A DNA stretch of 64,000 nucleotides from Moraxellaceae bacterium UBA2031. GTDB taxonomy: Bacteria > Pseudomonadota > Gammaproteobacteria > Pseudomonadales > Moraxellaceae. Shown here in pieces: positions 1 through 64,000 of this stretch (positions within the stretch are counted from its first letter, which is position 1; each line of letters opens with the position of its first letter). The position numbers were made by a program, and so were the translations under genes. The DNA lies in the NCBI GenBank assembly GCA_002333145.1, contig DDBN01000081.1, positions 27,331 to 91,330 on the forward strand, written 5' to 3'. Below the pieces are notes generated by a model. It did no database searches. It was not told the DNA's origin and saw only the letters and a program-made list of their open reading frames with translations.

Positions 1-1857
1 ACCCCGGAGCAGCAAATCGCCGCCGTGAAGGCTGAACATGAGCTGGACTTCGCTGACTTCCTTATCCGCTTCGATAATTATCACTCGACGCATACGGAAG
101 AGAATCGTGAGTTTTCCTCGTTTATTTATTTAAAGAATCGAGATGCCGGTCATATTGCGACCCGCCCGATACGCCAGTTGTTTGATCCAGAAAAGCAGAT
201 GTTTTTGGCCGACCGCTTCATCAAGGGTGAATGCCCAAAGTGCAGCGCCAAAGATCAGTATGGTGATTCCTGCGAAGTCTGCGGAGCCACCTATGCACCG
301 ACAGAGCTCAAGAACCCCTACTCCACGATCTCTGGCGCCACGCCCGTCGAAAAAGAATCGATTCATTACTTCTTCAAGCTGCCAGATTTTGTCGACTTCC
401 TGCAAGACCGCGAACGCTCAGGCCGTCTGCAACCAGAAGTTGCCAATAAACTGGATGAATGGTTTGAGGCCGGTCTTAATGATTGGGACATCTCTCGCGA
501 TGCTCCTTACTTCGGCTTCGAGATTCCGGATGCACCTGGCAAGTACTTCTATGTTTGGCTTGATGCCCCCATTGGTTACATGGCCAGCTTTAAGAATCTT
601 TGCAGTAAAAATCCGACGCTGAACTTTGATGAGTTCTGGAAAGAAGGCGGCAATACCGAGCTGTATCATTTCATTGGCAAAGACATCGTCTATTTCCATG
701 CACTGTTCTGGCCCGCCATGCTTGAAGGTGCCGGCTTCCGCAAGCCCAGTGCTATTTTTGCACATGGCTTTTTGACCGTGAACGGCCAGAAAATGTCTAA
801 ATCGCGTGGAACGTTTATCAAGGCGCGTACCTACCTGGACAACCTGAACCCAGAGTATCTGCGCTACTACTTTGCCGCAAAGCTATCTGGCTCAGTCGAA
901 GATATTGATCTCAACCTTGAAGACTTCAGCCTTCGCGTAAATTCAGACTTGGTTGGCAAGGTGGTGAATATTGCCAGCCGCTGCGCTGGCTTCATCAACA
1001 AGAAATTTGATGGACGCCTTACTGCTGAGTGTGCCGAACCGACTCTGCTCAGCGAGTTTATTGATGCCGGTGACAGCATTGCCCATCACTACGAAAACCG
1101 TGATTTTAGCCGTGCTGTACGTGAAATCATGGCGCTGGCTGATCGTGCCAATCAGTATATCGATGAGAAAAAACCTTGGGCCTTGGCCAAAGTAGAAGGC
1201 AAAGACACTGAAGTACAAGAAGTATGCTCGGTCGGCCTTAATCTGTTCCGTCAGTTAATGGTTTATCTCTCACCGATCCTGCCTGCTACCAGCACTGCCA
1301 GCGCACAGTTTCTCAATATCAGTGGCTTTGATTGGGATTCTCGCGAGCAGTTATTGCTGGATCACACCATTAATGCGTTTCAGCCACTAATGACACGTGT
1401 AGAGAAAGAGAAAGTAGACGCCATGGTCGATGAATCGAAAGATAACCTGCTGGCTGCTCCGGCGCCTGCGCCGGTAGCCGCAGCCAAACCACCCAAGGCT
1501 ATCGAAGCTACCACCGACCAAGCTGCAGAAATCAACATCGATGATTTCATGAAGATAGATTTGCGCGTAGCACGTATCGTGAATGCCCAGCATGTTGAAG
1601 GTGCCGACAAACTACTGCAACTGACTCTGGATATTGGCGAAGAAAATACCCGGAACGTATTTGCTGGCATCAAGAGTGCTTACCCAGAACCGGATAAGCT
1701 AATTGGCCGTCTGACCGTAATGGTGGCTAACCTTGCTCCACGTAAAATGAAGTTCGGCATGTCCGAAGGTATGGTATTGGGAGCTGGCCCAGGTGGTGCG
1801 GATATTTATATTCTATCCCCGGATGAAGGCGCCATTGCTGGCATGAAGGTGAAGTAA
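1..1857 (+). CDS. metG: methionine--tRNA ligase, 5' end cut by window edge
   Basis: The frame is open from base 1; the track ORF 25..1857 begins at an internal GTG. Zinc knuckle [18 protein letters not shown], class I KMSKS loop ([10 protein letters not shown]), and a C-terminal Trbp111/EMAP-type tRNA-binding domain ([25 protein letters not shown]). Confidence 0.95.
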
Positions 1858-1874
1858 GGCACCTCAACACAGAT

Positions 1875-1906
1875 AAAGAAATGGCGCCTTAGGGCGCCAT
1901 TTCTTT
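1875..1906. terminator. bidirectional rho-independent terminator
   Basis: Perfect 14-bp stem AAAGAAATGGCGCC / GGCGCCATTTCTTT with a TTAG loop, between convergent metG and the DksA/TraR-like gene. Confidence 0.8.
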
Positions 1907-1920
1907 ATGGGAAATTAGTA

Positions 1921-2244
1921 TTACAACCCGACACAAGCTCTGCACATATCAGCTTGTGGCAAAGCGGCCAAACGTTCAGCAATGATATCTGTACCACACT
2001 TCACACAGCGCCCGTATACCCCTCGATCCATACGCTCAAGCGCGGCATCTACTCTTACCAACTCAACCTGCGCTTCTGCTAACAGACCCGCCAGCACATC
2101 ATCATTTTCGCGTTGTGTCACTTGTTCTGAAAAGTCAGCCTCTACCGGTGCATTTTTATGCTCCAGATCCTGACGGATGCCAGTAATACGACGTTCGTAC
2201 TCGTCCTTTAGTTGCAACAGCGTTGCGCGAGCTTCAGCGTTCAT
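1921..2244 (-). CDS. DksA/TraR family C4-type zinc-finger protein
   Basis: 107 aa. Coiled-coil N-terminal part and a C-terminal CxxC-N17-CxxC (CVKCGTDI...DMCRACV), typical of the TraR/DksA family. Confidence 0.8.
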   Translation of the reverse strand: MNAEARATLLQLKDEYERRITGIRQDLEHKNAPVEADFSEQVTQRENDDVLAGLLAEAQVELVRVDAALERMDRGVYGRCVKCGTDIIAERLAALPQADMCRACVGL

Positions 2245-2381
2245 AACACCTCCATCAATATTAATTTTAAGTATGGCCTAGGCATAGCACTCCCACAATG
2301 ACCCATGTCAGTTGAACAGTGAAGGAGCCAATCCTGATATCAAGTACATTATTAAGAGGTATAAAATCACTCGCAAGATGT

Positions 2382-2409
2382 AAAAAAGGCGCCCGAAGGC
2401 GCCTTTTTT
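2382..2409 (-). terminator. rho-independent terminator after pntB
   Basis: AAAAAAGGCGCC-CGAA-GGCGCCTTTTTT hairpin, 16 nt downstream of the pntB stop. Confidence 0.75.
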
Positions 2410-2424
2410 ACAGGACAAGCCTAA

Positions 2425-3846
2425 TCAGTGACCGCCGCCACTCAGACCCTTCAGAATATCTTCGGCTACTTTCTTAGCATCACCAAAAATCATCATGGTT
2501 TTATCCATGTAGAAGATGTCGTTGTCGAGACCGGCATAACCCGGATTCATCGAGCGCTTAATCACCATGATAGTACGGGCACGCTGCGCTTCGAGGATCG
2601 GCATGCCATAAATAGGCGAGCTAGGATCATTCTTAGCTGCAGGATTGACCACATCGTTAGCACCGATGATGAGAACCACGTCAGTCGCGGCGAAATCAGA
2701 GTTGATCTCGTCCATTTCCTTCACGTCTTCATACGGCACATCGGCTTCGGCCAGTAGTACGTTCATGTGACCAGGCATACGACCTGCCACTGGGTGAATA
2801 GCATAACTCACCTTCACGCCCTTCTCTTTCAGCAGGTCGCCTAGCTCTTTCACAACATTCTGCGCACGAGCTTGGGCCAGTCCGTAACCAGGCACGATAA
2901 CTACAGAATCTGCATTGCTCATCATGAACGCTGCATCTTCTGGTGAGCCGGCCCTGTAGTTCTTTTCTTTCTTCTCGCCATCATCAGCAGCGCCAGCAGC
3001 CGCGGCACCAAAGCTGCCGAACAGCACATTGAACAGCGAGCGGTTCATGGCACGACACATGACATAGGAGAGAATGGCACCAGACGATCCCACCAAAGAG
3101 CCGGCAATGATCAGCATGGAATTATTCAACGTGAAGCCAATGCCGGCCGCCGCCCAACCCGAGAAGGAGTTAAGCAAGGACACCACCACAGGCATATCGC
3201 CACCACCGATGGGGGCAATCCAGAAATAACCCAACACCAATGCACAAGCTGTCATGGCATAGAAGTGGTTCATGTTTTCTGTGACGAAATAAGCGCCACC
3301 AAACCCCAATACACCCAATGCCAGAATGACCTGCATCGGCTTGATCCAGCCACCCTTCAGTGATTTAGCCCACTTCTTCGCCGCCAACTTGCCATAAGCA
3401 AACACGGAGGCCGTAAAAGTAATGGCACCCACAAAGCAGCCCACAAAGAGCTCAAAGCGGTGAATCGCATCATGCGAGGAGGAATGGTTGAGTACAGCAG
3501 CAATGGCAATCAGCACGGCAGATAGACCCACCAGCGAATGCATCAGTGCGACCGTTTCTGGCATCTGCGTCATCGGCACTGTTTTAGCGCGATAAATACC
3601 GATAACTGCACCCAGCACCATGGCACCGAGGATCAGGCCATAAGCTGGCTTGAGCTCGAAACCGTTACCACCATTGAGGCTAGCAACCAGCACGAAAGTG
3701 GCAGCAACTGCCAGCGCCATGCCTATCATGCCGTAACGGTTGCCCATAATGGCAGAAGCCGGTGAGGACAGGCCGCGTAGGGCGAGAATGAAAAGGACGG
3801 CGCCAATCAGATAGGCCCAGTCCGCGTATTGCGCGAGGTTTTCCAT
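2425..3846 (-). CDS. pntB: NAD(P) transhydrogenase subunit beta
   Basis: 473 aa. Multi-TM N-terminal half plus a soluble C-terminal NADP(H)-binding domain (VIVPGYGLAQARAQ, HPVAGRMPGHMNVLLAEA). Confidence 0.95.
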   Translation of the reverse strand: MENLAQYADWAYLIGAVLFILALRGLSSPASAIMGNRYGMIGMALAVAATFVLVASLNGGNGFELKPAYGLILGAMVLGAVIGIYRAKTVPMTQMPETVALMHSLVGLSAVLIAIAAVLNHSSSHDAIHRFELFVGCFVGAITFTASVFAYGKLAAKKWAKSLKGGWIKPMQVILALGVLGFGGAYFVTENMNHFYAMTACALVLGYFWIAPIGGGDMPVVVSLLNSFSGWAAAGIGFTLNNSMLIIAGSLVGSSGAILSYVMCRAMNRSLFNVLFGSFGAAAAGAADDGEKKEKNYRAGSPEDAAFMMSNADSVVIVPGYGLAQARAQNVVKELGDLLKEKGVKVSYAIHPVAGRMPGHMNVLLAEADVPYEDVKEMDEINSDFAATDVVLIIGANDVVNPAAKNDPSSPIYGMPILEAQRARTIMVIKRSMNPGYAGLDNDIFYMDKTMMIFGDAKKVAEDILKGLSGGGH

Positions 3847-3857
3847 CTATCGGCTCC

Positions 3858-4208
3858 TTACTTTTTCTTTTTCTTGAACATATCCAACATACGTCCGGTA
3901 ACCGCAAAGCCACCGAAGATGTTGATACATGCAAGAAATACTGCAACAGCACCAAGAATGGTGGTTGCGTTGATTTCGCCATTGAAATACACCGTCTGCA
4001 GCATGGCGCCGACGACGATGATACCGGACAGTGCATTAGTCACTGCCATCAATGGTGTATGCAGGGCCGGTGTCACGCTCCACACCACGTAATAGCCCAC
4101 GAAAATCGCGAGCACAAACACGGTGAAGACACTGGCAAAGGGAATAGTACTGGCGTGGTCAGCGACAGTGACTACCTGCTCGGTAATCTGGATGACAGTT
4201 TCGTTCAT
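3858..4208 (-). CDS. pntAB: NAD(P) transhydrogenase subunit alpha part 2 (membrane segment)
   Basis: 116 aa hydrophobic protein between pntAA and pntB. This is the split-alpha arrangement known from Rhodospirillum-type transhydrogenases. Confidence 0.85.
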
Positions 4209-4220
4209 CGCTATCGCTCC

Positions 4221-5351
4221 TTAAGGCTTCTTGTACAGCACTTGGCCGTTGTCGACGATGAGCGTCGGCTTGACCATTTCGTCCTCGCGATTGAGCTTGA
4301 GGCTCTGCGATTCCTTATCGTGCTGGGGCTGGAGGAAATTGAAAATATTACGGGAATAAAGCGCAGATGCTTCCGTTGCCACTGTGGCAGGAATATTGCC
4401 GATACCGACAATTCTCACACCATTTTCAGTGATCACAATTTCATCCAGCTTAGAACCTTCAACGTTACCGCCGGAAGAAACGGCCATATCAACAATGACG
4501 GCACCCGCCTTCATCTTGGCGACGGTTTCTGCCTTGATCAGCACCGGAGCCTTTCGACCCGGAATCTGCGCAGTAGTGATAACGATGTTGGCAGCAGACA
4601 CCGCCTTGTCGACAATCACAGCCTGATCACGCACGTACTCAGCCGATGGTGTCCAGGCATAACCGCCCGTACCCAGCGCCTTGGCTTTTTCTTCATCAGA
4701 CATAGGCACGTCGAGCCACTTTCCGCCCAGCGATTCCACCTGTTCTTTGGCCGCCGGACGCATGTCGGAAGCTTCCACCACACCGCCGAGACGCTTGGCG
4801 GTAGCAATAGCCTGCAGACCCGCAACACCAACGCCGAGAATCACGCAACGAGCAGGCTTGATGGTGCCAGCAGCCGTCATCATCATCGGGAACATGCCAG
4901 AGTACTCATTGGCAGCGATCAGCACAGCTTTATAGCCGGCGAGCGAAGCCTGTGAGGACAGAATATCGGAACTCTGCGCACGAGAGATGCGCGGAATCAG
5001 TTCCATTGCCACGCAGGTCAAGCCCTTTGCCGCATAGGCATCGAGGTGCGTATTAAGGTGTGGGGCAAAAGCGGCGAGCACAATTGCGCCCTGCTTATAG
5101 TTCACCACTTCGTCAGCCGTGGGGCCGGCCACCTTGAACACGACGTCGGCATCTTTCACGGCGTCTGCCGCAGTAGCGGCAATCGTCGCACCGGCTTCTT
5201 CATAGGCTTTGTCAGTGCAGCTAGCGCGGATACCTGCTCCACTCTGCACGACCAGCTTGTAACCTAGCGCAACGAATTTTTTCACCGTTTCCGGTGTCGC
5301 GGCAACGCGCGTTTCGCCCGCAAGGATTTCGGCTGGAATCCCAATTTGCAT
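4221..5351 (-). CDS. pntAA: NAD(P) transhydrogenase subunit alpha part 1 (NAD(H)-binding dI)
   Basis: Alanine-dehydrogenase-like fold with Rossmann motif ILGVGVAGLQAIATAKRLGG. The ATG at 5351, preceded by GAGGTGAGGG, is preferred over the track TTG at 5357. Confidence 0.93.
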   Translation of the reverse strand: MQIGIPAEILAGETRVAATPETVKKFVALGYKLVVQSGAGIRASCTDKAYEEAGATIAATAADAVKDADVVFKVAGPTADEVVNYKQGAIVLAAFAPHLNTHLDAYAAKGLTCVAMELIPRISRAQSSDILSSQASLAGYKAVLIAANEYSGMFPMMMTAAGTIKPARCVILGVGVAGLQAIATAKRLGGVVEASDMRPAAKEQVESLGGKWLDVPMSDEEKAKALGTGGYAWTPSAEYVRDQAVIVDKAVSAANIVITTAQIPGRKAPVLIKAETVAKMKAGAVIVDMAVSSGGNVEGSKLDEIVITENGVRIVGIGNIPATVATEASALYSRNIFNFLQPQHDKESQSLKLNREDEMVKPTLIVDNGQVLYKKP

Positions 5352-5661
5352 GGTCAACCCTCACCTCAGATAGCTTCTGGAAAGTCCGGCCACACATCAG
5401 TTCCCTAATGACCGGATAGTATTGTCGTTTTATCGACACATAACGGCCCGGGATTGTAATGCAGGCTTATCACTAAAAGCGAAACCCCGTGCACCAATTT
5501 GTAACCTTTTTTCCTTGATGCTCATCATTTGTCAGGTTCAGCCAGCATAACTGTCCGACAATTCCGCATTCAAATCATTAAATCCTATCGAAATGATTGC
5601 CTTTGCCCCCCACTAGAGGGCTAAATTGCATTCTCGCCCTGCCCCCAAATGACGCACAGCC

Positions 5662-6555
5662 ATGTCATCACGCCCGGCCCTTGCTGGCATTCTGCTTGTT
5701 CTGGCATCCGCCATCCTGTTTTCCACCAAATCAATCTTTATCAAGCTGGCTTATCAAGAGGCTGTTGACCCGGTAACCCTGCTCACACTTCGCCTGATCT
5801 TTGCCTTACCGTTCTTTATGGCCATGGGCTTGCTGACCAGTCATCGGGCAGGCGCCCCTGCCTTGCATCGCCGGGACTGGACCACCATGTTTCTGCTCGG
5901 TTTTGCGGGGTATTACCTTTCGTCCCTGCTCGACTTCATGGGGCTGCAGTACATCAGTGCTGGGCTTGAGCGATTGGTACTATTTCTTTACCCAACCATG
6001 ACCGTATTAATGACGGCAGTTATCTTTAAGCGCCCTATCAACGGCATGACATGGGCTGCTATTGCCATCAGCTATATTGGTATGGCGCTGGTTGTCTGGC
6101 CGGATATTCACCACGCCAGTGAGCATCTGGCTCTGGGCATGGTGCTTGTCTTTGGCAGCGCTCTGGCTTATGCCAGCTACCTAGTGGGTTCGGGAGAGAT
6201 TATTCAGCGCATAGGGGCTAACCGGTTTACCGGCATCACACTGAGCTTTTCCTGCGTCTGCTGCGCCCTACACTTCTTACTGGTCAATCCATTGAGCGCA
6301 CTTGTCGTGAGTCACCGAGTACTCGGGCTGGGCATTACGCTGGCGATTGTTTGTACCGTTCTGCCTGCAACCCTGTTAGCCAACGGGATAAAACGTATTG
6401 GCGCCAGTAAGGCCGCGCTGATTGGTGCCGTCGGGCCTGTAGCAACGCTATATCTTGGCTACAGCGTTTTGAATGAAACCCTGGTGGGGATACAAATGGG
6501 GGGGACTGCTCTGGTACTTACCGGAGTTTTACTGGTTTCCCTGAACAAGGGGTGA
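5662..6555 (+). CDS. DMT/EamA-family transporter
   Basis: 297 aa, about 10 predicted TM helices, two EamA-like halves. Confidence 0.75.
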   Translation: MSSRPALAGILLVLASAILFSTKSIFIKLAYQEAVDPVTLLTLRLIFALPFFMAMGLLTSHRAGAPALHRRDWTTMFLLGFAGYYLSSLLDFMGLQYISAGLERLVLFLYPTMTVLMTAVIFKRPINGMTWAAIAISYIGMALVVWPDIHHASEHLALGMVLVFGSALAYASYLVGSGEIIQRIGANRFTGITLSFSCVCCALHFLLVNPLSALVVSHRVLGLGITLAIVCTVLPATLLANGIKRIGASKAALIGAVGPVATLYLGYSVLNETLVGIQMGGTALVLTGVLLVSLNKG

Positions 6556-6601
6556 GCCCGACATCACTGCGATGATGACATCTGGCTCACACCCATGCTT
6601 A

Positions 6602-7000
6602 TTACTTCAGAAAACCCTTCAACAGATCAGCGCCCTTGGCCAGCAAGTCGCCCCCCTCTGGCATCTGACCATTAGGTGTCAGCTTACTGACTAAGCCTGG
6701 CAGCACCTGAGCGATCTGTGACGCTACCTGCTGTGGGTCCACACCCAGCTTGCTGGCAATAACGGCAACCTGCTCACTGCCAAGTACAGCCTGAATCTGC
6801 TGCGCCGATACAGGAAGGTTTTCCCCTGTGCCAACCCAGGAAGCCACAACATCTCCCAGCCCGCCTGACTGAAACTTCTTTAGCAGGCCGTCCAAACCAC
6901 CATTCTGGCTTAACAACTGTTGGCCCAATGCCAGCATATCTGATGCGCCACCTGATTGAGCGCCACCCAGCATCTTGCCGACTTCATCCAGTAATCCCAT
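6602..7000 (-). CDS. YidB (DUF937) family protein
   Basis: 132 aa, Gly/Leu/Gln-rich, with the characteristic SWVGTGENLPVSAQQIQAVLG segment. Confidence 0.7.
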   Translation of the reverse strand: MGLLDEVGKMLGGAQSGGASDMLALGQQLLSQNGGLDGLLKKFQSGGLGDVVASWVGTGENLPVSAQQIQAVLGSEQVAVIASKLGVDPQQVASQIAQVLPGLVSKLTPNGQMPEGGDLLAKGADLLKGFLK

Positions 7001-7085
7001 GATGCTTCTCCTGAAAATTCAGCTAACGGAAAACTAGAATAGACTCCCTTTCTGGAAACATCTACACACACCACACCGCACAAAC

Positions 7086-7120
7086 AAAAAGACGACATCC
7101 TTGCGGATATCGCCTTTTTT
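7086..7120 (-). terminator. rho-independent terminator after 7140..8258
   Basis: GACGACATCC-TTGC-GGATATCGCC (8 of 10 pairs) flanked by an A5 run and a T6 run, about 20 nt below the stop of the minus-strand gene. Confidence 0.55.
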
Positions 7121-7139
7121 CTATCAATTGAATATGGAG

Positions 7140-8258
7140 TTATTCATCCTTGAGTGCGCACTCCGCATTCTGTGGCTCATGTCTACAGCGAATCCGTTTA
7201 AGCAGCCCCGTCATGCGAGGATCATAAAAACCCTCACGGGTAAGCTGCAATCGCGCTTCGCGCATCATGCCAAAATATTTTTCTTTATCGGCATCTGACA
7301 AGTCCATCCAATACTTTGCCGGAATATCCTTCTCCATCGCATCGATCAATTGATAGGCCTGCTCAAGATAGCCAATCGCAAAGTTTCGGATTTTCTGAAT
7401 TTTATCATCCAGCTCCGGAACTTCCTTGATGAACTTGTCACGATTAAAAACAATTGCACCGGTCATCATTGTCAGCGGCAAGCGATAGATTGCACCCTTA
7501 TCCCCTAGGCCACGGTATAGCTCAAACGGCCGAAAAGCCAAGGCTGGGGCGGCAATAATATCTACCTGGCCATTATTGAACTTGCCCGCAAAATTGGTAA
7601 TGTCTGACGCCACAGGCTGTGCGCCAAGTTGTTGCACCATCTTGGCTTGGGATTTGTCCCACTCCAATACTGCCACTTTCTTACCTGCTGCCTTTTCAAT
7701 GGAATCGATCTTGCGATCGTTAACCATTACATACACCGCACCCAGTGGCACCACACCACCCACTTGGTAAGAGCCGTTAATCATCATCGGTGCTACTTTG
7801 GGGTTGGTATACAACACCCTCATGGCAGAGCGTAGCTGGTCGTAATTTCTCAGCGATCCGACAGAGTCTAAACTCCCGATAAAGAGATTGAACTGCTTGG
7901 CGCGTAACGTAGAGATAGCCACTGCATCACATTGGCCGGCCTTGAAGTCCTCTGCAGCAACGCGTTCGTCCGTGTAGGCTTTAACCTCAATGAAAACATT
8001 CCAGCGTCGCGCTTCCAGAATCATATCCTTCGCGTATTGAATGGCTGGTCCGTTATTGCCGACAGGGTCAAAGATACAAACTTTAATATTAAGCGGCTTG
8101 TCCAACGGCTTAATACCCGTTGCCTCAGCAAACTGGGCTGCTGTAGGGAGATTCAGCTTCACTCCCTCAACATCAATAGTCCGTGCTTGAACAGGATTAG
8201 TCAGAAGCATGGTGGCGATTGCAGCGGCACACCAACGAATACGAAAGAGTCGGGGCAT
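7140..8258 (-). CDS. periplasmic solute-binding-like protein (uncharacterised family)
   Basis: 372 aa. Signal peptide ending NPVQA/RT, with an overall alpha/beta pattern that I read as a TRAP/DctP-like binding protein. No adjacent permease gene. The family assignment is not verified. Confidence 0.5.
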   Translation of the reverse strand: MPRLFRIRWCAAAIATMLLTNPVQARTIDVEGVKLNLPTAAQFAEATGIKPLDKPLNIKVCIFDPVGNNGPAIQYAKDMILEARRWNVFIEVKAYTDERVAAEDFKAGQCDAVAISTLRAKQFNLFIGSLDSVGSLRNYDQLRSAMRVLYTNPKVAPMMINGSYQVGGVVPLGAVYVMVNDRKIDSIEKAAGKKVAVLEWDKSQAKMVQQLGAQPVASDITNFAGKFNNGQVDIIAAPALAFRPFELYRGLGDKGAIYRLPLTMMTGAIVFNRDKFIKEVPELDDKIQKIRNFAIGYLEQAYQLIDAMEKDIPAKYWMDLSDADKEKYFGMMREARLQLTREGFYDPRMTGLLKRIRCRHEPQNAECALKDE

Positions 8259-8409
8259 AAAGCTCTCCTGATCGGGAGGGTTGTTACCTCCCCAGTCTTA
8301 TTATTATCAAACCATCATAGATGGCTATCTGATCAGTAGGATTGACCCTAATGCCAAACCAGTTAGTCACACAAGCAAACTACAAAGTACGGGTAATGGC
8401 AGCTTTGGT

Positions 8410-8446
8410 CTATAGAAAAGGCGGCCACTGGCCGCCTTTTCTATAG
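8410..8446 (-). terminator. rho-independent terminator after lysS
   Basis: Perfect 17-bp stem CTATAGAAAAGGCGGCC / GGCCGCCTTTTCTATAG with an ACT loop, 18 nt downstream of the lysS stop. Confidence 0.8.
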
Positions 8447-8463
8447 TTCTCAATCTACCGCAA

Positions 8464-9978
8464 TCAATGCTCAGGCCGCATATGCGGAAACAAGATAACG
8501 TCACGAATACTGGGGGCATTAGTGAATATCATTACCAGTCTGTCGATACCAATGCCTTCTCCTGCCGTAGGAGGAAGGCCGTACTCCAGAGCCCGAATGT
8601 AATCAGCGTCGTAGTGCATCGCCTCGTCATCGCCGGCATCCTTCTCACGCATCTGGTGATGAAAACGCTCTGCCTGATCTTCCGGATCATTCAACTCGGA
8701 AAAGCCATTGGCAATCTCACGGCCACCAATGAAAAATTCGAATCGATCCGTGATGAACTCATTATGGTCATTGCGACGAGCCAGCGGCGACACTTCTGCA
8801 GGGTATTCGGTAATGAAGGTTGGCTGACGTAGCTGAGCCTCCACCGTTTCCTCAAAAATAATAGTGTGTAGCTTACCGATGCCCCAGATGGGCTTCACGG
8901 CCATCTTGAGCTTGCTGCGAATAATCTCGGCAGCCTGATCAATATCCCAAAGCTGCTCGCGGGTCAGGTCAGTGTTGTACTTCAGGATGGAGTCGACCAT
9001 CGATATCCGCTCGAAAGGCTGACCAAAATCGAACACCTCGCCTTGGTACTCTACTTCTGTGTTACCGAGGATATCTTCAGCCAATGTACGCAGCATGGCT
9101 TCAGTTAAATCCATCAGATCACGGTAATCCGCATAGGCTTGATAAAACTCGATCATGGTAAATTCCGGATTATGACGGGCAGACACCCCCTCATTACGGA
9201 AATTACGGTTGATCTCGAATACACGCTCGAAGCCACCCACCACCAGACGCTTTAAGTAAAGCTCAGGAGCGATACGCAGAAACAAAGGCATATCAAGAGC
9301 ATTGTGATGCGTATTAAATGGCTTGGCTGCCGCGCCACCCGGAATCACATGCATCATTGGAGTTTCAACTTCCATGAAGTCACGATTCGTCATAAAGCGG
9401 CGAATACCCTCGACGACCTGAGAGCGAATACGAAAAGTACGACGCGTATCCTCGCTCATAATGAGATCGACATATCGCTGACGGTATTTCATCTCCTGAT
9501 CCGTCATGCCATGAAATTTTTCAGGCAATGGACGCAGAGACTTGGTCAGCAAGCGTAGCTCTTCAACATGCACCGAAAGTTCACCCGTCTTGGTCTTAAA
9601 GACATAGCCACGAGCACCAACGATGTCACCAATATCCCACTTCTTAAAGCTGGAATAGGTTTCTTCGCCCACTGCATCACGGGAAATATAGAGCTGAGTG
9701 CGGCCCGTCATATCTTGAATAGTAGTGAAACTAGCCTTGCCCATGACGCGCTTGAGCATGATGCGACCAGCCACCGAAAAGAATTGCTTGTCGGCTTCTA
9801 GCACATCATTTTCCATGCTGCCGAAACGATTCTGCAGGTCGGTGCAGTAGGCATCACGACGGAAATCATTTGGAAAGGCTTGGCCGGCTTCACGCAGTTC
9901 GGCGAGCTTCTGCTTACGCTCAGCGATCAGCTTATTCTCATCAATATGCACTTCGGTGTTTTGCGGCTGTTCGCTCAT
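8464..9978 (-). CDS. lysS: lysine--tRNA ligase (class II)
   Basis: 504 aa. N-terminal OB anticodon-binding region and a class II core ([14 protein letters not shown]). Directly downstream of prfB, as in the E. coli prfB-lysS operon. Confidence 0.95.
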
Positions 9979-10052
9979 GTCTTCTACCTTTTTGCTCTCC
10001 CCTTCGCGCTTGAAGGTGGAGAAAAAATCACACGCCCGTCAGATGTCGACGG

Positions 10053-11148
10053 TTACAGACCCATCTTTAGCGAGGCTTCGATAAACTCATCGATGTCGCC
10101 ATCCAGCACCGCATTGGGATTAGAGCTTTCAATATTGCTGCGCAAATCCTTTACGCGGGACTGATCCAACACATAAGAACGGATCTGACTGCCCCAGCCC
10201 ACATCCGACTTAGTTTCTTCCAGAGCCTGCTTGCTGGCATTACGCTTTAATACTTCCAGCTCATAGAGCTTGGCACGCAGTAATTTCCATGCGCGATCAC
10301 GGTTGGCATGCTGAGAGCGTTCGTTCTGCACCGCTACCACAGTATTCGTTGGAATATGTGTCAAACGCACAGCGGAGTCGGTCTTGTTAATATGCTGACC
10401 GCCCGCACCGGAGGCCCGATAGGTATCCGTTCGCACATCTGATGGATTGATATCAATTTCGATATTGTCGTCGACTTCTGGGGAGACAAATACCGATGAG
10501 AAAGAGGTGTGTCGACGATTACCGGAATCGTAGGGCGACTTACGCACTAAACGGTGCACACCTGTTTCGGTACGCAGCCAGCCAAAGGCATACGCACCTT
10601 CGACACGAATGGTCGCGGACTTGATTCCCGCAACATCACCGTCAGACACTTCCATGATCTCACCCTTAAAACCATGGCGATCAATCCAGCGCAGGTACAT
10701 GCGGAACAGCATGCTGGCCCAGTCTTGGGCTTCGGTACCACCGGCACCGGCCTGGATGTCGATAAAACAGTTACTTGGGTCCATCTCACCCGCAAACATG
10801 CGGCGAAACTCAAGATCGGCTACGGCTTTCTCAAGGCTATTGAGCTCGGTGTCAACATCTGACAACGTGCCTTCGTCATCCTCTTCCTCTGCCAGGTCCA
10901 ACAGGTCTTTGGCATCAACGAGACCAATAACGAGCCGATCAAGGGTTAGCACTACTCCCTCCAAATCCGCTCGCTCCTTGCCGATGGCCTGAGCCTTTTC
11001 CGGGTCATTCCAAAGCGTAGGATCTTCGAGCTCACGCATCACCTCTTCGAGGCGCTCTTTTTTCAGATCATAGTCAAAGGTACCCCCTGAGCGATGCAGC
11101 GCGCTCGGAGAGGTCCTTGATGCGGTTTAGATACGGATTAATTTCCAT
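10053..11148 (-). CDS. prfB: peptide chain release factor 2, requires programmed +1 frameshift
   Basis: The ATG at 11148 opens a 24-codon frame ([24 protein letters not shown]) ending at an in-frame TGA. The +1 frame continues into track ORF 10053..11042, which carries the SPF and GGQ ([10 protein letters not shown]) motifs. Total length is 364 aa. Confidence 0.95.
11073..11090 (-). other. prfB +1 frameshift site (SD-like AGGGGG, then CTT TGA C)
   Basis: The minus strand reads AGG GGG TAC CTT TGA C, the canonical autoregulatory RF2 recoding signal. Confidence 0.9.
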
Positions 11149-11304
11149 AGGAAAAAGGGCGGCGAATGGATTAAGGGCGCGGATTGTACCGGATGCGCAC
11201 AAAACCGGCCACAACGAGTCTTACGGAAACAAAACCGGCCGCATAAGCGACCGGTAAGAGGCAGGATTCAGCGTCCCTGCACACGAACTATTTCAGGAGC
11301 GGCG

Positions 11305-11454
11305 TCAGGACCAAGGTTCGACGCTGGCAGGTGCGCTCACTTCTTGGCGCGCTGAGTCGTTATTAAAAAAGGTAACTATGACGGTGCCATAAGCCATGGC
11401 CATGGCGAGCAGACTCACGGATAACGTCCGAGCAGCCTGTTGCAGGGTAATCAT
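11305..11454 (-). CDS. small hypothetical membrane protein (49 aa)
   Basis: An internal ATG at 11454 is preceded by GGAGA with a 5-nt spacer. One TM helix (LSVSLLAMAMAYGTVIVTFF). No recognisable family, and the longer 86-aa track ORF has no RBS. Confidence 0.3.
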   Translation of the reverse strand: MITLQQAARTLSVSLLAMAMAYGTVIVTFFNNDSARQEVSAPASVEPWS

Positions 11455-11659
11455 GATGATCTCCAATCGTTCAATCGTACCGCCCGGAACAAACCTAATG
11501 GTGAAATCAGGACCCGAACGGCTAGCCGGTTCACAGAAGCCAGATGGCTCCAGACCGGTGATCAAATAATAACCGAAAACACCCCTGAATGACAGGCAGG
11601 GCGGTTACCGACTGTAAAGAGAACAATTTTTATTCATATAAATCAATTATTTATATGGA

Positions 11660-13387
11660 TTAGAGTGGCTCCATGTACTCCACCCGCAACTGCAAAGAGC
11701 GGCTGCCTCGGAACTCATTGATATCCAGCCGGTAGACGAGGCGTACTTTTTTTGACGAATTAGGCCACTGTGCACGATCCACATTAAAGGCAATCGCATC
11801 AAAAATACGGTTCGACGCAGGGTGAGCCACACTCATTTTGATGTGTTTCTCCTTGAGTACCTTTTGCTCCAAGCAGTGAAAGTCACCATGAAACATTGGC
11901 TCAGGGAAGCCCTGCCCCCACGGCCCTGCCTCACGCAAGACATCCGCAAATGGCTCGGTAAAGCAATCTGCCGGCAGCTCGCCGTCAGAGTACAGCACTG
12001 GTTCCAAGTCCTCAGGATTAACCACATCACCCACTGCCTTGTTGAAGGCTGCACGAAACGCCTCCAGACGTGCTACAGGCAAGGTGAGGCCTGCTGCCAT
12101 GGCATGACCACCAAAGCGTGTAATAAGGCCTGGATTTCGCGCTGCCACGGTATCCAGCACATCCCTTATATGCACACCCGGAATGGATCTGGCAGACCCC
12201 TTAAGCTCATCAGAGCCAGGTGCTGACGATGCAAACGCAATTACTGGGCGATGAAATCGTTCCTTGAGACGGCCCGCCAAAATACCGACTACGCCTTGAT
12301 GCCAGTCGCGATGGAAAAGTGTTAGCCCAAAGGGCAGCGCTTCCTTGTCCAGCGAAAACGTCTGCAGCACATGCATGGCCTCTTTTTGCATGCTGCCTTC
12401 GATCTGCCGCCGTTCGATGTTGAGCCCGTCCAGCTCAGACGCATATTGCCGTGCAAGATCTACCGAACCTGTCAGCAAGCATTCAATGCCTTGCGACATA
12501 TCATCCAAGCGCCCTGCTGCATTCAGTCGTGGAGCCACTTGAAACCCAAGATCCGTCGCCACCAATTGTGCCGGCTGCTTGCTTGCGATATCCAATAGTG
12601 CCGTGATGCCGGGCCGGCAACGCCCCGCACGAATACGGTTAAGGCCCTGATGCACCAGAACACGGTTATTGGCGTCCAATGGCACCACATCTGCCACCGT
12701 ACCCAATGCAACCAAGTCCAGATAGTCCGCCATGGCTGGCTCAGGAATATTCATGGTGGTAAACCAACCCTGCTCCTTCATGCGCGTGCGAAAGCACGAG
12801 AGCAGGTAAAAGACCACGCCAACGCCGGCCAGGTTTTTACTGAGAAATACGCAGCCGGGCTGATTGGGATTAAGAATGGCTGCCGCTTCCGGCAATACAG
12901 CGCCCGGTAGGTGGTGATCTGTGACCAACACCTTCATCCCTAGCGCATTGGCCGCTGCCACGCCCTCGAGACTGGAAATACCGTTATCAACCGTCACAAT
13001 CAGATAAGGCGTTTTGGTTGCGTGCGCCAACTCAACAATTTCAGGCGTCAGCCCATATCCATAGGTAAAGCGATTGGGCACCAGATAATCAATCACAGCA
13101 CCCATGGCACGCAGCACCAGCACCGCCAGCACCGTGCTGGTAGCACCATCCGCATCAAAGTCTCCCACCACCAGAATCCGTTGCTTTTCTTTTAAGGCAA
13201 CTTCAAGCAAATCCAGTGCAGCTTCCATGCCTTTGAGTTGAGGTGCGTGTAAGCCTTGAAGATTGCGAATCAAATCATTTGAGGATTGCACTCCACGAGC
13301 GGCATAAATATGTGCCAGAACGGGATGCAGCCCATTAAGTGCATCAGGAGCAGAAGCATTAGTGCGTAAACGTATTATTTTCTTCAT
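11660..13387 (-). CDS. recJ: single-stranded-DNA-specific exonuclease RecJ
   Basis: DHH family motifs (VVGDFDADGATS, VTDHHLPG) and DHHA1 (GGHAMAAG). Start chosen at MKKIIRLR (ATG 13387). Confidence 0.93.
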   Translation of the reverse strand: MKKIIRLRTNASAPDALNGLHPVLAHIYAARGVQSSNDLIRNLQGLHAPQLKGMEAALDLLEVALKEKQRILVVGDFDADGATSTVLAVLVLRAMGAVIDYLVPNRFTYGYGLTPEIVELAHATKTPYLIVTVDNGISSLEGVAAANALGMKVLVTDHHLPGAVLPEAAAILNPNQPGCVFLSKNLAGVGVVFYLLSCFRTRMKEQGWFTTMNIPEPAMADYLDLVALGTVADVVPLDANNRVLVHQGLNRIRAGRCRPGITALLDIASKQPAQLVATDLGFQVAPRLNAAGRLDDMSQGIECLLTGSVDLARQYASELDGLNIERRQIEGSMQKEAMHVLQTFSLDKEALPFGLTLFHRDWHQGVVGILAGRLKERFHRPVIAFASSAPGSDELKGSARSIPGVHIRDVLDTVAARNPGLITRFGGHAMAAGLTLPVARLEAFRAAFNKAVGDVVNPEDLEPVLYSDGELPADCFTEPFADVLREAGPWGQGFPEPMFHGDFHCLEQKVLKEKHIKMSVAHPASNRIFDAIAFNVDRAQWPNSSKKVRLVYRLDINEFRGSRSLQLRVEYMEPL

Positions 13388-13463
13388 AGGGGCAATTCTA
13401 CCGAGCGATATGGATTCACCGGGGCACAATCAAAGACGCATCGACACCATCACCGTATAAAGC

Positions 13464-13492
13464 AAAAAGCCCGGCAATAGCCGGGCCTTTTT
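13464..13492 (-). terminator. terminator after thrC
   Basis: GCCCGGC-AATA-GCCGGGC hairpin flanked by A and T runs, between the thrC stop and the recJ start. Confidence 0.65.
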
Positions 13493-13504
13493 ATTCAGCA
13501 TGAA

Positions 13505-14590
13505 TCAGCCCTGCATCGATGCCAGAATGGCTGACTTCACTTGATCCAGTGTCGCATCAATGGTCTTGAGGACAGCAGTGCTGCACTGGCCAATAGCCGT
13601 ATCAGGATCCTTCAGGCCATTACCGGTCAGTGTGCAAACCACTTTGGAGCCTTCAGGAATTTTGCCGGACTTAATGTCACGAATGGCACCACCCAGTGAT
13701 GCGGCAGATGCCGGCTCACAGAACACACCTTCGTACATGGCCAGCATGCGCTGAGTATCCAGAATTTCTTGATCAGGTAACTCATCAAACCAGCCGCCTG
13801 ATTCCTTCTGCAAGGCCCATGCCTTATCCCACGATTGTGGATTGCCGATACGAATAGCCGTAGCAACCGTTTCAGGATTCATCACCGGACCACCGCGCAT
13901 GAATGGTGCAGAGCCGGCAGCCTGATAACCCAACATTTTTGGTCGGCTATTAACAAGGCCACGCTCGTGATACTCGCTGTATCCCATCCAGTGTGCCGTG
14001 ATGTTACCGGCATTACCCACAGGCAGGCAGTGATAGTCCGGCGCAAAGCCTAGCTCTTCCACAATTTCGAATGCGGCCGTTTTCTGGCCCTGCAAGCGAT
14101 AAGGGTTGATAGAGTTAACGATGGTGACGGGTGCATGAGTGGCCACTTGCTTCACCAACTCCATACCTTCATCGAAATTGCCACGAATCTGCAGAGTGAT
14201 AGCGCCATACATCATGGCCTGGGCTAACTTGCCCATGGCAATCTTGCCTTCTGGAATGAGCACGAAAGCAGTAATGCCTGCACGGGCCGCATACGCTGCG
14301 GCAGCAGCCGACGTATTACCGGTAGAAGCGCAGATGATGGCTTTGCTGCCCGCTTCCACAGCCTTGGTCACGGCCATGGTCATGCCGCGGTCCTTGAAGG
14401 AACCAGTTGGGTTCAAACCTTCGTATTTCACATAGATGTCGACATCCTTGCCAATCATCTTTGGTATGTTTTGCAGCTTGATGAGCGGCGTATTGCCCTC
14501 ACCCAGTGAAATCAGGCGCGTGTCATCAGACACCGGCAGATGGTCACGGTACTTGTTGATAAGGCCGGTGTAGCGATTGCCAAAGTTCAT
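13505..14590 (-). CDS. thrC: threonine synthase
   Basis: 361 aa. PLP-lysine motif NPTGSFKDRG and the short bacterial ThrC architecture. Immediately downstream of hom. Confidence 0.93.
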   Translation of the reverse strand: MNFGNRYTGLINKYRDHLPVSDDTRLISLGEGNTPLIKLQNIPKMIGKDVDIYVKYEGLNPTGSFKDRGMTMAVTKAVEAGSKAIICASTGNTSAAAAAYAARAGITAFVLIPEGKIAMGKLAQAMMYGAITLQIRGNFDEGMELVKQVATHAPVTIVNSINPYRLQGQKTAAFEIVEELGFAPDYHCLPVGNAGNITAHWMGYSEYHERGLVNSRPKMLGYQAAGSAPFMRGGPVMNPETVATAIRIGNPQSWDKAWALQKESGGWFDELPDQEILDTQRMLAMYEGVFCEPASAASLGGAIRDIKSGKIPEGSKVVCTLTGNGLKDPDTAIGQCSTAVLKTIDATLDQVKSAILASMQG

Positions 14591-14661
14591 GTCTGTGTCT
14601 CGCTCAAGCTGACGTACAAAAAATCATCTGCACATACCTCCGAATGAGGCGTGCAACTCAA

Positions 14662-15966
14662 TCAGGCGTCCAAGTTTTCAAGGCGGATTCGTACCACCTT
14701 GCCAATGATGTCATTCAGACCTTCCATCCCGGCGATCGCATGATTCATTTCACGCTCAACCACGGGCTTAGTCAGAATAATAACAGGAACTGATCCAGCC
14801 TCATGTGCAGGCTTCTGCAAGATGGCCTCGATACTAATGCCATGCTGCGAAAGAATACGGGTCACATCTGCCAGCACACCTGGACGGTCGTTGGCGGTCA
14901 GACGCAGATAATAGGAAGTCACCACATCCTCCATTGGGAGGATGGGAGTGTCTGTAATGGCATGTGGCTGGAACGCCAGATGCGGCACAAAATTACTCTG
15001 CTCGGAGCCCATGGAACGAACTACATCAACAATGTCCGCAACGATGGATGAAGCCGTAGGGCCTGCTCCAGCGCCAGAACCATAATAAAGTGTGGCCCCT
15101 ACAGGATCCGATTGCACCAGCACCGCATTCTTCACGCCATTTACATTGGCGATTAGGCGCTCAGCAGGAATCAGCGTGGGATGTACGCGCAGCTCGATAC
15201 CTTTCTCAACACGACGGGCAATGCCTAGGTGCTTGATACGGAAGCCTAGCTCTTCGGCATAGGCCACATCTTCACGAGTCAGTTTGGTGATGCCTTCGGT
15301 ATAAGCTTTTTTGAACTGTAGCGGCACACCAAAGGCCAGCGAAGCCAAAATGGTGAGCTTGTGAGCGGCATCGATACCTTCCACGTCGAAGGTTGGGTCA
15401 GCCTCGGCATAGCCCAGCGCTTGCGCCTCGGTGAGTACATCGTAAAAGTCACGACCCTTCTCACGCATTTCGGACAGGATGAAGTTGCCGGTGCCGTTGA
15501 TAATGCCGGCCAGCCATTCAATTCGGTTGGCCGCCAAACCTTCACGCATCACCTTAACGATAGGCACACCGCCCGCTACTGCAGCCTCAAAGGCCACATA
15601 AACACCTTTCTTTTCAGCCGCGGCAAAAATCTCGTTGCCGTACTCTGCCAGCAACGCTTTATTGGCGGTGACGACATGCTTACCATTCGCAATCGCCTGC
15701 ATGACGACATCACGTGCTGTCGTCGTGCCGCCAATTACCTCAACCACAATATCAATTGCAGGGTCGTTGACCACAGCAAAGATATCCTTGCTGACTTGAG
15801 TGCCAGAAAGGTCGTAGTCCGGGTTGTCGCGACGAACGCCAACATGAGAAACGCGGATTTCACGACCAGTACGGCGGCTAATTTCAGCAGCATTTTCACG
15901 CAGTAGATTGAAGGCGCCGCCTCCAACCGTACCCAAGCCCACAATACCAACAGACACCGGCTTCAC
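14662..15966 (-). CDS. hom: homoserine dehydrogenase
   Basis: N-terminal VKPVSVGIVGLGTVGGG NAD-binding motif, a catalytic domain and a C-terminal ACT domain. The GTG at 15966 is preferred; the track ORF starts at an upstream GTG at 15984. Confidence 0.92.
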   Translation of the reverse strand: MKPVSVGIVGLGTVGGGAFNLLRENAAEISRRTGREIRVSHVGVRRDNPDYDLSGTQVSKDIFAVVNDPAIDIVVEVIGGTTTARDVVMQAIANGKHVVTANKALLAEYGNEIFAAAEKKGVYVAFEAAVAGGVPIVKVMREGLAANRIEWLAGIINGTGNFILSEMREKGRDFYDVLTEAQALGYAEADPTFDVEGIDAAHKLTILASLAFGVPLQFKKAYTEGITKLTREDVAYAEELGFRIKHLGIARRVEKGIELRVHPTLIPAERLIANVNGVKNAVLVQSDPVGATLYYGSGAGAGPTASSIVADIVDVVRSMGSEQSNFVPHLAFQPHAITDTPILPMEDVVTSYYLRLTANDRPGVLADVTRILSQHGISIEAILQKPAHEAGSVPVIILTKPVVEREMNHAIAGMEGLNDIIGKVVRIRLENLDA

Positions 15967-16136
15967 ATCATCACCTGAATACACTTGAGCGCGCCATAAA
16001 TGGCGCAGAGACCGCGACCGGTCGACAGTCTACAGCAGCAGCTTTCGACCGGTATTTTGAGGGCGCAACATTATTGCCCGTCCCGGGGTTTGTCAAACCC
16101 GAAACGAGCGATTGGAAGGCTTCGTGCTACGCAGAA

Positions 16137-16865
16137 CTAGCGAATACCCAAGGCCTTAGCCAGTGACGCAGGGGCTAGATACCCGCCCACTTGCTTACCA
16201 TCCGGAGCGAAAATTGCCGGAGTACCCCGAACACCTAGCACAACGCCCAACTCATATTGCTTGTTCACCGGGGACTTGCAGACTTTTGGTGCCTCCGGCA
16301 GTGACTTGCCCTGCTTGGAGAGCGTCATGGCCGACTGCCGATCGCTAGAGCACCAAACATTGTCCAATTTACGGGATGTCGGGGTGCTTTCACCGGCGCG
16401 AGGAAAGGCCAAGTAACGCACCTCGATACCCAGCTTGTTAATCTGGGCAATTTCAGCATGCAGCTTGCGGCAGTAGCCACAATCAACGTCAGTGAACACA
16501 TGAATAATGGCTTTGGGCTTTCCACCTACGGCTGGGAAATTCACGCTATCTGCGGGAGACAGTGCAGCCAGTGCTGCCTTACTTTCATCCGCTTTACCTG
16601 CATCTTCAAGGTTAACGATGCGATCACCCTGAATCTCAAGCAGATCGCCCTGAAACAAGTAACGGCCATCTGCTGTAACGAAAACAGATTCATACCCCTT
16701 GGCGTTCACCTGATAAAGCCCTGCCGGCGTAGGCCGGATACTTATAATTTGTGCCTCCGGCATAGCCGTCTTGAGCTTAGCCCGAATGATATCTTCAGGC
16801 CCGGCTTGAGCAACACCGGCCAGCAGAGCCATACCCATCAGAATGGGAACAACCAGAAACTTCAT
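16137..16865 (-). CDS. dsbC: thiol:disulfide interchange protein DsbC
   Basis: Signal peptide MKFLVVPILMGMALLAGVAQA, a dimerisation domain, and a thioredoxin fold with the active site CGYC. ATG 16865 is preceded by GGAGAG. Confidence 0.9.
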   Translation of the reverse strand: MKFLVVPILMGMALLAGVAQAGPEDIIRAKLKTAMPEAQIISIRPTPAGLYQVNAKGYESVFVTADGRYLFQGDLLEIQGDRIVNLEDAGKADESKAALAALSPADSVNFPAVGGKPKAIIHVFTDVDCGYCRKLHAEIAQINKLGIEVRYLAFPRAGESTPTSRKLDNVWCSSDRQSAMTLSKQGKSLPEAPKVCKSPVNKQYELGVVLGVRGTPAIFAPDGKQVGGYLAPASLAKALGIR

Positions 16866-16958
16866 GAGGATCTCTCCGTAAACAATGGTGCAAGGATACG
16901 CCAGTGCCACTCAACTGTTGATAGTGCGTGCGTAAACGGACGGTTTCAGTGACGAAAA

Positions 16959-17894
16959 TCAGCCGCGGGGATGATGCTTGGCATGCAGCTCTTGCAAGCG
17001 ATGGCTGGCGATATGGGTATAGATCTGAGTGGTGGACAAATCGCTGTGGCCCAACAACATCTGCACTACACGCAGATCGGCACCATGATTGAGCAGGTGT
17101 GTGGCGAATGCGTGACGTAGGGTGTGTGGCGACAGGGCCTTGCTGATACCGGCCGCCTTGGCCAGCACTTTGATACGGTACCAGAATGCCTGCCGCGTCA
17201 TAAACTCCCCTTCCCGACTGGGAAAAAGCGCCTCTGTTGCTGAGCCCGCAATCAGCACGGGCCTGGCCTCTTCTGCATAGCGCACCAACCAGTCCATGGC
17301 CTCTTGATTCATAGGTACCAGCCGCTCCTTACTGCCCTTGCCCGTCACTCGCAGAAAACCACCACGTAAATTAGGCTGATCAATGCGTAGCCCTACCAAC
17401 TCACTGACCCGAAGACCGCACCCATAGAGTAACTCCAGCATCGCCCGATCACGCTGCCCCAGTGGGGTATCCAGCAAGGGGGCGGCGAGCAACTTCTCAA
17501 CATCGGTCTCCGATAAATCTTTCGGCAAAGGCCGTCCAATTTTAGGAGATTCCAGATTAAGCGAGGGGTCCTGCGTAATGCGGTGCTGTGAAAGGTGGAA
17601 GCGGTAAAAGCGCCGGATTGCCGACAGAAAGCGTGCTCTTGAACGAGGATGACCTCCTTCCTCGTGAATCTCGTGCATATAGCGGATCAGATCGACATGC
17701 TCCAGTGTCAGCAGGGCACGAGGCTCAGCCCAACCCGCCAGCTTGTGCAGGTCCGAAAGGTAGGCACTGATCGAGTGTTTACTCATACCCTCAACCACAA
17801 GCTTGCTATGAAACTGGCGAAGCTCCTGTGGCTCAGGTAATGCAGCCTCCTCCTTGCGAGGCCGACCGCGAGGGCGTGGCGGGATAGTCTTCAT
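16959..17894 (-). CDS. xerD: site-specific tyrosine recombinase XerD
   Basis: 311 aa from ATG 17894. Catalytic RHRY signature (GLRVSEL, HTLRHAFATHLL, LGHSDLSTTQIYTH). Sits in the xerD-dsbC context as in E. coli. Confidence 0.9.
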   Translation of the reverse strand: MKTIPPRPRGRPRKEEAALPEPQELRQFHSKLVVEGMSKHSISAYLSDLHKLAGWAEPRALLTLEHVDLIRYMHEIHEEGGHPRSRARFLSAIRRFYRFHLSQHRITQDPSLNLESPKIGRPLPKDLSETDVEKLLAAPLLDTPLGQRDRAMLELLYGCGLRVSELVGLRIDQPNLRGGFLRVTGKGSKERLVPMNQEAMDWLVRYAEEARPVLIAGSATEALFPSREGEFMTRQAFWYRIKVLAKAAGISKALSPHTLRHAFATHLLNHGADLRVVQMLLGHSDLSTTQIYTHIASHRLQELHAKHHPRG

Positions 17895-17923
17895 ATACCA
17901 AGAGCATACCGGAGAGCGCCCAT

Positions 17924-17951
17924 AAAAAAACGGCCCGAAGGCCGTTTCTTT
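17924..17951 (-). terminator. terminator after rplS operon
   Basis: The minus strand reads AAAGAAACGGCC-TTCG-GGCCGTTTTTTT. It lies 18 nt downstream of the rplS stop. Confidence 0.8.
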
Positions 17952-17968
17952 GCCGATCAACGCGCCAA

Positions 17969-18340
17969 TTACTTGGGAGCGCGTGGAGCCAGCTTTTCTT
18001 TGATACGTGCGGACTTGCCCGAACGATCGCGGAGGTAGTACAGCTTGGCGCGACGAACGTCACCACGACGCTTCACTTCGATGGAAGCAACCACCGGAGA
18101 GTGCGTCTGAAACACACGCTCAACACCGATACCATTGGAGATCTTGCGTACGGTGAAAGCAGAGTTCAGGCCACGGTTCTTCTTGGCGATAACAACGCCT
18201 TCGTAAGCCTGCAGACGCTCACGCTCACCTTCTTTCACCTTCACCTGAACGATAACAGTATCGCCCGGGCCGAAAGACGGCACGTTTTGCTTGAGTTGGG
18301 ACTGTTCAACGAATTGAACCAGGGGATGCTTGCCGCTCAT
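17969..18340 (-). CDS. rplS: 50S ribosomal protein L19
   Basis: 123 aa. Classic L19 sequence ([30 protein letters not shown]). Confidence 0.97.
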
Positions 18341-18475
18341 GGCATTTCCTCAATTTTATGGTGACAGAGGCTTTGAACGGGCTTTTTTGTGAGACCGTTC
18401 GGCGCATACCCACCGTTACACACCTGGCCCGCCGGTTACCCGGCAAACCCATGGAGATGAAAGGACCTTGCGGAC

Positions 18476-19243
18476 CTATTCACCCTCGCCGCTTTCGCGA
18501 CGGATATCGTCAAGCAGTTTTATCTGCTCTTTATCCAGCGTGACCTTTTCCAGAAGATCAGGACGACGCTGCAATGTTCTGGCCAGACTTTGTTTTCGGC
18601 GCCATTTTCGGATAGCCGCATGGTCACCCGATAACAGAACTGCCGGTACCTCATCCGCCTCATACACTTCTGGGCGAGTGTAGTGCGGGCAATCCAGTAA
18701 GCCATCACTGAAGGAATCCTCTTCAGCGGAGGCCTCACTGCCAAGCGCACCTGGCAGCAAACGCGTCATTGCATCAATCAGCACCATCGCAGGCAGCTCA
18801 CCACCCGACAACACGTAATCACCGATTGACCATTCTGCATCGACTTCGCGCTGAATAAGACGCTCGTCGACTCCTTCATAACGACCACAAAGCAGAATCA
18901 TCGCCTCCGTAGTCGCTAACTCCTGCACCCCTGCCTGGTTTAACACCCTGCCCTGTGGTGACAGGTAAATTACATTCGGCGTCAGGCCCTTAGCCCGAGC
19001 AGCCTCTTTGGCTGCCGTGATCGCGCACCGTAATGGCTCGATCAACATCACCATGCCGGGGCCACCCCCATACGGGCGGTCGTCCACGCGGCGAAAATTA
19101 CTTTCGGAATGCCCCTCAACATAATCACGAGGATTCCAGTATTCCAGCGCCAGCAAACCGTTCTTCACGGCGCGGCGAGTAATACCACTATCGGTCACCG
19201 CCTGAAACATTTCCGGGAACAGGCTGATTACCCCGATCCACAC
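18476..19243 (-). CDS. trmD: tRNA (guanine37-N1)-methyltransferase
   Basis: 255 aa. TrmD SPOUT-knot motifs ([33 protein letters not shown]). Confidence 0.95.
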
Positions 19244-19261
19244 CTCAGGCGCCTCGCCTGC

Positions 19262-19810
19262 TCAAAACTCTGGATCCCAGTCGACGGTAATCATCCTGCC
19301 GACCAGATCAACATCCTTTATAACTTCACCTGGCACCCAAGGTACCAAGCGCTCAAGCTCATCCATGCTGCCCTCTGATGCCTGAACGACCAGCACATCA
19401 TTAGCGCCTGTTTCCATCATGCTGTGTACAGTGCCCAGCAGCTGACCATCTTGGGTTCGCACGGAGAGATCAATGAGGTCTGACCAATAGTAGTCACCCT
19501 CTTCCAGCTCCGGGAGAACATCCTTCGAAACCCATATCTCAAGGTTACGCAAGGATTCGGCCGCGTTACGGTCAGGAGAGATGTCGAGTTGAGCGACAAC
19601 GCCCTTACCCTGCGTACGCCACTCCAGCACCTTGACTGGCCTGAACCCCTCACGGGTTTTCAGGTACCAAGGCTGGTAGCCAAAAAGATTGGTAATGGGG
19701 TCGGTCAGGGCATGCACCCAGACCCACCCCTTCACGCCGTAGGGCGTACTAACGTGCCCTACGTTGATGAGATCGGAGGCTTCCGGCACCGCCGGTGCCT
19801 TCGTATTCAT
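19262..19810 (-). CDS. rimM: ribosome maturation factor RimM
   Basis: 182 aa, with RimM and PRC-barrel regions. Located between rpsP and trmD. Confidence 0.9.
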   Translation of the reverse strand: MNTKAPAVPEASDLINVGHVSTPYGVKGWVWVHALTDPITNLFGYQPWYLKTREGFRPVKVLEWRTQGKGVVAQLDISPDRNAAESLRNLEIWVSKDVLPELEEGDYYWSDLIDLSVRTQDGQLLGTVHSMMETGANDVLVVQASEGSMDELERLVPWVPGEVIKDVDLVGRMITVDWDPEF

Positions 19811-19815
19811 CTGTA

Positions 19816-20064
19816 TCAGACTGCCTTGGCAGCGGCCTTGGCCAGAGCGGCAACGCGCTCAGACGGCTGTGCGCCCTTGGAAACCCAGTACTGATAACGC
19901 TCAGAGTCAAAACGGACACGCTCTTCCTGACCCTTGGATACTGGGTTGAAGAAGCCAACGCGCTCGATGAAACGGCCATCACGGGCGTTACGGCTGTCGG
20001 TCACAACGATGGAGTAAAACGGACGCTTCTTGGCGCCGCCACGTGCAAGGCGAATAGTAACCAT
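19816..20064 (-). CDS. rpsP: 30S ribosomal protein S16
   Basis: 82 aa from ATG 20064 ([17 protein letters not shown]...), preceded by AAGGAA. The track ORF is over-extended to 20163. Confidence 0.96.
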
Positions 20065-20146
20065 GATCAATTTCCTTAACTGGGTTCCCGTGGTCAATCG
20101 ATCCGCGCGAGTGCCACGGAAATCAACCCGGCGCGGAAGGTCGCAA

Positions 20147-20152
20147 ATTATA
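20147..20152 (-). promoter_or_regulatory. candidate -10 box of rpsP operon promoter
   Basis: Perfect TATAAT on the minus strand, about 85 nt upstream of the rpsP ATG. The -35 region is weak (TTTCTT). Confidence 0.3.
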
Positions 20153-20252
20153 CGGGGAATCACTATCCGAAGAAAGCCCGATTATCCCTACTCGCGAATA
20201 GGAGGAGTATCATGGTCGCGCATTCCGGCCACTGCCCGAGATCCCCCACTCC

Positions 20253-21095
20253 GTGCTCAATCAATCCATACGGAAAGGTGCCGCCCTACTGGCCCTTTCA
20301 GCTTTTCTGTTTGCGACGATGGGCGTTTTCATCCGGCTGGCATCGCATTCCGTAGATAATGAAATCGTGGTTTTTGCCCGGAACTTAGCAGGCCTCATCC
20401 TGCTACTGCCCATTATGATGACGCGAGGCGGTGGTGGGCTGAAAACAGCCGTATTTCCTCGCCACCTCTGGCGCGCCCTGACAGGCCTAACGGCGATGTA
20501 TGGCTTTTTTTACGCCATTGCCAACCTGCCACTCTCCAGCGCCATGATTTTTACCTACTCGTCACCGGTCTTTATTCCACTGGTCGCGTGGATATTCCTG
20601 AAAGAGCCCATGACACGACAGGCCTGGGCTGCCGCTCTGGTTGGCTTGGCCGGTGTAATACTGGTGTGCAAACCAGACCAGGGGCTTGTAAACCACTTTG
20701 CAATAATCGGCCTTGGCTCCAGTGTCTTGGCGGCTACCGCTTTTGTCACGGTACGATCACTGGGCTCAACAGAGCCCACTACTCGGGTCGTTTTCTACTT
20801 TGCCCTTATCTCCACCGTTGTATCGACCATCCCACTGCTGTGGGCGGGACGCGCCATCACCCTGCATGAATTCGTATTACTGGCCGCCGTAGGCGTTCTG
20901 GCCACGGTCAGCCAACTCTGCCTGACCCGTGCCTATGCTTTGGCGCCTGCCAATCGTATTGGCCCCGTCACCTATTTAGCTATTGTGGTTGCTGGTCTGT
21001 ATGCTTGGGCGCTGTGGGGTGAAGTGCCGGATGGCTATGCGATTATTGGGACCGGTATGATTTTGGCTGCATCACTCATCAGCCTGCGCCGCTGA
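20253..21095 (+). CDS. DMT/EamA-family transporter
   Basis: 280 aa, about 10 TM helices, two EamA repeats. GTG start without an obvious RBS (see the finding on the upstream out-of-frame RBS/ATG). Confidence 0.75.
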   Translation: MLNQSIRKGAALLALSAFLFATMGVFIRLASHSVDNEIVVFARNLAGLILLLPIMMTRGGGGLKTAVFPRHLWRALTGLTAMYGFFYAIANLPLSSAMIFTYSSPVFIPLVAWIFLKEPMTRQAWAAALVGLAGVILVCKPDQGLVNHFAIIGLGSSVLAATAFVTVRSLGSTEPTTRVVFYFALISTVVSTIPLLWAGRAITLHEFVLLAAVGVLATVSQLCLTRAYALAPANRIGPVTYLAIVVAGLYAWALWGEVPDGYAIIGTGMILAASLISLRR

Positions 21096-21141
21096 CAACC
21101 TTCCCTAAGTGGCACATCTAATTCTTCAACACCTATAAACA

Positions 21142-21169
21142 ATGAAGCCCGCTACGTTGCGGGCTTCAT
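21142..21169. terminator. bidirectional terminator between EamA gene and ffh
   Basis: ATGAAGCCCGC-TACGTT-GCGGGCTTCAT, an 11-bp perfect stem between convergent genes. Confidence 0.7.
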
Positions 21170-21174
21170 CAGGC

Positions 21175-22629
21175 TTATTTCTTCTTGAATCCGGGAGGCA
21201 GACCCACTCCACCCGTGCCTGGTAGTCCGCCCATGCCACCTGCTCCACCCATACCGGGTGGCATACCGCCTCCGCCCTGCCCCATCATTCCCTTCATGCC
21301 GCGCATCATCTTCATCATGCCGGAAGGAGAAGACATCTTTTTCATCATCTTTTCCATCTGGGTGTGCTGCTTGAGCACACGATTCACGTCCTGAATCTGG
21401 GTACCAGAGCCGGCGGCAATACGACGCTTACGCGACCCATTAATCAGGTCTGGTTTGTGGCGCTCGGCCATGGTCATGGAAAGAATGATGGCTTCCATCC
21501 GCTTCATTTCTTTTTCAGGCGCCCCTCCGGCCAATGCCTGCTGAACCTGAGCACTGTTCATGCCCGGCAGCTTGTCGAGCAGGCCACCCATGCCACCCAG
21601 ATTGCGCATTTGCTGGAACTGCTCAAGCAGGTCCTGCAGATCAAAGCCCTTTCCCTTCTTAAGCTTATTGGCCAGTTTCTCGGCCTTGTCTTTGTCCAGC
21701 TTACGTTCGACTTCTTCGACCAGCGAGAGCACATCGCCCATGCCCAAAATACGGGAAGCCACACGATCGGGATGGAAGGGCTCTAGCGCATCGGACTTTT
21801 CACCCATACCAAGAAACTTGATGGGCTTGCCGGTAATCATGCGCACGGACAACGCCGCACCACCGCGGGCATCACCATCGGTCTTGGTGAGGATCACGCC
21901 GGTCAGCGGCAAGGCATCATTAAATGCCTTGGCCGTATTGGCCGCATCCTGGCCCGTCATGGCATCCACCACGAACAGGGTTTCGACCGGGTTGATCGCC
22001 GCATGCAGCGACTTGATTTCGCCCATCATCTCTTCATCAATATGAAGACGACCGGCAGTATCGATGATGACGACATCGGCAAACTTCAGCTTCCCTTCGG
22101 CGATGGCACCACGGGCAATGTCATTCGGGTGCTGATCAGGCGTCGAAGGGAAGAAAATGGCACCGACATCGGCGGCAACCATCTCCAGCTGCCTGATAGC
22201 GGCAGGGCGGTAAATGTCGGCCGAGACCACCAGCACCTTTTTCTTCTCACGCTCCTGTAAATATTTCGCCAGCTTGCCCACCGTGGTGGTTTTACCGGCA
22301 CCCTGCAGACCAGCCATCAGGATGACTGCTGGCGGCGTGGTCGCAAGGTTCAGGGATTCATTGGCATCGCCCATGGTGCGCACGAGCTCGTCGTGCACGA
22401 TCTTTACAAAGGCCTGGCCTGGTGACAGGGCCTGCATGACCTCCTGCCCCAGTGCCTGTTCACGGATACGGTCAATGAAGTCCTTGACCACCGGAAGGGC
22501 GACATCCGCCTCCAGTAGAGCCATGCGAACTTCCCGCAGGGTGTCCTTGATGTTGTCCTCGGTCAGACGACCGGAGCCCGTGACATTGCGAAGGCTGTGA
22601 CTGAGGCGATCGGTGAGGTTATCGAACAT
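21175..22629 (-). CDS. ffh: signal recognition particle protein Ffh
   Basis: NG domain (GLQGAGKTTT, DTAGRL, TKTDGDARGG) and a Met-rich M domain with a Gly/Met-rich tail. Start at MFDNLTDRLS (22629). Confidence 0.96.
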   Translation of the reverse strand: MFDNLTDRLSHSLRNVTGSGRLTEDNIKDTLREVRMALLEADVALPVVKDFIDRIREQALGQEVMQALSPGQAFVKIVHDELVRTMGDANESLNLATTPPAVILMAGLQGAGKTTTVGKLAKYLQEREKKKVLVVSADIYRPAAIRQLEMVAADVGAIFFPSTPDQHPNDIARGAIAEGKLKFADVVIIDTAGRLHIDEEMMGEIKSLHAAINPVETLFVVDAMTGQDAANTAKAFNDALPLTGVILTKTDGDARGGAALSVRMITGKPIKFLGMGEKSDALEPFHPDRVASRILGMGDVLSLVEEVERKLDKDKAEKLANKLKKGKGFDLQDLLEQFQQMRNLGGMGGLLDKLPGMNSAQVQQALAGGAPEKEMKRMEAIILSMTMAERHKPDLINGSRKRRIAAGSGTQIQDVNRVLKQHTQMEKMMKKMSSPSGMMKMMRGMKGMMGQGGGGMPPGMGGAGGMGGLPGTGGVGLPPGFKKK

Positions 22630-22785
22630 CGGGAACATCCGCTTAGAGTGAAACAGGGGACCGATTATAGGGAAGGCGTGGCGTGCTGTCGCCTCATGAG
22701 CATGTCTTACCCCCCAGTTCAGGGGATTGGGTTACCCGGACAGCCTTGCTAGCGTGACAGCCATACTACCGAAGGAGTCCGGGAC

Positions 22786-24837
22786 ATGCGCCACCACACA
22801 TATGCCTCATTATTTGCATTTACCTTGCTGACCGCCGGCCTTACCGGGTGTGGCAGCGACGACAATCCAGTAACAGGAGGTGGAGGTGGAGGAACGACCA
22901 CAGCCACCGCTACAGTTACCCCATCACTAGGCAAGGTATTCAATGCAGGCATTGAGGCACGTTGCATGCCAACAGGTGTCGTCATGGGGTCGGGGGATAC
23001 CGGAGCAACTGGCAGCATCGCCATCACACTGACCGGGACTTGCTCAGGCCCCGTCATCGTTGAGCTGGTACCCAATGGCTCTTCCACTTATTTTGATGAG
23101 GCCTTGGGCAGCATTGTTGCCTTGCCAATTGGCACAACCCTTCGCGCTATCGTGCCCTCATTTACAGGCAGCTCACTCGCTGTTGCCGTCACGCCATTAA
23201 CCGAAATCGCTACACAGCAGGCGCTGACGACTGCCGGGAACATTGAGACCTCCGTCACTACAGCCCAGGCAACAACCGCCAACAGTAATGTTGTTACCCA
23301 GGTACTGGGTGCAGGCGTGACTCTCGACATTCTCACACCACCGACAGGATGGGACGCAAGCACCGCGGCAGGCAGTCTGGGAACAAGCGAGGCAGATCGT
23401 TATGCCTACTATCTCGCCTCCCTGGCACGCATGGGCGGAACTACCGGAACGCCAGCAGTCATTGTCACGGAGACCCTGGCGAACGACCTTGCCGATGGCA
23501 CATTGAGTGGCGGCACAAGCGGTACATTCACTTACACCAGTGGTGACTTCACCACACAACTGGATAGCGCCATCAATGCGATGGCCAGCTATGCGACCCC
23601 TGAGCTGCAGTCTGCCGTGGGAGTCATTGCAGCGAATATCACGGGCTTTTCACCCGACAGCGGCGCAGTTGACAGTACAGTCACCATTAGTGGCGCTGGC
23701 TTTGACAGCGACCTGTTCCACATGGTGGTGACATTCAGCAACGGCGTTGCAGCAGAAATAGTCAGCTCCTCTGCAACGGAAATCGTCGTAAAAGTGCCTG
23801 CAGGGGCTGTCAACGGCCCGATCACTGTGACAAACACCATCAGCAACACAACATCGACATCAACCGGCAGCTTCACGGTAACAGGCGGCGGCAGTACCCC
23901 AGGCACATGGACGGCACGCACCACACCCAGCAGCTATGTGCTCTACAGCATCGCTCATGGCAGTGGTGTCTTTGTCACCGGAGGCTATAACCGGACGATC
24001 CTGACCTCAACTGACGGGGTATCCTGGACCGCACGAACGGCACCTGACAGCAATTTTTATCAGATCAACTCGATCACCCATGATGGTAGCCAGTTTGTGC
24101 TGGTCGGGGACTCGTCCAGCTACACGACGATTGCACCTGTCATTGCCACATCCTCCGATGGTGTGACATGGACTCGCCGCAACTGGACCAACAGCGGCAG
24201 CGAGACCCAGCTGGTAGACATTGCGGCCAGTGGCAGCAGGCTGACGGCTGTAGGAATCAATGGCACCATCATTACGTCTACAGACGGTGGTGCAACCTGG
24301 AGCAATGAAGCCCTGCCTTCGCTCTCGGTAGGCTATATCTCGGCTCTCAATGGTGTCGCGGGAAACAGCACCACGCGTATCGCCGTCGGCAAGGACAGCT
24401 CATCAAGAGGCGTCATCATCATCAACAGTGGATCTGGATGGACAACCGCAGCCACCGCGCTGACCGACTTCATTCCACGCGATGTAATATGGACCGGAAC
24501 ACAGTTTGTCGCAGTTGGCGCCTCCTCCGTCAATTTTGGAGCCAACTCGGTGGTCATGACATCGCCTGACGGCTCCACCTGGACCAACCAGACGATTCCG
24601 ACTACCGCTGCGCCAGCCGGCTACAACCTGAGTGACGTTGCCTGGAATGGCAGCAAGCTCTTTGCCGCAGGTGGCAATGACGGCTCATCGCGGGTGATTA
24701 TCTCGTCAGCTGATGGCATTACGTGGATACAGGAGCACCTCGCTACGCTTACAGGCCAGACCGCACTGTCGGGTGTAGCGGCGTCCTCCTCCCTCGTCAT
24801 CGCTGTGGGTGGCACCAGGGCCGTTACCAACCCTTGA
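22786..24837 (+). CDS. large lipoprotein: Thr/Gly-rich N-region, IPT/TIG domain, Asp-box (BNR) beta-propeller
   Basis: Lipobox LTGC at residues 19-22, followed by a G6/T-rich linker. IPT/TIG-like segment ITGFSPDSGAVDSTVTISGAGF...GPITVTNT. At least five SxDxGxTW Asp-box repeats (TSTDGVSWT, SSDGVTWT, TSTDGGATWS, TSPDGSTWT, SSADGITWI). AAGGAG RBS. Confidence 0.8.
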   Translation: MRHHTYASLFAFTLLTAGLTGCGSDDNPVTGGGGGGTTTATATVTPSLGKVFNAGIEARCMPTGVVMGSGDTGATGSIAITLTGTCSGPVIVELVPNGSSTYFDEALGSIVALPIGTTLRAIVPSFTGSSLAVAVTPLTEIATQQALTTAGNIETSVTTAQATTANSNVVTQVLGAGVTLDILTPPTGWDASTAAGSLGTSEADRYAYYLASLARMGGTTGTPAVIVTETLANDLADGTLSGGTSGTFTYTSGDFTTQLDSAINAMASYATPELQSAVGVIAANITGFSPDSGAVDSTVTISGAGFDSDLFHMVVTFSNGVAAEIVSSSATEIVVKVPAGAVNGPITVTNTISNTTSTSTGSFTVTGGGSTPGTWTARTTPSSYVLYSIAHGSGVFVTGGYNRTILTSTDGVSWTARTAPDSNFYQINSITHDGSQFVLVGDSSSYTTIAPVIATSSDGVTWTRRNWTNSGSETQLVDIAASGSRLTAVGINGTIITSTDGGATWSNEALPSLSVGYISALNGVAGNSTTRIAVGKDSSSRGVIIINSGSGWTTAATALTDFIPRDVIWTGTQFVAVGASSVNFGANSVVMTSPDGSTWTNQTIPTTAAPAGYNLSDVAWNGSKLFAAGGNDGSSRVIISSADGITWIQEHLATLTGQTALSGVAASSSLVIAVGGTRAVTNP

Positions 24838-24853
24838 GCAGTACTCACCCTTG

Positions 24854-24887
24854 AAAACGGGCAGGCGTAAGCCTGCCCGTTTTTTTA
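24854..24887 (+). terminator. strong rho-independent terminator after lipoprotein gene
   Basis: ACGGGCAGGC-GTAA-GCCTGCCCGT (10-bp perfect stem) followed by T7. Confidence 0.85.
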
Positions 24888-24988
24888 TGTTCGTAGCGGC
24901 AAACTCTCCAACCCTTCCAGTTGAACAGGGCGATCAATTCGGCCCACCTGGCCGACCCAGCAGTCTACGCACTGTTAGCGAATATTTT

Positions 24989-25017
24989 TCGACAGCGTCG
25001 ATTTCATCAGCAATACT
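24989..25017 (+). promoter_or_regulatory. candidate sigma70 promoter of yfiR-like operon
   Basis: TCGACA-N17-AATACT, about 50 nt upstream of ATG 25068. By-eye match only. Confidence 0.25.
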
Positions 25018-25067
25018 TGAGGGTAGTCGGACAACAGAATCCGGTAGAGGCACGAAGGAATGGCTTC

Positions 25068-25601
25068 ATGAGGCATTGTCCTCTACAGAAATTGGCAAGG
25101 ATCGTTCTGCACGGCCTGATCGGCTTGTTGGCAGCGGCTGTTGTTCATGCCGAAAACTCAGAGGCCGACATCAAGGCGGCCTTCATCTACAACTTCGCCA
25201 AGTTTGTGGAGTGGCCGGAAGGCACTTTTACTGACAGCAAGGACAGACTCCTGCTGTGCACACAGGGTGACACTGTACTTGCCCGGAAACTTCGCCTTCT
25301 GGCGGGACGAGAGGCACAGGGACGGACCATAGAAGTTCGGCCACTAACAGGAGCCGAAGCCACAACCGGCTGCCACATCCTGCTGACACCATCCGCAGGT
25401 GAAGTCCCGGCCCAGGGTCGCAATCCCACACTAACCATCAGCGAGTCCACCAGCACGGCACGCACGAACAGCATGATCAACCTGTTTGTCGATGCCAATC
25501 GTGTCCAGTTTTCCGTCAACCTGCCTGCCACTCAACAGGCAGGCATAAAAGTCAGTGCGCGACTGCTACAACTCGCACGCACCGTGAACAAGGGGGCCTG
25601 A
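25068..25601 (+). CDS. YfiR-like (DUF4154) periplasmic protein
   Basis: 177 aa from ATG 25068 (GAAGGAA RBS). Signal peptide ...LLAAAVVHA. Hallmark [16 protein letters not shown] and two Cys ([15 protein letters not shown]), as expected for the family. Confidence 0.8.
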
Positions 25602-25602
25602 C

Positions 25603-27537
25603 ATGCGCCTTCTTGAAAAGCTTCCATTACAGAAAAAGTTTCTCAGCGTCATTTTGCTCACTGCAGGAACAGCATTGCTACTGGCCTGGCTTGCATTTGC
25701 ACTGACTGCCGCCCTGAAAATGAAGGAAGACCTTCATGCCCGTCTGAGCACGCTCACAAATGCAACAGCATTTAACCTGCAGGCCGCAATGGCCTTTAAG
25801 GACCAAGGCGAAGCCCGCACCATCCTGTACTCTCTCAAAGCAGAGAACAGCATAACAAATGCCTGCATATTTGATCGAGCCCAATCCGGATTTGTCAGCA
25901 TAAGGCTCTCTGGTAATGACAATGACTGCACTCTTTCCCAATATGACCAAAGCTTTTTTACACAACACATCCACGCAAATCAGCCCATAACGCTTGACGG
26001 GGAAATACTCGGCCACCTCCACATAGATGCAGACCTCGGTTATCACTGGCAGATGTTGGCCCTGTATCTCCTTGTCATGGCCGTCCTTGCACTGGCCTCT
26101 CTTGCCTTGGCCACAGCCCTTGGCATGCGTCTGCTAAGTCAGGTCACTACCCCAATTTTACAGCTTGCCGCCACTGCCGAGAATATTTCAAAAAACCAGG
26201 ACTACACCGTGCGTGCCAACGTTTGGAGCAAGGATGAAATAGGAACCCTGGTACACAGTTTCAATGAAATGCTGGCACAGATTGAAGCCCGTGACGCAGA
26301 ACTGGCACGCCATCGTGAAGGACTTGAACAACTCATTGAAGCCCGAACAAGCGAACTGCGTCATGCAAAAGATGCAGCAGAAGCAGCAAGCCGCGCCAAG
26401 TCCCTTTTCCTGGCCATGATGAGTCATGAAATACGAACCCCCATGAACGGGGTACTAGGCATGACAGAGTTACTCTTAGACAGCCCGATGAGTGCAGAGC
26501 AACGCCGACAGGCTGAGGCTGTACATCATTCTGGCGAGTCACTGCTTGCAATCATCAATGACATTCTCGACTTTTCAAAAATTGAAGCCGGAAAGCTTGA
26601 ACTGGAAAACATTCCGTTCATGCCTTCTCAGGTTGTACATGATGTACTTGAGCTTTTATCCGAACGTGCCCACAACAAAAACCTTGTACTTCAATGCACG
26701 ATTGACCCCGATGTTCCATCCGAAGTACGAGGCGACCCCAACAGGATACGGCAGATCCTGATCAACCTAACGGGTAATGCCATAAAGTTTACAGAGACAG
26801 GGAACATCCATGTTTCATTGCACTGTGAAGACCGTAATGAAACAAATATTGGATTGCGTATTGAGGTTTGCGATACGGGCATCGGTGTAACCCAGGATGC
26901 CCTTGACTCCCTCTTCCAGCCATTTATTCAGGCCGACAGCTCTCATGCGCGCCGTTTCGGCGGTACCGGTCTTGGTCTTGCCATCGTCAAACAACTTGTG
27001 GAAATCATGGGTGGCCACATCGAAGTACGGTCACGAATTGGTGGGGGCACCTGTTTTTCTTTCAGGCTCAACCTTCAGCCCACCCAGACAGTATCACCAA
27101 CATCAAATAATCAAGCAGCGCTCCCTTCCTCAGCGAAACACAAAGATCTTCAAGGCATAAAGATACTGCTGGCTGAAGACACACCAACCAATCAGGAAGT
27201 GGCCCGTGCCATGCTTAAGCGCCTTGGCTGCACGGTTGATGTTGTCTGTAATGGCAGGGAAGCATTGCAATATCTTTCCTCTCAGCATTACGACATTGTT
27301 TTGATGGATTGCCAGATGCCGGAAATTGACGGCTTTGAGGCAACACGCCAATTACGCCAAATGGAAAAACAGAATAGCTGGCGCCACACCCCGGTTATAG
27401 CAGTTACAGCAAGCATTCTTCGTGACGAACATGATGCCTGCATCAGCAGTGGAATGGATGATTTTCTGGCAAAGCCCTTCAAACAATCAGCACTGCATGA
27501 TGTCTTGCAGCGCTGGCGGCCGGAGCACCTAGAATGA
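25603..27537 (+). CDS. hybrid sensor histidine kinase (TM-periplasmic YfiN/CHASE8-like-TM-HAMP-HisKA-HATPase-REC)
   Basis: 644 aa. The ATG lies 1 nt after the yfiR-like stop. Two TM helices flank a periplasmic segment of about 150 aa. HAMP ([12 protein letters not shown]...[12 protein letters not shown]), H-box [13 protein letters not shown] boxes ([23 protein letters not shown]), receiver [14 protein letters not shown] ... KPF. Confidence 0.9.
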
Positions 27538-29678
27538 AAAAATGCAAGGAAACCCTGTTGAGAGGGAAAGGCAAAATGCACATGAACCGCTCATGGATAG
27601 GCTACATTCTGCTGTGTACCGCCACCCAACAGGCAATCGCAGAAGAGGACTTGTTCGCACTGCCTCTGGAAGAGCTGTCCCGACTCGAAGTAAGCATTGC
27701 CACCGGCACACCAAAACCGATTACATCAGCACCCGCAATTGCCAGTGTCATCACTGCCCATGATATTGAAGCAATGGGCGCACAGGACCTGGATACAGTC
27801 CTGGAAATGGTACCGGGCCTTCATGTCTCGCATGGCGGCTTCATTTATGCGTCGCGATACTTCATGCGAGGCATCGTCTCCACCTATAACCCGCACACGC
27901 TTGTGCTCATCAATGGCATTCCCCAGACAAGCCTGTTCACGGGAGACCGGGGCGAACGACTGGTTGCCATGACCGGCTTACCTGTTCAGATGATCGAGCG
28001 CGTGGAGATCATTCGTGGCCCCGGCTCTGCCGTTTATGGTGCTGATGCCTTTGCCGGAGTCATCAACATCATCACCAAACGACCAGAGGACATGCAGGGT
28101 GGCCAGGCAACCCTCGCTTATGGCAGTTTCAACACCCCAAAAGCATCATTGCAACAGGCTGGCTCCATTGGCCCAGTACGTGCCCTCATTTCACTATCAT
28201 ATGCCAGCAGTGACGGTGATGACCCCGTCATCAATGCCGACTACCAGAGCAGCCTCGATGCACTTCTGGGTACCACTGCTTCCTACGCCCCAGGACCAGC
28301 CAATCTTGCCTGGAAGAATTTTGACGCCCGCACCGATTTCGTATGGAGCGATTTCCGGCTGCGCATGAGTCACCGGCGCAGCGAAGGAGAAACCGCACAG
28401 GGCATCAACGAGTCGCTGGACCCGGGAGCACGCTTCCCTCACCACCGGAGCAACGTCGACCTGACCTGGAGTGCCCCTGACATCCGCCAGAACTGGGATG
28501 TTGAAAGCCAGATCAGCTACCTGTACAGCGACTTCCGCAACCCTACGTCCATCCGGCAATTTCCTCCCGGTGCATTTGGCCAGTTCCCCGAAGGCGTACT
28601 GCAGACACCCGAGTTATCGGAAGAAAACGCCCGCATCCACCTCACTGCCCTTTACAAGGGTTGGAAAGAACATCAGGTGCGAATTGGTGGCGGCTACTAC
28701 TGGGGAGACATTTTCAAGACAACCGATGCGGTCAATTATGTTCTGCTACCGGGCAATCCGGTCCCCCAGCCGCGCCCGGGTGGACTGCAGGATGTCAGCG
28801 ACTCTCCGGAAGCCTTTCTGCCCGAAAACCAGCGAACCAACTCCCATGTTTTCGTGCAGGATGAGTGGCAGATGGCAACAGACTGGACCCTGACTGCCGG
28901 CCTTCGCCATGACCACTACTCCGACTTTGGTGGCGCCACCAATCCCCGCCTTGCCGTGGTCTGGAGCACAAGCCCGACACTCACCACCAAGCTGCTTTAT
29001 GGCGAGGCCTTTCGTGCACCTGCCTTTTTTGAGCTCTACGCCACGAACAACCCCGTCGCACTTGGCAACCCCGACCTTGAACCGGAAAAACTTGAAAGTC
29101 TGGAAGCCGGGTTTTCATGGCGCCCTCACGAGTCATGGACATGGGACATCAACTTCTACCACTTCCATATCAATGACTTTATCGACTTCGTAAGTGATCC
29201 TGGCAACAGCACCTTTACTGCCCGCAATACCGGCACCATTGAAGGCACAGGACTGGAAACCGAACTGCGCCACGACTGGAGCAGCACTCTCCAGATACTG
29301 GCCAATTACAGCCATCAGCAAACCCGGGAAGAAATCACTGGCGCCCCACTGGGGCTGGCACCCAGTGCTGATGCCAGTCTCCGCATGATCTGGGAGTTTC
29401 TGCCACAATGGCAGCTGACCCCGCAATTTGTATGGGTTAGCGAAAGCAAACGACAGGCCGGTGACTCACGGGCACCGATGGATGGCTACACAACGCTTGA
29501 CCTGACAGCGCGCAAGCTATGGCCCCGAGGCAGTCTGAGCCTGACAGGACGCAACCTGTTTGATGCCAATGTGCAAGAAGCCAGCAGAGGCCCTGAAACC
29601 AGCACGGTCGCGCCTATTCCTGGTGATCTGCCGCAGGCAGGCCGAAGTCTGACCCTGGAGGCAACCCTTAACTGGTAA
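27534..29678 (+). CDS. TonB-dependent outer-membrane receptor
   Basis: The ATG at 27534 overlaps the kinase stop (ATGA); alternative starts are at 27576 and 27582 (MHMNRSW...). Signal peptide, plug ([48 protein letters not shown]), a long barrel, and a terminal aromatic residue (LEATLNW). No STN/FecA-type N-terminal extension. Confidence 0.9.
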
Positions 29679-29819
29679 TCATGCCCCCAGCAGGGAGGGG
29701 AGTAAGCACAGGGGGCCATTCCCTTCAAAATTTTCGCCCCTTGTGCCACACTGCCGGCTCGTCTCGGCAGCCATCGCCACCTTCTTCATCCTGCTACCGA
29801 AACAAGGAATCGTCGCATC

Positions 29820-30620
29820 ATGAATGCAACACTGGCCGGCATTGCAGCCGCCCTGTTGTACACCGTGGCCAGCGCCATGCTGGGCCGCCAACTGCTTCGT
29901 CGTGAAAAGCCACGCGCCCCGGTCATACAGGCGCTGGGTGGCCTTGCGCTGCCGTTGCACCTGATTTCCATTCATGCACAGATCTATCAGCCCACCGGAC
30001 TTGATCTTGGACTTTTCCATATAAGCTCGCTGGTGGGCTGGCTGATTGCTGCACTGGCCATCGGCATGAGCCTCTACAAACCCATCATCAGCATCACTGT
30101 TGCGGCATTCCCGCTGGCGATACTGGGCCTGACACTGTCACTGTTTGCTCCATCGACGTACACGCCCGGCAACCTCTCTCCGGGTGCCGAATCACACATA
30201 CTCCTCTCCATACTGGCGTACAGCGTGCTGACTATTGCTGCTGCACAGGCGCTTCTGGTTGCCGTTCAGGACAGGCACTTGCGCACTCACAAGCAGGGCC
30301 TGATGAATGCACTGCCTCCCCTGCAAACCATGGAAAGCCTGCTGTTCAGCCTGATCTGGACGGGTTTTTCTCTGCTGTCGTTGGCGATTCTGTCCGGCTT
30401 CCTGACACTGGATGATCTTTTTGCACAGCATTTGGTTCACAAGACGCTGCTGACACTGGCGGCGTGGGTCGTCTTTGCCACCCTGTTAACAGGGCGCTAC
30501 TTATTAGGCTGGCGCGGCAGTACCGCTATTCGTTTCACACTCTGGGGCTTTGGCCTGCTGCTGCTCGGATTTTATGGCAGCAAACTGGTCTTGGAGCTCA
30601 TCCTTCAGCGCGGTGCGTGA
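29820..30620 (+). CDS. ypjD: YpjD / CcsA-like cytochrome c assembly family inner-membrane protein
   Basis: 266 aa with 8 TM helices. It is followed by a corB/yfjD-like gene, as in the E. coli ffh-ypjD-yfjD neighbourhood. Confidence 0.8.
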   Translation: MNATLAGIAAALLYTVASAMLGRQLLRREKPRAPVIQALGGLALPLHLISIHAQIYQPTGLDLGLFHISSLVGWLIAALAIGMSLYKPIISITVAAFPLAILGLTLSLFAPSTYTPGNLSPGAESHILLSILAYSVLTIAAAQALLVAVQDRHLRTHKQGLMNALPPLQTMESLLFSLIWTGFSLLSLAILSGFLTLDDLFAQHLVHKTLLTLAAWVVFATLLTGRYLLGWRGSTAIRFTLWGFGLLLLGFYGSKLVLELILQRGA

Positions 30621-30661
30621 CGCTGACTGGCCCCTGCCCGTTAAACTCCTAATTCCTATTT

Positions 30662-31939
30662 ATGGTGGCAACTCCTGTGGGTACTGCTTCACTTAGCTTA
30701 CTTTTCACCATTCTGATTGTGTGCGTTGTCTTCTCAGCCTTCTTCTCTGGCTCTGAGACCGGCATCATGACTGCTAACCGTTATCGCCTGAAACACCAGG
30801 CCAAGACGGGCAATAAATCAGCTCAGCGCATTCTTAATCTGCTCGCCCATCCAGACAAACTGATTGGCGTTATCCTGATTGGCAACAACATCACCAATGT
30901 TGCTGCGTCCTCCGTTGCTACCCTGATTGGACTTCAAATGGCAGGCGATTCCGGCGTAGCAATTGCGGCTGGCGCGCTGACCTTCGTCATTCTCATCTTC
31001 GGAGAGGTTGGCCCTAAAACGTTTGCCGCCAAGCATCCAGAGGCCGTCGCCCACGTTGCAGCACCCGTCCTCAATGTATTGCTAAAACTGCTGTCACCTC
31101 TCGTCTGGATTATTAACGTAACGACTAACACGCTGTTTCGGCTGAACTCCCTTGCCAAGGGCGATCACAAACTAAATACCGATGAATTACGCACATTGGT
31201 GCAAGACGTTTTCTTACCTAAACAGCACCGCAGCATGCTGCTAGGCGTACTGGAATTAGACACCATTACGGTTGACGACATCATGATCCCTCGTGGCGAC
31301 GTTAACGGCATTGATATTGAGGATGATCTTGAAGACATCATCAAACAACTGAGGTCCACCCAACACACACGAATGCCTGTTTTTAGGGACAGCATTAATG
31401 ACTGCATCGGCATATTGCATACGCGTGATGCGTCCCGCTTTATGGGCAAACCCGACCTAACCAAAGCAGAAATTTTGCAGTATGTTCGCGAGCCCTACTA
31501 TGTTCCTGAAAGTGCATCGCTGCCTGCGCAGCTGATCAATTTCCAAAAGCAGAAGGGTCGTTTTGGATTGGTCGTGGATGAATATGGCGATGTGCAGGGA
31601 ATTGTTACGCTCGAAGATATTCTTGAGGAAATCGTTGGCGAATTTACGACCAGCATGACGGATAGCCACAAGGACATGCTGCCGCAACCCGATGGTTCAT
31701 GGGTTATTGATGGTAGCACCAGCATTCGTGACATTAATCGACAGTTGCACTGGCAACTGCCCTTGAACGGCCCTCGCACACTCAATGGCTTGATCATCGA
31801 CACACTGGAAACCATTCCAGAGTCGTCACTTTCGCTGCGGATAGGAAAATACATGATCGAAGTTTTGCAGGTACGGGACAACACCGTTAAAACTGCAAAA
31901 CTTGCCATACTCCCGTCAGCATCAAGCTCACAAAAATAG
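30662..31939 (+). CDS. corB: CNNM/CorB-family (DUF21-CBS-CorC_HlyC) transporter
   Basis: 425 aa. N-terminal DUF21 TM domain, a CBS pair and a C-terminal CorC/HlyC domain (WVIDGSTSIRDINRQL). Confidence 0.88.
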   Translation: MVATPVGTASLSLLFTILIVCVVFSAFFSGSETGIMTANRYRLKHQAKTGNKSAQRILNLLAHPDKLIGVILIGNNITNVAASSVATLIGLQMAGDSGVAIAAGALTFVILIFGEVGPKTFAAKHPEAVAHVAAPVLNVLLKLLSPLVWIINVTTNTLFRLNSLAKGDHKLNTDELRTLVQDVFLPKQHRSMLLGVLELDTITVDDIMIPRGDVNGIDIEDDLEDIIKQLRSTQHTRMPVFRDSINDCIGILHTRDASRFMGKPDLTKAEILQYVREPYYVPESASLPAQLINFQKQKGRFGLVVDEYGDVQGIVTLEDILEEIVGEFTTSMTDSHKDMLPQPDGSWVIDGSTSIRDINRQLHWQLPLNGPRTLNGLIIDTLETIPESSLSLRIGKYMIEVLQVRDNTVKTAKLAILPSASSSQK

Positions 31940-31943
31940 AAAG

Positions 31944-32399
31944 CTACCAGTCGTATAGTGACTGCATATTAAGTGTGGTCCGATGCTTTTCTTGCTCCTC
32001 CATCGCCTGCAAATTCTCAAACATCTCACGCAGCTCTGGCTGCGTCGTAGCGGCTTGCATGGACTTGTAGAGCGCGATCAGGCAGTCGTCATACGTTAGT
32101 GATGCTGTGATGACATCTTCGGCAGCAGTATCGGGCTCAAGATTAAGCAAGGCACAAGCCTGAAGCGATCGGTCATCGGGTACATTCTGCAGCCAAGTAT
32201 CCATTAAGCGCCTTGGCGCGTCGCCGCGATAACGTGTCAGTACCTGTGACAAGAGTTTTTCGTGCTGACTGAGATAGGAATACAGTAACTGCACACGCTC
32301 GTTAGCTGACGCCTCACCTAAGCCAGCAAAGTAACCCGACAAATGAGAATGAAAGGCATGTGCTTGATCAATAACATCCCGCGCACGAAGTGTAGTCAT
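31944..32399 (-). CDS. hypothetical helical protein (151 aa)
   Basis: ATG 32399 is preceded by GGAGG with a 6-nt spacer. No motif I recognise. It is the last gene of the minus-strand nudL...purT string. Confidence 0.55.
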   Translation of the reverse strand: MTTLRARDVIDQAHAFHSHLSGYFAGLGEASANERVQLLYSYLSQHEKLLSQVLTRYRGDAPRRLMDTWLQNVPDDRSLQACALLNLEPDTAAEDVITASLTYDDCLIALYKSMQAATTQPELREMFENLQAMEEQEKHRTTLNMQSLYDW

Positions 32400-32475
32400 G
32401 GCAACCTCCAAATGAGCTTACCCTTACAGACTAGACCAGTAATCGCGATATCAGTGCGCCATTCATCGGCGAGTT

Positions 32476-33666
32476 TCAGAGCTCGACGGTAATCGCCGCA
32501 ACGACCTGACGGGCCTTAGCACGGGCATCATCACAGTCCCGCCCCAGTGCCAAGCCCACGCCCATGCGGCGCTCACCGCGAACTTCTGGCTTGCCGAATA
32601 AACGCAGGTCTGTATCAGGCTCAGACAATGCCTCAGCCAAATTACCAAACTGAACGCTGCCTGAGTCGCCCTTTACCAGAAGCGCACAGGACGCAGCGGG
32701 CCCGTTCTGACGGATCACCGGTACCGGCAACCCCAGAATGGCACGAGCATGTAGGGCAAACTCGGAGAGGTTCTGGGAAATTATTGTTACTAGACCGGTA
32801 TCATGCGGACGTGGTGAGACTTCGCTAAACCAGACCTGATCGCCTTTTACAAAAAGCTCTACACCAAAGATACCAACACCACCAAGGGCCGTGGTAATCG
32901 CTTCAGCAATTCGCTGCGCCTCCGCCAATGCCTTTTCAGACATAGGCTGTGGTTGCCATGATTCGCGATAGTCCCCTGCGTCTTGCAGATGGCCGATTGG
33001 GGCACAAAAACTGGTCCCACCGCGATGCCGCAAGGTTAGAAGAGTGATTTCGTAGTCAAAGTCGATAAAGCCTTCAATGATCACTCGACCGGCACCCGCA
33101 CGGCCACCCGCCTGCGCATAAGCCCATGCAGCTTCCAAGTCTTCTTCGCCACGAACCAGACTCTGCCCTTTACCTGATGATGACATGACCGGTTTGACGA
33201 CACAGGGGTAACCTATTTTGCCAACTGCCTCGACAAAGACCTCGTATGTGTCCGCAAAAAACCAAGGGGACGTTGCAAGCCCCAGCTCCTCCGATGCCAG
33301 GCGACGGATTCCCTCTCGACTTAACGTTAGCGCTGCTGCCTTGGCCGTTGGAATGACCTGCCAGCCTTCTTGTTCCATTTCTACGAGGGTTGCGGTGGCA
33401 ATGGCCTCTATTTCAGGAACAATCAGTGCGGGCCGCTCGGCCTCAATCACACGCCGCAGGGCGGCACCATCAAGCATATCAATCACATAACTGCGATCGG
33501 CCACCTGCATGCCGGGGGCATTGGCATAACGATCTACCGCGATGACTTCACAGCCAAGTCGCTTCAGTTCAATTATTACTTCCTTGCCCAACTCTCCTGC
33601 TCCACAAAAAAGAACCCGGGTAGCAGATGTCGAAAAAGGAGTGCCTAGTGTTACGGAAGGAGTCAT
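32476..33666 (-). CDS. purT: formate-dependent phosphoribosylglycinamide formyltransferase
   Basis: 396 aa. ATP-grasp enzyme with the typical PurT N-terminus ([14 protein letters not shown]) and core ([14 protein letters not shown]). Confidence 0.92.
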
Positions 33667-33672
33667 GCCTTA

Positions 33673-33867
33673 TTACTCGGGAAAAAGAGTTTGCAGGTTT
33701 TGTGTACGCCTATCGGCGACATTTTGAAGAATTTTCTGCTGCTCATCCTCTGAGCGGAAGCGCCAATCTCTGATCTCATCGATAGACCGGAAACAGCCTT
33801 TGCAGATCTTGTCATCGTCCAAGCGACAACAACCGATACAAGGGGAAAGATCGGCAGACGCAGTCAA
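33673..33867 (-). CDS. DUF1289 family Cys-rich small protein
   Basis: 64 aa with the CIGCCRLDDDKICKGCFRSIDEIRDW motif. Confidence 0.75.
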   Translation of the reverse strand: MTASADLSPCIGCCRLDDDKICKGCFRSIDEIRDWRFRSEDEQQKILQNVADRRTQNLQTLFPE

Positions 33868-33870
33868 GAA

Positions 33871-34392
33871 TTAGTCCTCTCGTTTCAATTCCTTTTTATA
33901 GCGCTTGAAGTTCTCCACGTAATGGAGCGCGCTCATTTCCAGAATGGCTCGTTGAGCCTCACTGACTTCCTTGACTACCTTGCCGGGGCTGCCCATCACA
34001 AGCGAGCCATCAGGAATCACTTTACCTTCCGGGATCAAGGCATTGGCACCAATCACACAGCCACGACCGATGATTGCACCATTCAAGATCACCGCATTAA
34101 TACCGATCAAAGAGCCATCGCCAATAGTACAGCCGTGCAACATCACCTTATGGCCCACCGTGACGTTACGACCGATAAGCAAAGGCATGCCATGGTCGGT
34201 ATGCAATACGCTACCGTCCTGAATATTGGAGTTCTCACCAATCGTAATGACATCATTATCGGCGCGTACCACTGCGTTAAACCAGATACTGGCATTGTGC
34301 CCCAGTACAACCGAACCAATTACAGTGGCATTGTCTGCGATGTAATAATCACCACGCGTCTCAAGGCGACGCTCACCAAGGGAATAGATCAT
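33871..34392 (-). CDS. gamma-carbonic-anhydrase-like left-handed beta-helix protein (YrdA/PaaY family)
   Basis: 173 aa from ATG 34392. Hexapeptide repeats, with His residues in the usual gamma-CA positions ([15 protein letters not shown]). Confidence 0.85.
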
Positions 34393-34400
34393 GTTGGTTC

Positions 34401-35012
34401 CTATTTTTTTTCTAGAGCGTTGACCACCAACGCTGGCCACTCGAATTCGATATTGTGATCATAGGCACGCTTCATGAGGTCAACAATCATGAACGCTGTC
34501 AGCCCCCAAATCACATAATCACCATAGTTAAAGCTAGGAACTGTTACGTCCTGCCCCATAAAGCGGAAACGATGCGTATAAGAAACTTTTTCCGTCAGGA
34601 AGTACTCGACCGGCACGCGAAAAATACTTTCGATTTCTTCTGGGTTTGGCACCAGCAACTGGCCCGGCTCGACCATGCCGATAATCGGCTGTACCCGCAG
34701 CCCTATCTTGGAGACAAAAGAATCAAGCTCCCCGATAACCTCTACCCGATCCTCCGGTAGACCTATTTCTTCGCGGGACTCCCGAAGTGCCGTGGCAATG
34801 ATGCTGGCATCACTGGAGTCACGCTTGCCGCCAGGAAACGCCACCTCACCCGCATGCGAGTTCATGTGACTGGCTCGGCGGGTAAGGATGATATGAGGAA
34901 CGTATTCGTCCGTCACTGGAATGAGGACAGCCGCATCTACCCGGTCCTGCAAAGGCCGGTAGTCACGCAATCGATCCCGTAACTGGGGAATAATCAACAC
35001 GCTGTCTGTCAT
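34401..35012 (-). CDS. nudL: CoA pyrophosphatase-type Nudix hydrolase
   Basis: Nudix box [25 protein letters not shown], preceded by the LTRR...H.GEVAFPGG motif typical of CoA pyrophosphatases. Confidence 0.82.
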
Positions 35013-35103
35013 ACCTTAAGTGTACCGAGTCCTGCTCTCAGCCCCAAGCCATGAAATGATGACGGGGGTATACTTGTGACCTTCCGCACACCCGGAGTCC
35101 GGC

Positions 35104-35676
35104 ATGAATTTTTGCAGCCAGTGTGGCAATCCCGTTGCCCAGCGCACCCTAGATGGCGATACCCGCCCTCGCTATGTGTGCGACCACTGCCATACTGTCC
35201 ATTATCAGAACCCCAAGGTTATCTGTGGCTGCCTTCCAGTCTGGGAAGACAAGGTTCTGCTGTGCCGGCGGGCTATCGAACCGCGACGAGGCTTTTGGAC
35301 ACTACCTGCTGGCTTTATGGAGAACGGTGAAACAACACCCGAGGCCGCTGCCCGCGAGACCCTCGAAGAGGCTGCCGCCCCGGTCGACATCGGCGACCTG
35401 TATGCGATCTTCAATATTCGGCACATCAACCAGGTCTATCTGATGTTTCGTGCCAACCTGAAGGAGGGTGTTTTTGGTGTCGGCGAAGAAAGCCTGGAAT
35501 GTCGCCTGTTCACGGAAGAGGAAATTCCTTGGGACGAGATCGCTTTCCCAACTATCAAACGTTCACTTTATTACTACTTTGATGACCGCAAGAAAGGGGA
35601 ATACCCGTTCAGAATGCGCGATATCGAACTGGACTTTCGTCGCACCCACGAAGTAGTGAAAGGCGACAATTCTTGA
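35104..35676 (+). CDS. Nudix hydrolase with N-terminal zinc ribbon
   Basis: CSQCG...CDHC zinc ribbon followed by Nudix box GFMENGETTPEAAARETLEEAAA. Confidence 0.82.
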   Translation: MNFCSQCGNPVAQRTLDGDTRPRYVCDHCHTVHYQNPKVICGCLPVWEDKVLLCRRAIEPRRGFWTLPAGFMENGETTPEAAARETLEEAAAPVDIGDLYAIFNIRHINQVYLMFRANLKEGVFGVGEESLECRLFTEEEIPWDEIAFPTIKRSLYYYFDDRKKGEYPFRMRDIELDFRRTHEVVKGDNS

Positions 35677-35694
35677 TTCATTATGACTCGCAAT

Positions 35695-35725
35695 AAAAAT
35701 GGAGTGCTATAAGCCCTCCATTTTT
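35695..35725. terminator. bidirectional terminator
   Basis: AAAAATGGAG-(11 nt)-CTCCATTTTT between the convergent Nudix and SDR genes. Confidence 0.65.
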
Positions 35726-35761
35726 ATAACCGCTGATTTTTCGAGTATTGGCAAACCTGAA

Positions 35762-36529
35762 TTACTTTGGTGCCATACGAATAGCGCCATCGATACGAAT
35801 CGTTTCACCATTGAGGAAGCTGTTCTCAACCATCTGAACTGCCAGCATGGCATATTCGCTCGGATGGCCCAGTCGCTTCGGAAACTGTGTCATTTCAATA
35901 AGCGGCAGCTTTACAGTATCAGGCGATGCATTCATCAGCGGGGTATTGAAGATACCTGGGGCAATGGTGTTTACACGCACACCAATAGCAGCAAGATCGC
36001 GTGCAAGGGGCAGTGTCATTCCCACCACTCCGCCCTTGGAGGCGGAATAAGCTACTTGGCCGACCTGTCCATCAAAGGCGGCGACTGAGGCTGTGTTAAT
36101 GATTACACCACGCTCGCCATCAGCATTGCCTTCGTTTTTCTGCATTTCAGCCGCGGCAAGACGGGTAACGTTAAACGTACCAATCAGATTAACGGTGATG
36201 ACCTTGCTGAATACATCCAAAGGCATTGGGCCATTTCTACCAACCGTGCGTGCGGCACTACCAATGCCGGCACAGTTAACGGCCACATGAATGGCACCAA
36301 AAGCATCCATAGTTTTAGCAATACCAGCCTGAACAGAGCCTTCATCCGACACATTCACTTGGCAGAACAGCACGTTGGCACCCAAGCGGGCGGCCACGGC
36401 CTGACCCTGCTCAACGTTCAGATCAAAAATAGCTACCTTGGCACCTTTGGATAAGTAAGCTTCAACTGTTGCCAGACCAAGGCCGGAAGCACCGCCGGTA
36501 ACGATGGCGACTTTGTGGGAGAGTTCCAT
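35762..36529 (-). CDS. short-chain dehydrogenase, 3-hydroxyacyl-CoA dehydrogenase type-2-like
   Basis: 255 aa from ATG 36529 (AAGGA RBS). TGGASGLG cofactor motif and YSASK catalytic motif. Confidence 0.85.
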   Translation of the reverse strand: MELSHKVAIVTGGASGLGLATVEAYLSKGAKVAIFDLNVEQGQAVAARLGANVLFCQVNVSDEGSVQAGIAKTMDAFGAIHVAVNCAGIGSAARTVGRNGPMPLDVFSKVITVNLIGTFNVTRLAAAEMQKNEGNADGERGVIINTASVAAFDGQVGQVAYSASKGGVVGMTLPLARDLAAIGVRVNTIAPGIFNTPLMNASPDTVKLPLIEMTQFPKRLGHPSEYAMLAVQMVENSFLNGETIRIDGAIRMAPK

Positions 36530-36641
36530 GCAAATATCCTTCAGCAACTGATAACAAGAAAGGCGACTGATACGTCGGAGCCGGAGCATAACACCCGACT
36601 ACAGAGCTGTCAGCGGTGATGTGACGCAGCAGTCACAGTCA

Positions 36642-38042
36642 TCAAAGAATGCCGACGCCGGATATTTCTCGCGCCAATGTAGCGGCATAGTTGTCCGTCA
36701 TGCCGCCAACATAATCGAGTACCTTCATGTAGGCCGAATAAAGGCTTTCACCCTCCTCCAACGGCCGCTCCAGTAAGGCTAACTGGGTCTTTTGCCTGGC
36801 ATTGAGAGCACTAGCACCGTGAGTGCAAAAGGCATAGGCATCGGGCACCAGCGCATTCAGTATCAGCTGTAAACAAGGATAAGCCGCCACCTCTTTTACC
36901 ACCTTGCTGCGATGCCGATAGACCCGCTCACTGGCCAGTTGTTTGGCGCTCATCAAAAGATTACTGACATCCGAATCCAGTAAAGAGACCAAGTCTTTAG
37001 CCGGCAGCTCTCCTTTCATAATGTCATCGTGATAGCGAACAAACTTATCTGCCACTTCGATGACACACTTGCCAATCACCATGCCACGCAAGGCGCCACA
37101 ACGGCGACGAACCTCGGCAATATTGCGCCTGTCCGGCTCAGACAGTGGCTGCAGTTTATCTAGCTCAACAAGGGGGCCGAGCAACGCTTCGAACTCATGA
37201 ACATGAAGAATGCCGATCTCTACCGCATCCTCAAGATCTAGGATGGCGTAGCAAATATCATCGGCTGCCTCCATGAGATAAGAGAGAGGATGGCGGGCCC
37301 ACTGATCGGGGCCCTTTTCTAAAAGCCCAAGCTCAGCCGCCACCGCCCTAAAATAAGGCAGCTCTGTCTGATAAAAATTAAATTTCCCTCGCCGTGACCT
37401 TCCAGGTTTTACCGGCTCACCGGCAGAGGTCCAAGGATACTTAACCAATGCCCCAAGACTGGCCGCCGTCAGGCGCATGCCACCCTCCTCTTGGTACATT
37501 TCAAGCGTTGCCACCATCCTCATCCCATGGGCATTGCCTTCATAGGTTTTCACATCCCACTGCTCGGCCTCACTAAGGCCCTCCAAGTAACGGGTATGCG
37601 CTGGATCGCGGAACCACTCACGCAGAGCATCCTCGCCGGTATGCCCAAAGGGAGGGTTACCAATATCGTGCGCGAGGCAAGCTACCTGCACCACGTTACC
37701 GACATCAAATGGCGTATACCCTTCCGGCAGATGGCCACCTGCTTTCAGCATCATACCGACCCGATTGCCCAAGCTGCGCCCGACACTGGCCACTTCCACT
37801 GAGTGAGTAAGACGGTTATGCGTATGATCATTAACAGCGAGAGGGTGTACTTGGGTCTTGCGGCCCAGACGGCGGAATGCAGACGAAAACACCACGCGAT
37901 CGTGGTCGATATGAAAGTCAGAACGTAATCCGGACTCGATATCGCTGCTGGCCGAGGCATTGCCGGGGAAAATCTGTCCGTTCTTTACCTTGAAGCGCCG
38001 GGTAGACAGCAATGACTGCCACTGCATGCGGGAGCTGCCCAT
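36642..38042 (-). CDS. dgt: dGTPase-family (HD domain) deoxynucleoside triphosphate triphosphohydrolase
   Basis: HD motifs RLTHSVEVA and LAHDIGNPPFGH. 466 aa; the start could instead be the Met five codons in. Confidence 0.88.
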   Translation of the reverse strand: MGSSRMQWQSLLSTRRFKVKNGQIFPGNASASSDIESGLRSDFHIDHDRVVFSSAFRRLGRKTQVHPLAVNDHTHNRLTHSVEVASVGRSLGNRVGMMLKAGGHLPEGYTPFDVGNVVQVACLAHDIGNPPFGHTGEDALREWFRDPAHTRYLEGLSEAEQWDVKTYEGNAHGMRMVATLEMYQEEGGMRLTAASLGALVKYPWTSAGEPVKPGRSRRGKFNFYQTELPYFRAVAAELGLLEKGPDQWARHPLSYLMEAADDICYAILDLEDAVEIGILHVHEFEALLGPLVELDKLQPLSEPDRRNIAEVRRRCGALRGMVIGKCVIEVADKFVRYHDDIMKGELPAKDLVSLLDSDVSNLLMSAKQLASERVYRHRSKVVKEVAAYPCLQLILNALVPDAYAFCTHGASALNARQKTQLALLERPLEEGESLYSAYMKVLDYVGGMTDNYAATLAREISGVGIL

Positions 38043-38147
38043 AAAAAATCCCTGCCTTGGTCAAAGCAGGGACAGTAACGGATGCACCGGATACGGACAA
38101 GCAGAAGGGAAAAAGACCATACCCTTTACAAGTATGGCCTCAGAGAA

Positions 38148-39002
38148 TCAGAACCAGCCGCGAGGACTCCACCATGGGGTAGTGCTTTCTTTTGGAGCAG
38201 GTGAAGTCGTCTGTTGTACTTCTGACAATTCACCGGTTGGCGACTCAGGGAGATCATTCTCGACTGGCACAAACTCTGCGTCCATCTTCAGATTTTTTAT
38301 ACGACCAGCAGTAGCATCCATACGCGCAGGGTCAACAGGGCGCGCATCCGCATAAAAGTTGAAGGGCGCCCACTCTGGCTGTGGATCAGAAAGAAATACC
38401 TTGCCAACACCCATGACACGCGTCTCACGGATTTCCGTCAGTGCTTGAGACTCTGGTAATTGCTTGAGCGGCCCAACAGCCAAAAGCGATGAGTCCTTCA
38501 ATGCCTTCTTAGGGCCCGGAGTTTCTTCGTCATAACGGAAGAAATAACTCTTGTTACCCTCGAAAAAAAACTCTGCTTCGAAAATAGTTTTGAGATAAAC
38601 AATTGCGAATGGTCGCTTGGCATTAAAGTAGTACTCGCTGGCTGGCACTTCAAACCAGAAATAACTGCCGCTTTTTAGCCCAGAAATAAATTGGCCATCC
38701 AGAAAGAAGCCTGGCGCCTGCACTTCCTGATCATTCCAATCTGACTGCGGGCGATAGACGTAAACGATCGCGTTTCGGGAATCCGTAGGAATCAGTGGAC
38801 GGAAAAAGTCTCCCTTGTTGGGAAACATAAAACTGCCCATGCGCAATGGCTTGAGAGCCGTCGTCTCCATTATCGAATCCAGTTGCTGGCGCGTCTTGGT
38901 TGCCGTTGGATTACTGGAAGGATGAATGACGAACTGCGGGTTGCTGCAGGCGGCCATGATCAGGGCCATTACTGCACCGACCAGTGCTTTCAAATGCCGC
39001 AT
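38148..39002 (-). CDS. lipoprotein with DUF2846-like domain
   Basis: ATG 39002 (GGAGA RBS). Lipobox IMAAC. The segment AIVYVYRPQS...FFLDGQFISGLKSGSYFWFEVPASEYYF resembles DUF2846. Ser/Thr/Pro-rich C-terminal tail. Confidence 0.6.
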   Translation of the reverse strand: MRHLKALVGAVMALIMAACSNPQFVIHPSSNPTATKTRQQLDSIMETTALKPLRMGSFMFPNKGDFFRPLIPTDSRNAIVYVYRPQSDWNDQEVQAPGFFLDGQFISGLKSGSYFWFEVPASEYYFNAKRPFAIVYLKTIFEAEFFFEGNKSYFFRYDEETPGPKKALKDSSLLAVGPLKQLPESQALTEIRETRVMGVGKVFLSDPQPEWAPFNFYADARPVDPARMDATAGRIKNLKMDAEFVPVENDLPESPTGELSEVQQTTSPAPKESTTPWWSPRGWF

Positions 39003-39563
39003 GAATGTATCTCCGTTCTTCTTGTTATGAGCGGGGTTCAGCTTCCCGCATGTCCCACTATCTATATCAGCGCCAAAGCTTGAACTGCTCAACAGCCTGA
39101 TAAGCCGGCATGGTTACATGAATCACACGATCCAGAAAGTGAGCCAACCGGAGCAGAATCCTAGCCTGACTCCCTAGGATACCCTGATTAGCAACTTCTG
39201 CCACCGCCTCTGATGACTGACTAGGCTAAGGAATCAGAGCTCCACTGCCAATCCGCCCCAAAAAAACCTCTACAGATCACCAGCGGATACAAGATAAAAG
39301 CCATTTTTCTTCTTTTTAGGGGGGGGCCTTCAATCCTGCTCAGCCACCGCCCTTTGAGCCTAAGCGTGCTTGGTGAACGAAAAAGAAGAGTACCCGAACC
39401 GGCCCCAGCCTCAATGTAGCTGGATGGATCCAAACAACTGATCCTGAGTATCGCAAAAATACACCACAGCAGTCACGCCATGATTCCCCTTAAATTTCCG
39501 TGACGCCTGCGACTCAGGTTGCGATACTCCCCCGCCAAGATGGCGTTACTCAAAGAGGTTTGC

Positions 39564-40208
39564 ATGCTGGATGATCTGTTCAAAAACAATCTGGCTTGGG
39601 CAGAGCGCATCAAGTCGGAAGATCCTGATTTCTTTGAAAAACTGGCAGATCAGCAGTCTCCCCAATTCCTCTGGATAGGCTGTGCCGACTCCCGTGTTCC
39701 CGCCAATGAAATCATGGGCCTGCTACCCGGCGAGGTGTTTGTTCACCGTAACGTGGCCAACCTTGTCATCCATAGTGACATGAACTGCCTGTCGGTACTG
39801 CAGTACGCCATCGAGGTCCTCAAGGTGAAACACATCCTGGTCACCGGCCATTATGGCTGTGGCGGCGTACAAGCCGCCTTGGATGACCGTGAGTTTGGCC
39901 TTATCGACAACTGGCTACGTCACATCAAGGATGTGTACCGCTGGTATGAGCACGAGTTCAAGGACTTATCTCAAGAAAAGCGCCTAGACCTGCTGTGTGA
40001 ACTTAACGTGGCTGAGCAGGTGGCTAATGTCTGCCATACGACTCTGGTGCAGAATGCGTGGAAACGTGGTCAGCCCCTCTCCGTACATGGCTTCATCTAC
40101 AGTGTGAAAAACGGCATCCTCAAGGATCTAGGGGTTAATTTCAGCAGTTTGGACGAGCTCGCACCGATTTACCGGATGCGTCGTGAGTCCGAATTACTGA
40201 ATCGCTGA
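39564..40208 (+). CDS. can: beta-class carbonic anhydrase
   Basis: 214 aa from ATG 39564 (AAGAGG RBS). Zinc ligand motifs CADSRVP and HYGCGG. Confidence 0.92.
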   Translation: MLDDLFKNNLAWAERIKSEDPDFFEKLADQQSPQFLWIGCADSRVPANEIMGLLPGEVFVHRNVANLVIHSDMNCLSVLQYAIEVLKVKHILVTGHYGCGGVQAALDDREFGLIDNWLRHIKDVYRWYEHEFKDLSQEKRLDLLCELNVAEQVANVCHTTLVQNAWKRGQPLSVHGFIYSVKNGILKDLGVNFSSLDELAPIYRMRRESELLNR

Positions 40209-40229
40209 TCGCCCAATCTGGAGGACTGC

Positions 40230-41108
40230 ATGCGCATTGCCCTTCTAGGGGCGGCCTTTTCGGTCGGTGGGGCTCATCCAGGCTGCCGTCTTGGTCCGCA
40301 GGTATTTTATAAGCGGGAGTATCGCAAGCTGCACAGGCGGCTTCCGTTGCGCATGCGATGGGCAGGACAAGTGCGAGAAAGTGACTACGGACTCCAGCGC
40401 TATCCAGAAGGTGCCCATGTTGTTCTAGACAGTGTTCGTCGACTCAAGCATCGCGTTCGCCAACTCCGTCAAAGTGGTGTTCTTCCTGTCATTATTGGTG
40501 GTGATCATAGCTGCGCTATCGGCACCTGGAGCGGGGTTGCTGCGGCTAGCAGGCAGGCCACTGGCCTGCTCTGGATTGATGCTCACATGGACAGCCACAC
40601 GCCTGAAACTTCAGAAACCATGCGCTTGCACGGAATGCCCCTGGCCGCCCTGTTAGGAGAAGGTGACAGTCGTTTCACCCAACTGTCCGGTCGGTTATCC
40701 GCCATTGACCCTCGCTATTGTGTAGTCGTGGGCGCTCGCAGCTTTGAGAAAGATGAATCTTTGCGCCTGAAAAGATTAGGGATTCGTGTTTATACCCGTG
40801 ACGACATTCTTCGCCGTGGCCTGCCTCCCGTACTGGCTGAGGCATGGCGGCATGTGGCTAAGGCCCCTGGTGGATATGGCGTGAGCCTAGACCTTGATGT
40901 CCTGGATCCTATGTTGGCACCCGGCGTAAGTGTGCCAGAGGCTAATGGTCTTCACCCACGCAAGCTGGCCAGATTACTACGGCAGCAACCGAGCAAACAC
41001 CGTTTACGCGCCCTCGAAATTGTAGAGTTCAATCCAAGAAGAGACTCGCGAGGCCAAACACGGCAATTGCTGCCAAGCCTCTTGTGGGCCTTGCTTGAGT
41101 CTCGCTAA
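40230..41108 (+). CDS. arginase/ureohydrolase-family protein
   Basis: Mn-binding motifs GGDHSCAIG, WIDAHMDSHT and SLDLDVLDP. Substrate (arginine, agmatine or formiminoglutamate) not resolvable by eye. Confidence 0.8.
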   Translation: MRIALLGAAFSVGGAHPGCRLGPQVFYKREYRKLHRRLPLRMRWAGQVRESDYGLQRYPEGAHVVLDSVRRLKHRVRQLRQSGVLPVIIGGDHSCAIGTWSGVAAASRQATGLLWIDAHMDSHTPETSETMRLHGMPLAALLGEGDSRFTQLSGRLSAIDPRYCVVVGARSFEKDESLRLKRLGIRVYTRDDILRRGLPPVLAEAWRHVAKAPGGYGVSLDLDVLDPMLAPGVSVPEANGLHPRKLARLLRQQPSKHRLRALEIVEFNPRRDSRGQTRQLLPSLLWALLESR

Positions 41109-41128
41109 AACCAATAATTTCCAGGCAT

Positions 41129-41157
41129 AAAAAAACCCGACATTTGTCGGGTTTTTT
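41129..41157. terminator. bidirectional terminator
   Basis: A7-CCCGAC-ATTT-GTCGGG-T6 between the convergent arginase-family and OmpA-family genes. Confidence 0.8.
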
Positions 41158-41172
41158 AACATCAATATCCGA

Positions 41173-41841
41173 TCAGACAGATGCTGGCGGGTTGATGCGG
41201 ATTTCCACACGACGGTTCTGAGCACGGCCGTTTTCAGTGGAGTTGTCTGCAACTGGCTGGCTCTTACCCATGCCATTGGCAGAGATACGAGCACCATTTA
41301 CACCGCGGCTGATGACATACTGAGCCACGGAGCGAGCACGCTCACTCGACAGGTTCAGGTTGTAGTCATCACGGCCGACGTTGTCGGTATGGCCAGAGAT
41401 GGAAATAGAGGTCTTGTTGTACTCTTTGAGTACATCAGCCACAGCATCCAGCACGGGATAGAAATCACCGCGCACACTGCTCTGGTTAGTAGCAAAAGTG
41501 ATGTTACCTGGCATGATCAGGGTAATAGCACCTGTTGCCTTATCCTTCTGCACACCAACGCCCACACCAGCAAGACGCTCACGCAGCTTAGCTTCCTGAT
41601 AGTCCATGTACGCGCCAACACCACCGCCCGTCACACCGCCGATAGCAGCACCCTTAAGTGCAGCCTCTTTACGTTCTTTCTTGTTGTCGCCAGTCGAGTA
41701 ACCAATAGCCGCACCAGCAACCGCACCAATGCCGCCACCAATTGCAGCTTTGCTAACCTGACGCTCACCCGTGTAAGGATTAGTAGTACAGCCGGCAAGG
41801 GCCACAACAGCCACGAGAGCCGAGGCAGTCAAAATACGCAT
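41173..41841 (-). CDS. OmpA-family lipoprotein (glycine-zipper + OmpA_C domain)
   Basis: Lipobox LAGC, a glycine zipper (GGGIGAVAGAAIG), and the peptidoglycan-binding motif ISGHTDNVGRDDYNLNLSSERA...NRRVEI. Confidence 0.88.
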   Translation of the reverse strand: MRILTASALVAVVALAGCTTNPYTGERQVSKAAIGGGIGAVAGAAIGYSTGDNKKERKEAALKGAAIGGVTGGGVGAYMDYQEAKLRERLAGVGVGVQKDKATGAITLIMPGNITFATNQSSVRGDFYPVLDAVADVLKEYNKTSISISGHTDNVGRDDYNLNLSSERARSVAQYVISRGVNGARISANGMGKSQPVADNSTENGRAQNRRVEIRINPPASV

Positions 41842-41992
41842 TAGAATTCTCCTTACGAAATGCTGGGCCTAATGCCCGGTGGCGCCTTTGTAACAAAAGC
41901 GCCGTATGAACGAAACCCCTGACTTACGCGCGAACAACACTTGTACCAAGACAGTGCCTATTCTGGCGAGCAATCGAAGACGGGCATTCGCA

Positions 41993-42391
41993 TTATATTA
42001 TAGCGGATAAAAAGCCTTGGGGCTGCTTTGTTATCGCCACACTGAGAATGAATGCAAAGACCAAAAGCGCCATGAAAAACATGAATACACGAGCACCCCA
42101 AGACTTCATGAAACGAAAAGCCATCATGCCAAAGGCAATATAGACGAACAGGGCAACAATCTTGACCTGCACAAACGCAGGGAAGCTCCCCATCATGCCT
42201 ACTAGGATAAATGCCGACACCAGCAGGATCGTATCGATCACGTGGGGCAACACCTTGACCAGCTTGGCATTAAACAGGGAGGACTCTTGCATCATCCAGA
42301 GCCCGCGAAGCATAAAGAACGCACCGCTGGCCACTGCAGCCGTCATATGTATGTGCTTGAAAAATATGTAGCCGGTCATAAGAGTCCCCAA
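41993..42391 (-). CDS. SirB2-family inner-membrane protein
   Basis: About 130 aa with 4 TM helices. N-terminal FKHIHMTAAVASGAFFMLRG is typical of SirB2/YchQ; the start may be at Met5. Confidence 0.65.
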   Translation of the reverse strand: MGTLMTGYIFFKHIHMTAAVASGAFFMLRGLWMMQESSLFNAKLVKVLPHVIDTILLVSAFILVGMMGSFPAFVQVKIVALFVYIAFGMMAFRFMKSWGARVFMFFMALLVFAFILSVAITKQPQGFLSAII

Positions 42392-42576
42392 GGTTGATGG
42401 GCGCCTTTTTCGCAGAATACTGGGCTGCGGTCAAACCCCCTATTACACAAGGCCTCGCCTACTAGGCGAGAATGCAGGGCTCTGGCAATGCTTTCACTCG
42501 TAACGCCCACTGCATGAATAATCTGCCTAAGAGTGATTCCAGCGAAGGCTAAGTGTCTGGTATAGTCGCCGCCGAT

Positions 42577-42661
42577 GCGCCAGTGGCGAAACTGGTAGAC
42601 GCGCTGGATTTAGGTTCCAGTCCTTTGCGGGGTGTGGGTTCAAGTCCCTCCTGGCGCACCA
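42577..42661 (+). tRNA. tRNA-Leu (anticodon UAG), CCA encoded
   Basis: 7-bp acceptor stem GCGCCAG/CTGGCGC, D-arm GGCGAAACTGGTAGACGC, anticodon arm CTGGA-TTTAGGT-TCCAG, a long variable arm, T-loop GGTTCAAGTCC, and 3' ACCA. One U-U mismatch in the T stem. Confidence 0.9.
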
Positions 42662-42675
42662 CTAATTGATTTATC

Positions 42676-42732
42676 GGCATTCAAAAGCATCCTGAATGCC
42701 CTAAAAAAGCCCAGCAAATGCTGGGCTTTTTG
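42676..42732. terminator. two hairpins after tRNA-Leu; the second is a bidirectional terminator
   Basis: First hairpin GGCATTCA-(9 nt)-TGAATGCC. Second hairpin A6-GCCCAGC-AAAT-GCTGGGC-T5. They lie between tRNA-Leu (+) and glpG (-). Confidence 0.75.
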
Positions 42733-42785
42733 TTTTATTACCCCACTACCAAGCCCTGCTGACTACCCCCTCGCGTAATCCCTCG

Positions 42786-43661
42786 CTAGATCTGCTCACT
42801 CAAATCCTTTGTTTTCTGCCCACGATTCGCCAAGCCAATGACAACGCCAAGTCCCATTCCCGCAAGCAGACCACTTAGATGCCCGACGTTGGATACTGGT
42901 CCAAACAAGACGTCCAACACTCCCGTATAGCCAATCGCTAACCAGCCCAACATGAACCAGAGAATTTCCTTACGCATACGAAAGCCGGCGGCAGGGTTAA
43001 ATATCGGATACAGCCAGAGATACCCCAGCAGGCCGTAAATGACGCCCGACAACCCACCAAAGTTAGGGCCATATTGAATCCCCTGCGCCGCATTACTAAT
43101 CATGGCAATAACAACACTGATACCCAGTAAACGAAGCGCCGACTGACCTCGTTCTATCAACCCGCCCAACTCCCACCACCAGAGCAGATTGAAGGCGATA
43201 TGCATGAGGCTGAAATGCAGGATGGCAGGCGTGAGCAAGCGCCACCACTGCGCTCCAATCGCACTTGCCGTCAGCGCGGAGGGGTAGTGAAGCCATTCAA
43301 AAAAGATTGTGGGCATAAGATTAAGCCCCGCAAAAACCACCACGCATAAAAGAGCGACTGCACGAGTTAGCTTGCCACCACGATGCCACCAATTCATGGC
43401 GGTCGATGTTCCGGCATCTGGGTACACAGGCTCTGCCTGAGCATGCCCACTTTGCCAGGATGCTTGCCAATACCGGTTATCTTGGGGTGATGAAATAAAG
43501 GCATCCAGCTCAAGACGTGCTTGTGCGATATCGTCAGAATTGTCTATTAGCAGAGAAAAACCGTCCTGGTTCTGCTCCAGATGATTAGGCAGGCCGATGC
43601 TGGACAAGTAATCACTGAATGCTAATGCAATGCGCTTTTCCGGGAAGGACACTAGTTTCAT
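42786..43661 (-). CDS. glpG: rhomboid intramembrane serine protease GlpG
   Basis: 291 aa from ATG 43661. N-terminal cytoplasmic GlpG domain. Rhomboid motifs HIAFNLLWW and catalytic GGLSGVIYG, with a downstream His (VGHLSG). Confidence 0.88.
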   Translation of the reverse strand: MKLVSFPEKRIALAFSDYLSSIGLPNHLEQNQDGFSLLIDNSDDIAQARLELDAFISSPQDNRYWQASWQSGHAQAEPVYPDAGTSTAMNWWHRGGKLTRAVALLCVVVFAGLNLMPTIFFEWLHYPSALTASAIGAQWWRLLTPAILHFSLMHIAFNLLWWWELGGLIERGQSALRLLGISVVIAMISNAAQGIQYGPNFGGLSGVIYGLLGYLWLYPIFNPAAGFRMRKEILWFMLGWLAIGYTGVLDVLFGPVSNVGHLSGLLAGMGLGVVIGLANRGQKTKDLSEQI

Positions 43662-44707
43662 GATGACGTAGGGTTTTCCAGTAGTGATTGCAGGGATTCG
43701 TGCCTCGCTGACTGTGTCAGTTTGGCAAGTTGACGGCATTGCTCGAAAAAAAGGGGAAGATCACCGCCGACACTTTGCAGGAGAGCCCGTAGCGCCGGCA
43801 CCAGATCATGGTACGTTCCCACAGCATTGAGTCGGGCATTGTTTGCGGCGGCAAACCAGGCATCATACCCAGAGTAGCCTCCCCACTGCTCTTTCTGCCG
43901 TGTATAGGCTTCACGCAAGTCAGCCATGATGACCGCTTTACGCTCACGCTTAATTTCATCAGGAAGAATCATTGCATAAAGCTGATGCAGCTGTTGGCGA
44001 AATGAGAGCACAAGCCGCACAAAATCATTACGCCGCGTTCTAGCCAGCTCAATACGGCCAATATCTTGCGGATAAATCACGCTATAACGCCGCAACCCTT
44101 CATCAGCCACCATCACGGCAAGGCTTTCATTAAATACTGTATCCCCTGGAACAAACAAAACCTGATGCGTCAGTTCATGAAAGATCAGCTCAGCTAGATC
44201 ACCTTCCGGCTGATGTACAAAGCTTGAAAGGACAGGATCACTAAACCAACCGAGTGTTGAGTAGGCGGGGATACCACTGAGATAGACCTCCCATCCCTTT
44301 TGCTCCAATTCGTCCGCAAATTTGCGCGCCTTACCTTCATCGAAAAATCCACGATAGGACTGTCGGCCGACAAACCAGTAGTGCCATGTCAGTGGCCGAA
44401 GAGAAAGTTCTGGAGCTGCTGTCACAGACCATACGGGATACAGCCTACCAAGCTCGACATACCGGTTGTACTGCCGCTTTGCAGGTAGCCCTAACTCGTT
44501 GCGGGCAAAGTTCCGAATACGCTGAACCGCCTCAAGCTGCCGCTTTAACTTTGGTGCAAGCGAGGCTCCTGCCAGAAGCCGATCGATCGAACGGCGCTGC
44601 ATCAAGAGCTTGAAATGCCCTAGAACTGCCTGAAAATAGAAAGCAACGCTTTCACCTGTAAAGCGTAGGGTTCGATGCAGGGTAGGCAAAAGTGAAGTTT
44701 TCTTCAT
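43658..44707 (-). CDS. predicted zinc metallopeptidase ('putative aminopeptidase' family)
   Basis: 349 aa with HExxH (IFHELTHQV). The stop overlaps the glpG start (ATGA at 43658-43661). Confidence 0.7.
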   Translation of the reverse strand: MKKTSLLPTLHRTLRFTGESVAFYFQAVLGHFKLLMQRRSIDRLLAGASLAPKLKRQLEAVQRIRNFARNELGLPAKRQYNRYVELGRLYPVWSVTAAPELSLRPLTWHYWFVGRQSYRGFFDEGKARKFADELEQKGWEVYLSGIPAYSTLGWFSDPVLSSFVHQPEGDLAELIFHELTHQVLFVPGDTVFNESLAVMVADEGLRRYSVIYPQDIGRIELARTRRNDFVRLVLSFRQQLHQLYAMILPDEIKRERKAVIMADLREAYTRQKEQWGGYSGYDAWFAAANNARLNAVGTYHDLVPALRALLQSVGGDLPLFFEQCRQLAKLTQSARHESLQSLLENPTSS

Positions 44708-44951
44708 GGAGTCATACTAGCAAAAAGTGGGTGTCGCTTGGCAGCATCAAGGCAATACTTTCATCAAGACCGGCTTGTGCCACCGCAGAAGCCATCATGA
44801 ATGATAGAAAGTCAAAGAGCCGTAGTTTGTACATTCTTATAGGCACGCAGATGCCTGCACTGAATGGGTGTATCCTCCTAAAAATCCTATTTTTTTGGCA
44901 ATATTTACTCGCCAGCCCCCGAAATACATCTCCTTGAGACTGGAGCCCAAA

Positions 44952-45824
44952 ATGACCGATAGCAATGCGATTGTGACTGAACTACAGCGGCTGAACCGCC
45001 TCCTGCATGGTGCCCTTCCTGCCCCAGCACCCACTCCGGATTTTGCAACAGGACTGGCCTTTCGCTGGCGCGCCCATCCGCATGGTGGCTATCTGGAAAC
45101 TATCAGCGACCTGAGCCCGATCGTACTGAATGACCTTCAGGGTATTGACCGCCAGAAAGCTGAAATCCGGCGCAATACAGAACAGTTTGTTCGAGGCTTT
45201 ACGGCCAACAATGTTTTGCTAACGGGCACTCGTGGTGCAGGAAAGTCATCCTTGATCAAGGCACTGCTTAATGAGTTCTCAGCTCAAGGCTTACGCGTTA
45301 TTGAGGTGGACAAACACCTGCTGCATGAACTGCCAGACATCGTAGCCCTGCTGCAGATCAGGGATGAACGCTTCATCATCTATTGTGATGACTTGTCCTT
45401 TAGCGAAGATGATGCCAGCTATCGCGCCCTGAAAAGCATCTTGGATGGCAGCATGCATTCAGGCAGTGACAACGTCATCATTTACGCCACCAGCAATCGC
45501 CGCCATCTGCTGCCGGAATATCTCCACGAGAACCTTATGACCTCCGTTGGAAAAAGTGGCGAGATTCACCCTAATGAGGTCATTGATGAGAAGGTATCGC
45601 TATCGGATCGCTTTGGTCTGTGGCTGACGTTTTACCCTGCCAGCCAAGATGATTATCTGGGCATGGCCTCACACTGGGTGCGCCATTATGGCCTATCTTT
45701 TACCGACGATACCCGTGTTGCTGCGCTGCAATGGGCTATGGCGCGAGGCAACCGTTCTGGCCGCACCGCCTCACAATTCGCTCGTGACTGGGCGGGCCGC
45801 CAACAGCTGGCTCGGGCAAACTAA
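44952..45824 (+). CDS. DUF815-family AAA-type ATPase
   Basis: 290 aa from ATG 44952 (GGAG RBS). Walker A GTRGAGKSS and Walker B FIIYCDDLSF. Confidence 0.75.
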   Translation: MTDSNAIVTELQRLNRLLHGALPAPAPTPDFATGLAFRWRAHPHGGYLETISDLSPIVLNDLQGIDRQKAEIRRNTEQFVRGFTANNVLLTGTRGAGKSSLIKALLNEFSAQGLRVIEVDKHLLHELPDIVALLQIRDERFIIYCDDLSFSEDDASYRALKSILDGSMHSGSDNVIIYATSNRRHLLPEYLHENLMTSVGKSGEIHPNEVIDEKVSLSDRFGLWLTFYPASQDDYLGMASHWVRHYGLSFTDDTRVAALQWAMARGNRSGRTASQFARDWAGRQQLARAN

Positions 45825-45841
45825 CCGAGCCAGCCTGAACA

Positions 45842-47092
45842 TCAGGCGCGCAGACGGCGAGTTTTGAAAGTGTGCCAGCCGTTCTCGGCCATTACCGCCA
45901 AAAAAGACAGCACGGCGGACTCATTGGGGCGTGGCTCACGGCCATTGGCCATACGTCGCAACTGACGCGAGTACCACGCTACCTCCATGAGTGCCATGCG
46001 GTCGATCGGGGAAATACCCGTCTTGATTGGCTTAACCAGATAACGGGGATCTTGTCCGGCCAACACACGCAACGGGAGATCCGGTTCAATCGCCAAGCCA
46101 CGGCCAATTCCCACAATATCAATTGCCCCAGAGCTAATGGCCTCGGCCATAACCGCACAGGTACGAAAACCACCGGTGAGCATAAGCGGGGTATTCACCG
46201 CGGCTCTCGCCTTTTCGGCAAATTCGAGGAAATAGGCTTCGCGACGACGAGTTGATTCTTTCTGACGCAAGCCACTCATGGCCGGTGCTTCATATGTGCC
46301 ACCAGAGATCTCAATCAAGTCGATACCTGCATCAGCCAGCGCACGAATCACATCGAGCGACTCCTCTTCGGAAAAGCCTCCTTTCTGAAAGTCCGCGGAA
46401 TTGAGCTTGATACCTATCGGAAAAGACTTACCTACCTGTGCACGAATCTCGCGAAATACTTCCAGAACAAAGCGGCGACGGTTTTCGGCACTGCCGCCCC
46501 AACGATCCTGACGCTGATTGTGATGCCCTGAGAGAAACTGACTCACCAGATACCCATGAGCACCATGAATCTGTACGCCCGTAAATCCAGCTTTCTTGGC
46601 CACTGCAGCAGCAAGGCCAAAACGCCGGATAATATCCTCTATCTCAGCCTCGACTAACTCACGCGGCGTGGTAAAAAAACGAGAAAGTGCCTCACCAAAA
46701 GGAATTGCTGAGGGTGCAACGTTTTCTGCATTCAAGCCTTTCGGAGACTGCTTTCCTGGATGGTTTATCTGCATCCAGAGCTCTGTTCCGTTACGCGTAC
46801 CGACCTTGGCCCACTCGCTCAATTTGGCCAGGTCACGCTCATCTTCAATCGCTACATTATTAGGCTCACCCAGTGCGCGGCGATCAATCATCACATTGCC
46901 CGTGATTAACAAACCGGTGCCGCCATCCGCCCAACGCTCATACAGCTTGGCCAGCCCGTTAGTCATACGGTTATCAACCGTTCCTAGCGCCTCACTCATG
47001 GCAGACTTGCCAATCCTATTCTTTATAACGGTGCCGTTAGGCAGGGTCAGCGGTTGGGATAAAACACTGGATGCATCACTCGAAAAAGTCAT
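45842..47092 (-). CDS. Old-Yellow-Enzyme-family NADH:flavin oxidoreductase
   Basis: 416 aa. TIM-barrel FMN oxidoreductase motifs (QINHPGKQ, GVQIHGAHGYLVSQFLS, GGFR). Confidence 0.85.
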   Translation of the reverse strand: MTFSSDASSVLSQPLTLPNGTVIKNRIGKSAMSEALGTVDNRMTNGLAKLYERWADGGTGLLITGNVMIDRRALGEPNNVAIEDERDLAKLSEWAKVGTRNGTELWMQINHPGKQSPKGLNAENVAPSAIPFGEALSRFFTTPRELVEAEIEDIIRRFGLAAAVAKKAGFTGVQIHGAHGYLVSQFLSGHHNQRQDRWGGSAENRRRFVLEVFREIRAQVGKSFPIGIKLNSADFQKGGFSEEESLDVIRALADAGIDLIEISGGTYEAPAMSGLRQKESTRRREAYFLEFAEKARAAVNTPLMLTGGFRTCAVMAEAISSGAIDIVGIGRGLAIEPDLPLRVLAGQDPRYLVKPIKTGISPIDRMALMEVAWYSRQLRRMANGREPRPNESAVLSFLAVMAENGWHTFKTRRLRA

Positions 47093-47205
47093 TACGCTAT
47101 TCCTGTCAGTCAGCGGCGAAAGGGACGCTACCCAATAATTCGATACTTGTCAAACTATCAATATGTGCCACAATGAGCACAATCTAATCATACGGAGTTC
47201 ATGAT

Positions 47206-47523
47206 GTGACTCGCCAACGCCCTGTCGATCTCGACCGTCTGGCCCGCACTTTCAAGGCGCTGTCCAATCCCAACAGACTGGCCATTTATCTGGAAGTGCT
47301 ACAACAAAACAGAGCCGATGTGAAAAGTTGCGGGCTCTCGCATCTGATCGATAAACTGGATATTGGCGCCCCCACCGTTTCCCATCACACTAAAGAGCTG
47401 GTTGATGCGGGATTAATCAGTGTTCAACGGGATGGCCGTTTCATTCGTTGTACGCTCGATGACTCCATGCGAGAAATATTGCACGAGTTTTTTGCTCGCA
47501 ATAGCAACTCTGCCGACAGGTAA
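47206..47523 (+). CDS. ArsR/SmtB-family transcriptional regulator
   Basis: 105 aa, GTG start with an ACGGAG RBS. Winged helix-turn-helix (FKALSNPNRLAIYLEVL ... PTVSHHTKELVDAGLI). Two Cys (KSCGL, FIRCTL). Confidence 0.85.
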   Translation: MTRQRPVDLDRLARTFKALSNPNRLAIYLEVLQQNRADVKSCGLSHLIDKLDIGAPTVSHHTKELVDAGLISVQRDGRFIRCTLDDSMREILHEFFARNSNSADR

Positions 47524-47529
47524 ATTTCT

Positions 47530-48354
47530 ATGTCACTCAACGTCCATCATTTGAATTGCGGCACCATGTGTCCAGCATGTGCACGCCTGATCAATGGCAA
47601 GGGAGGCTGGCTAGACCCCGCACAACTGGTCTGTCATGTACTGCTTATCGAAACGCCTAAAGATGGACTGGTGCTGGTAGATACCGGCATCGGCACACAT
47701 GACATCGAAACGCCCTCCCGACTTGGCCAGCCATTTCTCGCTCTAACCCGCCCCCTGCTGGATCACCATGAAACTGCATTGGCACAGGTAGAACGATTAG
47801 GCTTTAGTGCCAACGACGTACGCCACATTATCGTAACGCACCTCGACTTGGATCATGCCGGCGGATTGCCAGACTTTCCCTTGGCTCAAGTGCATGTATT
47901 TGCCCCCGAATTTAACTCCGCCATGAACCCGACATGGCGTGAACGTGCTCGCTATCTGCCAAGCCAGTGGGCCCACAGCCCTCGTTGGGTGCAGCATGAT
48001 GGTGGCGGTGAGAACTGGTACGGCTTCCGCAATCTACGGCCTATTCCGGGACTGACTGAAGACATACTGATGGTGCCACTGGTTGGCCATACACGCGGGC
48101 ATTGTGGCGTCGCTGTGCGTACCGATACTGGCTGGATTATGCATTGCGGAGATGCTTATTTCTTTCATGGACAGATGAATCCTGCACACCCTCACTCAAC
48201 ACTGGGCATGAATATTTTCGAGCGCATGGTGCAAATGGATGCCGCTCAGCGCATTCATAATCAGGAGCGCTTACTTGACCTGGTGCGCCAGCACGGCAAT
48301 GAAGTCCAACTCTTTTGTGCCCATGATGTTGTGGAGTTTCGGCGTTACACCTGA
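47530..48354 (+). CDS. metallo-beta-lactamase-fold hydrolase
   Basis: 274 aa, 6 nt after the arsR-like stop. The metal motif reads THLDLDHAGG (HxDxDH rather than the canonical HxHxDH). Confidence 0.8.
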   Translation: MSLNVHHLNCGTMCPACARLINGKGGWLDPAQLVCHVLLIETPKDGLVLVDTGIGTHDIETPSRLGQPFLALTRPLLDHHETALAQVERLGFSANDVRHIIVTHLDLDHAGGLPDFPLAQVHVFAPEFNSAMNPTWRERARYLPSQWAHSPRWVQHDGGGENWYGFRNLRPIPGLTEDILMVPLVGHTRGHCGVAVRTDTGWIMHCGDAYFFHGQMNPAHPHSTLGMNIFERMVQMDAAQRIHNQERLLDLVRQHGNEVQLFCAHDVVEFRRYT

Positions 48355-48359
48355 GAACT

Positions 48360-48410
48360 TATCACCTGCAGAAAGGGCTTTATTGATGCCGATCCTTGCT
48401 GCAGGTGATA
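48360..48410. repeat. 12-bp perfect inverted repeat between convergent genes
   Basis: TATCACCTGCAG-(27 nt)-CTGCAGGTGATA. It fills almost the whole 58-nt gap between the MBL (+) and plsC-like (-) stops. No T-run. Confidence 0.6.
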
Positions 48411-48412
48411 CA

Positions 48413-49213
48413 TCAGAAATCGCGTCTTTGCAGTCGCCCCAACGCCTCCAACATAACTGCCTCCATGTCCCGCGCCAGCTTTCGAGCATCTCTTCCATCG
48501 GGCATCACTGATGGCAAAACAAGAACATCCACTACCATGCGCTCGCCCTTAAGAATATCGATAGCATGATCCATAAACAGATCATCGCCGATGAATGGCG
48601 CATGTGGATGAAGATCATCATGCTCGTCGCGATAACAAACCAGTACAGGTTGGAGTGGCACCTCCTCCTTCACTGCCGCCCCGAACAATTTGTGAAAAAA
48701 CCGCTTTATCTTTTCACCGTTCGTGGTGGTTCCTTCGGGGAAAAAAAGGATATTGCGCCCGGCACGTAAATGGCCTGCCAACCGGATTTCTACACTTCCG
48801 GCTTCACCTGATCCGCGCTGTATAAATAACGTTCCCGCCGCACGAGCAAGCCACCCCACTACGGGCCAGTTCGCCACCTCGGCCTTGGACAAAAAATAGA
48901 CGGGAAAGTGTGCGCCCAGCACCGGAATATCCAGCCACGATACATGATTGGAAATCCACATGGCATGCTGATCCAGTGGCTCGCCATGCACCCGGACATC
49001 CAGATTGAGAATCTCGCAGAAACGACGATGCCACCAACGAATCAGTGGCTGTTGGTATATACGGTACTGAACAAAAGCAGCCCCACACACCACGGCCAAC
49101 ACTGCACCCGCTAGCAGATGCAGGCTCAGTCGAACAATGCGATAATACAAACGTAACCTGATCTTGAACGAAGCACTTTCTATTGATGCCACTGTCTTTC
49201 GCCTGTCATGCAA
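48413..49213 (-). CDS. 1-acyl-sn-glycerol-3-phosphate acyltransferase family protein
   Basis: N-terminal TM helix, HX4D motif NHVSWLDI, and FPEGTT motif. Confidence 0.85.
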   Translation of the reverse strand: MHDRRKTVASIESASFKIRLRLYYRIVRLSLHLLAGAVLAVVCGAAFVQYRIYQQPLIRWWHRRFCEILNLDVRVHGEPLDQHAMWISNHVSWLDIPVLGAHFPVYFLSKAEVANWPVVGWLARAAGTLFIQRGSGEAGSVEIRLAGHLRAGRNILFFPEGTTTNGEKIKRFFHKLFGAAVKEEVPLQPVLVCYRDEHDDLHPHAPFIGDDLFMDHAIDILKGERMVVDVLVLPSVMPDGRDARKLARDMEAVMLEALGRLQRRDF

Positions 49214-49439
49214 TGCGGTAAAAGCCCCTTACCTTTAAAAGTAAAAAGGCATTGGTCTTTAATAAGTCACTATACGGATAGTCTCAACACCCCATTATTT
49301 ACAAGGTCCGAGCCAGAGCAGCATAACCGAGGTGATCGGTTAGCGTTCAATATTCTGTTTATCTGCACTTACAACAGGATTTGCGTTTGAGCAGGCGATG
49401 GTTTCAACTTCACCCTCGCAAACATTTTCAGGAGCCCAC

Positions 49440-50243
49440 ATGGAATACCTGCTCTATTTGGGCGTAGGGGCCTTGGCCGGACTTCTAGGCGGACTGCTAG
49501 GCATTGGTGGTGGGCTGGTTATCGTCCCCGTGCTGGTTTACAGCTTTCAGGCCCATGGTTTTGATCCTGCCGTATTAACACAGATGGCGATAGCAACCTC
49601 CTTGGCGACCATCATCTCCACCTCCTTCAGTTCCGTTAGAGCCCATCATGATCGTGGTGCTGTTCGGTGGGAGTTGGTGCGCCAGATAGTTCCCGGCATT
49701 GTGCTTGGTACTTTTTTAGGGGCGCAGATTGCTCATCTACTTTCAGGGAAGTGGCTACAACTGCTAATCGGTATATTTGCCATTCTCATGTCAGTACAGA
49801 TGCTGAGCAATTGGCGGCCCGGTGGTCACAAGTCGGCACCTCCCTCAATACCTGGTGCGCGGGGACTGTTTTGGGGAGGTGGCGTGATTGGTACGGCATC
49901 AGCTCTTTTTGGCATTGGCGGCGGTAGTCTGACAGTACCTTGGTTAAGCTCCCATTCGGTGAATATGCGTGAGTCTGTTGCAACGTCATCGGCTTGCGGC
50001 ATAGCAATTGCTATCGCTGGATCAATCGGTTTTATCTGGACTGGCTGGAACACCACCGGACTACCTGCCTACTCACTAGGCTATATTTACCTACCGGCAT
50101 TTATCGGCATCAGTCTGACAAGCATCCTGTCCGCCCGGGTCGGTGTTCGCTTAGCGCATCAACTGCCGGCCAGCACCCTTAAGAAGGTATTTGCCCTCCT
50201 GCTAGTGATGGTAGGAGTCAAGATGATTCTTGGTTCACTGTAG
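49440..50243 (+). CDS. TauE/SafE-family (DUF81) anion exporter
   Basis: 267 aa from ATG 49440 (CAGGAG RBS). About 8 TM helices with Gly-rich repeats (LLGIGGGLVIVP, LFGIGGGSLTVP). Confidence 0.8.
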   Translation: MEYLLYLGVGALAGLLGGLLGIGGGLVIVPVLVYSFQAHGFDPAVLTQMAIATSLATIISTSFSSVRAHHDRGAVRWELVRQIVPGIVLGTFLGAQIAHLLSGKWLQLLIGIFAILMSVQMLSNWRPGGHKSAPPSIPGARGLFWGGGVIGTASALFGIGGGSLTVPWLSSHSVNMRESVATSSACGIAIAIAGSIGFIWTGWNTTGLPAYSLGYIYLPAFIGISLTSILSARVGVRLAHQLPASTLKKVFALLLVMVGVKMILGSL

Positions 50244-50279
50244 ATACATCAAAAAGATGGCTGAACTGCTCATCGCGAT

Positions 50280-50591
50280 TCAATTTAATGACGTTACCGC
50301 AGCCGTAGCTACCTGATCACCCTTGAAGCGAATGTCGCAAACATATTGGCTGCTTTTGCCATAAACAACGGCGAGGCTATTTTCTCGACGGAAGGCTGTT
50401 GCTTGATCATGCTCCTGCTGCAAGCGGGAAATTACTTTTTCCGCTGTTTCCCCCGGCTGACTGGCCGCACAAAAAGAGAGTGCCCGTGACTCCGCATGGC
50501 TCTCGCCAACATGGGCATAAAGGCTAGCAGCAGCCAAGCCTACACAGGCCGCCAAAGCGATACGGGGGAAAAGTATTTTTATTGTTGTCAT
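50280..50591 (-). CDS. small secreted or lipoprotein, hypothetical
   Basis: 103 aa. N-terminal signal sequence with a possible lipobox (LAAC). No recognisable family. Confidence 0.5.
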   Translation of the reverse strand: MTTIKILFPRIALAACVGLAAASLYAHVGESHAESRALSFCAASQPGETAEKVISRLQQEHDQATAFRRENSLAVVYGKSSQYVCDIRFKGDQVATAAVTSLN

Positions 50592-50728
50592 GGCTCATCC
50601 AATTTGTGGGCTTTTGTTCATCCGAATCAGGGGTACTACACTGCCTCTAAACCCTGAAGGCCTCATGGTTATATCCCCAACGCCCACTCTTGGAAACCAC
50701 CCGGTCGACAAACGGTAGCCTAAATCGT

Positions 50729-53428
50729 CTAGCCAGTGTTTCGAAGGCCGGCGGCAATACCGGCAATAGTCACCATCAAAGCCTGATCAAAAGCGGTGCT
50801 TTCCTCTCCAGCCTGCCGTCGGCGCAACATCAGCTCGGCCTGAAGCATGTGCAAAGGCTCGATGTAGGGAGTTCTGACATTAATTGAACGACGTAGTACG
50901 GGGTAACTCTGCAGCAAAGGCCTTCCGCCATTGGCCGCCAGTAGAGCATCAACTGTCACCATCAAACGGCGACGCAGTTCCTGACCCAGTACCTGTAGAC
51001 CGGGATCACCCGCAGCCAGGCGCTCCTCGTAATTCTCCACAATCGCTGCATCCGCTTTGGCCAGTACCATTTCCAGCATATCCAGCACCGCGTGGAAGTA
51101 AGGCCATTCCCGTGCCATTTCATGTAACTGTGTCGTGCGGCCACTGTCCATGGCCATATTCAAGGCACGACCAGTACCCAGCCAAGCCGGCAGCATGAGT
51201 CGAACTTGCGTCCAAGCAAATACCCACGGAATTGCCCTTAGTGACTCCACCCCACCTTGCACGCGGCGTCTGGCTGGCCGAGAACCCAGTGGCAATAACT
51301 GCAATTCTCGTTCGGGCGTTACTGTCCGCAAATAACGAATAAAGTCAGGGGTGTCTTGGACCGTTTCCCGATAAACCGCGAGCGATACTTGGGTCATTTC
51401 CTGCATCAGATCGCGCCACTCCTGACGTGGCAATGCCGGAGGCAATAATGAGGCTTCCAACGTTGCAGAGGCATACAAATCAAGATTACGAACGGCGATC
51501 CCAGCCATACCAAACTTGAAACGGATCATTTCCCCCTGCTCTGTTACTCGTATGGCACCATTGACTGAACCAGGCGGCTGCGACAGCAACGCCTGATGGG
51601 CTGGCGCCCCCCCTCTACTGACAGAGCCACCTCGGCCATGAAAAAGCGTCAACGTCACGCCATGCTGGTTTGCCACATCCGTTAATGCCTCCTGCGCCCG
51701 ATACTGTGCCCAACTCGCTGCCAAAAAGCCCGCATCCTTAGCCGAATCCGAATAACCAATCATTATTTCTTGATGACCATTGATGATGTCGCGATACCAC
51801 GGAATCGACAGCAAGGCATCCAGACAAGCACCCGCTCCGTTTAAATCATCGAGCGTCTCAAACAGAGGAACCACCCGCATCAAAACGGGCATCTCTGCTT
51901 TTTGCTGCAACAACATCACGGCCAGAACATCACTGGGCTGTTCAGCCATGGAAATAACATAAGCGCCCAGAGAGTCAGACGGCTGCACCGCCAGCTCCCG
52001 GAAAGTCGCTAGCACTTCCTGTACTTCCGTTGAATGCAGGGGATGATCAGCGATGAGCTGGGGATGATCTGGCAATAAGGGGCGTGGGTTTTTCAGCTCT
52101 TGCAGTAAAAATTTCTGGCGTGCCGTCTCATCCCATTCAGCATAGCGACCAATGCCAAGGAATTGCGTAATAGCATCCAGAGTCTGAGTGTGCCTAGCTG
52201 ACTCCTGACGTACATCCAGCTTGAGCAACTCCACACCAAAACAGGCCAGTCGCCGGATCATATCCAGCAAATCACCATTAGCAACATCCTCCAGGCCACT
52301 ATCGAGTAATGACTGATAGCATAACTGCAACGGCTCTAAGAGCTCGGCAGATGTGCGATATATACCACTATCATCGGATGACTCATGACGTAATTCAGCA
52401 TCCAGCCAATCCCGGGTAAGCGTCAGCCGTTGCCGCACTGCTCGCAATAAATCACGGTAAGGCTCATTACTTTCCTGCCCCACTATCTGTCGTAATGCGG
52501 CACTACAATCTGACATCGACAGCTCAGCTCGCAGCGTTTCCACATCTTTCAGATAAAGATCGGCGGCCATCCATCGAGCCAGTAAGATCACTTCACGCGT
52601 AACATGATGCGTTACATTCGGATTTCCATCCCGATCTCCTCCCATCCATGATGCAAACCGAACCGGAGAGCGTGTTAGTGGCAAACGCTCACCGGTGTAC
52701 TCATAAAGTACCGCATCAAATTCACGCAGAAACTGCGGCACTGCCCGCCAGAGTGATTGTTCAATGACGGTAAAGCCCCACTTTGCCTCATCAACAGGTG
52801 TTGGTGGATGCTTTCGTATTTCATCAGTGTGCCATGCCGCGATAATGTGACGACGCAAAACAGATAGCTCTGCATCACGCTCTACTGGCGTCAATGCTGC
52901 ATGATCTAGCCGTTCCAACGAGTCCGCAATATCATCATATTTTCGAATTAGCGTGCGTCGGCTTACCTCGGTTGGATGGGCAGTGAGAACCAGTCCAATA
53001 TCCAGTTTTTCTACCGCCGAAAGAATACTTTCTTTCGACTGCCCCTCACTGGCTAAACGTGAGAAAAGGGCACGGACTGAACCCAACTGGGGAGGCTCAT
53101 CGGAACGCCACTGATGTGCACGTCGACGCCTTACCCGGTGATACTGTTCAGCAATATTGGCCAGATTTAGAAATTGAGTAAATGCACGAGCAACAGGCAG
53201 AAGTTCATCATCGCCAAGACCAGATAAAAGACCAATCAATTCATCCCGCGCACCTGTTACACCATCCCGTGCCTGCTTTCCCAAGGAACGAATACGTTCA
53301 ACCTTGTTAAAAATATCCTGCCCAGCTTGGTGACGCAGAGCATCTCCCAGCATTCGTCCTAGCAAGCGAACATCATCGCGTAACGGAGCATGTGCATCAG
53401 ACATATTCAAAAGACTGTATCTCCACAT
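50729..53428 (-). CDS. ppc: phosphoenolpyruvate carboxylase
   Basis: Motifs VLTAHPTE, GYSDSAKDAG, FHGRGGSVSRGG and the C-terminal RNTG. The real start is probably MSDAHAPLRDDV (ATG 53404). Confidence 0.96.
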   Translation of the reverse strand: MWRYSLLNMSDAHAPLRDDVRLLGRMLGDALRHQAGQDIFNKVERIRSLGKQARDGVTGARDELIGLLSGLGDDELLPVARAFTQFLNLANIAEQYHRVRRRRAHQWRSDEPPQLGSVRALFSRLASEGQSKESILSAVEKLDIGLVLTAHPTEVSRRTLIRKYDDIADSLERLDHAALTPVERDAELSVLRRHIIAAWHTDEIRKHPPTPVDEAKWGFTVIEQSLWRAVPQFLREFDAVLYEYTGERLPLTRSPVRFASWMGGDRDGNPNVTHHVTREVILLARWMAADLYLKDVETLRAELSMSDCSAALRQIVGQESNEPYRDLLRAVRQRLTLTRDWLDAELRHESSDDSGIYRTSAELLEPLQLCYQSLLDSGLEDVANGDLLDMIRRLACFGVELLKLDVRQESARHTQTLDAITQFLGIGRYAEWDETARQKFLLQELKNPRPLLPDHPQLIADHPLHSTEVQEVLATFRELAVQPSDSLGAYVISMAEQPSDVLAVMLLQQKAEMPVLMRVVPLFETLDDLNGAGACLDALLSIPWYRDIINGHQEIMIGYSDSAKDAGFLAASWAQYRAQEALTDVANQHGVTLTLFHGRGGSVSRGGAPAHQALLSQPPGSVNGAIRVTEQGEMIRFKFGMAGIAVRNLDLYASATLEASLLPPALPRQEWRDLMQEMTQVSLAVYRETVQDTPDFIRYLRTVTPERELQLLPLGSRPARRRVQGGVESLRAIPWVFAWTQVRLMLPAWLGTGRALNMAMDSGRTTQLHEMAREWPYFHAVLDMLEMVLAKADAAIVENYEERLAAGDPGLQVLGQELRRRLMVTVDALLAANGGRPLLQSYPVLRRSINVRTPYIEPLHMLQAELMLRRRQAGEESTAFDQALMVTIAGIAAGLRNTG

Positions 53429-53471
53429 TTAGGAAGGCCCCCTGGAGGTGCCATGTACTTACAGCAAGACT

Positions 53472-56273
53472 CTAGGCCGATATCCCAGTATCGGCAGGAG
53501 CCCAGCGAGCCAGCTTTTCCCCAAGCATGCGCAGACTGACTGGCTTCGGTAAATGATCATCCATTCCCGCCGCATAACAGTTATCAATATGATGCTGAGT
53601 CACATGAGCACTGACAGCCACAATCGGCACCCGTGCCCGCCCTTCTGCCGCCTCTAGCAACCTGATTTCACGCACCGCCGTGTAACCATCCATCACCGGC
53701 ATTTCACAATCCATCAACACAAGATCAAATCGCTGCCGCGTGCGACGAATAAGTGCAACAGCTTGTTCACCATTCTCCACCAACTCAGCGGTAATACCAA
53801 AACGCCTCAATAGGCCAAGTATGACTAGTTGATTCGTATGATTGTCTTCCGCCACAAGTACGCTTAATGATGAATACTGCGGTAACTTATCCCGAACAAG
53901 TACAGACTCTATCGGTCGTTTATCAATCACCGTTAGAACAGCTTGTTGCAACTCACTTGCCATCAACGGCCGCTCGAAAGCATGCGCTACACCTGCATGC
54001 ACCAAAACACCTGGGTTTGGTTGCAGCTGAGGTAGCGCAAACAGCAGTGTCCTAATGTTCTGCAGAAGAGGCTCATGAGTAACACGCTCATGAAGCGTCA
54101 ACCCATTCATGTCCGGCAGTTGTAATGCCGTTACCAATAAATCGAAGGGTTTCCCAGCATGTGCTGCATCACGAAGACGAATCAGGGCGGCCTCGCCCGA
54201 CTGAACGCTTTCGATCAAAAGGCCACGTGTTGCTGCCTCCGAAGCCATCACAACACCAAACCGCTTGTCTTCATCTACTAGCAGCAAACGAACCATTGGC
54301 AAATATTCAGGCCAGAAAATACGAGGGACAGCACCTTGCGCAGTCTGCACATATATTGTCGCTGTAAACACAGACCCCCTTCCTTGCTCACTCTTTGCTG
54401 TCAAATCTCCGCCCATCAACCGACAGAGATCACGACTAATGCTAAGGCCTAAACCAGAACCCCCATAATTTCGTACGATCGAAGCATCAGCCTGCACAAA
54501 ACTGTCAAAAATATAAGGAATACGACTCTCTGGAATACCGACGCCTGTATCAATCACGATGAAGCGCAGGCCAATATCCCTACCACTTCCAAATGTTTCA
54601 AGACGCAGCTCAATATGGCCATGATGCGTAAACTTGACGGCATTGGATAAAAGATTGACGAGCACCTGTCGCAACCTCACTACATCACCCACTACCTCTG
54701 TGGGCACATCCGTCGCCACGGAACATAATATCGTTAACTGTTGTTTATAGACTCTTGCCTTAAATAAAGAAAAGGAATCCTCAACTAACTTATCAACCAG
54801 AAAGGGAGCCATTTCGATAGCCATCTGACCCGCTTCAATTTTGGAGTGATCAAGGACATCATTAATAACATCCAGCAATGTGTTGCCGGACGACTCCATG
54901 GTGGACAGTATCTTCAACTGCTCATGATTCAGCCCAGTTGTTTTTAATAATTCAGCCATACCTAGCACGCCATTCATCGGCGTACGGATCTCGTGACTCA
55001 TCATCGCAAGAAACTGACTTTTTGCCTGACTCTGGGCATGCGACATTAATGCCTCCTCGCGGCTTAATGCATCTGTCTGCTTGAGTCGACGTAAATGCAG
55101 GCCTAAGCCCAGAGAAAGCAGCACGACCGTTAGCAATAGCCCAATTTTTATCCCGATTACGGAGGAGTGAAACAGAGGAATGACAGCCATCACAGATAAG
55201 GCGGTTGCAATGGCACTGCCCAGAAAAAATATCCAGCCCAATAAAAAATAGACCGCGAGCCGATTGGCATCTCTTATCGAAGCCACTGCCATGGCCAGAA
55301 TATAGACACTTACCAAGACACCTCCGCACAGCGCCACAATCGCCCCGTATGTGGGCCCTAGCCAAGGTAAGGCGAGCATTACTAGCACGCCAACAACCGT
55401 CAGATACACAGCACCACGGTACCAAGGCGACTGCCGACTGACATTAAGGTATTGAGTTGAAAACAGCAGATAAAAAATAGCCGCAGAGCCTACAAAAACC
55501 GACAATATGAGATTTTGCAAAAGGCCCGCCGACTTAAAAATAGAAAACATCAGGCCGTCAACACACAACAGATAGCCAACGGTGGGTACCAGGGCTAGCA
55601 CATAGAAAAGGAATAACCGTTCGCGCGAGGTAAAAAAAATGAACAGGTTATAGCCCAGCAGAACAAGTATCGCACCGTAAAACATGCCATCCAGCATTTG
55701 CCAGCGACCAGCCTCAATCCAGAATGCTTCTGGTTGATATAATCGGACTGGCATAAGTAGGTTGCTTGACGAACGAACCTTTAGAAACACTTCACTCTGC
55801 CCTGTTGGCAGTAAAAGCGGCGCAGCCAGCTGCCTTATCGGCCAGGGGCGATCATCCCAAGATTCGGTATCCCCGGTGACTATTTGCTGAAAGCCCCCTC
55901 TACCATCCGGGGCATAGACATGAACATGATCCAGGAGGGGAAAGTCGACATGAAGGATGCGTAAATCAGGAGTACTGGATGAATTCTGAAAGGAAAGCCT
56001 GAACCAATAGGCAGCCTGAGGATCAAAACCCCAATTAGAAGTATCAGTTTGCGGCTGGAAACGCTCAGGATGCTGCCTGACATCCTCAAGTGTGGCCTCT
56101 CTTCCTGCATCTCGCCACCACAGCAAGTGACCGTCAAGGAATTGCACATCTACTTTTTTCAGAACAACAGGTTTGGCCCACAAGGGAGAGTGTCCAAACA
56201 GTAACAGCAGTACAATCAGCTGTATGGTACGAATATATAAGACGGCTGCCGGGTCATTCCTTGCCATGGGCAT
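53472..56273 (-). CDS. 7TMR-DISM hybrid histidine kinase with pseudo-receiver + receiver (RetS-like architecture)
   Basis: 933 aa. Signal/TM helix, a periplasmic DISMED2-like domain of about 150 aa, 7 TM helices, H-box [13 protein letters not shown] boxes (LLSNAVKFT, DTGVGI, GGSGLGL), a first REC-like block lacking the acceptor Asp (FDLLVTALQLPDMNG), and a second canonical REC (FDLVLMDCEMPVMDG ... KPV). Confidence 0.88.
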   Translation of the reverse strand: MPMARNDPAAVLYIRTIQLIVLLLLFGHSPLWAKPVVLKKVDVQFLDGHLLWWRDAGREATLEDVRQHPERFQPQTDTSNWGFDPQAAYWFRLSFQNSSSTPDLRILHVDFPLLDHVHVYAPDGRGGFQQIVTGDTESWDDRPWPIRQLAAPLLLPTGQSEVFLKVRSSSNLLMPVRLYQPEAFWIEAGRWQMLDGMFYGAILVLLGYNLFIFFTSRERLFLFYVLALVPTVGYLLCVDGLMFSIFKSAGLLQNLILSVFVGSAAIFYLLFSTQYLNVSRQSPWYRGAVYLTVVGVLVMLALPWLGPTYGAIVALCGGVLVSVYILAMAVASIRDANRLAVYFLLGWIFFLGSAIATALSVMAVIPLFHSSVIGIKIGLLLTVVLLSLGLGLHLRRLKQTDALSREEALMSHAQSQAKSQFLAMMSHEIRTPMNGVLGMAELLKTTGLNHEQLKILSTMESSGNTLLDVINDVLDHSKIEAGQMAIEMAPFLVDKLVEDSFSLFKARVYKQQLTILCSVATDVPTEVVGDVVRLRQVLVNLLSNAVKFTHHGHIELRLETFGSGRDIGLRFIVIDTGVGIPESRIPYIFDSFVQADASIVRNYGGSGLGLSISRDLCRLMGGDLTAKSEQGRGSVFTATIYVQTAQGAVPRIFWPEYLPMVRLLLVDEDKRFGVVMASEAATRGLLIESVQSGEAALIRLRDAAHAGKPFDLLVTALQLPDMNGLTLHERVTHEPLLQNIRTLLFALPQLQPNPGVLVHAGVAHAFERPLMASELQQAVLTVIDKRPIESVLVRDKLPQYSSLSVLVAEDNHTNQLVILGLLRRFGITAELVENGEQAVALIRRTRQRFDLVLMDCEMPVMDGYTAVREIRLLEAAEGRARVPIVAVSAHVTQHHIDNCYAAGMDDHLPKPVSLRMLGEKLARWAPADTGISA

Positions 56274-56570
56274 ATCCTGTTTCCATCGTGGGAAATTACA
56301 TCAAAAGTATGACCTTAACTACTATAGTGATATCCCCAAAATAGCTGGTATATATCTGCCTATCGGAGAACAAGCTCCGACAACCGGCTAACACCTCCAC
56401 TATCTTGTCGTCGAGCTGATTATTCGTACAGATTATAGGTGCCTTACCTTCAAATTTCAGATAGTCATTGCTAGGATTGATCCACCTGTAGCTCACGTGA
56501 GAGGCGGTGTGTATGCCTTCATCTCCTGCAACCCCTGCCAATAACAATACGTAACCTTCACGGAACATTC

Positions 56571-57644
56571 ATGAGCGCCCCGAAATCGGACCACATTTCT
56601 CCCTTTGCGCCTCAGCAGTTTCTAGGCCTTCATTTACCTCGCGCTCAGCTGGCTTTTCGTATTGCCTTAGCATTGCTCGTGCTGACCTACGCCTACTTTG
56701 TCCCTGCCCCGCTCACGCTAACCCCATACGTGGTCTTTCTGATCGGTGTGATTGTCTACATCGGCATACAGAGCCTGCTCGGGCTCACTACTATTTTCAA
56801 CAAAACCTCTTCTATCATTCTCAATGCCATTACAATGGTAGACATTATTGGAGCTCTTGCGGTCGTTCTTAACGACCCTAATACCTTCCCGCCCACACAG
56901 GTTTTAGTATTCATCGCCCTGATATTAGCTGCCGCACAGCATCGTCAACAGGCATTTATGACTGTTCTGGCCTCATCAGTAGCGGCCTCAATTATCGTTA
57001 TTAGTATTCGACAGCCTCTGATTGATCAACCGTATAACGCTACATTTTTTGGGATGATCGTTCTGCTGGCAGCTGTCTCCTTGGCACTTTTCATCGTGGC
57101 ATCTCATTTAGAGCATCTGCGTAATCGGGCCTCCCGAGTGACAGAGACCGACCCACTTACCGGGCTGGGTAACCGTTGGACCTTTTACGAAGCCGCCAAA
57201 TACCTTCTGCCCTATCATCAACGCAATCTGACGCCAATGGTGGTCATGTATGCGGATATTGAAGTTACTCAGTATAAAGGGAAGAAACCGGCCAAAACCG
57301 TCAACCAATACCTGCTTAAACAGTTTGCCAGCATTGTGGACCAGCGCGTGCGGGCCAGTGACATTGCCGTCCATTATGGGGGCAACGAGTTTGCCTTTCT
57401 GCTGGTTGACACTACTACCAAAGATGCCGAAACCTTGGCATTTGACCTCCAACAGAACTTCAATAACTGGGCACGCCAGAAAGAACTGGCTGCCTACGCC
57501 CATATTGGTATGGCGGTAATCCCACCCCGCCCTATCGCCATGGATCAAGTCTTGATCAGTATCAATGCCGCCCTACACCGTGCTCGCCAGTATAAAAAAG
57601 GGGTATCTGGAGCCGTCTTTGCCGACCCCGAGCACGGCCGCTGA
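56571..57644 (+). CDS. membrane protein with degenerate GGDEF domain (GGNEF; RxxD retained)
   Basis: 357 aa. About 5-6 N-terminal TM helices, DPLTGLGNRWTF, I-site RASD exactly five residues before GGNEF (codons 57378-57392: GGG GGC AAC GAG TTT). The usual FK.iND..GH..GD block is absent. Confidence 0.85.
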   Translation: MSAPKSDHISPFAPQQFLGLHLPRAQLAFRIALALLVLTYAYFVPAPLTLTPYVVFLIGVIVYIGIQSLLGLTTIFNKTSSIILNAITMVDIIGALAVVLNDPNTFPPTQVLVFIALILAAAQHRQQAFMTVLASSVAASIIVISIRQPLIDQPYNATFFGMIVLLAAVSLALFIVASHLEHLRNRASRVTETDPLTGLGNRWTFYEAAKYLLPYHQRNLTPMVVMYADIEVTQYKGKKPAKTVNQYLLKQFASIVDQRVRASDIAVHYGGNEFAFLLVDTTTKDAETLAFDLQQNFNNWARQKELAAYAHIGMAVIPPRPIAMDQVLISINAALHRARQYKKGVSGAVFADPEHGR

Positions 57645-57662
57645 CCCACTATGCGCCTCATT

Positions 57663-57708
57663 ATCCCCAAGCCTTTACCTCACAAGGGATTGGGGATTCT
57701 TATTTTTC
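57663..57708 (+). terminator. candidate terminator after GGDEF gene
   Basis: ATCCCCA..CCTT-(8 nt)-AAGG..TGGGGAT interrupted hairpin followed by a TCTTATTTTT run. Confidence 0.5.
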
Positions 57709-57897
57709 TCGTATCCCCTGCATTTTTTTGAAAACTGTCAAACAAAAGTGATGCAAAAGGGGATTCTCGATGCTAACATCTCCGCGCCGATTAGTTGGAT
57801 GCTAGGTAATCTGGGTGCCATGCGGGCATGGAAGTGCCACAGGGTTCCGATAGTGCATTTAGCATAGTCGCCAAACACGCAACCTGAGAGAGACATC

Positions 57898-58116
57898 ATG
57901 CAAATCAAGAACATCGCTGTTACTGCCGCTATCGTTGCCGCCCTTGCTATCGCTGGCTGCGCCAAGAAAGAAGAAGCTCCTGCTGTTGAAGAAGCTGCTG
58001 CTGTTGTTGAAGCTCCTGCTGCCGAAGCCGCTCCTGTTGTTGAAGCTGCTCCTGCTGTTGAAGCTGCTGCTCCTGCTGCTGAAGCCGCTCCTGCTGAAGC
58101 TGCTCCAGCACAGTAA
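57898..58116 (+). CDS. small lipoprotein made of Ala/Pro/Glu/Val repeats (AAEAP-like, H.8/Lip-like)
   Basis: 72 aa. Signal peptide with lipobox IAGC. The mature part is AKKEEAPAVEEAAAVVEAPAAEAAPVVEAAPAVEAAAPAAEAAPAEAAPAQ. GAGAGA RBS-like sequence upstream and a terminator downstream. Confidence 0.75.
   Translation: MQIKNIAVTAAIVAALAIAGCAKKEEAPAVEEAAAVVEAPAAEAAPVVEAAPAVEAAAPAAEAAPAEAAPAQ
57973..58110 (+). repeat. imperfect tandem repeats of about 15-18 nt (GAAGCTGCTCCTGCTGTT-like)
   Basis: Eight to nine degenerate copies encode (E)AAPA(V/A) units. The repeat keeps all six reading frames open, which generates spurious track ORFs. Confidence 0.8.
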
Positions 58117-58168
58117 TCAGATCTTTCCAGATCTGATGCAAAAAAGGGGTGCATTGCACCCCTTTTTC
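58116..58168 (+). terminator. double hairpin terminator after repeat lipoprotein gene
   Basis: ATCAGATCT-TTCC-AGATCTGAT (9 bp), then A6-GGGGTGC-ATT-GCACCCC-T5. Confidence 0.8.
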
Positions 58169-58209
58169 TATGCCTTTTTTTTACCTTTTAACCTGACTGG
58201 ATAAAGATC

Positions 58210-58713
58210 ATGACTTCTTGCCCATGCGGCAGCAGCCGTGAGTTTGACGTTTGCTGCAGCCCCTTTATTCAGGGAACTAGCCGTCCCACAACTGCTGAAG
58301 CCTTGATGCGCTCACGATACGCAGCCTACGTTAAAGGCAATATCGATTACATCATGGCCACAACATTGCCTGCCAGCCGTGCTGATAGCGATATAGATGC
58401 GATGCGCTCCTGGGCTAACAATGCCGAGTGGACTGGACTCGAAATTGTCTCGACCCAAGATGGTCAAGCTGATAACAAGCAAGGTCAGATTGAGTTTATC
58501 GCCCATTACGCCATGGGTGGTATTGCACAGCGCCATCACGAGCAATCGCTGTTTGTGAAGGAAGATGATCAGTGGTTTTTCAAAGATGGAGAGGTGCTCT
58601 ACTCTGGCCCCGCCGAGAAACCAAAACCGGTGGTTAATACCACGCGCATCGGACGCAATGATCCCTGCACCTGTGGCAGCGGGAAAAAATACAAGAAGTG
58701 CTGCGGCGCCTGA
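58210..58713 (+). CDS. ychJ: YchJ-family protein (UPF0225) with N- and C-terminal SEC-C motifs
   Basis: N-terminal CPCGS...CC and C-terminal [18 protein letters not shown] metal-binding SEC-C motifs. Confidence 0.85.
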
Positions 58714-58720
58714 AAGCGCC

Positions 58721-59455
58721 CTACTTCCAGTTGACTGAGTTGCAGTGCTGGCGATTACGCTCGTCCTGCATAGGCAGTATTGCGCAGACTAAGGCCTGCT
58801 TATGATGGGCCTCTACTCTTGCCCAAACTCGATCAGCATGCTGCTGCCCAGCTTGCCCTGCCGCCCAGGATTGACTGCGCAGCAGCGTATTGCTGACGAT
58901 TACCCGACTGGCCGGTGAAATCCTGTACCAGCCATCCAGCCCAATATCCACGATTGCCTCCATTACTTTCGGCTCCCAAGGGCCGAGGCGAGCAGCCTCT
59001 GCAAGAGCGCTCTCCATCTCGGCATCATGGCCGCCAGCTCGTACTAAGGCATACGCAAGAGCAGCATGCGCGTAGGGCCACGTCGGCCGCAATCGAATGG
59101 AATCACGATAGCTGGCAATGGCTTTCTCACGCTCTGGCCGTGCTTCTGGATCTCCGATAGGAGCCATGATGAAACGGGCCTCATGAATACGGGCCAATCC
59201 TTCACGATAATCTGCATTCATTGGCGATAAACGTACCGCGAGATTGGCCAGGGCATAGGCCTGCTGCCAATCTTCATCTTGCGGAGAAAAAAACTCATTT
59301 TGAGTTTGTGCCTTAGACAACTGAAAAGACCAGGCCTCTACCCAAGCCCCACCTCTGAACGCCGCGATATCCGCAACCATCCCTAGAATCGACCAGATAC
59401 CAAATACACCCATAATAAGTGCTGCAGCCAGCCAACCGGTCTGCCGCCTGCTCAT
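58721..59455 (-). CDS. membrane-anchored TPR-like protein, last gene of EPS export operon
   Basis: 244 aa. One N-terminal TM helix (WLAAALIMGVFGIWSILGMVADIAAF) followed by helical-repeat-like segments. The start overlaps the phosphatase stop (ATGA at 59452-59455). No family recognised. Confidence 0.55.
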   Translation of the reverse strand: MSRRQTGWLAAALIMGVFGIWSILGMVADIAAFRGGAWVEAWSFQLSKAQTQNEFFSPQDEDWQQAYALANLAVRLSPMNADYREGLARIHEARFIMAPIGDPEARPEREKAIASYRDSIRLRPTWPYAHAALAYALVRAGGHDAEMESALAEAARLGPWEPKVMEAIVDIGLDGWYRISPASRVIVSNTLLRSQSWAAGQAGQQHADRVWARVEAHHKQALVCAILPMQDERNRQHCNSVNWK

Positions 59456-60186
59456 GCAGCCCCCTCAAACTGACAGGCAACAATCTCCCAAGGGTTGTCC
59501 TGCACCAATCGTAATGCAGCCTCCTCCCCAAGAAGCTCAATAGCCACTGCCAACCCATCAGCAAGCTCAGGCGGCCGGGCCTTCAAGTTATGCGCATCAC
59601 TTGCAAGTACCGTTGCCCAGCCCTCTGCCACAATTTCTTTAGCGCGCTGCTCGGCAATCTCGCCAAAACGCCCCGATAATGATCCCGATGTCACTTGAAA
59701 CAGACAGCCCATTTGCACAAACTCGTGCATCCGGGAGACATCACGCATGATGTCTTTATTCCGCTCAGGATGGGCAATCATCGGAATGATATTGCGCTGC
59801 AGCAGCCACTTCACCAGCTTATCGCTACCGGGTAGGATATGGCTGTGTGGAAATTCCAACAGCAGAACGCGCTTTCCTTTCCATTCACCATGAAACGGAA
59901 TCCGGTTTGCCAGAACCATAGGAAGTATTTCAGCAGAAATACGAACCTCGCCCGAATACCCTAGCTGCAAGGGAATACCCTCGCGGACAAGCGCATCACG
60001 CAAGGCACTAACAGCAGAAGGAATGGTAGATGCGTCGTTCTCATAACGACCAGGATGAATATGTGGCGTGACCACACTATGGGTAATGCCAGAGGCTACC
60101 GCATGACGGCACAGGGCAAGAGCCTCTTCAAGTGTGTCGGGACCATCATCGATACCCGGCAACATGTGACAGTGCAGGTCGATCAT
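59452..60186 (-). CDS. PHP-domain protein-tyrosine phosphatase (CpsB/CapC/YwqE type)
   Basis: N-terminal MIDLHCHMLPGIDDGP signature, with further His/Asp metal ligands (TPHI, AHPER, ASDAH). Confidence 0.85.
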   Translation of the reverse strand: MIDLHCHMLPGIDDGPDTLEEALALCRHAVASGITHSVVTPHIHPGRYENDASTIPSAVSALRDALVREGIPLQLGYSGEVRISAEILPMVLANRIPFHGEWKGKRVLLLEFPHSHILPGSDKLVKWLLQRNIIPMIAHPERNKDIMRDVSRMHEFVQMGCLFQVTSGSLSGRFGEIAEQRAKEIVAEGWATVLASDAHNLKARPPELADGLAVAIELLGEEAALRLVQDNPWEIVACQFEGAA

Positions 60187-60200
60187 GATCCCTTTACTCG

Positions 60201-62186
60201 TTAATCGGCCTTAGTGCCGTAATAATCATAATAGCCGTAGTAACTACCGTACTTGTTGGCTTTGCTGAAATTCACCTGATTCAATACCACACCAGCGAGC
60301 GGCGCATTTACCCTCTGCAGGCGCTGGATACCAGTACGGGCAGAATGGAAGGCCGTAGAATCTGACTTAACAACATAGATAACCGCATTTGCCAGTGAAG
60401 CCAATACCAGTGCATCACTCACGGCCAGCGTTGGTGCAGAATCAATCACGATACGGTCATATTTTTCCAGCAACTGATTGAGCACTTCCTTGAATCGCTT
60501 GGAAGACAGCAACTCAAGAGGGTTAGGTGGAATAAGACCTGCTGTCAGCACATCAATATTGCCGTCTTCCAGGTGATGAATACATTGAGACATATCGGCA
60601 GAGCCTGCCACCAGATTGGACAAGCCAGGGCTGGCCGCAGGGATGTTACAGGCCTTTGCTACGCTTGGGCGGCGCATATCCGCATCAATCAGCAAAACCC
60701 TTTCCATCTGCCCCATGGCCAACGCCAAGTTCAACGATGTGGTCGTCTTGCCTTCACCGGGAACACTGGATGTCACCACAACAATCTGGTGCGGTGCATC
60801 GATGCTGGAAAGAATCACACCCGTGCGTATGGTACGCATGGCCTCCGCAAAGGATTGCATCCCCTCTTCCAGAAAGGTTGCTTGCGCAAAATTGGACTTG
60901 GTCTTGGATTTGGCGAGCGGCAATAAACCCAACATGGGTACACCAAGGCGTGCTTCGACATCTTCTGCACCCTTGAAGGTGCTATCGAGATAGTCGAGAA
61001 GAAACGCGAGAAGTACACCTAACATCAGGCTCAGCACAAATGCTAACGCCATTGTGAGTTTTTTGTTTGGTTTAACTGGAATCGATGACACCACTGCAGG
61101 GTCAACCACACGCGCATTGGATGTTTCTAACTGACGCGTCTGATTCGCTTCTTTGATGCGGGTAAAAAAGGTGTCGTACAGATTGCGATTGGTTTCTACT
61201 TCTCGCATTAACTCCTGCAGGCGGAACTCCTTGCGCGCCACCACCATGGCATTCTTGCGTGCCTGACGCAGCGCTATATCGGCTTCATCTAACTCATATT
61301 GAGCTTGTAGATACGATGGATGCTTTGGGCCATAACGCTTGCTGATTTCAGAGAGTTTGAACTGTGCTTGAATCTGCCGCTCCGAGAGGTCTTGCAACTG
61401 CTTGGCAGTCAGCGCCAATACACCCTCAACATCACCAGTTTTAACCAGATCGTTTTGTTCACGGTACGCCTGCAGTTTTTGCTCGGAAGCATCCAGACTG
61501 GTCTTGAGGGAAGACATTCTAACTGTCAGCCATGCCGCTGCTTGCTCTGTAACGGCAATACGGGCTTCCATCTGACTGTTGATATAGGCATATGCCATGG
61601 CGTTGGCAACACGCGCAGCCAATGCCTTATCGAAAGACTCAAAGCTGATTTTGACCAACTGCGTATTGCGCACTGGTGCTACCGTAAGGTTTGCCGAGAA
61701 ACGATCAACGATACGGTTAAATTTCTCATCGTCAGAAATACTTGGGTTTTTTTGATGCCCTTTCGGCAACAGAAAACGCCAGTCCAACTTAAAGGAAGTT
61801 TGATCTGTTTCCTGCTTTGTCTCTTCCTGCGGAGCAAACTCAGGATGAGTCTCCAGCTTAAGCTCGCGGACCACGCGTGCGGCAAGCTCTCGAGACTTAA
61901 GGATTTCAAATTGGGTTTGCAGATACTCCTTATTGGAGCCATCCAGCCCATAGACCTCTTCGATGGTAATGACTTTTGCCTGTTTCTGCTCAATCAGCAA
62001 CGTCACCGTCGAACGGTAAACCGGGTCCATGGAGAACACGATAAGCGTCGCCAGAACCGTGATGGCAATCGCCAGTCCGAGGATGCCCCACTTGTAACGC
62101 GAGACGATGCGCCAATACTGGCGCAAATCAATTTCTTGCTCCTGCTCGGGAGATGTTCCCGCCAGAGGGCCAGCTAACTTATCCAT
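60201..62186 (-). CDS. wzc: Wzc-like polysaccharide co-polymerase / BY tyrosine autokinase
   Basis: N-terminal Wzz domain with 2 TM helices and a coiled coil. Walker A SSVPGEGKTT, A' LLIDADMRRPS, Walker B RIVIDSAP. C-terminal Tyr cluster YGSYYGYYDYYG. Confidence 0.9.
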   Translation of the reverse strand: MDKLAGPLAGTSPEQEQEIDLRQYWRIVSRYKWGILGLAIAITVLATLIVFSMDPVYRSTVTLLIEQKQAKVITIEEVYGLDGSNKEYLQTQFEILKSRELAARVVRELKLETHPEFAPQEETKQETDQTSFKLDWRFLLPKGHQKNPSISDDEKFNRIVDRFSANLTVAPVRNTQLVKISFESFDKALAARVANAMAYAYINSQMEARIAVTEQAAAWLTVRMSSLKTSLDASEQKLQAYREQNDLVKTGDVEGVLALTAKQLQDLSERQIQAQFKLSEISKRYGPKHPSYLQAQYELDEADIALRQARKNAMVVARKEFRLQELMREVETNRNLYDTFFTRIKEANQTRQLETSNARVVDPAVVSSIPVKPNKKLTMALAFVLSLMLGVLLAFLLDYLDSTFKGAEDVEARLGVPMLGLLPLAKSKTKSNFAQATFLEEGMQSFAEAMRTIRTGVILSSIDAPHQIVVVTSSVPGEGKTTTSLNLALAMGQMERVLLIDADMRRPSVAKACNIPAASPGLSNLVAGSADMSQCIHHLEDGNIDVLTAGLIPPNPLELLSSKRFKEVLNQLLEKYDRIVIDSAPTLAVSDALVLASLANAVIYVVKSDSTAFHSARTGIQRLQRVNAPLAGVVLNQVNFSKANKYGSYYGYYDYYGTKAD

Positions 62187-62197
62187 CCGGGGAAACC

Positions 62198-62857
62198 TCA
62201 GAAGAAGCTTTGTTCAATGGTCAGGATGTCACCAGGCCGCAGCACAGCATCTAGCGACGCTGAGCGTGCCTGCCCTGCAGGATCATCCTCATGAATAATG
62301 AAAATCTTGGTATAAGAAGCACGTGGGGTAAAGCCACCTGCGAGTGAAATAGCTTTACGAACCGTCAAACCAGGCTGGTACGCAAAACCACCTGGCTTGT
62401 TCACCTCACCGTTCACAAAGAACTGGCGATACTCAAGAATGGTGACGTAGACCTGCGGATTAACCAAATAGCCTGACTTGAGCTGTGTGGTTAATTGCTC
62501 CTGAAGCTTGCCGATCGTCATGCCTTGAGCACGAATTTCCCCCAGCAAGGGGTACGCCAATGTGCCCGCATCAGTCAGCCTCACTTCAAGGCTAAGCTCT
62601 TTTTCGTTGAACACCGTGATACTCAGGCGATCACCCGGGCCAAGCTTATAGTCTGATGACGGAGAGAATGTCGAATCAAGAGATTGGTTAGATACTCCAG
62701 TGTCATTCTCCGTCACTCGATAGCGCTCTGCTACTTGACTAACAGCTACCGGAGAAACACCAAAAAGCCGCTCCCACCAAGTGGGGGCGGCTTGTGATGT
62801 ACCCGTCATAATCATTAACAAAGCGGCCAGCAGTACTCGGGCAAAAAAGTTATGCAT
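62198..62857 (-). CDS. wza: Wza-like polysaccharide export protein (Poly_export + SLBB)
   Basis: Signal peptide MHNFFARVLLAALLMIMTGTSQA. Motifs YKLGPGDRLSITVF and FVNGEVNKPG. Short form without the long C-terminal helix region. An alternative GTG start is at 62875. Confidence 0.82.
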   Translation of the reverse strand: MHNFFARVLLAALLMIMTGTSQAAPTWWERLFGVSPVAVSQVAERYRVTENDTGVSNQSLDSTFSPSSDYKLGPGDRLSITVFNEKELSLEVRLTDAGTLAYPLLGEIRAQGMTIGKLQEQLTTQLKSGYLVNPQVYVTILEYRQFFVNGEVNKPGGFAYQPGLTVRKAISLAGGFTPRASYTKIFIIHEDDPAGQARSASLDAVLRPGDILTIEQSFF

Positions 62858-62883
62858 GTACAAACAACCACTCACCGCGATGA

Positions 62884-64000
62884 TTACAGGCTGGCCTGAA
62901 CCGAGAGAAAGAAAACATTACGATCGACATTATACTGACCAAGTGTTGAGTCAGTGGACTTGGCAGAAACACCACCGCCGAGAATGAGCCAGCGGCGCAT
63001 CTGGTAGTCTACTTTTGCCCCGATATTTGTTATGTCATCTTCGCGAATAACATTATCGATACGGTTGTGGTCTTGATTACTAAGACTGTATGAAAGTGTT
63101 GTCGACAAGCGCTCAAGCCAGTCCTGCGTCCAAGCAGCTGAGTAGCTAGTACTTTCAATAGATGCTGTCGGCAGCGTGCCATCTGAGAATCCATTAGAGA
63201 GACCAAAATTGAATCGTGTCAGCTCTCTTGGAGACCAAGTAACATTAGCGTCATACGTAAAGCCCGATTTATCAAAGCCACTTGCAACCTTACGCTCAGT
63301 CTGTCCCATACGAATTCGGCCAGTAGTCTGTGCACTGTTCTCCCAAGTGGCTCCTACCAGAAATGCTGTCTGTTCGAAGTCTGACTGATTCGCAGTCGCG
63401 GCATTCTTGTAACTACCTTCCGAACGCTCAATATCAAACGTCACCTTGGTTTTTGGCATTACACGGTAGCGAAGGCCAACACCGTAGTTGAGCGTATCCA
63501 GATCACGCGCTACAGCTGCAGCAGTGCGATCATAACTTTTATTAGTTAAGCCTAAGTTTGCCACAACTTGCCCTAGAGCACCCTCTGCTCCATAGGTTAT
63601 TCCACCATTCAAGCCGGCTAGCCGGTACTGGTCAGGCTCGGATAGTGCGGCAATAGCTGCTGCGCCAATACCTTCTGTAGCTCCCGTTCCCAAGTCATCA
63701 TGAAGCAAGCTAAAAGATGCACCCAAATCGAGCTTGGCCCGGGAGGACATGTTGAGCCCTGCCCCTGCACTCAATGAATGGTCAATATAATTGTTATCGC
63801 CATCTTCTGAGTAAAAACCAGCATTAATACCGTAGGACAATGTATAGGTATTATCACGATCCTGAGCAGACAGACTGACCGATGGGCTGACCACAAAAAT
63901 CATGGAATCTACTTCATTAGCGCTGAGATTATAGATGTTGTCATCCATAATCATCTGGGCGCCCAGCAGTGGAACCAACTGAAACGGCTCAAGATTAATC
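62884..64000 (-). CDS. outer-membrane beta-barrel protein of EPS loci (OmpL/BBP2-like), 5' end beyond window
   Basis: The frame stays open to base 64000. Alternating amphipathic beta-strand pattern, Gly/Ser/Tyr/Asp rich. First gene of the Wza-Wzc string. Confidence 0.6.
   Translation of the reverse strand, partial: INLEPFQLVPLLGAQMIMDDNIYNLSANEVDSMIFVVSPSVSLSAQDRDNTYTLSYGINAGFYSEDGDNNYIDHSLSAGAGLNMSSRAKLDLGASFSLLHDDLGTGATEGIGAAAIAALSEPDQYRLAGLNGGITYGAEGALGQVVANLGLTNKSYDRTAAAVARDLDTLNYGVGLRYRVMPKTKVTFDIERSEGSYKNAATANQSDFEQTAFLVGATWENSAQTTGRIRMGQTERKVASGFDKSGFTYDANVTWSPRELTRFNFGLSNGFSDGTLPTASIESTSYSAAWTQDWLERLSTTLSYSLSNQDHNRIDNVIREDDITNIGAKVDYQMRRWLILGGGVSAKSTDSTLGQYNVDRNVFFLSVQASL

Follow-up and report, generated by a model that had tools for sequence, protein, structure and literature searches.

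A YfiR-like protein, a CHASE8 hybrid histidine kinase and a TonB-dependent receptor encoded side by side: a candidate envelope-sensing module in a Moraxellaceae bacterium

YfiBNR is a textbook example of envelope-to-cytoplasm signalling and, to our knowledge, it has been studied only in its c-di-GMP/YfiB form. In the window analysed here (the whole 64-kb stretch of DNA from Moraxellaceae bacterium UBA2031) a gene for a YfiR-like protein is followed by genes for a hybrid histidine kinase and a TonB-dependent receptor (TBDR). This raises the question of whether the three form one signalling system and what the receptor would contribute to it. The trio is best explained as one operon for a three-part envelope sensor. 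We see an even chance that the whole model holds, in which a cue enters through the TBDR and is sensed in the periplasm by the YfiR-like protein, which modulates the kinase, with an unlinked Hpt protein and regulator as the output route.

The three genes and their products

An ORF check found the three genes on the plus strand (Table 1), where the preliminary description had placed them, and the 16- and 39-letter peptides quoted there are present. The stop codon of the YfiR-like gene and the ATG of the kinase gene are separated by a 1-nt gap, and the kinase stop overlaps the TBDR start in an ATGA at 27534-27537, as had been described and as can be read directly in the sequence. This overlap is kept in relatives (loci L001, L007, L008, L011 and L012). 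ATGs at 27576 or 27582 are possible alternative TBDR starts, each likewise with a purine-rich stretch 5' of it. For the first gene, the ATG at 25068 has AGGA just 5' of it and the signal peptide directly after it; a longer TTG-initiated ORF from 24921 also exists. An intrinsic terminator 3' of the upstream lipoprotein gene marks the 5' limit of the transcription unit of the module. Only its position speaks for the sigma-70-like promoter candidate, promoter-like sites being no commoner in the region than in shuffles.

The block is flanked by ffh, a lipoprotein gene, ypjD and yfjD, and sits between ffh and ypjD, where it breaks a conserved housekeeping backbone. This suggests acquisition as a cassette, and the adjacency of the trio could be a local accident of insertion that brought functionally unrelated genes together. 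Such an accident is hardly credible, since the junctions overlap or lie 1 nt apart, at least 60 species-level genomes share this trio in one or other of two conserved gene orders, and the co-occurrence statistics given below already contradict it.

Table 1. Features of the module (window coordinates; res, residues of the encoded protein)
Feature	Coordinates	Strand	Details
Intrinsic terminator	24853..24884	+	14-bp stem with 8 G-C pairs, then T run
Sigma-70-like promoter candidate for operon	24989..25017	+	TCGACA-17-AATACT; weak evidence
YfiR-like periplasmic protein, 177 aa	25068..25601	+	DUF4154 with a 13-residue motif; signal peptide ends ...VHA/EN
Hybrid sensor histidine kinase, 644 aa	25603..27537	+	TM1 res 13-38, CHASE8, TM2 res 150-174, HAMP, HisKA, HATPase, REC
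CHASE8 periplasmic sensor domain, res 41-141	25723..26025	+	Pfam E=6.1e-15, 55.8 bits (cutoff 27); contains AAMAF
HAMP, res 178-228	26134..26286	+	Pfam E=1.9e-12
HisKA res 265-330 and HATPase_c res 377-492	26395..27078	+	Pfam E=1.5e-21 and 1.6e-30
C-terminal receiver REC, res 521-635	27163..27507	+	Pfam Response_reg E=2.7e-28
TonB-dependent receptor, 714 aa	27534..29678	+	Signal peptide, TonB-box region, Plug res 64-176, barrel res 254-675

The domain assignments proposed earlier for all three proteins were borne out by Pfam, alignment with DgcN and the AF2 fold. The YfiR-like protein matches DUF4154 with E=7.9e-35 (Pfam), and the top 15 PDB fold matches of its AF2 model (pLDDT 85.9) are all P. 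aeruginosa YfiR (TM about 0.7), with a phmmer E-value of 1.4e-4 against PDB YfiR. It scores below the cutoff of NCBIfam NF053586 (sequest_YfiR; 40.7 bits vs 85) and thus has no equivalog-level identity to it. Cys64 and Cys102 align with Cys71 and Cys110 of YfiR, a pair that is invariant in 22 relatives. The second YfiR pair, Cys145-Cys152, is missing, its positions being aligned to Ala and Asn. In P. aeruginosa YfiR this disulfide is required for folding and belongs to the YfiB interface; given its absence, the window protein may behave differently from canonical YfiR. The nearest non-YfiR folds to YfiR are amino-acid-binding SBPs (fold search; PMC4655355), among them PF04392 proteins (3LFT, 3LKV).

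The periplasmic domain of the kinase, whose CHASE8 identity had been named as a check, scores well above the Pfam cutoff (Table 1). A periplasmic segment between the TM helices is present as described, but it is about 110 aa long (about residues 39-149) and not 150. The kinase N-terminus is collinear with residues 8-147 of E. coli DgcN/YfiN (27% identity, E=6e-10, BLASTP), and its AAMAF aligns with AAVVF (AAxxF motif), the YfiR-binding motif of YfiN (PMC3375315). The H-box His, the N, G1 and G2 boxes and the receiver Asp (LMDCQMP) can all be read in the translation. Pfam detected neither a GGDEF nor an Hpt domain on the kinase; HisKA, HATPase_c and REC stand in place of the former. As stated earlier, the block encodes no Hpt protein or response regulator, and tblastn searches for Hpt and stand-alone REC detected none in the 64-kb window.

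The TBDR matches Plug (E=9.4e-24) and TonB_dep_Rec_b-barrel (E=9.9e-50) in Pfam and is of the 22-strand barrel type, with CirA, BtuB, PirA and FepA as closest solved relatives. It indeed lacks a FecA/STN-type extension, as there is no STN match and Plug begins 28 residues downstream of where the signal peptide is predicted to be cleaved. The TonB box was placed by position and similarity only, in an N-terminal 16-residue motif that is common to the family and identical in YfiR-linked and unlinked receptors. With this generic N-terminus and without an extension, the receptor shows no feature specific to linked copies.

Conservation of the module and exchange of the receptor

Co-conservation of the three genes had been named beforehand as a test that could refute the proposal, and it proved strong. 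Among 80 YfiR-like loci, sampled as one genome per species, at least 60 have an adjacent TBDR, vs 5 of 217 other large ORFs of the same loci (2.3%). The loci span Proteobacteria, Acidobacteriota, Nitrospirota, Desulfobacterota, Verrucomicrobiota and Bacteroidota. The downstream partners carry CHASE8 (56/66), HisKA (55/66) and REC (48/66), and Hpt is fused in 16 of the 66 homologues. No fourth gene is conserved among the relatives: TonB/ExbBD, an inner-membrane transporter and an OmpA-like protein are all absent as recurrent neighbours. About ten full-length loci encode the YfiR-kinase pair without a TBDR within 8 kb, and therefore the core can function where no receptor is linked to it. Tandem TBDR-YfiR pairs feed one kinase in loci L044, L070, L073 and L078; here every receptor has its own YfiR, which fits YfiR as the cue-specific element.

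The identity of the TBDR is decoupled from that of YfiR and the kinase (Spearman rho 0.22 and 0.13, respectively, vs 0.43 for YfiR and CHASE8). Orthologous YfiR-kinase loci have exchanged their TBDRs: the Fluviicoccus and Agitococcus loci have the same gene order and 57-64% identity in the kinase core, but their TBDRs are only 20-22% identical. Outside Moraxellaceae, 5 of 7 close TBDR homologues examined have no YfiR, and homologues with 52-66% identity occur alone or in tandem arrays from which DUF4154 is absent. Lipid/hydrocarbon-type genes adjoin some of the unlinked homologues.

Possible roles of the receptor

The YfiR-like/CHASE8 core of the model is well supported. The secreted YfiR-like protein, whose single-lobe fold is akin to that of periplasmic binding proteins, would bind CHASE8 of the inner-membrane kinase and set kinase activity, as YfiR does with the diguanylate cyclase YfiN. 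For the outer membrane we infer a gating step, in which the TBDR would be the entry gate and TonB energy would let an extracellular compound into the periplasm. The compound would go no further inward, because no inner-membrane transporter is linked. By direct binding, or by redox at the conserved Cys pair, it would alter the YfiR-like protein, shift the YfiR-CHASE8 equilibrium and so switch the kinase. The TBDR would thus fix which cue is sensed and would be exchangeable in evolution. Phosphate would pass from His to Asp inside the kinase and then, by the output route that we infer, to an Hpt protein and a response regulator that are not linked to the module. Where relatives encode the next step, it is often a REC-PAS-GGDEF-EAL regulator, and REC-GGDEF-EAL comes next after the kinase in 6-7 of 36 relatives as well as in Alkalimarinus, which makes c-di-GMP turnover a likely final output. 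The proposal that the module uses neither FecIR logic nor c-di-GMP synthesis stands for the former, as the block has no sigma/anti-sigma pair, but is weakened for the latter by these regulators, since c-di-GMP may still be the output.

Gene linkage cannot separate a gate from a docking partner or a regulated target. The preliminary description had put the TBDR in the place of YfiB: its ligand-loaded TonB box or plug would capture the YfiR-like protein off CHASE8 and de-repress the kinase, which would be direct protein-protein signalling across the envelope, with neither STN domain nor anti-sigma factor involved. The tight linkage between genes for TBDRs and YfiR-like proteins, mostly as immediate neighbours and across phyla, would fit this role, as would the duplication of TBDR-YfiR pairs as a unit, the conserved translational coupling of kinase and TBDR and the fact that neither YfiB nor an inner-membrane transporter is linked. 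The surfaces of P. aeruginosa YfiR for YfiB and YfiN overlap, a precedent for a competing outer-membrane partner (PMC4655355). However, the strongly divergent TBDRs of orthologous loci are polyphyletic relative to unlinked homologues and no feature is confined to linked receptors; docking would need a feature common to all TBDRs. Moreover, the YfiB-contacting part of YfiR (Glu144/Ser146 around the Cys145-Cys152 disulfide) is not conserved. We disfavour a TBDR in place of YfiB and consider it rather unlikely, given that the TBDRs are exchanged, that their close homologues mostly lack YfiR and that the N-terminus is generic. It also seems unlikely that the YfiR-like protein reads the state of a standard extension-less TBDR, for example by binding the TonB box or the plug face when a loaded ligand exposes it. 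If true, this would be a third widespread TonB-dependent trans-envelope mode, beside the FecA/FecR type and import-then-sense, and would make the receptor a plug-in specificity module; signalling by contact rather than import would add a new principle to TonB-dependent signalling.

Alternatively, the TBDR could be a co-expressed or regulated cargo transporter that is not upstream, and the YfiR-kinase pair would sense another cue, such as envelope redox. The self-sufficient core of the loci without linked TBDR could imply this, and so could the occurrence of the TBDR clade alone beside catabolic genes, the invariance of the redox-sensitive Cys71/Cys110 pair and the established redox control of YfiR (PMC4655355). 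It would leave unexplained why the receptor is the sole recurrent neighbour in six phyla while other uptake and catabolic genes are absent, and why every additional TBDR is accompanied by an additional YfiR of its own; the block also has no DNA-binding regulator to make the TBDR a local target. We regard a cargo transporter as improbable. An entry gate is favoured over a docking partner in view of the swapped TBDRs, the unlinked homologues, the generic N-terminus, the tandem pairs, the SBP-like YfiR fold and the Nitrosococcus analogue described below.

The YfiR-CHASE8 core is wired to histidine kinases far more often than to the c-di-GMP/YfiB form, and is coupled to a TBDR in most of the species-level genomes sampled. 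This gives a concrete hypothesis, open to testing, on the mode of action of many 'orphan' TBDRs and CHASE8 kinases of environmental bacteria, and it suggests what natural cues YfiR-family proteins answer to. Culturable carriers exist in Fluviicoccus keumensis, Agitococcus lubricus, Zoogloea oryzae and Alkalimarinus sediminis.

Comparison with known systems

Like YfiBNR/TpbB/DgcN (HmsCDE in Yersinia), the window encodes a secreted DUF4154 protein, a putative repressor, that has the YfiR fold and a conserved Cys71/Cys110-equivalent pair, and a TM-CHASE8-TM-HAMP transducer with an AAxxF motif; the yfiR-type gene lies directly 5' of the transducer gene and an outer-membrane protein gene is in the operon. 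In contrast to YfiBNR, the transducer output is a hybrid histidine kinase instead of the GGDEF of YfiN, the outer-membrane partner is a 22-strand TBDR instead of the Pal/OmpA-like lipoprotein YfiB, and the Cys145-Cys152 disulfide of YfiR is missing. No YfiB was found in the window, where the sole OmpA-like lipoprotein (41173-41841) scores below the YfiB cutoff (107.4 vs 128) and is a YiaD-family member (252.7 bits, cutoff 175).

The module had been called undescribed, which holds only in part. YfiR-YfiN(PAS/HAMP) cores without YfiB and with histidine-kinase, hybrid-kinase, Hpt or MCP outputs were described in silico (Malone et al., 2012; PMC3375315), with non-GGDEF cores in Acidobacteria, Geobacter, Opitutus, Rhodothermus, Desulfobacterium and Thauera, the last having two YfiR homologues and one hybrid kinase. 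TonB-dependent receptors do not occur in the text or supplements of that paper. A related trio with the same three components, associated by curators, is modelled in NCBIfam as NF053590 (TOL_0244 TBDR), NF053591 (TOL_0243 YfiR-like) and NF053592 (HK_near_YfiR_like). The window proteins match all three models, each below the trusted cutoff: narrowly for the YfiR-like protein (YfiR_like_TOL0243; 119.1 bits, cutoff 125), and also for the kinase N-terminal region (155.9, cutoff 194) and the TBDR (TonB_dep_TOL0244; 156.9, cutoff 645). The window trio is therefore a relative and not an equivalog of the TOL_0243/TOL_0244 cassette, and its TBDR belongs to a different clade than TOL_0244. The only functional datum for that locus is a 7-fold increase of TOL_0244 protein on n-C28 alkane (PMC6304351); this induction and the genes beside unlinked homologues are the only hints at the ligand, both of them contextual. 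For the TBDR link itself, no paper was found in the literature searched. This link, its statistics and the receptor swapping are documented here by the genomes compared.

Compared with FecA-FecR-FecI, the window TBDR has no N-terminal STN domain, no anti-sigma or ECF sigma gene is present, a soluble periplasmic protein would serve as intermediary and a His-Asp phosphorelay as output. In PfeS/PfeR-PfeA and PirS/PirR-PirA of Pseudomonas aeruginosa and in SusC/D with hybrid two-component systems of Bacteroides, a TBDR-imported compound is sensed in the periplasm by a kinase with its own periplasmic domain. The window module would share the import-then-sense logic of these systems but has a separate YfiR-like protein between receptor and kinase and no linked DNA-binding regulator. 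Lastly, Nitrosococcus halophilus (L082) encodes a TBDR - ABC_sub_bind (PF04392) - hybrid kinase/GGDEF/EAL cluster. Its kinase lacks CHASE8 and a two-lobe SBP family stands in the stead of DUF4154, but as in the window a TBDR (46% identical) adjoins a periplasmic-binding-protein-like gene and a hybrid kinase.

Gene organization and the sensor core

The module at 25068-29678 comprises three open reading frames, all on the same strand (see the table). The gap of one nucleotide between the YfiR-like and kinase genes, and the overlap of the kinase stop with the ATG of the TonB-dependent receptor (TBDR) gene (ATGA, 27534-27537), both reported in the preliminary description, can be read directly in the sequence; further in-frame ATGs at 27576 and 27582 are alternative starts for the receptor. 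Because the module is preceded by a terminator and a promoter-like site, the trio looks like a single transcription unit. No riboswitch or other RNA element was found upstream of the receptor, as Rfam at gathering thresholds matched only a tRNA (42577-42658). The lipoprotein gene that precedes the module was considered as a fourth member and rejected: it has its own terminator, and since an IPT/TIG-BNR-type upstream neighbour recurs only at locus L003 among the upstream neighbours scanned, it probably lies outside the module.

The module and this lipoprotein gene are placed between ffh and ypjD (window 17990-31939), and the surrounding backbone (rplS-trmD-rimM-rpsP / ffh / ypjD-yfjD) is the same as in E. 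coli K-12. The rpsP / ffh interval also holds an inserted gene for an EamA-family transporter (20253-21095). The canonical yfiR-dgcN-yfiB operon of E. coli directly adjoins this backbone on its rplS side, which may be coincidence or old synteny.

Coordinates and properties of the module and of other features in the window
Feature	Position	Strand	Properties
Predicted lipoprotein	22786-24837	+	683 aa; lipobox LTGC; IPT/TIG domain; BNR/Ycf48-like beta-propeller repeats; own strong terminator
Intrinsic terminator	24853-24884		Strong; closes the preceding lipoprotein gene
Promoter-like site	24989-25017		Upstream of gene 1
YfiR-like gene (gene 1)	25068-25601	+	177 aa; signal peptide …AAAVVHA/EN; full-length DUF4154 'YfiR/HmsC-like' (Pfam, E=7.9e-35)
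Hybrid kinase (gene 2)	25603-27537	+	644 aa; starts 1 nt past the TGA of gene 1
TBDR (gene 3)	27534-29678	+	714 aa; Plug and barrel (Pfam)
OmpA-family lipoprotein	41173-41841	-	Glycine-zipper N-terminus; YiaD family (252.7 bits vs 175); below YfiB cutoff
PEP carboxylase	50729-53428		Adjoins second hybrid kinase
Second hybrid histidine kinase	53472-56273	-	7TMR-DISMED2/7TMR-DISM type; RetS/LadS-like architecture; two receiver stretches; no Hpt
Small GGDEF-domain protein	56571-57644	+	Divergent from second hybrid kinase

An AlphaFold2 model of the YfiR-like protein, built on 22 homologues (mean pLDDT 85.9), had P. aeruginosa YfiR as all 15 of its best PDB matches (target-normalised TM ~0.7, E ~2e-8), followed by single-domain and two-lobe substrate-binding proteins (R. 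marinus SBP, 3LFT, 3LKV). By sequence its homology to YfiR is distant (E=1.4e-4 against PDB YfiR), and it does not reach the NCBIfam YfiR equivalog cutoff (40.7 bits vs 85). In the alignment, Cys64 and Cys102 are the counterpart of the redox-sensitive Cys71 and Cys110 of YfiR and are invariant in the 22 relatives, and the Cys145-Cys152 pair, which in P. aeruginosa stabilises YfiR and borders the YfiB interface (PMC4655355), is replaced. The next-best matches after YfiR were structures of a Rhodothermus marinus 'single-domain substrate-binding protein' (5Z6V, 6K1X, 6K1Y, 8WGL; TM ~0.4-0.47), whose authors noted that such genes lie near MCP genes and drew no connection to YfiR. R. marinus figures among the distant yfiNR carriers listed by Malone et al. 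(2012; PMC3375315), so the crystallised protein may belong to the YfiR family and have been investigated under a different name.

The kinase consists of TM1 (residues 13-38), CHASE8 (41-141), TM2 (150-174), HAMP, HisKA, HATPase_c and Response_reg domains (Pfam), and its H, N, G1 and G2 boxes and receiver Asp are all intact in the translation. The earlier assignment of the periplasmic domain to CHASE8 holds (55.8 bits vs a gathering score of 27), although the segment spans ~110 aa and not the ~150 aa first estimated. Residues 4-143 are collinear with residues 8-147 of E. coli DgcN (YfiN; 27% identity, E=6e-10), and AAMAF of the kinase is aligned opposite AAVVF, the YfiR-binding motif according to Malone et al. 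(PMC3375315). From this collinearity and motif, the sequence encodes a YfiR-YfiN-type sensor core, but with a His-Asp output.

Conservation of the trio and exchange of its receptor

The sequence comes from an uncultured member of the Moraxellaceae (MAGs at 89-95% identity). Searching one genome per species with a YfiR-like alignment confirmed 343 relatives, of which the best 80 loci were analysed. At ORF level, a TBDR directly flanks the YfiR-transducer pair in at least 60 of these 80 loci, a figure that combines two adjacency counts; the later one missed L007, L012, L029, L032 and L077. Many of the loci without a flanking TBDR are truncated contigs. The background is low, as only 5 of 217 further large ORFs at these loci are TBDRs, and the upstream gene is a TBDR in 39 of 55 loci. 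Among the 66 downstream genes scanned (window included), CHASE8 was found in 56, HAMP in 59, HisKA in 55 and REC in 48; a fused Hpt (16), GGDEF (2) and MCP (2) were rarer. The three genes are thus clearly co-conserved, contrary to the refuting condition set in the preliminary description, and the module they form is real and widespread.

Most phyla (Acidobacteriota, Nitrospirota, Desulfobacterota, Verrucomicrobiota, Bacteroidota, Beta- and Gammaproteobacteria) have the order TBDR-YfiR-kinase, and the order YfiR-kinase-TBDR occurs in Moraxellaceae, Fluviicoccus and Agitococcus; the ATGA overlap of kinase and TBDR is kept in L001, L007, L008, L011 and L012. There was no conserved fourth gene upstream of the receptor in 35 loci (83 Pfam families, each in at most three loci), and no TonB/ExbBD, inner-membrane transporter, OmpA-like protein or lipoprotein was conserved beside the trio in the loci scanned.

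Receptor and sensor core are weakly coupled in their divergence. Across 41 complete trios, the Spearman correlation of pairwise identities was 0.43 for YfiR and CHASE8, 0.22 for YfiR and TBDR, and 0.13 for kinase core and TBDR. The Fluviicoccus and Agitococcus loci share the window's gene order and are 43-49% (YfiR) and 57-64% (kinase core) identical to it, but their TBDRs only 20-22%; TBDRs of more distant gammaproteobacterial trios are 36-38% identical to the window's. Two diverged tandem TBDR-YfiR pairs precede one CHASE8-type transducer, where one is present, in Geomonas limicola, a Deltaproteobacteria MAG, a Betaproteobacteria MAG and Geobacter sp. UBA698 (L044, L070, L073, L078), with identities within the duplicated pairs of 34-79% (TBDR) and 42-67% (YfiR). 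As the pairs duplicate as a unit in four loci, each receptor brings its own YfiR, and this arrangement suggests multi-input versions of the module.

Conversely, close relatives of the receptor occur without the sensor. Seven TBDR homologues (46-66% identity) were placed in their contigs, and in five DUF4154 is absent from the neighbourhood. Unlinked receptors form three tandem paralogues in Marinobacter sp. SS21 (L081, 5480-12088) and two in M. mobilis (L084, 8001-12335), all 59-61% identical to the window's TBDR, and are solitary in a JGI metagenome contig, an Alcanivoracaceae MAG (L085) and a TARA gammaproteobacterial scaffold (L087), the last two at 52-54% identity. One of the seven, from Alkalimarinus, accompanies the module (DUF4154, CHASE8 kinase, REC, REC-GGDEF-EAL, TBDR), and the remaining one, from Nitrosococcus, belongs to a look-alike cluster. 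Judged by these contigs, the TBDR clade expands independently of the sensor module and is not dedicated to it. Hydrophobic substrates are weakly suggested for the clade by three observations taken together: the L085 and L087 surroundings encode enoyl-CoA hydratase, thioesterase, alcohol dehydrogenase, esterase, SDR and FMO/BVMO-like (monooxygenase-type) proteins, the TOL_0244 protein of Thalassolituus oleivorans was sevenfold up on n-C28 alkane (PMC6304351; the only functional datum found), and one relative locus (L026) came from a diesel enrichment.

Role of the receptor and signalling output

Pfam shows only Plug and barrel in the window's TBDR and no STN extension, in agreement with the earlier statement that it lacks a FecA/STN-type signalling extension. 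Its nearest solved relatives are CirA, BtuB, PirA and FepA, with similarity mostly over the plug region. The N-terminal TonB-box region (LSLEEL…V..A[ST]) does not differ between linked and unlinked receptors and was therefore rejected as a receptor-specific signalling epitope. For direct contact with the YfiR-like protein, the receptor would have to rely on something that every TBDR shares, for instance its exposed TonB box, and we consider such docking unlikely.

Receptor swapping, the non-dedicated clade, the lack of a special docking feature and duplication as a unit favour TBDR-gated periplasmic sensing by the YfiR-like protein, the most likely mechanism, to which we assign about an even chance. 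The receptor would set which compound enters the periplasm. The matched sensor there would be the YfiR-like protein, whose fold resembles that of binding proteins, and the CHASE8 kinase would be controlled by it as YfiN is by YfiR. In the preliminary description the TBDR took the place of YfiB as a sequestering partner; the swapping, the unlinked homologues and the generic N-terminus speak for an entry gate instead. The absence of YfiB itself was borne out: the window's only YfiB-like sequence, 12 kb from the module, is the YiaD-family lipoprotein at 41173-41841, which was rejected as an unlinked YfiB.

Alternatively, the receptor could be a co-expressed cargo transporter while the core senses redox. 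About ten full-length loci without a receptor are in line with this; a YfiR-like protein and CHASE8 transducer without TBDR within 8 kb occur in L009, L018, L019, L022, L025, L026, L031, L033 and L034. The paired TBDR-YfiR duplications would be left unexplained, and we give this reading a low probability, similar to that of docking. In L025 (Alcanivoracaceae MAG), a window-type TBDR (L085) lies ~75 kb away on the same contig.

No Hpt is fused to the kinase (Pfam). When the 64-kb window was searched by tblastn with relatives' Hpt, REC, GGDEF and EAL sequences as probes, neither an Hpt gene nor one for a stand-alone regulator came up, as first noted for the block. The probes matched only the second, unrelated hybrid kinase, so a linked phosphorelay partner within the window was rejected. 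Since the kinase ends after its receiver, its predicted relay depends on an Hpt protein and a regulator that are unlinked. Among relatives, the gene that follows the kinase encodes a receiver domain in 12 of 36 and REC-PAS-GGDEF-EAL in 6-7 of 36, and the Alkalimarinus locus encodes both REC and REC-GGDEF-EAL. Because of these regulators the pathway may still end in c-di-GMP turnover; of the proposed output without c-di-GMP synthesis, the His-Asp output of the kinase stands and the exclusion of c-di-GMP does not.

Comparison with known systems

According to Malone et al. (2012; PMC3375315), the YfiR-YfiN[PAS/HAMP] core is widespread and modular and usually lacks YfiB, and its outputs can be, among others, of the histidine-kinase, hybrid-kinase, Hpt or MCP type. 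The same study described a system from Thauera in which two YfiR homologues accompany a single hybrid kinase, which the duplicated loci match, and TonB receptors are not mentioned in its text or supplements. NCBIfam release 20 contains three associated models (TOL_0244 family TonB-dependent receptor, TOL_0243 family YfiR-like periplasmic protein, and 'sensor histidine kinase, YfiR-like protein-associated'), and all three window proteins match them, each below trusted cutoff. The module is therefore not 'undescribed' as a core with kinase outputs or as a trio; the term applies to the receptor link, for which searches of open-access papers found none, although absence there is not proof. The core idea is in print and the trio is known to curators; receptor coupling, exchangeability and mechanism could be studied in cultured strains.

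In Nitrosococcus halophilus Nc4 (CP001798.1; L082, 8001-16468), a TBDR that shares 46% identity with the window's precedes an SDR, an ABC_sub_bind (PF04392) periplasmic protein and a hybrid kinase of 1499 aa that carries REC, Hpt, GGDEF and EAL. This layout parallels the window's receptor, binding-protein-like protein and kinase, but with a different periplasmic protein family. Unlike YfiBNR proper, the window module has neither GGDEF nor YfiB and is not a member of that system, nor is it equivalog to the NCBIfam TOL_0243/0244 trio. We propose to class it as a variant among the YfiR/YfiN-type periplasmic-repressor systems, with kinase output and a TBDR as linked outer-membrane component.
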